DNA from: a virus
Taxonomy: Duplodnaviria > Caudoviricetes
Strand: one strand, 5' to 3'
IMG/VR virus record: IMGVR_UViG_3300036853_000145
Coordinates: 1-32,435 of that record
DNA length: 32,435 nucleotides
Shown here in pieces: positions 1 through 32,435 of the stretch. The position numbers were made by a program, and so were the translations under genes. Positions within the stretch are counted from its first letter, which is position 1. Every line of letters starts with the position of its first letter. A model generated the notes under the pieces. The model searched no databases. It was not told the DNA's origin and saw nothing but the letters and a program-made list of their open reading frames with translations.

Positions 1-744
1 GCGGCGGCCAACTCGGTCCCGTTCGACGACGGCGGGCTCCCGGGCCCGTCCCCGGGCCTGCTGGGCGGCAAGGCGGGTGTGTCGCTGATGGGCGGCTCCA
101 CGATCGGCGGCAACGCCACCGGGACCGGGCCCACGCTGAACCCCGGCCAGAAGTTCGGCAACTTCGAGATCGGCGGCCCGCCCAAGCCGATCTCGCCGAA
201 CGTCTACGGCGCGCCGAACTCGAAGGCCAACCGGATCGCCAAGAAGTACAACCAAGCGCTCGGGGGCGAGGTCCCGTCGTGGGAGGCGTCGGCCGCGCTG
301 GCCTACTCGGGCTCGGGCTACAGCTCGATGAACGGCCCGCTGTGGTCCGACAACTTCGACGGCGCCGATGACCTGACCAAGGCCCAGATCACCAACCTGA
401 CGAACCTGATCAACCGGTGGAAGGCACCGGAGACCATGACGGCGACGCGCGGGCTGAACTACGACCCGGGGATGCCCGACCCGCCCGCCGAGGGGATGAC
501 CTACACGGCGAAGGGTTTCCAGTCCACGTCGATCGGCGCGGGCGCTTTCACCAGCAAGAACGTCGTTATGAAGATCACCGTTCCGAAGGGCATGCCGGGC
601 GCGGTGCTCAACGGTGGCGGGCTGAGCCACTTCCCGCACGAAGAGGAACTGGTGCTCCCGCACGGCACCCGCTACGCGATCACCAAGGACACGATGAAGG
701 GGGGCAAGCGATGGCTGGAAGTGACGGCACTCCCGCCCGAGTAG
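1..744 (+). CDS. C-terminal part of a protein with a VIP2/C2-like (R-S-E) ADP-ribosyltransferase domain; probably a head-region (MuF-type) fusion, truncated by the window edge
   Basis: Frame is open from base 1. Catalytic pattern TATRG (R at 448-450), FQSTS (523-531) and HEEELVLPHG (ExE at 640-648). The MuF link is inferred from position only. Confidence 0.8.
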   Translation, partial: AAANSVPFDDGGLPGPSPGLLGGKAGVSLMGGSTIGGNATGTGPTLNPGQKFGNFEIGGPPKPISPNVYGAPNSKANRIAKKYNQALGGEVPSWEASAALAYSGSGYSSMNGPLWSDNFDGADDLTKAQITNLTNLINRWKAPETMTATRGLNYDPGMPDPPAEGMTYTAKGFQSTSIGAGAFTSKNVVMKITVPKGMPGAVLNGGGLSHFPHEEELVLPHGTRYAITKDTMKGGKRWLEVTALPPE

Positions 745-1148
745 AGCTGCCCGAGAAGTTCGATCAGCCGGCCGGCGCGGGCACCTGGGCGGCCTCGGGG
801 ATCGAGGCGTCCCCGCAGGCGCTGGCGATCCTGGCCGAGCAGGGCGTTGACGCCTGGCGCGCGTTCGTCCGCAGGGACGTCACCAAGACGGTCATGGGCC
901 GGTCCGAGGAGGAGGCCCGGCCGTGGTTCCCGGGCGAGAAGGCCGCGCTGGCCGTGCGCTCGGGCAACCCGGGCGCGCTGCGCCGGTACTGGACGGCCGG
1001 GCCGGGCCTGGCGAAGTGGCGCGGGTCCCCCACCCCGTGGCGCACGCTGCGCAAGTTCCTGAGCAAGTACCTGTCCGGCGATGAGCTGGACAGCACCACC
1101 AGCTCTTGGTACCGGCTGGTCTTCGGCAAGCTCCCGCAGGACCGCTGA
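711..1148 (+). CDS. hypothetical phage protein (LRRYW..G.G..K motif)
   Basis: ATG 711 follows purine-rich GAAGGGGGG, overlaps the ART stop, and is TGATG-coupled to the next gene. The ORF-track start at 417 lies inside the ART gene. Confidence 0.7.
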   Translation: MAGSDGTPARVELPEKFDQPAGAGTWAASGIEASPQALAILAEQGVDAWRAFVRRDVTKTVMGRSEEEARPWFPGEKAALAVRSGNPGALRRYWTAGPGLAKWRGSPTPWRTLRKFLSKYLSGDELDSTTSSWYRLVFGKLPQDR

Positions 1149-1975
1149 TGGTGCGCTCGCAGAACGGCTGGACGGCCAACGATCGGTCGCTGATCGCCAC
1201 ACGCACCCCACCGGGCACGCGCCTGCGCCTGCCCGTGCGCATCGGCCCCGCCGGGGACTTGCTGCTGGAAGTCGTCGCGCTGTTCGACCTGATGGTCCAG
1301 GACGTCGACCAGGGCGCCGACGACTGGGGCTATGCCGAACGCCCGATCCGTGGGGCCACGGCGCTGTCCAACCACGCCAGCGGGACGGCCGTCGATGTCA
1401 ACGCGACCCGTTGGTCGCTGGGCAGCGCGGCCAGCGTCAACCTGACCCCGCGCCAGATCCAGACCGTGCGCGAGATCGTGGCCGCCACCGGCGGTGTCGT
1501 GCGCTGGGGCGGGGACTACACGGGCCGCAAAGACCCGATGCACTTTGAGATCAATAACGGCCAGACCGACGCCACCTGCGCGCGTGCGCTGGCCCGGCTG
1601 CGCGCGACCTACGGCCACCCGGCCACCACCGGACCGGTCGTGGTGGTCCACCCCGAGGAGGACGACTTGACCCCCGACCAGATTCGCATGCTCTCCGAGA
1701 TCCATCGGGAGACCACTAGCAAGCTCCCCAACCGGCGCGGCCCCAACGGCGAGGCGCTGGGGCAGCCGCCCTTCGCCGATACCCTGTTCGGTTTCGCTAT
1801 GAACGCTGACGGGTCCAGCTACCGCACCGCGTGGGATGTCGACGCGGTGCACCGTCGCCTCGATGAGCTGACCGCCACGATCCAGGGTCTCGCAGAGGCT
1901 CGGGAGGGCGCCCCCGCGCCCGGACTCGACTACGACCAGCTGGCCGCCGCACTCCTGCGGCGCATGGCCGGCTGA
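1148..1975 (+). CDS. endolysin, M15-family Zn peptidase
   Basis: SQNGW N-terminus, WGY..R.IRG...LSNHASGTAVD and WGGDY...DPMHFEI motifs; TGATG overlap fixes the start at 1148. Confidence 0.85.
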   Translation: MVRSQNGWTANDRSLIATRTPPGTRLRLPVRIGPAGDLLLEVVALFDLMVQDVDQGADDWGYAERPIRGATALSNHASGTAVDVNATRWSLGSAASVNLTPRQIQTVREIVAATGGVVRWGGDYTGRKDPMHFEINNGQTDATCARALARLRATYGHPATTGPVVVVHPEEDDLTPDQIRMLSEIHRETTSKLPNRRGPNGEALGQPPFADTLFGFAMNADGSSYRTAWDVDAVHRRLDELTATIQGLAEAREGAPAPGLDYDQLAAALLRRMAG

Positions 1976-2001
1976 CCCCGAAAAGGAAGGACGCTCCCCC
2001 G

Positions 2002-2631
2002 ATGTCCGCTCCCCTGATCCACCCCAAGCCCGGTGACGCCTTCGTGCGCACCTTCGAGCCCCTGTTGGAGGTGCGCAGCGCCGGCCGTGGGGGCGACGGG
2101 CGCACGATCGAGGGCATCGCCGTGCCGTACCTGCGTCGTCAGCGCATCGATCAGACCTTGGTGGAGCAGTTCGCGCCGGGCGCGTTTGATCACCAGATGG
2201 ACCGGCCGGGCCGGGTGGTCTTCACCCGCGACCACATGAGCCACGGCGGAACGCTGATCGGCAAGGCGCTGGAGCTGCGCAACGACGCCATGGGGCTGTG
2301 GGGGGCCTGGCGCGTGTCGGCGACGGCGGCCGGGGACGAGACCCTGGCCCTGGTCGCTGATGGCGTCCTGACCGAGCTGAGCGTGGGCTTCCGGGCGGGT
2401 CGGGACCACATCGAGCCCGACGGCACGGTGACCCGCGTGCGCGCGGACCTGCGGGAGGTGTCGGTGGTGCTGGCCGGCGCGTACGGCGAGGGTGCGCAGA
2501 TCATGGCGGTGCGCTCGGCGGAGCAGCAGGACGGGACCACGACGTGGCGTCCGGAGCCGCGCCGGATCGAGACCGCCGGGCTGATCATCGCTGAACTGGC
2601 CGCGCTTCAGCTGCCCGACGAAGTGGCGTAG
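2002..2631 (+). CDS. HK97-family prohead (capsid maturation) protease
   Basis: RTIEGIAVPY, EQFAPGAF, H...LIG, LSVGF and LREVSVV..GAY motifs; SD AAGGAAGG. Confidence 0.9.
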   Translation: MSAPLIHPKPGDAFVRTFEPLLEVRSAGRGGDGRTIEGIAVPYLRRQRIDQTLVEQFAPGAFDHQMDRPGRVVFTRDHMSHGGTLIGKALELRNDAMGLWGAWRVSATAAGDETLALVADGVLTELSVGFRAGRDHIEPDGTVTRVRADLREVSVVLAGAYGEGAQIMAVRSAEQQDGTTTWRPEPRRIETAGLIIAELAALQLPDEVA

Positions 2632-2764
2632 GCCGCGCGGGCGGCCGGCTCACTGTCCGGGGCGCGTACCCCGTCCGTCGTGCCGGCCTGCCCCGCGCGG
2701 TTGCGCGCGGTGCTCACCCGGGCGTCCCCGGGGCGTAGCCGCGCCCTGTCCAGAGGATACGACG

Positions 2765-2800
2765 GCGGCCCCGCCGGGCTCCAACTCCCGACGGGGCCGC
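2765..2800 (-). terminator. GC-rich hairpin, 14-bp stem, probable terminator of a - strand transcript
   Basis: Arms 2765-2778 and 2787-2800. The single mismatch is a G-U pair only in the - strand RNA. Confidence 0.45.
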
Positions 2801-2933
2801 GCCCTAGTCGCACCACCGGCCGGTCAACGCCTGTGCCTCCGAGACCTGGGTACGTGTTCCACGCTAGCGGCTCGGCCGTGCTGGTGGGATCGATGAACCG
2901 GAATGCAACGGGATGGCACGGGATGAACCACCT

Positions 2934-2977
2934 CCCATGGGTTGCGCGGGCTCTCTCCCATGGGTTAGTCTTCTCCC
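2934..2977 (+). promoter_or_regulatory. paired-palindrome promoter P1 (leaderless)
   Basis: CCCATGGG(2934)-TTGCGC(-35)-N9-CCCATGGG(2957)-T-TAGTCT(-10)-N6-ATG 2978. Confidence 0.8.
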
Positions 2978-3304
2978 ATGACGCACACCCAAGCCCCCGC
3001 CGTAGCAGTCGGAACCCCCGCCACCCAGGTCTACGTGACCGACTCCCGCGCCCTGGTCGTCTCCCGGGTCAGCGCGTCCGGCCGGACCATCTGGACCCAG
3101 AGCGTGGAGCTGGACGAGTCCACCCGGCGCCGGGAGACCGAACTCCTGGCCGAGGGCGAGCCCCCCGTAATGCTGGTGAACGGCGACCTGACCAAGCCCT
3201 ACGGCCCAGAGCGGCAGTGGCGCTGGACCCGGGGCGCCTGGCGCAACGGCGGCGACCGGGTCTACCTGGGCCACTCGATCCAGCGGGTCGACTACAAGAT
3301 GTGA
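2978..3304 (+). CDS. hypothetical phage protein
   Basis: ATG 6 nt after the -10 of P1; GC3-biased codons. Confidence 0.75.
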   Translation: MTHTQAPAVAVGTPATQVYVTDSRALVVSRVSASGRTIWTQSVELDESTRRRETELLAEGEPPVMLVNGDLTKPYGPERQWRWTRGAWRNGGDRVYLGHSIQRVDYKM

Positions 3305-3321
3305 GCCCCGGCGGGGGGGCA

Positions 3322-3338
3322 CCCCCCCCCCCCCCCCC
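3322..3338. repeat. 17-nt poly-C tract preceded by G7
   Basis: Read directly; intergenic. Confidence 0.85.
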
Positions 3339-3356
3339 TACCCCTGGGAGATCCCG

Positions 3357-3596
3357 ATGGCCGTCACCCTGCTCGAAGACACCCCGTCGCACGTTCTGCG
3401 CACCGCCCTGGAGCGCCTGCGTCCCGACGGCGCCACTGCCGCCCGCGTGCGCGAGGAACTGGCCGAACGCCTGGAAGCACAGCTGGCCCGCGACGAAGAC
3501 GGGTCCGACGCCTACGTGCGTCACCTGGAGCTGGCCGGCTACGACGAAGCTCGCTACCAAGAGCGGATGGAAGCTCAGCTCGGCATCCCGATGTGA
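3357..3596 (+). CDS. hypothetical protein
   Basis: CCTGGGAG motif at 3343-3350 upstream; followed by a terminator. Confidence 0.75.
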   Translation: MAVTLLEDTPSHVLRTALERLRPDGATAARVREELAERLEAQLARDEDGSDAYVRHLELAGYDEARYQERMEAQLGIPM

Positions 3597-3603
3597 CCGA
3601 AGT

Positions 3604-3648
3604 GCAGAAGGGCCCCTCCCGGATCGAGCGCGGGAGGGGCCCTTCTGC
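3604..3648. terminator. probable bidirectional terminator, perfect 18-bp stem
   Basis: GCAGAAGGGCCCCTCCCG / CGGGAGGGGCCCTTCTGC between convergent genes. Confidence 0.8.
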
Positions 3649-3716
3649 GTCCGGCGACCCCTCGGGGCCCCGGATCGTCGTCGGCAGGCAGGTGGGCCCC
3701 GACGGCAGGCGTCAGG

Positions 3717-4190
3717 CTACTTCGACTTCTCCTGCACGTTCGGGCTGGCCTTGGTGCCGCCCGAACGCGACGCGGACGACCCGGCCGTGGCCGGGCGCTC
3801 GGCGCCGATCTTGGCGTTGTCGCGCTGCTGGCCCTTGCTCTCCTTGCTGGACCCGCCGCCCTGGACCAGGGCCGCCGGGCTGGTGCTCGGGCCGTCGGTC
3901 CGAACGCCCTTCGACTCGTCCGCCAGGATCTCGCCCGGCCCGTCGGCCATCGCCGCCGACGCCTCATCGCCGTCGATGGCGTGCGGAACGCGCCGGTCCG
4001 CGTCAGCGTCCCACGTGTAGACCTTCCGGCCGTTCACGTCCTCCTCCAGGCGGTAGGTGCCGCCGTGCAGGTCAACCGAGGACTCCGGGTCCATGTCGGT
4101 GAAGCGCCGGTGCTGGCCGCCCATGGGGCCGCCCTGGTAGAAGACGTCGGTCAGCGTGACCGTGCGGGGTCGATCGGTGGACTCAGGCAC
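3717..4190 (-). CDS. hypothetical protein (GGP.GG motif, low-complexity C-terminus)
   Basis: GTG 4190 with SD GGAGG; GC3 bias on the - strand; converges on the 3604 terminator. Confidence 0.65.
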   Translation of the reverse strand: MPESTDRPRTVTLTDVFYQGGPMGGQHRRFTDMDPESSVDLHGGTYRLEEDVNGRKVYTWDADADRRVPHAIDGDEASAAMADGPGEILADESKGVRTDGPSTSPAALVQGGGSSKESKGQQRDNAKIGAERPATAGSSASRSGGTKASPNVQEKSK

Positions 4191-4317
4191 TGGTGGCCTC
4201 CAGGTCAAGGGGGAGCTACGTTCCGGCGCATCGTCCCACGCGCTCGGCGCGCGTGGTGATCACGTCGTACCAAGACCCTTGGTAGGGTCCCCCGCAGTAG
4301 TACCCGCACCAGACGAT

Positions 4318-4378
4318 CGGCACCCCGGTTCCCCGGCACCCCGCCCCCGCGCGGCACCCCGGACGTGACGGCACCCCG
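4318..4378 (+). repeat. four exact CGGCACCCCG direct repeats in the capsid leader
   Basis: Copies start at 4318, 4334, 4352 and 4369. Confidence 0.85.
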
Positions 4379-4419
4379 ATAGGCGGCCTTCCCAGCCCCC
4401 CTATCTCGGAGCCCTCCCC

Positions 4420-5784
4420 GTGCCGAACCCGTACCTGGCTTCTCTGCGCGAGAAGTACACCACCCTCCAGACCAGCATCCAGGGGCTTCAGGCCCGCGCG
4501 CTGGACGAGTCCCGCGATCTGTCCGATGAGGAACTGACCAGCGTTCGGGGCATGGCCGATCAGGCCAAGGCTCTGCACACGCAGATCAGCGACCTGACCG
4601 ACATCGAGGTCCAGGACCGCGCCGTCCAGGAACTGGCGGCCCGGATCTCCGGTGACGCCGATGTGGACGCGGTCAAGAGCCGTTCCGACGCCACCCTCAC
4701 CACGATGCACCGGCCCAACCAGGGCGGCGCCCCGACCACCACCGGCACCCGGGTCGGCCAGTTCACCACCCAGGACCGCGACCCGGGGCACTACACCCGG
4801 GCGTCGCACAATTCGTTCTTCGGCGACCTGAACCGGGCCCGCAACAGCGACGATGAGGCTGCGCGCCGGCTGGCCGAGCACAACCGGGCGCTGTCCACCG
4901 GAACCGGCAACGCCGGTGCCGGTGTCGTGCCGCCCAGGTGGCTCACCGAGGAGTTCGAGCTGCTGGCCCGGCAGGGCCGCGCGCTGGCCTCCGCCGTGCG
5001 CAACATCGGGCTGGGCAGCGACCCGCGCCCGATCACCCTGCCCAAGCAGGTCACCGGGACCGACGCCGAGATCACCGAGCAGGCTTCGGAGAACGCGGCG
5101 ACCGAGGATGACGACGCCTGGACCTCCGACGTCGACACGGTCACCCCCAAGCCGACCGCCGGTATCCAGATCGTCTCCCGTCAGATGCTGGACATGTCCA
5201 GCCCGGCGATCGACGCGCTGATCTACGGCGACATGCTGGCGGCCTACAACCTGAAGATCGAGAAGAAGGTCGGCGCCGCCATGGTCACGGCGGCCGGCTC
5301 GGCCGTGACCACCTTCGCCACGAACGCGGCGTTCAACACTGACCAGGACGCCTCCGACGCGGTGATCGACGCCGCGATCGCGGTGCGCAACGCGCGCAAG
5401 CTCCCGGCTGACCTGCTGGCCATGGGCATCGTGCGTTACGGCGAGTTCCTGAAGCTCAAGGATGCCGACGGCCGCCCGATGATCCCCGAGGCCGGTATGG
5501 GCCCGATGAACGCCATCGGTGTCGGCACCGTGCAGGTCGACGGCCGGCTCAACGGCCTGGGCGTCATCGCCTCCGACGGTGTCAGCACCGGCTCGTTCCC
5601 GGAGTCGATCCTGGTCGCCCGCGCGGCGGACACGATCCTCTTCGAGAGCGACGTGCTGCGGTTCCGCTACGAGGAGCCCCTGGGTCCGGAGTCGGTCAAG
5701 CTCGGGATCTGGGGCTACAGCGCGGTGATCTGCCGGCAGGCCGGCAAGAGCATCAAGCGCATCGTGGTCACGGCGGCCTCCTGA
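4420..5784 (+). CDS. major capsid protein, HK97 fold, with N-terminal coiled-coil (delta-like) domain
   Basis: Helical N-terminus (RDLSDEE), GAGVVPP.WL, SRQMLDMSSP and LKDADGRP motifs; 454 aa. Confidence 0.92.
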   Translation: MPNPYLASLREKYTTLQTSIQGLQARALDESRDLSDEELTSVRGMADQAKALHTQISDLTDIEVQDRAVQELAARISGDADVDAVKSRSDATLTTMHRPNQGGAPTTTGTRVGQFTTQDRDPGHYTRASHNSFFGDLNRARNSDDEAARRLAEHNRALSTGTGNAGAGVVPPRWLTEEFELLARQGRALASAVRNIGLGSDPRPITLPKQVTGTDAEITEQASENAATEDDDAWTSDVDTVTPKPTAGIQIVSRQMLDMSSPAIDALIYGDMLAAYNLKIEKKVGAAMVTAAGSAVTTFATNAAFNTDQDASDAVIDAAIAVRNARKLPADLLAMGIVRYGEFLKLKDADGRPMIPEAGMGPMNAIGVGTVQVDGRLNGLGVIASDGVSTGSFPESILVARAADTILFESDVLRFRYEEPLGPESVKLGIWGYSAVICRQAGKSIKRIVVTAAS

Positions 5785-5978
5785 TGGCGGCGACCAAGGC
5801 GCCCGCCCGGAAGGCGGGGCCGGTCAAGGCGTCGACCTTCCGGCTCGGCGCCGGCACGCCCGTCGCGCGCGGGGCGGCCGTCACGGCGCCCACCGGCGGC
5901 TCCACGGTTGACGCCGAGTCCAGGGCCGCGATCAACGCCCTGATCTCGCGTCTCCAGGCGCTGGGGCTGATCGCCTGA
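5784..5978 (+). CDS. small head fibre/decoration-like protein
   Basis: C-terminal INALISRLQALGLIA; coupled to the capsid gene. Confidence 0.6.
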   Translation: MAATKAPARKAGPVKASTFRLGAGTPVARGAAVTAPTGGSTVDAESRAAINALISRLQALGLIA

Positions 5979-6319
5979 TGTGGCCCCCGGACCTGGACGC
6001 GCTCAAGGACGACATGAAGATCACGGACACCCGTGATGACGACCAGCTGGAAGTCATGCTGGCCGCCGCCGTGTCGTTCGTGGAGCGCGTCCGGTCCGGG
6101 GACTTCGACTTCGGTTCGGGGCCGGACACGTTGCCGGCCCCGACCCCGGAATTGGAGCTGGGCACCGTGCGCCTGGCCGCCCGCTGGCACCAGCGCCGTC
6201 GATCCCCGGACGGCCTGATCCAGATGGGCGACCTGGGCACGGCCCGGGTCACGTCCTACGACGTCGACATTGATCGTCAGCTCGGCATCGGTCGGTTCCG
6301 CAGGTCGGTGATCGCATGA
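5978..6319 (+). CDS. head-tail adaptor (gp6-like)
   Basis: DDDQLEVMLAAAV..V, LGTVRLAARW..RR.SPDG and DVDIDRQLG pattern; position after the capsid gene. Confidence 0.8.
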   Translation: MWPPDLDALKDDMKITDTRDDDQLEVMLAAAVSFVERVRSGDFDFGSGPDTLPAPTPELELGTVRLAARWHQRRRSPDGLIQMGDLGTARVTSYDVDIDRQLGIGRFRRSVIA

Positions 6320-6672
6320 CCGTGGCGACCGCCCATGAGGCGCTGAGCACGGCGCTGGAGACCGTGGAGGGCCTGCGGGTCTACCGGGACCCCGGCGCCG
6401 TGCTCGACCCGCCTGCCGCCCTGGTGGGCCCGCCGTTGCTGACCTTCGGCGGACCCGACTCGGACCCGATCGCTGCCCGGTGGGTGGTGATCCTGGCCGT
6501 GAAGTTCGACGATCGCGCCTTCCCCGACCTCTGGGAGCTGATTCCGCAGGTCACGGCGGCTATCGAGTCGTTGACCGATGCCGTGGTGTCGCAAGCCTCC
6601 CCGGGCACGTGGCAGAACGGCGCCATTTCGCTCCCCTGTTACGAAATCTCCGTAGAGATGAGCCTCAATTGA
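6316..6672 (+). CDS. head-tail joining / tail terminator protein
   Basis: GLRVY.DP....PPA.LVGPP pattern; synteny. Confidence 0.65.
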   Translation: MTVATAHEALSTALETVEGLRVYRDPGAVLDPPAALVGPPLLTFGGPDSDPIAARWVVILAVKFDDRAFPDLWELIPQVTAAIESLTDAVVSQASPGTWQNGAISLPCYEISVEMSLN

Positions 6673-7082
6673 CCGCGCACAGCAGGAAGCTCAAGGTCAT
6701 CACGTTCGACCTGGGCGGAACCGAGTTTCAGGCCCAGTGCTCGAACTGGACCCTGAATAACAACACCCCGGACGGCGACCTGTTCTACGTCTTCGCCGAG
6801 GGCGAGGAGTTCCGGGAGGAGGCCGACCCGGACTGGTCGCTGACCATGACGTTCTACAGCGACTGGCGCTCGGGCGGGATCTCGGACTACCTCCAGGACA
6901 ACGACGAGACCCAGGTGTCCTTCCAGCTCGACCACCACCCCGACGTCAGCGGCGAGCACGTGCGCTGGTCGGGCGAGGTCAAGATCAAGGCGCCGGCCGT
7001 CGGCGGCGACGTGCGATCGACCGAGGTCACCTCGGTCACGCTCCAGTGCGTCGGTAAGCCCGAGTACGAGCGGGTCGCCTGA
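6669..7082 (+). CDS. major tail (tube) protein
   Basis: TTG start overlaps the previous stop; beta-rich acidic sequence (EFQAQCSNWTL, VGGDV..TEVTSVTL..VGKP); synteny. Confidence 0.75.
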   Translation: MTAHSRKLKVITFDLGGTEFQAQCSNWTLNNNTPDGDLFYVFAEGEEFREEADPDWSLTMTFYSDWRSGGISDYLQDNDETQVSFQLDHHPDVSGEHVRWSGEVKIKAPAVGGDVRSTEVTSVTLQCVGKPEYERVA

Positions 7083-7432
7083 TGGCGCGCTCGACTCCGG
7101 CCACGGTCACCCCGACCTACGCCGGTGCCGTCGTCACCATGGGCGCGGCACCGGTGGACGGCGACATCCTTCCCGTCGGCTCGAACGTGGTCCTGCTGGT
7201 GACCAACGGTGGTGGCTCCCCGATCACCGTGACGATCCAGACCACTGCGCAGAAGGGCGGCCTGGACGTCGCCGACGGGGGCGGGGCGGTGGCCGCAGGG
7301 GTGACCCGGGTCTTCGGCCCGTTCCCGTCGAACCTGTTCGCCCAGGCCGATGACGCCGTGGTGGGCCCGAACAAGGTGCTGGTGGACTACTCGGCTGTCA
7401 CCTCGGTGACCCGGGCGGTGCTGGCGGTCTGA
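7082..7432 (+). CDS. virion structural protein (Ig-like, beta-rich)
   Basis: LLVTNGGGSPITVTI and VAAG.TRVFGPF pattern; coupled genes. Confidence 0.6.
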   Translation: MARSTPATVTPTYAGAVVTMGAAPVDGDILPVGSNVVLLVTNGGGSPITVTIQTTAQKGGLDVADGGGAVAAGVTRVFGPFPSNLFAQADDAVVGPNKVLVDYSAVTSVTRAVLAV

Positions 7433-7707
7433 TGTTCAACTACACGCTCCGCCCCGCCGATGGTGAGGGCGAGGACATCACCGTCACGGCGGACTCCCGG
7501 GACGTTCTGCGGTGGGAGAAGGCCGGTAAGGGCCGCTCGATCTCGAAGCTGCTGGCGGAGCCGACCCTCGCCGACGCCTACATCCTGGCCTACCTGGCCG
7601 GGAAGCGGACCGGGGTCATCACCTGCAACCCGCAGGAGTTCGAGGACGGGTTCCTGATCGTGATGACCGGCGAGGAGTCGCCGGACCCTTCCCTGTCGGG
7701 TCTCTAG
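7432..7707 (+). CDS. tail assembly chaperone (short form)
   Basis: Lies between the major tail and tape measure genes; ends ...SPDPS at the slippery GAC CCT TCC. Confidence 0.75.
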   Translation: MFNYTLRPADGEGEDITVTADSRDVLRWEKAGKGRSISKLLAEPTLADAYILAYLAGKRTGVITCNPQEFEDGFLIVMTGEESPDPSLSGL

Positions 7708-7856
7708 GACGGCTGCTCGTGTCCTTGGCCATCCGGACCGGCATCCCGCCGTCGGTCTGGGCGGCCGAGGGCGAACAGGCGATCTTCACCGCGCTCCAGG
7801 TGCTCCGCGACGAGGAGCCCGACCCGGAGCCCGACGGCGCGCAGATGAGGGGATAG
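7432..7856 (+). CDS. tail assembly chaperone, -1 frameshifted long form
   Basis: The -1 frame after C CCT TCC (7686-7692) reads FPVGSLGRLLVSLAIRTGIPPSVWAAEGEQAIFTALQVL... to TAG 7854-7856. Confidence 0.7.
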
Positions 7857-7861
7857 AGCCA

Positions 7862-8305
7862 GTGCCGAGCACCGAAATCAGCTGGCGCTTCCAGGGCCTG
7901 AACGAGGTCATCCGCGCGACGCGCGACCTGCCCGACGAGGCGCAGCGCGAGATCGCCGACAAGCGCGAGGAACTGAGCCAGCGCCTGGCCACCCTGGTGC
8001 GCGCGGCCGGGCAGGCCAGCGATCGGCAGTCCGCCCGCGCCGCCACCACGGTGCGCCCCGGCGGTGGCGCGCAGATGGTCGTGGCCGGGCCGCACCCGCT
8101 GCTGTTCGGCTCGGAGTTCGGCGCCCTCGGCCGGTTCGGGTGGTACGCGAACCGGCGCTACCGGGGCTCCCGGCCTCGCCAGTTCCGCCCGCACCGTGGT
8201 GCTGCGTCCTACTGGTTCTTCCGCACGATCGAGCGCCACCAGCCCGAGATCGACGAAGCATGGGCGCAGGCGCTTGACGCCACCGTCCGGGCCTGGAGCG
8301 CCTGA
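7862..8305 (+). CDS. HK97 gp10-like tail completion protein
   Basis: F.GL.E..RA..DL, LFGSEFG and YWFF motifs. Confidence 0.65.
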   Translation: MPSTEISWRFQGLNEVIRATRDLPDEAQREIADKREELSQRLATLVRAAGQASDRQSARAATTVRPGGGAQMVVAGPHPLLFGSEFGALGRFGWYANRRYRGSRPRQFRPHRGAASYWFFRTIERHQPEIDEAWAQALDATVRAWSA

Positions 8306-11300
8306 TGGCCCGTACGACCTCGATCATTGAGCTGCTGTTCCGGGGGAACAGCACCGACGCGGCGGCGGCGATCGCCCGTCTTCGCCGGCAACTGGAGGCG
8401 CTGAACGAGAACAACAGCCGCGCCGCGCGCTCGGCCCGGCTGTTCGGTACCGACGTCGACGCCACGTCGCGCAAGCTCAACGGTGCGGCCGGCTCGGCCA
8501 TCAAGTTCGTGGGCGCCATGGGCTCGATCGGCGGGGCGCTGCCCGCCATTGCCGGGCTCACGGCCAGCCTGACGACCACGGCCGGCGCCGCCCTGGTGCT
8601 GCCCGGCGTGCTGCTCGGTGCGGCCGGCGCGGTCACCACGCTGAAGCTGGCCACCTCGGGCTTCGGGGACGCGGTCAAGGCGGCCGACCCCAAGGCGTTC
8701 GCTGAGGCGACGAAGGACATGGCCCCGGCGGCCGTCCAGACGGCCAAGGCGTTCCGCGACCTGAAGCCCGCGATCGAGGCGATGAAGAAGGAGATCCAGA
8801 CCAACTTCTTCGCCGGCCTGGCGACCGACGTCCGGCTGCTCGGGAACCAGTACCTGCCGGCCCTGCGCCCACAGTTCGCGGGCATCGCCACCGAGTACAA
8901 CTCGATGGCCCGCGCCGCTGTAGGCGCCCTGCTGGCCCCGCAGGCCGTCCGTGACGTGAACGCGGTGCTGACCGCGCAGCGTGGCGTCCTGAACGACCTG
9001 AAGCCGGCCCTGGGCAACATCCTGACCGGCATCCTGGCCATCGGCCAGCAGGGCGCGGCCGAGTTCCGGGGCATGGGCGCGGCCATCACCGACGTGACGG
9101 CCCGGTTCGCCGCGTGGGCGCGGCGCGCGCAGGAGACCGGCCAGATCACCCAGATCATCCGGGAGGGCAAAGAGGAGCTGGCCAAGTACGGCGAGGTCGG
9201 CAGCAACGTCGGCGGCATCCTCTCAACGGTCTTCAAGGGCCTGTCGATCGACGGCCAGAACTTCGCCGACGGCCTGATCGAGACCACGCAGGCGCTGGAG
9301 GACTTCCTCAACAGTGCCGAGGGCCAGGAAGCCCTCCAGGCGCTCGGCGAGACCCTGCGGGTGACCGCGCAGGTGACCCGCGAGGTGCTGCTGACCGCCC
9401 TGAAGGAGCTGGCGCCGATCATCATCGCCGTGGCCCCGGCGGTCCAGGACTTCGCCCGGGTGCTCGGGGCGGTGCTGGTCGACGCGATCAAGACGGTCGG
9501 GCCGATCCTCCAGGGCTTCGCCACGGCGCTGTCCGCGCTGGCGCCGTCGTTCCAGTTCCTGGTTCCGGCCCTCGCAGGCCTGGTGCTCGGGTTCGGCGCC
9601 CTGCGGGTGATCAACACGGTGGTGGGCTGGGTGACGGCCGGGGCGGCGGCGTTCCGAACCCTGGGCATCGCGCTCGGGCCGGTGGTGCTGGTGCTGGCCA
9701 TCGGCGCGGCCATTGCCGCCCTGAACAACCTGCGCAGCTCGGAAGAGGCGGCGGCCGAGGCGGCGGCCAAGCACCAGAGCCGTATCCAGACGCTGAAGTC
9801 CACGCTGGACCAGTACAACGGGTCGGTCACCGAGTCGACCCGGCTCCAGGTCGCCCAGGAACTCGCCGGCGCCACCCTCGCCGACGGCACCACGAAGATC
9901 ACCGATGCCCTGCGCGCGGCCGGCATCTCGTTCAACGACTACAGCGCGGCGGCCTCGGGCAACGGTGACGCGCTGGAGCGAGTGAATGCCCAGCTCGGCG
10001 AGCAGGCCCGACAGGTCATCGGTGGGTCGCAGGCGTGGCAGGCGCAGTCGGCCACGCTCCAGAAGCACGGGATCTCGCTGGATCTGGTGAGCGCGGCGGC
10101 GCTGGGCAACGTCCAGGCGCAGCAGGAGATCGCGAACAAGCTGCGCGACACCTCGGTGAACATGACGGCGGCGGAGAACCGGGCTAAGGACTTGACCGAC
10201 CAGTTCCGCGAACAGGTCGGTCCGCTCGGGGAGCTGGGCTCGACCCTGGGCGACTACTCGGGCGCGCTCAAGGACGCCCAGGAACAGACCGCCCTGGCCG
10301 GCAAGGCCGGTGCCGACTTCTCCACCATCCTGGAGTCGATCCAGGGCGGCCTGGCCGGACTGAAGGGCACCGGCAACCCGACCGCGCCCCTGGTGACCGG
10401 CTTCCAGGACTTGGCCAAGGCGGCGCTGACGTCGGCCACGGCGGCCGGGCAGGCCGACGTCGCGTACGGCGGCGTGGCGGCCGGCGCGGACACGGCCGCG
10501 CGCAAGGTCCAGGAGTCCCGGGATGCGTTCATCGCCTCGGCCACGGCAGCCGGGGTGACCCAGCAGCGGGCGAACCAGCTGGCCGACTCGATGGGCCTGA
10601 TCCCGGACGCGGTGCGGACCGATTTCATCACCAACGCCGATGCCGTGGGCCAGTCGCTCAACCAGATCAATGAGCAGTTCGACCGGGTGCCGGGCACCAA
10701 GACGGTCACGGTCAACGCGCTGACCGCCGAGGCGATCACCCGGCTGGAAACTCTGGGCTTCAAGATCCGGGAGACCCCCAACGGACAGTTCGAGGTCACG
10801 GCCAACACCAAGGACGCGCTGGGCCAGCTGGACGCGGCCCTGGCCCAGGTCAACGGCTCTACCGGCACCTTCACCCTGGACGCCAACCCGGCCGACGCCG
10901 AGGGGCGGATCAGGGCCACGGTGACCTTGGCCGACGGTTCGGTCGGCACGATGACGATCGACGGCAACGGTCAGCCGGCCGAGGTGGAACTTAACGGGGT
11001 TAAGTACAAGGTGGACGCCACCACCGGGGTCATGACGATCGACGGCAACCCCAAGCCCGGTATCGCGAACCTGAACGGCTTCAAGCTCCAGACCGACCGG
11101 ACCACCGGAACCATGATCGTGGCCGCCAACACCGGGCCCGGTAAGCAGACCGCCGACGCCTTCTACAACAGCCAGAACGGGCGCGTCATCACCATGACGG
11201 TGCGGGTCACCACGACTGGCGAAGTGCTCGGGCGGGGCAACACCGGCCTGGCCGGCGGTGGCCTGATCGGCCATCCCAAGCTCGGCGGGCAGCCGATGTA

Positions 11301-11727
11301 TGCCAGCTCGGGCTTGGTGCTGTCGGGCTACGCACCTGGCCGGGACACCGTCGGCCCGTTGTGGCTCTCGCCCGGTGAAGCGGTCCTGGTGCCCGAGCTG
11401 GTCAAGCAGATCGGTCCGGGCGAGATCCTGCGCGCGAACCGGATGGCCTCGAACGGCCGGCGGCCCACCATCGCTGGGCACTGGCCCGGGTTCGCTGGCG
11501 GCGGCGTGGTGGACAGCGGCCTGGCCAGCGCCCTGTCCAGTTCGATCCGGACCACGGTCGCGGGTCCGGCGGCGACCGGGACCGTGGTGACCGTTCCGGC
11601 GCCCGTCGTGGTCAACCACTTCTACGTGGACGGGCAGGAGTTCCGGGGCATGGTGCGGACCGAGATCGACGCTGACCAGCGCAAGACGGCTCGGCGGGTC
11701 CGGCAGGGCTCGGGGGCGAGCTTCTGA
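8305..11727 (+). CDS. tape measure protein
   Basis: 1140 aa, Ala/Gly-rich helical; C-terminal AGGGLI...GRDTV..WLSPGEAVL motif; follows the tail chaperone. Confidence 0.92.
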   Translation: MARTTSIIELLFRGNSTDAAAAIARLRRQLEALNENNSRAARSARLFGTDVDATSRKLNGAAGSAIKFVGAMGSIGGALPAIAGLTASLTTTAGAALVLPGVLLGAAGAVTTLKLATSGFGDAVKAADPKAFAEATKDMAPAAVQTAKAFRDLKPAIEAMKKEIQTNFFAGLATDVRLLGNQYLPALRPQFAGIATEYNSMARAAVGALLAPQAVRDVNAVLTAQRGVLNDLKPALGNILTGILAIGQQGAAEFRGMGAAITDVTARFAAWARRAQETGQITQIIREGKEELAKYGEVGSNVGGILSTVFKGLSIDGQNFADGLIETTQALEDFLNSAEGQEALQALGETLRVTAQVTREVLLTALKELAPIIIAVAPAVQDFARVLGAVLVDAIKTVGPILQGFATALSALAPSFQFLVPALAGLVLGFGALRVINTVVGWVTAGAAAFRTLGIALGPVVLVLAIGAAIAALNNLRSSEEAAAEAAAKHQSRIQTLKSTLDQYNGSVTESTRLQVAQELAGATLADGTTKITDALRAAGISFNDYSAAASGNGDALERVNAQLGEQARQVIGGSQAWQAQSATLQKHGISLDLVSAAALGNVQAQQEIANKLRDTSVNMTAAENRAKDLTDQFREQVGPLGELGSTLGDYSGALKDAQEQTALAGKAGADFSTILESIQGGLAGLKGTGNPTAPLVTGFQDLAKAALTSATAAGQADVAYGGVAAGADTAARKVQESRDAFIASATAAGVTQQRANQLADSMGLIPDAVRTDFITNADAVGQSLNQINEQFDRVPGTKTVTVNALTAEAITRLETLGFKIRETPNGQFEVTANTKDALGQLDAALAQVNGSTGTFTLDANPADAEGRIRATVTLADGSVGTMTIDGNGQPAEVELNGVKYKVDATTGVMTIDGNPKPGIANLNGFKLQTDRTTGTMIVAANTGPGKQTADAFYNSQNGRVITMTVRVTTTGEVLGRGNTGLAGGGLIGHPKLGGQPMYASSGLVLSGYAPGRDTVGPLWLSPGEAVLVPELVKQIGPGEILRANRMASNGRRPTIAGHWPGFAGGGVVDSGLASALSSSIRTTVAGPAATGTVVTVPAPVVVNHFYVDGQEFRGMVRTEIDADQRKTARRVRQGSGASF

Positions 11728-13193
11728 TGGCGACCAAGGTCAACCTGCACCGCAACCCGGCGCTGTCGGTCAACGATACGAACTACTTCGGCACCGGGTG
11801 GGCGCGCACGGCCAGCGCCCACGCTTCGCTGCCCCGCACGACCGCGTGGGCGGGCAACACCACCGGCATAGAGCCGGCGCTGGGCCGCTCGACCACGGTG
11901 CCCGGCAAGTACTACGTGCTGAGCTTCAGCGTGCGCGCGATCGCCACGGTGACCGGCGCACTGCACATGGACTGGAAGACCTCCGGCGATGCCTACCTGA
12001 GCACCACCAGCGCGTCCGGTGGCTCCGACGGCGTGGTCAACATGACCAGCTCCAGCACCCGGCGCTTCGGCATGATCGGCCTGGCGCCGGCCACCGGCGA
12101 GCGGATGATCCCGGTGGCGGCGGATTGGCTGGGGGACTCGCAGATCACGGCGGTGATGGTCCGCCAGTTCGACACGCTCGGCGAGGCTGAGGCCGGGCTG
12201 GTCGTCGATCTGCTGCCCGGCAACTACTTCGACGGCAACACGGCCGGCGCGTCGTGGAGCGGCACCTCGGGCCTGTCCACGTCCACGCTGATCGCCGATG
12301 ACCCGCTGGCCGCGCGCACCACCTGGGGCGCGCAGACCACCAGCGTGAACCGCATCCGGGACTTCGGTTCCGGCTCCACCATCTGGGGTGCGCAGACCAC
12401 CCGCACCGGGCTGATCCCCACCGTCAGCTGGGACCCGCGCCGAGGCCGGGTCCGGATCTCGGCGGTCGGGCTCTCGCCCGACGTCGTGCGGGTCGAAGTG
12501 TCCTCACGCGCGGTCGGCACGGTGCGGTGGAGCCCGGTCCGGGGCGGCAAGGTCGCCGTGGTCGGCGGGCGCTTCGAGCGCACCGTCGACGACTACGAGT
12601 TCGTGGCCGGCGAGGGGATGCAGTACCGCATCCAGGCGTTCACCACGGCGGAGAACATCACCCCGGCCAACGTCTCGCAGACCATCGTGGCGTCCATCTC
12701 GGACACCCTCGATCAGGTCTGGATCAAGTTCATCGTGGCCCCGCACCGCAACGCCAAGGTGAGCCTGATCGGGTGGGGCCCGGTCAGCCGGCGGTCCCGG
12801 CAAGCCGTGTTCGGCATCCGCAACCGGCCGGACCCGATCGTGGTCACCGACGTGCACGCCTCCCGCTCGGTCACCGTGCAGCTGATGGCCTGGACCGAGG
12901 ATGAGGCCGAGGAACTGGACCGGTCCCTGGCCCTCGGGCTCCCGGTCTACTTCCAGACCCCGACGAACGTGCAGCTGCGCAGCATGTACGCCTCGGTGGG
13001 GGACTACACGTTCGAGCGCAGCGGCGGCGTGACCAGTCAGCGCCGGATCTTCAGCATCCCGCTCACCGAGGTCTCGCCTCCGCCGCTGTCGATCGTCGGC
13101 CCCGGGCTGACCTACGCCACGCTGCTGGAGGACTTCCAGACCTACGAGGAACTGGCCGATGCCTACGCCTCTTACCTGGAGGTCATCGCCTGA
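11727..13193 (+). CDS. minor tail protein (distal-tail-like, with N-terminal carbohydrate-binding-like region)
   Basis: NL..NP N-terminus, YFDG....ASW.GT motif, DDYE and R.DPIVVTD motifs; immediately after the tape measure gene. Confidence 0.75.
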   Translation: MATKVNLHRNPALSVNDTNYFGTGWARTASAHASLPRTTAWAGNTTGIEPALGRSTTVPGKYYVLSFSVRAIATVTGALHMDWKTSGDAYLSTTSASGGSDGVVNMTSSSTRRFGMIGLAPATGERMIPVAADWLGDSQITAVMVRQFDTLGEAEAGLVVDLLPGNYFDGNTAGASWSGTSGLSTSTLIADDPLAARTTWGAQTTSVNRIRDFGSGSTIWGAQTTRTGLIPTVSWDPRRGRVRISAVGLSPDVVRVEVSSRAVGTVRWSPVRGGKVAVVGGRFERTVDDYEFVAGEGMQYRIQAFTTAENITPANVSQTIVASISDTLDQVWIKFIVAPHRNAKVSLIGWGPVSRRSRQAVFGIRNRPDPIVVTDVHASRSVTVQLMAWTEDEAEELDRSLALGLPVYFQTPTNVQLRSMYASVGDYTFERSGGVTSQRRIFSIPLTEVSPPPLSIVGPGLTYATLLEDFQTYEELADAYASYLEVIA

Positions 13194-15136
13194 TGTACCC
13201 GACCAGCATCCGGTTCCGCGAGACCATCTCGGGCTCGCACCAGACCGTGACCCAGCTGACCCTGCTGACCAAGATCGTCTTCGGGCCGGACCCCCGCGCG
13301 GTCGCGCCCGAGGGCAGCTGGTGGGACCTGCCGCTGCACGATGACAGCTCGGCCGACGTCTCGCTGAACAGCACCTCGGACATCACCGGCTCCCTGGGCA
13401 TCACGGTGCCCGGTGAGTGGTGGGACGTCGTGCGGCCCTACGGCGCCGAGGTGCACGCGGCGCGCGGGGTCAACTTCGGCGACGGCACTACCGAGCTGGT
13501 GCCGCTCGGCTACTTCCGGATCAACCGGCGCACCCAGGACGACATGCCCTACGGCCCGGTGGTGCTGGACTGCCAGGACCGCACCGCGCAGCTGGCGCAG
13601 GTGCGGGTGGCGCTGCCCTGGCAGATCCCGGCCGGCACGTCGCACCGGGCGATCTTCCGGCGGCTACTGGACGGGTCGCCCAGCGATGGCGTCGGTGGCT
13701 ACGGGATGTACGGCCCGGCCGGGCCCAGCGTGCCGGTGGACTGGACCGGGGCCGGCTACGACCCGGACGCCACGGTGACCACCAAGGCCGTGGTGGTGGA
13801 GGACGATGCCGGCAAGTTCCTGTCGAAGATGGTCGGCGAGCGCGGCGCGGTGATCACCGCCAAGTCCACCGGGGAACTGGCCGTGCTGGCCCGGGAACGC
13901 CCGGTGGGCTCGGTCGCTGACTTCACCCTGATGGACGGGCCGACCGGGACCCTGGTCCGGGCGTCGCGCTCGGAGGACCGCAACGGCGTGTTCAACGTCG
14001 TGCGGGCCACCGGCTCGGACCCGGCCAGGGTCACCGGGTACCGGCTGGCCTACAACACCGACCCGACGTCGGCGATCCGCTACAACGGCCCGTTCGGCCC
14101 CTCGGTGCGCTACTACGCCTCGCCCCTGCTGGGTGACTCCGATGCCGCCGATGAGGCTGCCGAAACGATCCTGGCCCGCTCTACGGGCCTGCCCGAGGAG
14201 CGCTCCCTGTGGCTGGTGCCCGACCCGTCGGTGCGCCCGCTCGACACGGTTGAGGTGGTGTTGCCCTCGGGCGTCTCGGTGCACGTCGTGGAGGACGTGG
14301 GGGTCCCGCTCACCGGCAACGATGCGGCATCGGTGCGCACCCGCACGCTGAACTCGGTGCCGTCCAACCCCGAAGACCCCGAGCCCGACACGCAGCCACA
14401 ACCCGACCCGGTGCCCGGCGGTGGCACGACCACCCCGCCCCCCGGTCCCGGTGGCGGGGACCCGTCCGACGGCACGCAGGCCGCGATCGTCAAGGGCTGG
14501 GGCGCGATCCTCACCGGGGACGAGTTCACCACGGCCGGGGACCTGTCGAAGTGGGGTCTCTACAACGGACCCGGCCACGGCGGGAACGGTCTTCGCCGGC
14601 CGAGCGCGTTCACCGTGCACGACGGGATGATGACCATCCACGGTAGCGCCGACAACGTCTCGGGCGGCACGGCGTTCAAACACCGCCAGGACGGGCGCGG
14701 CTACCGCGCCGAGGTCCGCGCGCGGGTCTACAACACCGACAACTCCGGTGGCGACCGGTACCACCCGGTGCTGATCCTCTGGCCGGACTCGGACAACTGG
14801 CCAGCCGGCGCCGAGTATGACTTCTTCGAGTGCGATGAGGGGGACGGCAAGTTCGGGCTCTTTATGCACTTGCCGAACCACACCCCGTACCGCCAGGACC
14901 ACTATTCCGAGACCCTGGATATTCAGAACTGGCACAACTACGCGGTTGACTGGAATGCCCGGGACAAGATCCTGGCGGCCTACATCGACGGCCGGGAGGT
15001 CTACCGGGGTACCGGGCGCGTGGCCGAGGCGCCGGGCCCCATGCACCTCACCGTGCAGCTGGACCACTTCGGCGGCAACCCCCGGGCGGCGAACTTCGAC
15101 ATCGCCTGGGTTCGCGTCTACCAGCGGGTGAAGTGA
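13193..15136 (+). CDS. minor tail hub protein with a C-terminal GH16 glycoside hydrolase domain
   Basis: N-terminal hub-like region (VPLGYFRI, DCQDR, FNVVRATG, GPFG...YYASPLL); Pro-rich linker; then GDEF, LILWP, the EYDFFE (ExDxxE, 14813-14830) motif and WHNYAVDW. Confidence 0.85.
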   Translation: MYPTSIRFRETISGSHQTVTQLTLLTKIVFGPDPRAVAPEGSWWDLPLHDDSSADVSLNSTSDITGSLGITVPGEWWDVVRPYGAEVHAARGVNFGDGTTELVPLGYFRINRRTQDDMPYGPVVLDCQDRTAQLAQVRVALPWQIPAGTSHRAIFRRLLDGSPSDGVGGYGMYGPAGPSVPVDWTGAGYDPDATVTTKAVVVEDDAGKFLSKMVGERGAVITAKSTGELAVLARERPVGSVADFTLMDGPTGTLVRASRSEDRNGVFNVVRATGSDPARVTGYRLAYNTDPTSAIRYNGPFGPSVRYYASPLLGDSDAADEAAETILARSTGLPEERSLWLVPDPSVRPLDTVEVVLPSGVSVHVVEDVGVPLTGNDAASVRTRTLNSVPSNPEDPEPDTQPQPDPVPGGGTTTPPPGPGGGDPSDGTQAAIVKGWGAILTGDEFTTAGDLSKWGLYNGPGHGGNGLRRPSAFTVHDGMMTIHGSADNVSGGTAFKHRQDGRGYRAEVRARVYNTDNSGGDRYHPVLILWPDSDNWPAGAEYDFFECDEGDGKFGLFMHLPNHTPYRQDHYSETLDIQNWHNYAVDWNARDKILAAYIDGREVYRGTGRVAEAPGPMHLTVQLDHFGGNPRAANFDIAWVRVYQRVK

Positions 15137-15378
15137 TGGGCGACTACCTGGCCGACCTCTTCCCGACCGAGCAGACCCCCGGGCGCCCGGTGGCTCTCGG
15201 CGCCTACATGACCGCGTGGGACCCGGTGACCGGATGGAACACCGTCAGCGTCGGGGCGACGAACTACACCGACCTCCCGGCCGTGCGCGCCACGGTCGCC
15301 GGGATCGGCCCGGTCCTGATCCTGTTCACCCCCGAGCCAGTCATCATCGGCACGGTTTCCCCGGCCGCTCCCCGGTAG
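15136..15378 (+). CDS. small minor tail protein
   Basis: TGATG coupling; beta-rich, 80 aa. Confidence 0.65.
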   Translation: MGDYLADLFPTEQTPGRPVALGAYMTAWDPVTGWNTVSVGATNYTDLPAVRATVAGIGPVLILFTPEPVIIGTVSPAAPR

Positions 15379-15391
15379 AAAGGCGCTCCCC
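15365..15391 (+). promoter_or_regulatory. virion-gene start motif CCGCTCCCC-N3-AGAAAGGCGCTCCCC
   Basis: Abuts ATG 15392; same architecture at 16806-16832. Confidence 0.7.
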
Positions 15392-15772
15392 ATGACCATC
15401 GGATTGTCTAAGCTGGCCGCCGTAGAACGGCTCACGGCTTGGGCCACGAAGTACACCTATCTCCAGCTCCACGTCGGCGACCCGGGCGCGAACGGCACGG
15501 CGAACATCGCCGCCGAGAACACCCGCGTGGCGGTCACCTGGGGCACCCCGGATGACACGGTGGCCGGTGTCGTCACGCTGACCCACTCGAACGACCTGGT
15601 GATCACCACGGCGGCGGCCACCGAAGACTGGTCCTTCCTGGCCCACTTCTCGGCCAGCACGGCCGGGGACTTCGGCGGCTCGGGCACCATCACCGCCGAC
15701 CCGATCACCGTGGGCTCGGACCGGACGTTCCCGGCCGGCTCGGTCATCGTCACGGTTCCGGTGGCTGCCTGA
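15392..15772 (+). CDS. minor tail / tail-fibre-associated protein
   Basis: YLQLHVGDPGANGTAN...RVAVTWG and FPAGS pattern. Confidence 0.7.
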   Translation: MTIGLSKLAAVERLTAWATKYTYLQLHVGDPGANGTANIAAENTRVAVTWGTPDDTVAGVVTLTHSNDLVITTAAATEDWSFLAHFSASTAGDFGGSGTITADPITVGSDRTFPAGSVIVTVPVAA

Positions 15773-16380
15773 TGGCCGCCACCGCACGGGGCTACAGCTA
15801 CCCGACACCGCTGGATGAGCCGAACATCCCGCAGCACTTCCAGGATCTCGCCGAGGACATCGACGCTGACGTCACCGAGTTGGCCGCGCTCATCGGCGAG
15901 GGTGGCGGCGGGGGTGGCGGCGACATCGGCACGGTGGTCGGCGGGCGCTGGCACGCCAACACCACGGCGCAGTCCATCCCGGCCACGGTCTCGGGGCCGG
16001 GAACCGTGATCGCCTTCGGCACGGCCGGCGCAGACCCGGCGCCCTCGGGCGTCACCCGCGCCACCGAGGGCTCGGGGCACAAGTTCACCCTGGGCAGCTC
16101 GGGCTTGTGGCACGTGCACGCCACGATCCGCGTGGCCAGTTCGGCCACGGCCGGCGAGATGAGCGCGAACATCCGCTACGGCTCGGGCTACGCCACCAGC
16201 CTGGCCGCCGACGGTGCCCGCCGTGAGGGCTTGGCCCGCACGATCAACCTCGGTTCGACGCGCTACCTGGCCTCGGGAACCGCGCTGGTGGTGCACGTCT
16301 ACAACGGCACCGGCGCGGGCCGGACGCTGGAGCCCGACGCCGGGAACTGGGTCCAGATTGACATCTGGAAGGTCGGCTGA
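15772..16380 (+). CDS. minor tail protein (possible receptor-binding)
   Basis: GYSYP...D.PNIP..FQDLAEDID N-terminus, Gly linker, beta-rich C-terminus. Confidence 0.7.
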   Translation: MAATARGYSYPTPLDEPNIPQHFQDLAEDIDADVTELAALIGEGGGGGGGDIGTVVGGRWHANTTAQSIPATVSGPGTVIAFGTAGADPAPSGVTRATEGSGHKFTLGSSGLWHVHATIRVASSATAGEMSANIRYGSGYATSLAADGARREGLARTINLGSTRYLASGTALVVHVYNGTGAGRTLEPDAGNWVQIDIWKVG

Positions 16381-16802
16381 TGGCGACCGACGACACGGCC
16401 TCAGTGGTCGTGGAGCTGAGCCAGGCGCTGCCACAGTTCAACGTCCGGTGCTACGCCGGTCGCCCGCTCACGATCACCATCCCCCTGGAGCAGGGCGACG
16501 GCACCGACATGCCTGCCTCGGCGATCACCCGCGCCCGCGCGCAGGTGCGCGACGGGATCGACTCGAACCAGGTACTGCACAGCTTCGACACCGATGACGA
16601 TCCGATCGATGCCGTGGTGACCGACGGGCAGATCACCTTCACGGCCACGTCGCTGGTGACGACCAGCTGGGGCGACCTCTGGCCGGGCCGCGCCCCGATC
16701 ACCACGGCGTGGTGGGACATCGAGATCACCGACGAAGACGGCGAGACCTGGCAGATGTCCGAGCCCGGCCTGTTCGAGGTCATCCACCAGGTCACCCGCT
16801 AG
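16380..16802 (+). CDS. minor tail / baseplate-associated Ig-like protein
   Basis: ARAQVR, WWDIEITD..G and G.FEV...VTR pattern. Confidence 0.65.
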   Translation: MATDDTASVVVELSQALPQFNVRCYAGRPLTITIPLEQGDGTDMPASAITRARAQVRDGIDSNQVLHSFDTDDDPIDAVVTDGQITFTATSLVTTSWGDLWPGRAPITTAWWDIEITDEDGETWQMSEPGLFEVIHQVTR

Positions 16803-16805
16803 ACC

Positions 16806-16832
16806 CCGCTCCCCCGCAGAAAGGCGCTCCCC
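16806..16832 (+). promoter_or_regulatory. virion-gene start motif, second full copy
   Basis: CCGCTCCCC-CGC-AGAAAGGCGCTCCCC abutting GTG 16833. Confidence 0.7.
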
Positions 16833-17246
16833 GTGCTCACCCTGACCAACGCGATTCGCTCCACGATGTGCGACGCCATCGTGGACTCCCTGGACGCCGG
16901 GGCCGGCGCCGGGACGATTCAGATCCGCTCGGGCACCCGCCCGGCCGACCCGGCGACCACGGCCACCGGCACCCTGCTGGCCACCGTCACGTGCGCCGAT
17001 CCGGCGTTCGGCTCGGCGTCCTCGGGCGTCGCCACCATCACCGACCCGGCTGGCGTCACGGCGGCGGCCACCGGCACCGCGTCGTGGTTCCGGGCCCTGG
17101 ACTCGAACAGCGCGGCGTGCTTCGACGGCTCGGTGACCGCGACCGGCGGCGGCGGGGACCTGACCCTGTCCAGCACCTCGATCGTCTCGGGGACCACGGT
17201 CGACATCACCGGCGGCACGATCACCGTCCCGCAGGGCACGCCGTAG
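16833..17246 (+). CDS. virion structural protein
   Basis: IRSGTRPA.P....TGTLLA, ATGTASWFR and DGSV...GGG.DL.L motifs. Confidence 0.7.
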   Translation: MLTLTNAIRSTMCDAIVDSLDAGAGAGTIQIRSGTRPADPATTATGTLLATVTCADPAFGSASSGVATITDPAGVTAAATGTASWFRALDSNSAACFDGSVTATGGGGDLTLSSTSIVSGTTVDITGGTITVPQGTP

Positions 17247-17296
17247 CGGGTCACGGCGTAGCGGGACGGCTCGACCAGCGAAGGGAGGTGTAGGGC

Positions 17297-18661
17297 ATGG
17301 CGTGGCGCTTCGACGCGAGCACGGACACGATCATCGTTCCCGGGTTTTCCGGTGCCACGGCAACGATCCTCATCGCCGCCAAGCGGGTAGTGGACCTGGG
17401 CAACTACTCGAACGTCTGGATCGTGCACGCCAACTCGGGCGGCACCGGGTCGACGCGCGCCGGGCTGGGTACCGACGTCGGCGGCGACACCATGACGCTG
17501 TTCGACTCGGCGTTCCTGACCCAGACCGGCCCGACCATGACCACCGGCACTTGGTACTACTTCGCCGCCGTCATGTCCTCGACCAGCTGGACGCTCTACT
17601 ACGGGACCAACCCGGCCAGCCTCACCACCGTCGGGCCGAACACCCGGACCGCGCTGTCTTCGCCGGGGTCTTTCACGCTCGGCGACGCCACCGAGTGGTG
17701 GTCGGGCGACATGGCGAACCTGAAGGTCTACACCCGGGCCCTGACGCTGTCCGAGTGTCAGGCCGAACTGGCCACGGCCTCGGTGGTCGACTCGACCAGC
17801 CTGATTCGCCATCACACGATGGACACCGTCACGATGGTCCCGGACGCCGGGTCCGCCGGGACGAACATGACGGCGGGGTCCACGGCGGTCGCAGCGGTGA
17901 CCGGGCCGTACTCGACCACCATCACCGGCGCCCTGGCCGGCTCGGCCCCGCAGGCCACCGGTGCTCTTGCCGCCACCCAGAAGACCAACGGCGCCCTGGC
18001 CGGTACCGCACCGCAGGCCACGGGTGCGGTCGCCGGCATCGAGAGGACCAACGGCGCGGTCGCCGGCTCGGCCCCGGTCCCGACCGGGGCCCTGGTCGCC
18101 ACGCAGAAGACGCTGGCCGCCCTGGCCGGCGCGGTGGCCCAGTCCACCGGTGCGCTGGTCGCCACGCAGCGCACAGCCGGCGCGGTGGCCGGTTCCGCAC
18201 CGGTGGCGGTGGGTGGACTGCCCGCGACCCAGACGGACCCGGGCGCGGTGGCCGGGTCCGTCCCGCAGAGCACCGGGGCGCTGGCCGGTGCTCTGGTGAA
18301 CCCGGCCGTGTTCGCCGGCTCGGCCCCGCACCCCACCATCGCGCTGGTCGGCGACCTCCCGGGCATGGCCCGGACCGGCACGGTGGCCGGGGTGGCGCCG
18401 AGTGCAACCGGCGCCTTGACCGGCACGGCCCCGGTCGTGGGTGCGTTCGCTGGCTCGGCCCCGCACGCGCGCGGGGACCTGACCAACTATGCGGTCACCG
18501 TGTGGACCCGCCCGCCCCGGGCCGGCGCCATCGGCCTCACCCTGGGTACCGGCCCGCGCGCGGGCGGCACCGCGACGATCGAGACCGGGCCGGCGGCGGG
18601 TACCTCCGCTGTGGTGGGCACCGGGCCCAGGACTGGAGCAGCAGCGGTGATCACCACATGA
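17297..18661 (+). CDS. tail fibre-like protein: LamG/ConA-like domain plus ~21-aa Gly/Ala repeats
   Basis: GTWYYFAAV, LYYG and GDMANLKVYTRALT.SE motifs; repeats of GALAGSAPQATGAL; SD GGGAGG. Confidence 0.75.
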   Translation: MAWRFDASTDTIIVPGFSGATATILIAAKRVVDLGNYSNVWIVHANSGGTGSTRAGLGTDVGGDTMTLFDSAFLTQTGPTMTTGTWYYFAAVMSSTSWTLYYGTNPASLTTVGPNTRTALSSPGSFTLGDATEWWSGDMANLKVYTRALTLSECQAELATASVVDSTSLIRHHTMDTVTMVPDAGSAGTNMTAGSTAVAAVTGPYSTTITGALAGSAPQATGALAATQKTNGALAGTAPQATGAVAGIERTNGAVAGSAPVPTGALVATQKTLAALAGAVAQSTGALVATQRTAGAVAGSAPVAVGGLPATQTDPGAVAGSVPQSTGALAGALVNPAVFAGSAPHPTIALVGDLPGMARTGTVAGVAPSATGALTGTAPVVGAFAGSAPHARGDLTNYAVTVWTRPPRAGAIGLTLGTGPRAGGTATIETGPAAGTSAVVGTGPRTGAAAVITT

Positions 18662-19212
18662 TCGACCCGGTAGCGGCGGACGTGCTCCGCTGGACGAACG
18701 GGGGTCTCGCGCTGACGCTGATGGCGCTGGCCGGGTTCGCCATCGTGGTCTCGGAGTTCTGGGACCAGCGGACACGGTTCGGGCTGTTCGCCGCGTTCGG
18801 GGCCCTGCTGACGGCGGGCCACCTGTCCGCGCTCGGGGACCCGGGAAGCTACCGGCTCCCGATCCTGACCGTGATCATCATCCTGGCCGTGATCAGCACG
18901 GCCGCCTACGTCCGCCGGGAGTGGGCCCTATTCCGAGCACGCAGCACGATGCACTACACCGCAGGAGGTCCGAACCGTGACGCCAGAGCTGGCCACGTCC
19001 CTGTTTCAGGGCCTGGCCCTGCTGCTGGGAGCACTGGGAATCTCGGCGGGGGCACGAGTGCGGCGGTCGGCGATCTCTCGCAAGGAGTGGCGCCACCGAG
19101 AGAAGATCATTCTGGCCTGGGCGGCACACGCCTTCCGACTGGAGGAGATTCTGAGTTCCCGGGGTATCCCGGTGCCGGCCAGACCGAAGATCCTGGAGCC
19201 CCCCGACGATGA
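18658..19212 (+). CDS. multi-pass membrane protein, holin candidate
   Basis: ATGA overlap; about 3 hydrophobic segments in the first ~85 aa; the frame runs on to 19212. Confidence 0.55.
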
Positions 19213-19249
19213 CGGCGACGATGCTTCCGCGCCCGCACAGGCAAGTTAG
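18977..19249 (+). CDS. single-TM membrane protein of the lysis region
   Basis: SD AGGAGG; N-terminal TM, then [15 protein letters not shown]. Confidence 0.7.
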
Positions 19250-19853
19250 GCCGCTCTCACCGTGGCTGCTGCCCGGGGCCCTGGTCCTGGTCGCCGTGGC
19301 CGTGAGCGCGCTCGGTTTCTCGGTGGGGGACCGGGCGAGCACGGCCGAGCAGGCCAAGGTCCAGACCGATCAGGTGGTCAACACCGTGACCGCCGAGCGC
19401 GACGCCACGGCCGGACAGGCGGTAGACCTGGCCACCCTGGTCCGTGATCGCTGTGAAGCCGGCGCCATCGGCGACACCGACGTGTGCTCGGCGGCGGCGG
19501 TGGTCCAGGCCGCGCCGGTGCCTGCTGTGCCGGGCCCTCCCGGTGACCCGGGCACCCCTGGTGCTGCGGGTCCGACCGGCGCAGCTGGCACCACCCCGCC
19601 GTGCCTGTTCCTGCCGTCCCAATGCGTCGGCCCGCCCGGCCCGCCAGGACCACCAGGGCGCGACGGGGCCGACTCCACGGTGCCTGGCCCGCCCGGGGCT
19701 GACTCCACGGTGCCCGGCCCGCAGGGGCCGCCCGGACGTGACGGGGCCGACTCCACGGTGCCCGGTCCGCAGGGCCCGCCCGGCCCGCCAGGACCGCCCG
19801 GGGTCGACGGCGCCCAGTCCGGCTTCACCGAGGCACCGCCTGCGGACTCCTGA
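19209..19853 (+). CDS. membrane-anchored collagen-like protein
   Basis: N-terminal TM, Cys pairs, Gly-X-Y repeats with GADSTVPGP three times. The start could be ATG 19221. Confidence 0.75.
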
Positions 19854-20287
19854 TGTTCCCGACCCCGCTGGAGATCCTGATGGCCTGGACCCTAAATCTC
19901 CGGCGCCGACTGCTGGCGCCGGTGCTCGAAGCGATCGACGAGATGGAGACACGACTCATGACCCGTGCAGATGAGCTGGTGGCCCGGCTGAACGACGCCA
20001 CCAACGAACTGGCCAGCGACCTGCGCGACCTGCGCTCGGCACTGGAGGAGGCCACGGCCGGCTCGGACAGCAAGGTGGCCCAGGCCGTCAACGCGGCCCT
20101 GGACGGTTTCGAGGGCCCGATCTCGGCCCTTGAGGCCATGGGCGCCGACCAGTCCGCGCCGGTGCCGGACGGGCCGGCTGGCCCGGGACCGAGCGATGGC
20201 GGCGACGGCATCCCGGCCGGGCCGACCACCCCGGCCGATGAGCCCGACACCGAGCCCGGCGACGGGCAGCTCCCGAACGACCAGTAG
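19853..20287 (+). CDS. hypothetical coiled-coil protein, last gene of the + operon
   Basis: TGATG coupling; GC3 bias. Confidence 0.7.
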
Positions 20288-20337
20288 GGCAAGCGTCACC
20301 TGGTGGATCATGTACTACCGGCCGTAGTATCGGCGCC

Positions 20338-20414
20338 GTGGTTCTGTCTACTCCCAGGTGATCGAATCCCACAGCGAAGGGCCCCCCGGATTCCGGGGGG
20401 CCCTTCGTGTTGTG
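20338..20414 (+). ncRNA. candidate trans-acting small RNA antisense to the CCTGGGAG ribosome-binding regions
   Basis: -10-like TAGTAT at 20325-20330; seed GTTCTGTCTACTCCCAGGTGATCG at 20341-20364; terminator 20375-20407; no credible ORF. Ends are estimated. Confidence 0.55.
20375..20407. terminator. probable bidirectional terminator between the two genome arms, perfect 15-bp stem
   Basis: CGAAGGGCCCCCCGG-ATT-CCGGGGGGCCCTTCG followed by TGTTGTG. Confidence 0.85.
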
Positions 20415-20420
20415 CGGGGA

Positions 20421-20804
20421 TCAGATCCACTTCTCGTACTCGGCCAGCCGGCGCAGGGCCGCCGCCCGCCGGGCCTCCGTCTCGCCGGCCAGCTTGGCGT
20501 CCAGCGCCTTGACCCAGTCCGGCAGTTCGGGCGCCCGCTGGAGACCGGTCTCCAGGTCGCGGACCCGGGCGAACGCGGCATCGGCCTGGCTACCCAGCTC
20601 GCTGAGCTGGACTTCCAGGTCGGACACCTCGCCCTCGGCCTCTTCGGCACGCTCGACCAGCCGCAGCTCCCGGTCGCGGTGCAACTCGCGCTCGGCAGTC
20701 AGCTCGGCTTCCAGCTGGTCCAGCGCCTCGCCGAAGCGCTGCTGTGCGGCGCGGGCCTCGACCAGGGCTTGGCCCAAGGCATCGGTGAAGTGGTACGTAG
20801 CCAT
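20421..20804 (-). CDS. hypothetical coiled-coil protein
   Basis: SD/motif variant CCTGAGGAG; ends at the terminator. Confidence 0.75.
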   Translation of the reverse strand: MATYHFTDALGQALVEARAAQQRFGEALDQLEAELTAERELHRDRELRLVERAEEAEGEVSDLEVQLSELGSQADAAFARVRDLETGLQRAPELPDWVKALDAKLAGETEARRAAALRRLAEYEKWI

Positions 20805-20857
20805 GTTCGTCTCCTCAGGTGAAGGGGCCGGGGCCCGATCGGGCCCCGGCCGGTCGT

Positions 20858-21121
20858 TCAGCGCTCCAGCAGCTCCCAGAAGCGGCGCTCGTCATCGTCC
20901 TGGCAGTAGACGGCCTCCTCGGCCCTCTCTGCCGCAGCGGCGGCCTCAGCGATCGCCAGAGCCTGCGCGGGGTTCGGCTGGTCCATCTGTCCTCCCAGGG
21001 ACGGGGCCCAGGCCACGCGGCTGGTGTCCAGCTGCGCGCCCGGCCAGAAGTGGAAGCCCCTGATCGGCGCCGGGGAGACCAGCAGGACCACCAGCGCCAG
21101 GACCAGGAGCAACTTCGTCAT
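20858..21121 (-). CDS. hypothetical protein with hydrophobic N-terminus; internal second start at 20986
   Basis: Leaderless ATG 6 nt after the -10 of P2; in-frame ATG 20986 has CCTGGGAGG upstream. Confidence 0.6.
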   Translation of the reverse strand: MTKLLLVLALVVLLVSPAPIRGFHFWPGAQLDTSRVAWAPSLGGQMDQPNPAQALAIAEAAAAAERAEEAVYCQDDDERRFWELLER

Positions 21122-21165
21122 GGGAGAAGACTAACCCATGGGAGAGAGCCCGCGCAACCCATGGG
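21122..21165 (-). promoter_or_regulatory. paired-palindrome promoter P2 (identical to P1)
   Basis: CCCATGGG at 21158-21165 and 21135-21142; -35 TTGCGC; -10 TAGTCT. Confidence 0.8.
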
Positions 21166-22698
21166 TCACTCGTCCTCGAACGGCTCCAGGAGATGCCGCA
21201 CCAGGTGCGCGTAGGCATCGGGCAGATCGTCGTGGACCAGCGCCAGAGAGCCCCACATCTGGAGGTCGGTCTCGGTCTCGGGCAGGCGTTGGGAGTGCCA
21301 GACCTGCTCCTCTTCGGCGAAGTACAGCGCGCGGGCGATCCGATCCATCTTCGACATACGCCCGGCCGCGTGCACCTCCAGCTCGACGCCCGGCGGCAAG
21401 ATCGGCTCGATGACCCCGATCCACAGCGCCGAGCCCTGGTTCCCCTCCACGCGGACCTTGCGGATCGCCGGGTTCGCCGCCAGGTGCCGCTTCACCCGCT
21501 CGGCCAGCTGGCCCGGCGTGGTCCGGAACTTCGAGCCGTGCAGGATCACCGCGCGGGCCTTGGGGATGGCGAGACTGGCCGGCACCAGGCCGCCGACCAC
21601 CAGCGCCGTGTAGTCCGAGGTCGGGTCCGCCGTCGGGGCCGGGTCAATTTGCATGACCAGCGGCTTGCCGTCCAGCCATTCCAGCCCGCCGTAGCGGAAC
21701 GTCTCGGGCTTCCAGTTGTGCCCGCCCGGCAGCGGCGGCCAGCCGGCGAAGTTCAGGAGGTAGTTCAGCGTGTGCTCGATGCGCTCCAGGTAGCCCAGCG
21801 CGTAGCGCTGGGGCCAGAAGCTGCGCCGCACACCCGTGGCCGGGTCTTCCTGGATCGCCGGCACGTAGTGCACGGTGAAGTGCTCGTCATCGATCCACTG
21901 TTCCTGGCGGCCCTCCCGGCGGGCCTTGCGCGCCACCGCGTGCATGATCGAGTCGTACATGGTCACGGTGCCCATCAGCACCACGGCGGCCTGCTCGTTC
22001 ATCGGCAACACGGTGTTAAGCAGGGTCTCCAGGCGCTTCTTGCGCGCGGCCACGGAGTAGTTCGAGGCATCGGGCTCGATGTCGTCGCACACCAGCCCGT
22101 CGGGCCGCTTGCCGCCGATGTTGAGCCCGAGCATCCGGGTATTCATCCCGCGCACGGCGAAGATCGCCCCACCGCGCGCGGTGTAGGTGTCCTGCGAGTC
22201 CCGGGCCCCGCGCGTGCCGATGCGCGGCGGGGCCATGTCCGGGAAGTCGCGCAGCAGGACGCCGTTCGAACCAACCTCGTTCCGGAACGTGGCCATGGCC
22301 AGCCGGGCCTGATCGCTGGAGTCCGAGAGCCAGCCGAAGAACCGGCGGTGCCCGTGGCACAGCGCCCACAGCACCAGGATCACGGTCCACGTCGTCTTGG
22401 CCGCACCGCGCGGGGCCACCCAGGCGTCCCGGCACGCGCCCGGCCGGGACCACTTCGCCGCTGCCTTGGCCATGGCGAAGTGGTGCTCGGCGAGGCTGGA
22501 CACGTTGCCCGTCTCCGGGCTGCGGAGCAGGTGCGGCAGGTACACCAGGGCGAAGCGCACCGGCGACCACCGGGTGACGTCCCGACGGAACTGGCCGTTC
22601 ACCTCGATGGCCGGTGTCCACTCGCCCTGGTACCGCTCGGTCACGGTCCAGGGCTCGAACAGTGCGTCTCGGTCGACGGTCGCCGGCAGCGCGATCAC
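21166..22698 (-). CDS. terL: terminase large subunit
   Basis: Walker A APRGAAKTT, Walker B LVCDDIE, motif LMGT, nuclease acidic residues MQIDPA...SDYTA and HDDLPDA. Confidence 0.9.
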   Translation of the reverse strand: MIALPATVDRDALFEPWTVTERYQGEWTPAIEVNGQFRRDVTRWSPVRFALVYLPHLLRSPETGNVSSLAEHHFAMAKAAAKWSRPGACRDAWVAPRGAAKTTWTVILVLWALCHGHRRFFGWLSDSSDQARLAMATFRNEVGSNGVLLRDFPDMAPPRIGTRGARDSQDTYTARGGAIFAVRGMNTRMLGLNIGGKRPDGLVCDDIEPDASNYSVAARKKRLETLLNTVLPMNEQAAVVLMGTVTMYDSIMHAVARKARREGRQEQWIDDEHFTVHYVPAIQEDPATGVRRSFWPQRYALGYLERIEHTLNYLLNFAGWPPLPGGHNWKPETFRYGGLEWLDGKPLVMQIDPAPTADPTSDYTALVVGGLVPASLAIPKARAVILHGSKFRTTPGQLAERVKRHLAANPAIRKVRVEGNQGSALWIGVIEPILPPGVELEVHAAGRMSKMDRIARALYFAEEEQVWHSQRLPETETDLQMWGSLALVHDDLPDAYAHLVRHLLEPFEDE

Positions 22699-23978
22699 GA
22701 CGGGCTCTCCTGCCCGAGTTCGCCGGTCCGGTCGGTGGCCTGCTCGGCGCGGTGCGCCCGCTCGTTCGCCGCGCGGGCCATCTCGACCAGTGCGGCGTTC
22801 TTCCGGTCCGCGTCGGCCAGCTCGGCCCGTGCTTCGTCCCGCTCGGCGATGACGTGCTCGGTGTGCTCGCGCATCTTCACGGCGGCCTTGACCCGGTCGA
22901 TCAGCGGTCCGGCAGAGCGTCGGGGGCCGATTTCGGGGATCGAGTTCAGGACGCTACGCAGCTCTGCGTGGTTGCGCTTCTCGGCCTGGAGTTCGGCCAC
23001 CACGCGCCGGGCCACCTCCAGCGCGGTGTTGCGCAGCTCCTGCGGGTCCATCTCGTCGTAACCCGGTGCCCAGTTCCCGAGCACCCGCAGGACGTCCTTC
23101 AGTCCGTCCGGCGCGTCACCCCGGGCAAGCCGGCCCTGGAGCTGGCGCACGGTCTGGCGGGCCTCGGCCAGCTCGCGCTCCCGGAGCTGGAGGGTCTGGG
23201 CCCGCTTCTCGGCCAGCTCGGCGGCGGCGGCCCGGTTCGTCTCCAGGTTCTCGATCGTGGCGCCGCGCTTCCGCACGACGTCTGCCAAGTGGTCGGCGTC
23301 CTGCTCGGCCTTCCGGCGGGCTTGCTCGATCGCGCGCACGGCGCCCATGGGCATAGCATCGCCGCGCCCGACCGGGCTGTCCGCCGGGTCGGCGTCGTAG
23401 CGCGCGGCGACCAGCCCCCGCAGGGCCTGCGCCCCGCTGGCCAGGGCCCGCAGGATGTTGCCCGAACTGCGCTGGGCCACCGGCTCGGGCACGGTGGTCG
23501 GTTCCACCATCAGCTCGGCCAGCAGCTCGGCCGCGCCCTCCAGGTCGGCCGCTACGCGGTCCGCGACGTCCCCGGGCCCCTCGTCCAGGCTGGCCGCCTC
23601 CGGGGCGCTCCAGCCCTTCCAGGCCGACACCATGGGCGGCGCAGGGTCGACCTGGAAGTCCTCCGGCGAGAAGGCACGGGGGTCCAGCGGCGGGATCTCC
23701 TCGGCCATCAGCGCGGCCAGGCGCGGCTTCTCGTCATCCTCCGGGGTCAGGGCCTCCCAGAGCTTCACGGACTCGGCGATGGCCAGCTCGGCGCGCAGGG
23801 CGGTCAGCTCGCGCCCCTCGGCCGCGCTGGGATTGAACCGGGGATCGGTCATCATCTCGTGCCCGGCGCCGTACGCGGCAGCACGGTGTTCATCGTCGAC
23901 GCGCCCGTTGCTGGCTCGCAGCGCGTCCGTCCAGGCCAGCACGTTCACCCGGACGTCGTTCCACTTGCTCTTGCTCAT
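22695..23978 (-). CDS. hypothetical coiled-coil protein, 427 aa
   Basis: ATG 23978 with GGGAG SD and ATGA coupling; the ORF-track extension to 24281 overlaps the upstream gene. Confidence 0.7.
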   Translation of the reverse strand: MSKSKWNDVRVNVLAWTDALRASNGRVDDEHRAAAYGAGHEMMTDPRFNPSAAEGRELTALRAELAIAESVKLWEALTPEDDEKPRLAALMAEEIPPLDPRAFSPEDFQVDPAPPMVSAWKGWSAPEAASLDEGPGDVADRVAADLEGAAELLAELMVEPTTVPEPVAQRSSGNILRALASGAQALRGLVAARYDADPADSPVGRGDAMPMGAVRAIEQARRKAEQDADHLADVVRKRGATIENLETNRAAAAELAEKRAQTLQLRERELAEARQTVRQLQGRLARGDAPDGLKDVLRVLGNWAPGYDEMDPQELRNTALEVARRVVAELQAEKRNHAELRSVLNSIPEIGPRRSAGPLIDRVKAAVKMREHTEHVIAERDEARAELADADRKNAALVEMARAANERAHRAEQATDRTGELGQESPS

Positions 23979-24436
23979 GATCCACTCCCGGTGTCGTCGT
24001 CGATCGCCGCACGATCGCGCGCGGCGATCGCATGCGCCTCGCGGATGGCCCGGATCATCTCGGGGTCCGGGCGCGGCTCGTCGGTGTGCAGCGTGACCGT
24101 GGTCGGCGCGTACCCACCGTGGATCTTCAGAATCTCGCGGACCACGGTCACCACGACCGGGGCCACCTTCTCGAACTCGGCGCCCTTCTCGTCCAGGCGC
24201 TGGAGCCCGCGCGCCTTCAGTTCTTCGAGCAGGCCGGTCGCGTCGGCCACGATCTCGGCCCGGTTGTAGGCCGGCACCCACTGCTCGGCGTGCTCGAAGA
24301 TCCGCACGTAGCTGCGCGCGGTCTCCGTGGAGACCCCGAGCGCGCGGGCGATGTCGGCCAGGTAGGCACCGTCACGGCGCATCAGGCCGGCGCGGGCGAC
24401 CTTGCGCGGGTCGGGCGCCGGACGTCCCCCGGGCAT
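23975..24436 (-). CDS. HTH protein, probable terminase small subunit
   Basis: HTH (GAYLADIARALGVSTETARSYV), helical core, then KIHGGYAP resembling the LLG.DAP ending of TerS-like proteins; upstream of terL. Confidence 0.6.
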   Translation of the reverse strand: MPGGRPAPDPRKVARAGLMRRDGAYLADIARALGVSTETARSYVRIFEHAEQWVPAYNRAEIVADATGLLEELKARGLQRLDEKGAEFEKVAPVVVTVVREILKIHGGYAPTTVTLHTDEPRPDPEMIRAIREAHAIAARDRAAIDDDTGSGS

Positions 24437-24642
24437 CACGGACCCCCGTGGCCAAGTCGGTCGCCGATGACGTCGGTGACACCCTCCATCGCGTCAACGA
24501 AGGTCCGCAGCTCGAACGCGGTCGAGTCGTTGATCAGATCGGCCAGGTGGTCGTCATCGCCGTTCAGGGCGGCGATCAGGGCGTGCGTCTCGGCGTAGGG
24601 CCCGACGTCGGGGCCGCAGCGATCGCAGCTGTTGGTCTGCAT
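24436..24642 (-). CDS. small hypothetical protein (CxxC)
   Basis: ATG 24642 with CCTGGGAG 8 nt upstream. Confidence 0.65.
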   Translation of the reverse strand: MQTNSCDRCGPDVGPYAETHALIAALNGDDDHLADLINDSTAFELRTFVDAMEGVTDVIGDRLGHGGP

Positions 24643-24706
24643 TTCGTCCACTCCCAGGGACACGGACGGCCGGACCCGGTAGGGGCCCGGCCGTCACGGA
24701 TCGGTA

Positions 24707-24874
24707 TCAGGCGCGCTTGCGGCGCCTCTTCACGGTCGGGTTGCTGTTGGTGGCCACGGCCTTCTGCAGCCGGGTCGGGCGCCCGGTCGTGGCTTCCTTG
24801 ACGGCGGCCTGGTGCGTGCAGAAGCCCTGCTCGAACCCGGACCCGCACCAGCACTTGCGCTTGAAGATCCCCAC
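24707..24874 (-). CDS. small basic protein with SEC-C-like motif (CWCGSG...C.H)
   Basis: GTG 24874 (or 24880) with AGGAG SD. Confidence 0.6.
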   Translation of the reverse strand: MGIFKRKCWCGSGFEQGFCTHQAAVKEATTGRPTRLQKAVATNSNPTVKRRRKRA

Positions 24875-24876
24875 GG

Positions 24877-25152
24877 TCACATCTCCTGCTCGGGACGGTC
24901 GGCGTACGGGTCCGCGTAGGCGCGGGTCGCCCGCCCCTGCGCGGCCAGCATCGTCCGACGGTTCTCCTGGGCGGCGTACATGCGCGCCGCCCAGGCGCTG
25001 GACCCCGCAGCGAACAGCGCTGCGCCGATGGCCCACAGCCACAGGCTCAGCCCGAGCGCGACCACGGCGACCAGGGCCGCCACGGCCGACAGGCTCAGGG
25101 CCGCCAGACGGACCCGGGCCTGTTCGACGTCCAGGTGATCGCGCTCGGTCAT
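24877..25152 (-). CDS. two-TM membrane protein
   Basis: Hydrophobic stretch; SD GAGGAG. Confidence 0.7.
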   Translation of the reverse strand: MTERDHLDVEQARVRLAALSLSAVAALVAVVALGLSLWLWAIGAALFAAGSSAWAARMYAAQENRRTMLAAQGRATRAYADPYADRPEQEM

Positions 25153-25155
25153 GGC

Positions 25156-25377
25156 CTACTCCTCGGTACTCGGGGCGCGCCGCACCGGTGGCGGCGGCGC
25201 CGGGATGTCGTGCTGTTCGCGCAGCTGGGCAGCGGCCTTACGGATGCGGCCCACCTCCGCGCGCTGGCGCCGGGTGCCGGCACCCTCGTTCAGGTCGTCG
25301 GCGTAGTCGGCGAGCACGGCGGCGATCTCTTCGGAGTCGTCCGCGTCTCGCCACCACGGGTTGCTGACGTTCGGCAT
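25156..25377 (-). CDS. hypothetical protein
   Basis: CCTGGGAGG upstream. Confidence 0.7.
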   Translation of the reverse strand: MPNVSNPWWRDADDSEEIAAVLADYADDLNEGAGTRRQRAEVGRIRKAAAQLREQHDIPAPPPPVRRAPSTEE

Positions 25378-25413
25378 TGCTCTGTCCTCCCAGGACTTCG
25401 GTACTGCTCGGTC

Positions 25414-25878
25414 TTACTGGTCCGGGTGCTCGGCCAGGTTCAGCTCCGCTTCCACGGTGGCCAGGCGGTCGGCCAGGGCCTGCGTACGGGCGCCCAGGGC
25501 CTCCAGCGGGATGTTCAGATCACCGCCCAGGCGCTCCAGTTCCCCCTGAAGCCGGACGCGCTCGGCGCGCAGCCCCGAGACCCTGGCCCCGGTGCTGTAA
25601 GGCTCGGTCCGGGTCGCGCCGGAGGTCTGGCCCTTCCGGATGCGGAACAGGTGGCCGTCGCTGACCATCCCCGACGCCACCACTTCGGCGTGCGTCAGGT
25701 CGCCGTGGGCCAGGGCTTCACGGATCAGCTCGTCGCGCTGGCGCTTGAGTTCCTGGATCGCCGGCCAGGTGGTGCGGTCGTGGATCTCCCTGATGTCGTC
25801 CAGCGTGATCGGCACGCGGGCGACGCCAGCAGCGATGTCCTCCGGCGTCCGCCGGCCGGTCTCGTTGGTCGTCATCAT
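25414..25878 (-). CDS. HTH-like DNA-binding protein with C-terminal coiled coil
   Basis: QRDELIREALAHGDLTHAEVVASGMVSDGHLFRIRKG resembles an HTH; ATG 25878 lies 7 nt after the -10 of P3 (ATG 25875 is an alternative). Confidence 0.6.
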   Translation of the reverse strand: MMTTNETGRRTPEDIAAGVARVPITLDDIREIHDRTTWPAIQELKRQRDELIREALAHGDLTHAEVVASGMVSDGHLFRIRKGQTSGATRTEPYSTGARVSGLRAERVRLQGELERLGGDLNIPLEALGARTQALADRLATVEAELNLAEHPDQ

Positions 25879-25885
25879 GTCCTCC

Positions 25886-25922
25886 ACAGTAACCCATGGG
25901 AGCCCCGGCGCCTACCCATGGG
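25886..25922 (-). promoter_or_regulatory. paired-palindrome promoter P3
   Basis: CCCATGGG at 25915-25922 and 25893-25900; -35 TAGGCG; -10 TACTGT; 17-bp spacer. Confidence 0.75.
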
Positions 25923-25951
25923 GCAGGTGCCGGGGCTCCCGGTGGTGTCGG

Positions 25952-26362
25952 TCAGTCGTTCCCGTGCTCCCCGGTGCCGTAGCCGGCCCGGCGGAACATC
26001 TCGTTCAGCTCGTCGATCGACGGCGCCGCGCCCTCGGGCAGCTTGTCCCGGGCCGCACCATCGCTTGGGCCGGCGAAGGCGGCGAGCAAGCGCTGCGCCC
26101 GCTCGTCACCATCGGCGTGGTTGGCCAGGTGCCGCAGGATCTGAACGGACGTCCTGTCCTCGCCCAGGTGCTCCTGCACCTTGCTCGCGGTATCGGCGGT
26201 CAGCCGGCCGAGCAGCATGGTGATCGCCAGAGCGACGCCACCCGCCTCGGCCACCGCATCGGCCTCCACCGTCACTTCACCGGTGTCCACCTGGCCGTCG
26301 GGCTGCTGGTCCCCGGCCATGTACTCCACGACCAGCTTCGCCCGGATCATGCGCTCGTTCAT
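25952..26362 (-). CDS. hypothetical protein
   Basis: ATG 26362 with CCTGGGAG 5 nt upstream. Confidence 0.7.
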   Translation of the reverse strand: MNERMIRAKLVVEYMAGDQQPDGQVDTGEVTVEADAVAEAGGVALAITMLLGRLTADTASKVQEHLGEDRTSVQILRHLANHADGDERAQRLLAAFAGPSDGAARDKLPEGAAPSIDELNEMFRRAGYGTGEHGND

Positions 26363-26432
26363 CGTTGCTCCCAGGTGATGGGGCCGATCGGCCCCGAAGG
26401 CCGGGGGGCCCGGTCGGGCCCCCCGGAGTCTG

Positions 26433-27029
26433 TCAGCCCTGCCCGAGCCAGCGGCGCCCCGCGCGCTCGTCCAGGGCACTGCGGACCCGGTCCGCCTGGT
26501 TCCGCAGTGCCGTGTTCTCTTCCAGCCGGAGCCCGGCCAGCCGGCGGTAGTTGTCGCGCTGGTCCTCGGCCTCGGCCAGGGCGTGCCGGACCTCCCGGTA
26601 TGCCTTGTCCGAGTTCGCCCGCTGGCGCAGCAGCTCCCCGACCCGCTCGTCGCTGGCCTCCAGCTGCTCGCGCAGGCTCGCGATCTGGGCCTGGTACCGG
26701 TCGCGCTCGTCGGCCAGGTCGGCGATCCGGTCGGCACCCGCGTCGCGGGCCTGGCGCTCCAGCTCGTCGACCCGGACAGCCTTGGCGACGGCCAGGTCGA
26801 CCGCCTTGGCCAGCTGGTCCTCCAGCTCGGCGATCCGCAGGGCGTCCACCCGGCGCTGGTCGGCCTGGCGCTCGGCGATGGCCTCCAGGTGCGCGACCCG
26901 GTCAACCGGGGCCGGCACGCTGGCCGGGTCGCCCAGGTTCGCGATGATCGGGCTCACGTGACCGGCCTCGAAGGCGGCCTTCTCGATCCCGTCAACGAAG
27001 GGGCGGGGGGCGGAGGTCTGAGCGGACAT
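26433..27029 (-). CDS. hypothetical coiled-coil protein
   Basis: SD GGAGG; first gene after P4; followed by hairpin 26401-26426. Confidence 0.75.
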   Translation of the reverse strand: MSAQTSAPRPFVDGIEKAAFEAGHVSPIIANLGDPASVPAPVDRVAHLEAIAERQADQRRVDALRIAELEDQLAKAVDLAVAKAVRVDELERQARDAGADRIADLADERDRYQAQIASLREQLEASDERVGELLRQRANSDKAYREVRHALAEAEDQRDNYRRLAGLRLEENTALRNQADRVRSALDERAGRRWLGQG

Positions 27030-27077
27030 CGGGGCCTCCAGGGCCTCGGGGGCCGGCTTGTCCGGCCCGATGAGAGA

Positions 27078-27115
27078 AGGCTATCCCATGGGTCACGGTC
27101 CGCGCAACCCATGGG
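27078..27115 (-). promoter_or_regulatory. paired-palindrome promoter P4
   Basis: CCCATGGG at 27108-27115 and 27085-27092; -35 TTGCGC; -10 TAGCCT. Confidence 0.8.
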
Positions 27116-27128
27116 ATAGAACTTCTTC

Positions 27129-27911
27129 TCAGTCCTTCTTCGGCTCCAGCCAGTACAGGCCCATGGTCTCGCTGATCCCGCGTGCGCCGCCCTGGATCTT
27201 CCCCGCCTTGGCCAGTGCCTGGAGCGCAAGAGCCACCGAGGTCTTGGCCCGGTTGGCCGGCAGGCGATCGGAAATGTTGCCCTCGATCGCGGACGGGCTC
27301 CACTTCAGCCCCGGGTGTTCCTCCAGGAAGGCCAGCACCTCACGGCGGCAGAGCGCCGACACCGAGAGCGGCTTCGGCTTCGGGCGCGGCGCAACGGTCT
27401 CCAGCCGGCCGTCCATCTCCGTGACCTTGGTGTCCAGGCCGGCGACCAGCCCGGCCACCGTGGTCTCGGACTCCTCCAGCCGACGGGCCAGGATGCTGAG
27501 CTGGCCTTTCAGGTCCTCGTACGCCTTGCGGTAGTCGAACGGCACGACCGTCGGGCGCTGGACGTAGGGCGAGTCGCCGTTGCCCCTGATGTTCGTCCGG
27601 TCCTCGGCCGGCGGACGAGTGGGCTCGGTTGGTGCGGCCACGGTGGGCTCCTTCTTCGTGATCACCGGCGGCTGATCCGCCGGAGTGTCTGCCAGGACGT
27701 CGATCCCACGTTTACGCAGGTCCGACAGGAGGTTGGCGCGTCCGGCACCTCTGGTACCGATGTGCAGCGCGGAGAACGAGAGTGGGGGCTTGCTCGGATC
27801 GCCGGGATAGACCTTGAAGTTGTGCCCGTCGCGTATCACGCGGGCCCCTCGGGCCTCGCATCGCTTGGCGATCTCGTCGGGGGTCATGCTTCCTAGGCCG
27901 AGCTTGGCCAC
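27129..27911 (-). CDS. HicA-like N-terminal domain + coiled coil + C-terminal winged-helix-like domain
   Basis: EIAKRCEARGARVIRDGHNFKVYP...RANLLSDLRKRGID N-terminus; REVLAFLEEHPG..WSPSAI...SVALALQALAKAGKI C-terminus; GTG 27911 with CCTGGGAG upstream. Confidence 0.6.
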   Translation of the reverse strand: MAKLGLGSMTPDEIAKRCEARGARVIRDGHNFKVYPGDPSKPPLSFSALHIGTRGAGRANLLSDLRKRGIDVLADTPADQPPVITKKEPTVAAPTEPTRPPAEDRTNIRGNGDSPYVQRPTVVPFDYRKAYEDLKGQLSILARRLEESETTVAGLVAGLDTKVTEMDGRLETVAPRPKPKPLSVSALCRREVLAFLEEHPGLKWSPSAIEGNISDRLPANRAKTSVALALQALAKAGKIQGGARGISETMGLYWLEPKKD

Positions 27912-27928
27912 GGTTCCCTCCCAGGGGA

Positions 27929-28597
27929 TCAGTCGTCCCACCAGCCGAGGAGTTCGGCGGTGGGGTGCTCGATGTAGCGGGCCACCATCCGTAGCTGCGT
28001 CGGCGAATAGCGCCCGACCAGCACCCGGTTACAGGTGTCGCACAGGGCCCCGCGCGCGCACCGGCGGCACGCCTTCACGGTGTCGTGGTCGTGGCCGGCG
28101 GCTCGGCGGTGGTCGTGGTCCAGCGTCGGGGCCTTGCCAGTGCTGGTGAGCGCGCGCCCGCAGATGCACGCGGAGCCCTGCGCGGCCCACAGCTCGTCAC
28201 GGTCCTCCTCGGCCACTCCTCGGTCGCGCACTCGGGCACTCGCGCGCCTACGGGCCTTCTGGGCCGCCAGGCGGGCGCGCCGGTGCGTCGCGCACTCGGG
28301 GATGCGGGGGCCGGACTCGGGATCGAGCGGGCGGGGCTCGGCGGGACGGAACTCCATCACCGAGTCGGGGGCGCGGTAGACGCCGTCCATGACGCTCGGG
28401 GCCACGGGCAGCGCCGCGCAGGTGATGCACGGATGCACCAGGTGCGCCCGGCGGACGATCGACCCGCTGAACGCGCACCGGCCGCGTACGGCGTCGGTGC
28501 GCGGGTGCATGTGACGCGGGAACTCCCCGCCCAGCTCCACGCCGGTCAGGAGCCGCGTGCAGGCGGGGCAGATGGCGCGGAGCGGGCGGGGGTTCAT
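27929..28597 (-). CDS. endonuclease VII (Holliday-junction resolvase) family protein
   Basis: LWAAQG..CIC, LDHDH, C..C.RGALC..CN motifs; extra N-terminal Cys/His clusters. Confidence 0.85.
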   Translation of the reverse strand: MNPRPLRAICPACTRLLTGVELGGEFPRHMHPRTDAVRGRCAFSGSIVRRAHLVHPCITCAALPVAPSVMDGVYRAPDSVMEFRPAEPRPLDPESGPRIPECATHRRARLAAQKARRRASARVRDRGVAEEDRDELWAAQGSACICGRALTSTGKAPTLDHDHRRAAGHDHDTVKACRRCARGALCDTCNRVLVGRYSPTQLRMVARYIEHPTAELLGWWDD

Positions 28598-28599
28598 GG

Positions 28600-28758
28600 T
28601 CAGCTCTTCCTGTTCAGGGCCGACCGGAGGTAGCCGGCGATCTCGTGCGCGGCTCCGTTGGCCTCCTCCTCGTCCTGGGACCGCTGGCGCTCCAGCCTCT
28701 CTTCCAGGTCCCTGATCTGGCGCGGGGTCAGCTCCACGCGCCGGCTGTCGTCGCTCAT
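28600..28758 (-). CDS. small hypothetical protein
   Basis: TGATG coupling; MSDDSRRVELTPRQIRDLEERLE. Confidence 0.65.
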   Translation of the reverse strand: MSDDSRRVELTPRQIRDLEERLERQRSQDEEEANGAAHEIAGYLRSALNRKS

Positions 28759-28931
28759 CACTTCTCGCCTACCTTCCGCACCTTGCGTCCGTCGGGGTGG
28801 CGCACGTTGCGCCGGCCGTGCCAGAGATCGGTCAGCGTGTCGCTGACGGTGTTGGTCAGGGTCCAGGGCCGCCGGCACACCGGGCACGTCCAGACCTTGG
28901 CGCCGGTGTTGGGCACGTCGCAGTCGTGCAT
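28758..28931 (-). CDS. 57-aa Zn-ribbon-like protein (HxC...CPVC), missing from the ORF track
   Basis: Translated by hand as MHDCDVPNTGAKVWTCPVCRRPWTL...VGEK*; coupled to both neighbours. Confidence 0.7.
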   Translation of the reverse strand: MHDCDVPNTGAKVWTCPVCRRPWTLTNTVSDTLTDLWHGRRNVRHPDGRKVRKVGEK

Positions 28932-29116
28932 CAGCTCTGCTCCCGCTTCTGACGCTGCTGCTCAGACCGCAGGGTCCGGGCCGCGTACTCCTGCTCGGTC
29001 TCCTCGTCCAGTGCCCGAGCACTACGACGCCGGTTCAGCGACTCCCACTGCTCGTCGCTGATCGTGGAGCTGGCCGGCGGTGTCTCGGCACCGTCGCGCC
29101 CTCGGCTGTAGCCCAT
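28931..29116 (-). CDS. small hypothetical protein
   Basis: TGATG coupling. Confidence 0.65.
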   Translation of the reverse strand: MGYSRGRDGAETPPASSTISDEQWESLNRRRSARALDEETEQEYAARTLRSEQQRQKREQS

Positions 29117-29313
29117 CAGTTCTGGTCCCTCTTCTCGTAGCTCTGCCGCTGGAGGGCCGCGTAGTGCGCGGTGTCCTCATCGCTGCGGGTCTCGGAGCGG
29201 CGCTCCAGGTCGTCCATCTGCCGGCGCGAGATGTTGCCGATCGCGACCTTCGGGGCGTTGGCCCCGTCCGAGCCCGCGTTGCTGCCGTTCGCCGGCTTAC
29301 TTCCCCATGCCAT
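29116..29313 (-). CDS. small hypothetical protein, 65 aa
   Basis: ATG 29313 with GAGAGGA SD; the longer ORF-track start lies inside promoter P5. Confidence 0.65.
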   Translation of the reverse strand: MAWGSKPANGSNAGSDGANAPKVAIGNISRRQMDDLERRSETRSDEDTAHYAALQRQSYEKRDQN

Positions 29314-29329
29314 GGGTCTGTCCTCTCTG

Positions 29330-29500
29330 TGTTCCCAGGTGATCGTTTGGGCACTACGGCCGGACGGCGAATACCGCGCCCGGCCGGGTGGGAGGTCGGC
29401 CGCCGCTCCCCAGCGGCGGCCGACCTCCGGGTGGCGGACCTCCCCCGAGGTTCCGCCGGGCGCGCTCCCGGACTGTCGAATCCGGCGCTGCCCTACGTCT
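29330..29500 (-). ncRNA. highly structured RNA or long 5-prime leader downstream of P5
   Basis: Perfect 17-bp stem 29391-29407/29412-29428; second hairpin 29433-29457; enclosing helix 29375-29383/29456-29464; further outer pairings. Ends are estimated. Confidence 0.55.
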
Positions 29501-29505
29501 TGCTC

Positions 29506-29542
29506 AACGTAACCCGTGGGCGGGTATTCCGCCACCCATGGG
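29506..29542 (-). promoter_or_regulatory. paired-palindrome promoter P5
   Basis: CCCATGGG at 29535-29542 and variant CCCACGGG at 29513-29520; -35 TGGCGG; -10 TACGTT. Confidence 0.7.
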
Positions 29543-29737
29543 TTAGCGCTTGGTGCCGACCAGCGAGTCCGTCAGCTTCTGCCAGGCGGCCTCACTGTCC
29601 TCGGCGTAGACCACCCGCACCGCGTCCTCGATGGCACGCAACCGGGTCAGCTCGGCCAGCGCAAGCCGGGCTGCGTCGGCCTCGGCACCGTGCCCACTGG
29701 CACGGGCCCTCAGCACGGCTTCCCACGTCATCGTCAT
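29543..29737 (-). CDS. hypothetical protein
   Basis: ATGA coupling at 29734-29737. Confidence 0.65.
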   Translation of the reverse strand: MTMTWEAVLRARASGHGAEADAARLALAELTRLRAIEDAVRVVYAEDSEAAWQKLTDSLVGTKR

Positions 29738-29838
29738 CGGGCACCGTCCCAGCCGCCGGCCAACAGCACCAGCAGGACCAGGATCAGCGCCCAGGTGACC
29801 AGGGAACTGATCCCCCGGCCGCCCGAACGCGCCCTCAC
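29734..29838 (-). CDS. 34-aa single-TM peptide
   Basis: GTGA coupling with the upstream stop; LVTWALILVLLVLLAGGW. Confidence 0.5.
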   Translation of the reverse strand: MRARSGGRGISSLVTWALILVLLVLLAGGWDGAR

Positions 29839-30515
29839 GGGCGGAGGTTGGACGGACGCAGCCACTGCTCGTACTCGGCAACGCCGTCGTAGGAGGCGAA
29901 CTCGGCCGGAACCTCGATCTCGCCCCGGGTCAGGATCGACGCCATGCGCCAGAGGTCGCCGACGCTGTTGTCCGCGTGGGACACGGCCACGGCGTTGTCG
30001 GTGCTGAGGCCCAGACGATCCCGGCCGGCGCTCTCCCAGTCGCCGCCATGGGTCTCGTCGTCCAGCTCCAGCTCCGCCACCTCGACGGGAGCCCATCCCT
30101 GGACGGGGCCCATGTAGCGCTCGCTGGGCCGGACGGTCACGAAGACCGAACCGTCCTCCTGCTCCTGCGAGTCCATGACCACGGCCCAGCCGAACAGGCA
30201 GCCGGTAGTGCCGCACGCGGTGTCGGCCAGCGCCTTGACGCGGTCGGCTCCCTCGGCTTCCATCCGGGCCTTGACCCGCTCCACGACCTCCGAGCTGTAG
30301 GCCGGTTCGGTCCCATCGACGTCGCCGGGCCGCTCGGCGAAACCGAACCAGCGGCCCTGCGCGTGAACGTCGCGGTTCGTGGTGACCCAGTTCAGGGCCC
30401 GACGGAGCAGTTCGATGTTGACGGCTTCACCGTCGTTGGCCGGGTCCAGGGTGAAGATGGTGCGCAGGCCGTGTCGACCCTCGGCCCGGTAGTGCACGTA
30501 ATCGGTGTCGTTCAT
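29835..30515 (-). CDS. hypothetical phage protein with H.Q..W...CGTTGCLFGW motif
   Basis: CCTGGGAG upstream; GC3 bias. Confidence 0.75.
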   Translation of the reverse strand: MNDTDYVHYRAEGRHGLRTIFTLDPANDGEAVNIELLRRALNWVTTNRDVHAQGRWFGFAERPGDVDGTEPAYSSEVVERVKARMEAEGADRVKALADTACGTTGCLFGWAVVMDSQEQEDGSVFVTVRPSERYMGPVQGWAPVEVAELELDDETHGGDWESAGRDRLGLSTDNAVAVSHADNSVGDLWRMASILTRGEIEVPAEFASYDGVAEYEQWLRPSNLRP

Positions 30516-30543
30516 GTTCTGATGTCTCCCAGGTGGTAGAACT

Positions 30544-30738
30544 TCAGGCCGGCACTTCGCCGGACCCGTTGCAGGTAGGACAGGTCACGGTGCGCTCGTA
30601 GTCGGGGTGGTACCGCTTGCTCTCGGGCCCGTAGGCCGACTTGACGGTCTCGGTGATCGTTTTGTCTCCGCCGCAGAGTGGACAGGTCTTGGTCTTGTTC
30701 GGGTCAGGTTCCCCCTGCCCGAGCCAGAGGCGCGCCAT
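30544..30738 (-). CDS. DnaJ-type CxxCxGxG zinc-finger small protein
   Basis: CPLCGGDK and CPTCNGSG; ATG 30738 with CCTGGGAG upstream. Confidence 0.75.
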   Translation of the reverse strand: MARLWLGQGEPDPNKTKTCPLCGGDKTITETVKSAYGPESKRYHPDYERTVTCPTCNGSGEVPA

Positions 30739-30813
30739 CGGTTTCTCCCAGGTCCCCGAGCTTCGGTCGAGCACCCGGCCGCCGGGCTCGGGGTCACCGG
30801 CGGCCGGGGGGTC

Positions 30814-30972
30814 TCACAGGTAGTCCGGGGGCGTCTTGCCGGCCCGGACGTAGGCCGCGCGCAAGTTGCGCTGGGCGGCGTAGCGGTCCCGCATGCCCTC
30901 CCGAGCGCTGTAGGCCCCGCCGACGATCCAGACGACGGCCAGCAGGCCCAGCAGCAGAAACACGGCGGTCAT
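30814..30972 (-). CDS. small single-TM protein
   Basis: ATGA coupling; MTAVFLLLGLLAVVWIVGG. Confidence 0.65.
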   Translation of the reverse strand: MTAVFLLLGLLAVVWIVGGAYSAREGMRDRYAAQRNLRAAYVRAGKTPPDYL

Positions 30973-31154
30973 CGGACGGCTCCCGGGTCGCTGGTGCTCC
31001 AGGCGAGCTGTGCACGCTCCCAGCGGGAGGCGCGTTCCCGGCGCTCGTTCTCGTCCCAGGCGGCATCCTCGCGCAGGCGATCCCACAGGAGGTGCCCGCC
31101 GGCGCTGGCCCCGTAGATGAGGGCGAATGCCAGAGCCGCGATCAGAGCTTCCAC
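30969..31154 (-). CDS. small single-TM protein
   Basis: GTG 31154 with CCTGGGAGG; first gene after P6. Confidence 0.65.
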   Translation of the reverse strand: MEALIAALAFALIYGASAGGHLLWDRLREDAAWDENERRERASRWERAQLAWSTSDPGAVR

Positions 31155-31200
31155 GTTCTGCCTCCCAGGCTTCCGACCCTCCTGCGGGGCCGATGGGAGA

Positions 31201-31238
31201 ACAGTAACCCATGGGCGGGTGGTTGTGCAACCCATGGG
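31201..31238 (-). promoter_or_regulatory. paired-palindrome promoter P6
   Basis: CCCATGGG at 31231-31238 and 31208-31215; -35 TTGCAC; -10 TACTGT. Confidence 0.8.
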
Positions 31239-31244
31239 ACAAGG

Positions 31245-31439
31245 TCACTTCCGGCGGCCCCGGACCAGCACGAAGACCAGCACGAACAGCATCAGCACGG
31301 CCAGGGTCAGGCTCGGTGACCCAGCGGCGTAGACGGCCTGCGGGGCGATCATCAGCGCGAGCACCTGGCCGCGCGGGTAGGTCTCCAGCCACGGGACCAG
31401 GTGCGGCCGGTCGGTGCGCCGCCGCGCCGGAGTGCTCAC
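31245..31439 (-). CDS. small membrane protein
   Basis: GTGA coupling; hydrophobic C-terminal half. Confidence 0.6.
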   Translation of the reverse strand: MSTPARRRTDRPHLVPWLETYPRGQVLALMIAPQAVYAAGSPSLTLAVLMLFVLVFVLVRGRRK

Positions 31440-31618
31440 TTCGGCGGCTTGAGCGGCCAGACGACGCCAGCCGACACGGTGACCACCATGCCAAGCGCGA
31501 ACAGGAACGTCGCCCAGACACGCGCCGAGCTGTAGACAACGGTGTTGAACGCTGCCCAGGCGGCAACGCAGAGGATGGCCACCCCGAGCACGGCCAGGCC
31601 GAGCGCTACGGCCCTCAC
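31436..31618 (-). CDS. small two-TM membrane protein
   Basis: GTG 31618 overlaps stop 31615-31617. Confidence 0.6.
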   Translation of the reverse strand: MRAVALGLAVLGVAILCVAAWAAFNTVVYSSARVWATFLFALGMVVTVSAGVVWPLKPPK

Positions 31619-31782
31619 CGGCCGCGCGGCCGGGTCAGAGCCACCGTGCGCAGGGCTGAGCGGGTCGCTGCGGCCTGCTCGCGCCACCGAGCTACGCGGG
31701 CAGGGTCGAAGCGCTCGGAGTCGCTGAGCGAGGCTTCCGGGGCTCGGTGGCGGGGCTGTTCGGCCGGCTTCGGCTCGGTCAT
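31615..31782 (-). CDS. 55-aa hypothetical protein, missing from the ORF track
   Basis: ATG 31782 with CCTGGGAG 5 nt upstream; MTEPKPAEQPRHRAPE...RPRGR*. Confidence 0.6.
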   Translation of the reverse strand: MTEPKPAEQPRHRAPEASLSDSERFDPARVARWREQAAATRSALRTVALTRPRGR

Positions 31783-31879
31783 GGTCGCTCCCAGGGATCG
31801 GCGTCGGGCCCGACCGTACCGGGCCCGGGAACGGGAACAGCCCCGGCCGGTGGGCCCGGCCGGGGCTGCTGTGGGGGCT

Positions 31880-32170
31880 TCACCCCTGCTGGAACTTCTC
31901 CCGGTGGTGGCGCATCACCTCAGCGGCAATGGCCTCCCGCTTGCGCAGCTCCACCAGCTCGACCGGGAGGACCCAGCACTGGCGACGCAGCCGGCGGCAG
32001 GCTGCCCGGTGGCTCCCGACCGCCCACGCCACCAACCGGTGGTGCGGGCGCTCGTCGGCGGGGATCGCCTTGTAGGTCACTCGGCACAGCCACACGTTCG
32101 TGAGGACGATGCCAGCCTCCAGGGCGTGAGCCGAGGTGGCGAAGTGGGCCAGGGCAATGATGATCTCCAT
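31880..32170 (-). CDS. hypothetical protein
   Basis: ATG 32170 with GAAAGGGA SD; first gene after P7; followed by a hairpin at ~31838-31868. Confidence 0.6.
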   Translation of the reverse strand: MEIIIALAHFATSAHALEAGIVLTNVWLCRVTYKAIPADERPHHRLVAWAVGSHRAACRRLRRQCWVLPVELVELRKREAIAAEVMRHHREKFQQG

Positions 32171-32221
32171 TGGAGTCCCTTTCACTGTTGAGTTGGAGCC
32201 TGCTGTCGTGCCGTTGGGACC

Positions 32222-32259
32222 AAACTATCCCATGGGACAGAGGCCGGTCAACCCGTAGG
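32222..32259 (-). promoter_or_regulatory. paired-palindrome promoter P7
   Basis: Variant CCTACGGG at 32252-32259 and CCCATGGG at 32229-32236; -35 TTGACC; -10 TAGTTT. Confidence 0.7.
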
Positions 32260-32435
32260 AGAAAGGTTCCCACAATGCGGGAGATCCCCTGGTCAGTCGG
32301 TAGAGCTACCACCCGGCCCGGAGTCGCTCCAGCCCTCGCCCATCGGCCCCGAGGTCCACTGCCCCGGATGGATCGGCCCACGCGAACGCGGCCGGCGCAG
32401 CGGCGGGACTGGGCGCGGAATGCGCCGACCGTGGT

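Follow-up and report, generated by a model that had tools for sequence, protein, structure and literature searches.

A candidate trans-acting small RNA behind the late operon may pair with a ribosome-binding-site tag on non-virion genes of a putative actinophage

We describe a short sequence tag that coincides with the Shine-Dalgarno (SD) site of ten non-virion genes in a phage record, together with one further copy, reading antisense to the tag, that sits between the end of the late operon and a strong hairpin. In our judgement (probability about 0.65) the unit around this lone copy would specify a trans-acting anti-RBS RNA of ~75 nt, probably made late, whose short form would block ribosome loading on the tagged mRNAs. 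The window, by which we mean the entire stretch of DNA analysed, is the whole 32.4-kb virus record (GC 71%; ~44% complete according to CheckV), in which + strand head and tail genes extend to 20287 and meet a leftward arm that consists mostly of small genes of no assigned function and also encodes an endonuclease VII and a terminase-like protein. An actinobacterial host is likely, the best cultured matches being distant phages of Microbacterium, Streptomyces and Mycobacterium; no close cultured relative was found by DNA match among the phage genomes searched, the terminase-like protein reached ~36% at best, and the 20338-20414 unit returned hairpin fragments only. A scan of 51 window proteins revealed no repressor, and tyrosine or serine integrases were absent from all four records searched (two of them complete). 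What appears to be new is an anti-RBS trans-acting RNA joined to tags that resemble the SAS sites of actinophages, with one independent case of tag/seed covariation; the feature itself is real and our interpretation of it probable.

The core octamer CTCCCAGG occurs 11 times in the window against 2.31 copies expected, a count reached by none of 100 shuffles. On the mRNA strand it reads CCTGGGAG, the top start motif in a blind scan for words ahead of window gene starts, and 10 copies sit 5-10 nt ahead of start codons, nine on minus-strand genes and one on the plus-strand accessory gene 3357 (Table 1). All ten coincide with the SD, and the seed of the candidate RNA covers GGAG itself in every one of them. 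The tag is found at 10 of 32 non-virion starts and at none of the 24 starts in the virion arm (Fisher p 0.003, with hand-curated starts and a contig ~44% complete; starts in the relative G003, see below, came from a crude script). Near matches before genes 29313, 20804, 23978 and 25152 raise the ten exact cases to about 14. Several seed/tag matches are bulged or split, and these count towards RNA pairing because RNA duplexes allow them. In the close relative G001, which is 85% identical overall to the window, changes at the 30515, 20804 and 23978 sites preserve pairing via G·U or a shifted bulge. An earlier note on this DNA had proposed an sRNA complementary to about 12 non-virion genes. The tagged set it described is real, and all strings it quoted are found where it placed them, but the exact count is 10 (~14 with near matches), and its list of targets, correct in its positions, omitted the exact tag of gene 3357 and the near match of gene 23978.

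Table 1. Features of the window and their state in the close relative G001
Feature	Position	Strand	Remarks
Last late (tail) operon gene, no function assigned	19958..20287	+	codon-position identity with G001 fits + frame
Upstream tag-like stretch TCACCTGGTGGA	20296..20307	+	predicted to pair with seed in read-through late transcript; identical in G001
Predicted -10 box TAGTAT	20325..20330	+	one of 8 + strand TANNNT; one of 3 kept at orthologous place in G001 (TAGGAT)
Candidate small RNA, ~75 nt (seed region + terminator)	20338..20414	+	fold z -5.6, owed to terminal hairpin
Seed region	20341..20364	+	core CTCCCAGG at 20351-20358 antisense to tag
Strong hairpin between convergent operons, predicted bidirectional terminator	20370..20414	.	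without T-run of 5
Near-match before gene 20804	20805..20822	-	tag plus one inserted base
Tag before gene 20986	20992..20999	-	kept in G001
Near-match before gene 23978	23980..23993	-	14 bp, one bulge; window and G001 each miss a different single tag base
Tag before gene 24642	24651..24658	-	longest helix, 14 contiguous bp with G·U; kept in G001
Tag before gene 25377	25387..25394	-	kept in G001
Tag before gene 26362	26368..26375	-	12-nt exact complement; kept in G001
Tag before gene 27911	27918..27925	-	lost in G001
Split near-match, leader of gene 29313	29318..29345	-	13 nt exact plus second stretch over SD; identical in G001
Tag before gene 30515	30526..30533	-	exact copy; G001 compared
Tag before gene 30738 (Zn-finger-like)	30745..30752	-	exact copy; G001 compared
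Tag before gene 31154	31162..31169	-	exact copy; G001 compared
Tag before gene 31782	31788..31795	-	exact copy; G001 compared
Tag before accessory gene 3357, within head operon	3343..3350	+	core only, weak duplex; other gene here in G001

The eleventh copy is the only one away from a gene start and lies, as the earlier note had seen, between the TAGTAT box and the hairpin. The last late stop and this hairpin are 82 nt apart, and an exact core would fall into such a gap with a probability of 0.003. The copy shares its DNA orientation with the nine minus-strand tags and is antisense only relative to a + transcript, for which the predicted start falls at ~20336-20338; a TTG-type -35 was looked for upstream of the box and none was found. 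TANNNT words are rare on the window + strand, and the three kept in G001 are those of an early promoter, the capsid promoter and the 20325 box. At the hairpin G001 shows a compensatory change from G-C to U-A and a new loop, and this conservation of box and hairpin supports, at the level of sequence, the reading of the stretch as an RNA unit. Positions 20329-20379 are identical in G001; seed identity as such is not special in a pair of genomes with 59 perfect runs of 48 nt or more. The label 'terminator' is drawn from the strength and position of the hairpin since it has no T-run and a consensus terminator scan found nothing there. A search of the whole window against Rfam gave no family at gathering score and three sub-threshold matches, none of them c4 or 6C (a sub-threshold match at 20375-20428 is the hairpin scored on ftsZ-DE, 30.6 of 72.2 bits), and a tRNA scan of the 20338-20414 unit found no tRNA. 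The TACTAC/GTAGTA palindrome (20313-20329), which the earlier note had pointed out, is broken in G001 (GTAGGA) while TANNNT is kept, and we have dropped it, also as an operator.

The mechanism that we propose would begin with an RNA that starts behind the TAGTAT box and ends at the hairpin. Its seed CUCCCAGG would pair over the tag CCUGGGAG on the SD site, GGAG included, of the ten non-virion mRNAs; pairing would block ribosome loading, and translation of the tagged set would thus fall together, probably late in infection. Opening the core is predicted to cost 1.9 kcal/mol in a short RNA from ~20337 and 8-13 kcal/mol in read-through forms of both the window and G001, where the core pairs with 20296-20307. 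In read-through late mRNA the seed would thus be out of reach, which leaves the short form as the presumed active species. Late timing is suggested by the place at the end of the tail operon, by a promoter without the early CCCATGGG/TTG layout and by the absence of integrase from complete relatives.

That the unit is likely a small RNA follows for us from a related phage, which has a different tag and, in the same spot, its own mirror copy. G003, reached through a conserved virion protein, is a complete 73.8-kb phage with terminal repeats and is syntenic with the window in that tail genes, a collagen-like gene and a hairpin are followed on the opposite strand by a homologue of gene 20804 and a terminase-like gene. 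In a blind scan its top start motif is GAACGGAG, which is unlike the window tag; 11 of the 12 copies sit 7-10 nt ahead of starts, outside the structural operon, and all 11 coincide with the SD. The stop of the collagen gene overlaps TAACCT, and 7 nt further on comes GTCGGTTTCCGTTCGAC, then a 13-bp hairpin. Within this gap, the 12 nt of GGTTTCCGTTCG can pair with the tag CGAACGGAGACC throughout, the last G of the SD forming the single U·G wobble. The gap copy lacks the SD G which all 11 tags carry. A G·U-permissive scan for the complement found seven places, namely five tags, the gap and one leader. By composition the gap complement has a chance of 1e-5 (as a 12-mer) or 2e-3 (as an 8-mer), with the tag length picked after the fact. 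When RNAs were swapped between the two phages, window tags gave a mean duplex energy of -29.8 kcal/mol with the window RNA versus -18.6 with that of G003, and G003 tags gave -27.5 with their own RNA versus -20.3 with that of the window. In sets of 800 each, no full shuffle of the G003 RNA paired as well as the RNA itself, whereas three flank shuffles and 14 random 32-mers did; raw energy ranks the 13 tagged genes of G003 from 3 to 64 among 121, and read-through occlusion is weak in this phage (5.6 vs 3.7-5.5 kcal/mol). The two units share position without clear sequence likeness, their homology being read from synteny only. Covariation of seed and motif in related phages, which the earlier note had suggested looking for, is thus present in one independent case, with another tag and its own complement in the same gap.

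A gene at 38332-40550 of G003 (L257:332-2550, - strand) belongs to PHROG 850 ('RNA-binding protein') and is one that we take to be TROVE/Ro60-like. Upstream of it lies a YrlA-like RNA (39.5 bits, under the 69-bit cut-off; E 9e-7), and its leader contains, ~30 nt ahead of the SD, a stretch perfectly complementary to the G003 seed; on the + strand this stretch is predicted to fold with the seed in a loop.

Seven relatives were inspected at the late-operon end (G001, G002, G003, G006, L183, L090 and L091, with G004, L176, L179, L180 and L184 outside the count), and two of the seven have a matched tag/complement unit. In the complete G002 (76.7 kb) tags are present and a lone antisense copy was not found; its repeated leader words are CCACAGGAGG (four copies) and CTCAACAGAG (six copies), and it has many long palindromic promoter elements. 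L183 is suggestive, with one matching start only, while in L090, L091 and G006 the convergent operons leave no such gap and the early arms are mostly missing. In L090 a seed-like 13-mer (two changes; an 11-of-13 match) lies between a TANNNT and a hairpin after the terminase-like gene, the only such match outside G001 in 254 loci scanned (3.2 Mb, redundant). L090:3524-3618 (+) and L091:3368-3492 (+) each show a TAG-overlapping TANNNT past the terminase-like stop, 60-90 nt with small hairpins and a terminator-like hairpin; going by sequence, these post-terminase units may possibly be moved or separate small RNA genes. Matches to the 16-nt window seed in IMG/VR were, in seven of eight cases, unrelated chance matches and were discarded, as was the second match of the G003 seed.

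Complementarity in the flanks of the core is weak. The earlier note had taken the context of the 20351 copy for a 'master sequence' from which different targets match different flanks. Flank matches do exist, but they are modestly above chance and this copy is not the best hub. All flank tests together span p 0.008-0.5. With the core fixed and 1500 trials of each kind, 60 flank shuffles and 761 random genomic flanks reached the raw duplex energy seen in the window, and 70 and 655, respectively, that seen in G001; the raw-energy test is dominated by GC content and is not significant against genomic flanks. An anchored gapped alignment, stricter than raw energy and designed after the raw-energy result was known, found 8-29 of 1000 as good in the window (p 0.008-0.03) and 31-226 of 1000 in G001 (0.03-0.23). 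Better hubs than the 20351 copy were 5 of 10 tag copies in the window by raw energy and 2 of 10 by anchored alignment; in G001, 4 of 9 tag copies did better than its lone copy by anchored alignment. Non-virion genes that lack the core did not outperform virion genes in a blind pairing test (p 0.46; 24 of 150 shuffles). The expectation in the earlier note that genes with the motif should rank top as pairing targets holds in so far as non-virion starts take all of the first 13 places when 56 starts are ranked by pairing, among them four without an exact core (29313, 23978, 25152, 20804), but tagged gene 3357 ranks low and the ranking is partly circular.

Three other explanations of the tag and its lone copy have to be weighed. 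Stoperator-like sites are bound by a phage repressor on DNA and block elongation. The tag may likewise be an asymmetric DNA site for a phage protein and 20351 a further site, past the terminator or at the + promoter, which would agree with the DNA orientation that the lone copy has in common with the nine minus-strand tags. Covariation in G003 fits such a site, too, because protein sites would change together between phages, and the two non-start copies in G003, which both read GAACGGAAACC on the minus strand, would suit a consensus in which either A or G is allowed. What a DNA site leaves unexplained is that all 21 tags (10 in the window, 11 in G003) lie on the SD, 5-10 nt from the start. Given also that near matches are bulged or split, that seven promoters of the phage are already furnished with a palindromic CCCATGGG element and that the 20351 copy lies inside a box-to-hairpin unit, we regard this explanation, the strongest of the three, as unlikely. 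A sense-acting tag, i.e. a private ribosome-binding or RNA-protein site in keeping with the usual reading of SAS, would make the lone copy the RBS of a lost minus-strand gene or a chance occurrence. The earlier note had itself named an RBS of a minus-strand gene as what would speak against its sRNA, and we reject that option for the copy as it stands: no start codon is in reach (39 nt to the nearest), the window version of the shadow ORF contains a stop and there is no promoter room behind the terminator. Two phages with different tags, each with a matching copy in the same gap, and the G003 copy without the SD G present in all 11 tags likewise argue against a sense-acting site, so that despite the weak flank tests, the tags of G002 without a detected antisense copy and a Cluster K phage (MacnCheese) that keeps SAS without an antisense loop, we hold it to be quite improbable.

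Pairing between RNA and tags might also have an outcome other than late repression, for instance if the RNA were a 3' tail of late mRNA or a piece processed from it, if it stabilised or activated some targets, or if it acted early or in a carrier state. With the unit placed after the last late stop and ahead of the terminator, read-through RNA must contain it. Processing might occur at the long hairpin of such RNA, and the perfect site in the leader of the G003 TROVE/Ro60-like gene, ~30 nt upstream, is off the SD. Lambda PreS, too, both represses and activates, according to bioRxiv 2024.10.31.621285. Against this stand the seed that covers GGAG in all exact tags and its predicted burial in read-through RNA of both the window and G001, and of the three alternatives we give this one the smallest chance. 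The trans-acting sRNA proposed earlier is, to our minds, the best reading, backed by the G003 covariation, the rare and conserved TANNNT and the compensated hairpin, but a unique 'master' sequence and a role for the palindrome find no support.

Our anti-RBS reading bears on the SAS sites of actinophages. For the SAS of Cluster K, Pope 2011 (PMC3203893) reports one site of opposite orientation in four phages and allows for either an RNA or a protein as partner; stoperators are described there as DNA sites. SAS also occur in Microbacterium Cluster EF (PMC7302621), and their role is still called ill-defined in papers from 2024 and 2025 (PMC11373665, PMC12699233). Like SAS, the window tag is an asymmetric SD-containing repeat just before non-structural starts (5-10 nt, in 10 exact copies, where SAS number about 10-19) with one copy off gene starts, and the CCCATGGG pairs of the window phage may correspond to the separate inverted-repeat promoters (ESAS) of SAS phages. 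Unlike the 13-nt SAS, the window tag has 8 nt and another sequence: the top start motif is CCTGGGAG rather than the 13-bp consensus GGGATAGGAGCCC (Cluster K) or GGGAAAGGACCCC (Cluster EF). In Adephagia (20,000 to end, 39.6 kb) we count 16 SAS in forward orientation and a single reverse one, whose sequence occupies the loop of a long hairpin in the gap between genes 92 and 93; late transcription begins in this gap according to RNA-seq (PMC11373665). In the window, by contrast, the odd copy belongs to a box-to-terminator unit located at the late operon's 3' end. Enkosi keeps the anti-SAS loop on a changed stem; the loop is degraded in Amohnition and PhelpsODU and lost in MacnCheese (18 SAS), with the same SAS kept in all three, and LeMond, too, lacks it. 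Hence an RNA reading cannot be the whole story of SAS. Tag/copy covariation as between the window phage and G003 was not seen across the four Cluster K phages compared. All seven Cluster K phages aligned share TAGACT, a candidate late promoter, ~95 nt ahead of the anti-SAS hairpin (L168:38575-38720, i.e. Adephagia 58,575-58,720).

Among known RNAs, c4 antisense RNA of P1/P7 targets ant mRNA for immunity in temperate phages and, going by the review PMC12197685, resembles our candidate as a phage RNA that pairs in trans near the RBS of the phage's own mRNA and differs in specificity among related phages. In contrast to c4, the window phage has ~10-14 dispersed genes that share one tag, no c4 family match, and complete relatives without integrase. 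The actinobacterial 6C/B11 RNAs (bioRxiv 2022.10.27.514065) are host-encoded anti-RBS sRNAs whose C-rich loops read G-runs; multi-target repression by RBS pairing in hosts without identified Hfq or ProQ, as reported for mycobacteria, is a likeness, whereas the window seed is a phage-private octamer without Rfam match. Lambda PreS/LPR1 (bioRxiv 2024.10.31.621285) is a phage sRNA with targets that share a motif complementary to its seed; it is Hfq-bound and acts mainly on host genes, while the predicted targets here are the phage's own. c4 RNA and PreS come closest among phage RNAs, yet neither acts on a group of own phage genes marked by a common tag; by sequence, the window element belongs to none of the SAS, c4, 6C/B11 and PreS families. 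The literature searched (supplements and most subscription papers were outside its scope) gave no description of a phage RNA of such design. As a broader proposal, tentative and in our eyes slightly short of even odds, lytic actinophages may shut early protein synthesis with one late sRNA and a private RBS tag on 10-14 of their own genes, tag and RNA being re-coded together between lineages and an upstream anti-seed silencing read-through, which would explain at least some SAS tags. If true, this would give a concrete mechanism to SAS tags, which have been without assigned function since 2011, and would amount to an RNA-only regulon of the phage's own genes, an early-to-late translational switch that needs no protein and a compact multi-gene repression part for actinobacteria. 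Given its reverse SAS in a hairpin loop, Adephagia on M. smegmatis is a cultured phage where the RNA idea can be tested directly.

Apart from the candidate RNA, the window shows seven early-type promoters with CCCATGGG directly before TANNNT, at 2957 (+) and at 21142, 25900, 27092, 29520, 31215 and 32236 (all -); six have a second upstream CCCATGGG copy and five of the seven a TTG -35. These are likely, by their layout, to be operator-promoters of an ESAS-like kind, unrelated in sequence to ESAS and not directly joined to most tags. The early-type promoters of L090 and L091 have the variant CCCCGGGG in the same layout. A candidate capsid promoter, GTGATCACG-N18-TANNNT, lies at 4258-4288 (+), with a spacer that in G001 is unrelated in sequence and kept in length and at both ends. 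GGATCA[C/T]G, 12 nt ahead of the box of the candidate RNA, resembles its upstream element. The terminase-like gene of the leftward arm (PHROG 38; 21166-22698, -) has a G003 counterpart at 35414-37063, and next to the G003 portal, at 9983-11722, lies another terminase (PHROG 9). The early-arm gene may therefore not be the packaging motor, and we dropped the idea that a late need for the terminase-like genes is what keeps them untagged. At the left edge of the window, an ADP-ribosyltransferase domain (PHROG 3895; 79-744, +), probably the last part of a longer head protein whose remainder is lost beyond the contig edge, is found ahead of the head protease, as is an endolysin (1148-1975, +). Between 2957 and 4190 the second + gene is not the same in G001, and a run of 15 C lies ahead of it.

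What the first reader, a model, noticed from the sequence alone, without database searches (positions are those of the whole stretch)
20338..29542. Model: reciprocal two-RNA early/late switch layered on a palindrome-operator regulon
This combines motifs seen directly. Non-virion genes have CCCATGGG-pair promoters and CCTGGGAG starts; several virion genes have CGCTCCCC starts. The RNA at the end of the virion operon is complementary to the CCTGGGAG starts, and its longest contiguous match (13 nt) is to the 3-prime end of the P5 structured RNA. The P5 RNA is in turn complementary to the CGCTCCCC starts. Inference: two mutually antagonistic RNAs, each silencing the other temporal class by covering class-specific RBS tags. 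I know of no described phage circuit of this form but cannot search the literature. The P5 arm is the weaker half of the model.
Basis: inference. Interest (0 to 1): 0.85.

Follow-up and report, generated by a model that had tools for sequence, protein, structure and literature searches.

The report
Phage small RNA mirrors early-gene tags
This uncultured phage marks about a third of its non-virion genes with a private ribosome-binding tag and carries one short non-coding stretch that is the tag's mirror image, a pairing that changes in step across related phages, so a small RNA likely switches those genes off together, while a second RNA predicted to do the reverse to virion genes is only weakly supported.

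Summary
The motifs are real; the two arms of the model are unequal. Arm 1 is well supported. CCTGGGAG precedes 10 non-virion starts. Its eleventh copy is reversed, in a non-coding unit of -10 hexamer, anti-tag stretch and terminator (20338-20412). The same unit, matching each phage's own tag (four tag sequences in all), occurs in 8 of 13 relatives examined. One tag was predicted from its unit before the genome was fetched, and was found. Late timing is not shown: 3 of the 9 units lie on the non-virion strand. The 13-nt match is a tagged gene start (gene 29313), not a separate RNA. Arm 2 is weak. P5 is a 5' leader with no terminator, its named seed is half buried, and CGCTCCCC is not enriched and marks 3 of 22 virion starts. 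Still, the same GGGG-loop cap recurs in three lineages, and GCTCCCC virion starts co-occur with it. The tag/operator layer resembles Cluster K SAS/ESAS, whose function is unknown. This scan has noted tag-plus-mirror RNAs in other phages (24 unchecked AI notes); a word look-up for a reciprocal pair found none. No transcript was seen.

The parts
20325..20330 (+). Predicted -10 hexamer (TAGTAT) of the small RNA; no operator pair, poor -35
   Evidence: Sequence; TAGGAT in G001; TANNNT at the same place in the units of eight relatives
20338..20373 (+). 5' domain of the candidate small RNA (RNA1), antisense to the CCTGGGAG tag and flanks; seed CUCCCAGG at 20351-20358
   Evidence: 36 of 36 nt identical in G001 against 90% for non-coding DNA overall; seed opening cost 1.9 kcal/mol; the domain's own fold is weak, z -0.9
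20374..20412 (+). Terminator-like hairpin with U-rich tail, between convergent virion and non-virion operons
   Evidence: Fold; paired change kept in G001
20295..20310 (+). Upstream arm predicted to mask the seed in read-through virion mRNA
   Evidence: Seed opening 10.9 with the arm against 1.9 kcal/mol without; 12.6 in G001; no such masking in six other lineages; 16 of 16 nt kept in G001
19853..20287 (+). Last gene of the virion-strand operon (144 aa, no PHROG family)
20992..20999 (-). CCTGGGAG tag, 5 nt before ATG 20986
24651..24658 (-). CCTGGGAG tag before ATG 24642
25387..25394 (-). CCTGGGAG tag before ATG 25377
26368..26375 (-). CCTGGGAG tag before ATG 26362 (12-nt match to RNA1)
27918..27925 (-). 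CCTGGGAG tag before GTG 27911; not kept in G001 (4 of 8 nt)
30526..30533 (-). CCTGGGAG tag before ATG 30515
30745..30752 (-). CCTGGGAG tag before ATG 30738
31162..31169 (-). CCTGGGAG tag before GTG 31154
31788..31795 (-). CCTGGGAG tag before ATG 31782
3343..3350 (+). CCTGGGAG tag before ATG 3357, in a non-virion cassette between protease and capsid genes; region not aligned in G001
29333..29345 (-). Variant tag with the 13-nt match to RNA1, start region of gene 29313-29116; best predicted RNA1 site of 52 starts (-18.9 kcal/mol)
   Evidence: 29313-29345 fully kept in G001
29116..29313 (-). First gene after the P5 leader (65 aa, no family found)
29346..29499 (-). P5 leader: four hairpins (29493-29458, 29457-29433, 29428-29391, about 29387-29357); two have GGGG loops; GGGAGCGC at 29462-29469
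   Evidence: Fold z -5.1; G.U pairs favour the - strand, -111.1 against -106.2 kcal/mol; three both-side changes in hairpin 2 with the loop kept in G001 (two sequences only)
29391..29428 (-). 17-bp hairpin capped by CGCU-GGGG-AGCG, the proposed seed against CGCTCCCC starts
   Evidence: Same cap once each in G002 and G012 on different stems; opening GGGGAGCG costs 12.8 against -16.1 kcal/mol of pairing
29506..29542 (-). P5 promoter: operator pair 29535-29542 and 29513-29520, -35 TGGCGG, -10 TACGTT
   Evidence: kept in G001
21128..21165 (-). Operator-pair promoter, leaderless ATG at 21121
25886..25922 (-). Operator-pair promoter
27078..27115 (-). Operator-pair promoter
31201..31238 (-). Operator-pair promoter
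32222..32259 (-). Promoter with one exact and one variant operator
2934..2971 (+). Operator-pair promoter, same sequence as the one at 21165; leaderless ATG at 2978
1992..1999 (+). CGCTCCCC before the prohead protease start
15366..15391 (+). Two CGCTCCCC copies flanking a GAAAGG ribosome site, virion gene 15392
16807..16832 (+). Two CGCTCCCC copies flanking a GAAAGG ribosome site, virion gene 16833
   Evidence: also in L096
21166..22698 (-). Terminase large subunit, on the operator-promoter strand; its start is untagged
   Evidence: phrog_38 E 1.7e-52

Best explanation
The phage carries a private tag overlapping the ribosome-binding site of 11 non-virion genes and one reversed copy in a short non-coding unit, which likely makes a ~75-nt small RNA that would pair with these tags and block their translation together. 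SHOWN in the sequence: tags, the reversed copy, a TANNNT hexamer 7 nt before the unit, a terminator-like hairpin after it, and the matching of unit to tag across relatives. INFERRED: that the unit is transcribed, that pairing represses, and that it acts after the operator-flanked sigma-A promoters have fired (about even odds for late timing). A phage repressor, not identified here, is inferred to bind the CCCATGGG pairs. Virion starts would escape because most are translationally coupled and three of the independent ones use A-rich GAAAGG/GAAGG sites that RNA1 cannot pair with. The P5 hairpins are best read as the structured leader of the gene-29313 operon, whose start is one more RNA1 target. 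Their G-loops may pair with a few CGCTCCCC virion starts, but a second, reciprocal silencing RNA is not established.
For: Tag statistics. The same unit with each phage's own anti-tag occurs in G001; G002 (tag GAACGGAGAC); G003, G010, G005 (CCTGGAGG); G012, L106, G020 (GAGAGGA). Advance prediction, noted: G012 should carry a CCGAGAGGACAC-like tag. One search found GAGAGGAC 26 times: 23 before non-virion start codons (20 of them starts my caller called), 0 of 34 virion starts, 1 the reversed copy, 2 antisense inside genes. The automatically chosen top 8-mer lay in the phage's own convergent gap with at most one G.U in 6 of 8 sequences, 5-11 of 300 shuffles each. A genome-wide detector (-10, anti-tag, hairpin, non-coding) gave one hit each in 7 of 11 sequences, and one strong plus one weak hit in G010. 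G017 is complete and has only a weak tag and no unit, as predicted. Predicted binding, both openings paid: 11 tagged starts mean -10.6 kcal/mol, other classes 0 to -2.6 (circular for the tag core).
Against: No transcript seen. The unit lies on the non-virion strand in G003, G010 and G005, so position does not show late timing. The RNA swap test is clear for the window, G002 and G012 as targets but not for G003, G005 or L106, and the G010 RNA scored 0 strong targets everywhere because its seed is predicted self-paired. The detector missed G003, whose copy has an extra U. The G020 tag rests on 1 of 6 non-virion starts. No unit was found in G017, G019 or G004/L104, and L096/L097 could not be tested. 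The 36-nt identity in G001 is not exceptional: three longer identical non-coding runs exist. In Cluster K the reversed SAS loop is exact in 3 of 8 aligned phages, a variant in 1 and lost in 4.
Confidence: 0.65

Rival explanations
1. Full reciprocal switch: the P5 G-loop RNA holds down CGCTCCCC virion starts early by loop-initiated strand displacement, and RNA1 later silences tagged genes and removes the P5 RNA by pairing just 3' of its hairpins.
For: GCTGGGGAGCG is invariant on different stems in the window, G001, G002 and G012, each on the non-virion strand and within about 110 nt of a start. G002 has a second G-rich loop in tandem. The 12-mer runs at about 0.5 per Mb in 41 actinobacterial genomes and is not enriched there (74 against 88 control), yet occurs 3 times in 474 kb of family DNA, always non-coding. 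GCTCCCC lies before 9 of 85 virion starts in the three cap-bearing sequences and 1 of 149 in six without; leaving out the window, 5 of 61, p 0.008. The G012 hairpin prefers its own virion starts, p 0.0014. The one change in the G001 cap is in the non-seed arm.
Against: Cap and target are both invariant, so there is no covariation. Class preference is not significant in the window (p 0.22) or G002 (p 0.34). Only 3 of 22 virion starts carry the motif, and the capsid start does not. The named seed nets about -3 kcal/mol; the best pairings use other G-runs and reach -7 to -9, no better than two untagged starts. No terminator closes P5, and in G002 and G012 the hairpin follows a stop codon like a terminator. 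CGCTCCCC also precedes primase genes and tagged non-virion genes. Five of the six cap-less sequences are fragments, and the counts are not independent.
Confidence: 0.17
2. RNA1 is real but not a late switch: it is made throughout infection as a dampener of tagged genes, or from a resident phage as an immunity RNA against kin with the same tag, as P1 c4 does.
For: Its promoter has no operator and no shared late element (tested and rejected). It lies on either strand across relatives. Tags differ between lineages, as heteroimmunity would favour.
Against: No integrase family among the 74 non-virion proteins of the complete G002 scanned or the 13 (11 overlap-free extras; not every protein was scanned). 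In 6 of 9 cases the unit closes the virion strand. Its weak -35 resembles the capsid promoters rather than the operator promoters.
Confidence: 0.2
3. The tag is a binding site for a phage or host protein (on mRNA or DNA), and the reversed copy is a DNA site or a relic gene start with no RNA role; the P5 hairpins are terminator or stability elements.
For: Pope et al. 2011 left protein or RNA open for SAS. The same GGGG cap tops a terminator-like hairpin in an unrelated provirus, L384. The G012 reversed copy is followed by a TTG at start-like spacing.
Against: The reversed copy always has a -10 hexamer 5' and a terminator 3' in the antisense reading, and the tag-sense reading always falls beyond the terminator. 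In G002, G003 and G020 it departs from the tag in ways that keep RNA pairing (G.U or a bulge). No start codon follows it in the window, G002, G010 or L106.
Confidence: 0.13

Closest known systems
[quoted passage not shown]
   Same: Asymmetric motif over the ribosome site of non-structural genes; inverted-repeat operators inside sigma-A-like promoters; four K1 phages are reported to have a single reversed SAS. I located the Adephagia copy at about 58,682-58,694, in a hairpin loop between genes 92 and 93, where the paper places the start of late transcription.
   Different: Different sequences (8-nt tag; paired 8-bp palindromes rather than 17-bp repeats). Here the reversed copy forms a free-standing promoter-to-terminator unit and changes with the tag; in Cluster K it sits in a long leader and is lost in 4 of 8 aligned phages. 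The passages read propose no antisense RNA and call SAS function unknown.
Phage antisense RNAs P22 Sar and P1/P7 c4 (review PMC12197685, passages)
   Same: Small phage RNA pairing over a phage ribosome-binding site to block translation; c4 specificity differs between related phages.
   Different: They control one antirepressor message in temperate phages; RNA1 would cover 11 or more unlinked starts through a shared tag. No Rfam match at gathering score.
6C sRNA of actinobacteria (PMC6486639, abstract and outline; Rfam RF01066)
   Same: Chaperone-independent G-C pairing from hairpin loops to many mRNAs, which makes loop-initiated pairing plausible in such a host; tandem loops like P5.
   Different: 6C is host-encoded with C-rich loops; the P5 loops are G-rich on the predicted strand. 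Only a sub-threshold 6C score (21 of 47 bits) on the terminator, none at P5.

Membership tests
Cluster K SAS/ESAS system | Asymmetric conserved motif at the ribosome site, a few nt before start codons | tested here: met
   10 of 11 CCTGGGAG copies lie 5-10 nt before a start
Cluster K SAS/ESAS system | Restricted to non-structural genes | tested here: met
   0 of 22 curated virion starts carry it
Cluster K SAS/ESAS system | The 13-bp SAS consensus and 17-bp inverted repeats of Cluster K | tested here: not met
   Tag and operator here are different sequences; an analogous system, not a member
Cluster K SAS/ESAS system | Inverted repeats overlapping a sigma-A-like promoter | tested here: met
   Palindromes precede the -35 and the -10 in seven promoters
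Trans-acting base-pairing small RNA | Own promoter and intrinsic terminator, no ORF | tested here: met
   Predicted only: -10 at 20325, hairpin with U-rich tail at 20374-20412; repeated in eight relatives
Trans-acting base-pairing small RNA | Accessible seed that changes together with its targets | tested here: met
   Opening cost 1.9 kcal/mol; four tag types matched; seed predicted less open in G003, G010, G012 (6.0-8.7)
Trans-acting base-pairing small RNA | Expressed transcript and measured repression | not testable with these tools
   Needs RNA data or reporters
Trans-acting base-pairing small RNA (P5 element) | Discrete RNA with its own 3' end | tested here: not met
   No terminator between the hairpins and gene 29313; processing not excluded
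Trans-acting base-pairing small RNA (P5 element) | Seed changes together with targets | tested here: inconclusive
   Both invariant; co-occurrence only
Rfam RNA families (6C, c4 and others) | Score at or above gathering threshold | tested here: not met
   0 matches in the window; only sub-threshold hairpin hits

The most novel reading that the evidence does not exclude
A phage family runs its early/late transition with two opposed RNAs: an early G-loop leader RNA that holds down CGCTCCCC-marked virion starts, and a late small RNA that silences a whole class of tagged early genes and binds just behind the G-loops to remove its opponent, with the early tag and its RNA free to change in step between phages.
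Probability: 0.17. Interest if true: 0.9.

Novelty: new variant of a known kind. Interest (0 to 1): 0.7.

Why it matters
Start-associated sequences of actinobacterial phages have had no known function since 2011 (still called unclear in PMC11373665 and PMC12699233). A cognate small RNA that changes with the tag gives a direct, cheap test: a ~75-nt RNA plus a tagged reporter. The reversed SAS in Adephagia's late leader offers the same test in a cultured phage. Four natural tag/RNA pairs would also be candidate orthogonal translational switches for high-GC bacteria. If the P5 arm held too, it would be a two-RNA temporal circuit of a form my searches did not find described.

Tried and rejected
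Rfam: nothing at gathering score. GenBank phages: only terminator-hairpin similarity to RNA1 and no close cultured relative (best terminase 37%, capsid 30%). Sequencing runs: no RNA holder was listed. A shared late-promoter element between RNA1 and the capsid gene (GATCAYGT) was rejected: spacing to the -10 differs (13 against 19 nt) and G001 does not keep the full match. A mini-ORF at 20309 was rejected: ATG is ACG in G001. The 13-nt best match in G002 lies before a Ro60/TROVE gene, not a P5 homologue. A reversed tag in the last codons of G003 terminase was set aside once the unit at 9033 was found. CsrA-type ANGGA loops fit only the G002 tag. P5 loops as a sponge for RNA1 do not generalise, since the cap is invariant while seeds change. 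An IMG/VR scan for the 14-nt cap was uninformative: 34 of 111 distinct hits extend their stem against 25% in shuffles, and only 19 of 64 parts were scanned. The two hits in L019 are coding. My structure string for hairpin 4 was out of register, so that helix is not used. Four terminase-only relatives (L019, L020, L021, L176) showed no clear tag or unit by eye. G014 was fetched but not tested for a unit. Literature searches that found no description of a tag-matched phage RNA or a reciprocal pair: (open-licence library only). The ZoeJ paper cited there and the supplementary figures of PMC3203893 were not seen and could bear on the reversed SAS.
Full report
Setting. The window is the whole record (32,435 nt), a fragment of a GC-rich (about 71%) tailed phage. 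Virion genes run on the + strand to 20287; terminase and small unknown genes run on the - strand. Best cultured matches are distant actinobacterial phages, so an actinobacterial host is inferred, not shown. A close relative, G001, aligns over 30,450 nt at about 87-90%. Genes in relatives were called with my own codon-score script, which misses some small genes and fails on the error-prone G010.

Observation. Six CCCATGGG pairs (0 expected) and one variant pair frame sigma-A-like promoters. CCTGGGAG occurs 11 times against 2.0 expected: ten copies 5-10 nt before non-virion starts and one reversed at 20351-20358. CGCTCCCC is not enriched overall (8 against 6.2); all copies are on +, and five sit at three virion starts. 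The 13-nt match is real, but its partner, 29333-29345, is the variant tag before gene 29313. The P5 stretch folds into four hairpins and runs into that gene without a terminator.

RNA1 anatomy. TAGTAT at 20325-20330 is followed 7 nt later by a 36-nt domain, then a hairpin with a U-rich tail. The domain's complement reads like a consensus start, extending into the spacers of several targets. The seed costs 1.9 kcal/mol to open in the short RNA but 10.9 in read-through mRNA, where 20295-20310 masks it; G001 keeps this, other lineages do not. Predicted binding, paying for both openings, averages -10.6 kcal/mol on 11 tagged starts, -2.6 on 19 untagged non-virion starts, -1.8 on 19 virion starts and 0 on the three GCTCCCC starts. 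That contrast is circular for the tag core, so the test that matters is in relatives.

Covariation. Relatives use other operators and other tags, and the gap at the convergent terminator carries the mirror of each phage's own tag with a TANNNT hexamer in front. G002 (complete, 73.8 kb) has tag GAACGGAGAC at 9 starts and a reversed copy with one G.U at 31463. G003 and G010 have CCTGGAGGAC, with a bulged copy in G003 and an exact copy in G010. G005 has CCTGGAGG. L106 and G020 have GAGAGGA (G020 on one start only). For G012 I wrote down the expected tag from its gap having seen only three of its non-virion starts and the similar L106 tag. The genome then showed GAGAGGAC at 23 non-virion start codons and 0 of 34 virion starts. 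An automatic top 8-mer was found in the own gap in 6 of 8 sequences, each in 5-11 of 300 shuffles; G010 and L104 failed. The genome-wide detector gave a single hit in 7 of 11 sequences, two in G010, none in G003, G017 or G019. In all, 8 of 13 tail-gene relatives with a visible convergent region have the unit, 3 lack it (G017, G019, G004/L104; none has a strong tag) and 2 cannot be tested (L096, L097). Swapping RNAs between phages is specific for three target genomes and unclear for three: own or same-tag RNAs give 10/31, 24/92 and 23-24/86 strong sites in the window, G002 and G012, but foreign RNAs match or beat the own RNA in G003, G005 and L106.

Timing. The unit is on the virion strand in the window, G001, G002, G012, L106 and G020, and on the other strand in G003, G010 and G005. 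Its promoter lacks operators and a good -35, as capsid promoters do, but I found no shared late element. Late expression is therefore plausible, not shown.

The P5 arm. For it: the cap CGCU-GGGG-AGCG recurs once each in G002 and G012 on unrelated stems, on the non-virion strand, shortly before a start. The 12-mer is not a host repeat: 74 matches against 88 for the control in 41 actinobacterial genomes. That count includes three unpublished genomes, G040, G045 and G052; without them it is 70 against 82. By my arithmetic 0.2-0.7 copies are expected in the 474 kb of family DNA and about a tenth of that in non-coding DNA; two were found beyond the window. GCTCCCC precedes 9 of 85 virion starts where the cap is present and 1 of 149 where it was not found, and complete G017 lacks both. 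Tandem loops could meet the tandem motifs at 15392 and 16833 (inference). Against it: no covariation; only 3 of 22 virion starts; class preference significant in G012 only; the named seed nets about -3 kcal/mol and the best pairings, -7 to -9, rank 2, 4 and 5 of 52; terminator-like position in G002 and G012; the motif also precedes primase and tagged non-virion genes; five of six cap-less sequences are fragments. The reciprocal link is also thin: the start behind the hairpin ranks 1 of 52, 4 of 119 and 31 of 120 for RNA1 binding.

Known systems. The tag/operator layer works like Cluster K SAS/ESAS but does not share its sequences. Pope et al. (PMC3203893, passages) note one reversed SAS in four K1 phages and leave protein or RNA binding open. 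In Adephagia that copy lies between genes 92 and 93, where late transcription is reported to begin (PMC11373665, section 19), and folds as an open loop. It is exact in 3 of 8 aligned K phages, a variant in 1 and absent in 4, so it is an echo, not a rule. Sar and c4 are phage antisense RNAs acting on one message (PMC12197685, passages). 6C RNA shows that loop G-C pairing works without chaperones in such hosts (PMC6486639, abstract). PMC7302621, PMC4351075 and PMC12699233 were seen as passages. Nine searches found no paper on a tag-matched phage RNA or a reciprocal pair. The scan's own notes list 24 tag-plus-mirror cases in other genomes, of which 8 were shown; these are unchecked and did not enter my odds. 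A look-up for the reciprocal form returned none, and none are held for this genome.

Verdict. One RNA against a class tag: likely (0.65 for the mechanism as stated; about 0.85 that the unit is a tag-pairing RNA of some timing). Full reciprocal switch: 0.17. New variant of a known kind; interest 0.7, because it makes the SAS question directly testable.

Noticed in passing
window 2750-2887: Longest non-coding stretch identical in G001 (138 nt), between the protease gene and the 2934 promoter; no significant fold on either strand (z -1.2 and -1.4). Unexplained; may be an uncalled gene or a DNA site.
   Followed up: partly
window 4319-4378: Four GGCACCCCG repeats in the capsid-gene leader, with similar arrays in G003, G007, G008 and G009; the leader is not well folded. 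A possible protein or G-loop binding array.
   Followed up: partly
window 2934-3600: A non-virion cassette with its own operator promoter (about 50 bp identical to that at 21165) and a tagged gene sits between the protease and capsid genes; it also holds a run of 16 C before the tag.
   Followed up: no
G003:45701, G010:29064, G004:8252; G007, G008, G009 capsid leaders: GATC-N3-TANNNT before capsid genes, a candidate late-promoter motif; the window and G001 instead keep GGTGATCAC 19 nt before the -10.
   Followed up: partly
G002:38332-40680 and G012:57970-60805: Ro60/TROVE gene (Pfam in G002; an RNA-binding PHROG family in G012) preceded by a long non-coding region with tRNA-like pieces, probably Y-RNA-like; each Ro60 start region carries the phage's tag.
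   Followed up: partly
G002, seven non-virion leaders (e.g. 35221, 52645): Operator-promoter transcripts begin with an identical hairpin whose loop ACGGA repeats the tag core, a possible loop-loop entry point for the cognate RNA.
   Followed up: no
L224:38560-38880 (Adephagia 58,559-58,879): Multi-hairpin leader after a conserved TAGACT hexamer, with stems kept across Cluster K phages while the anti-SAS loop varies.
   Followed up: partly
G003:44970-45700: Three repeats of a tRNA-T-arm-like element amid low-complexity repeats before the capsid gene.
   Followed up: no
L096:3526-3620 and L097:3371-3480: A -10-like hexamer overlapping the terminase stop codon, a short stretch and a terminator; possibly the same kind of unit, but too few non-virion starts are present to test.
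   Followed up: partly
window 1-744: ADP-ribosyltransferase-like domain (phrog_3895, E 8.6e-18) at the cut end, upstream of the lysin and protease genes.
   Followed up: no
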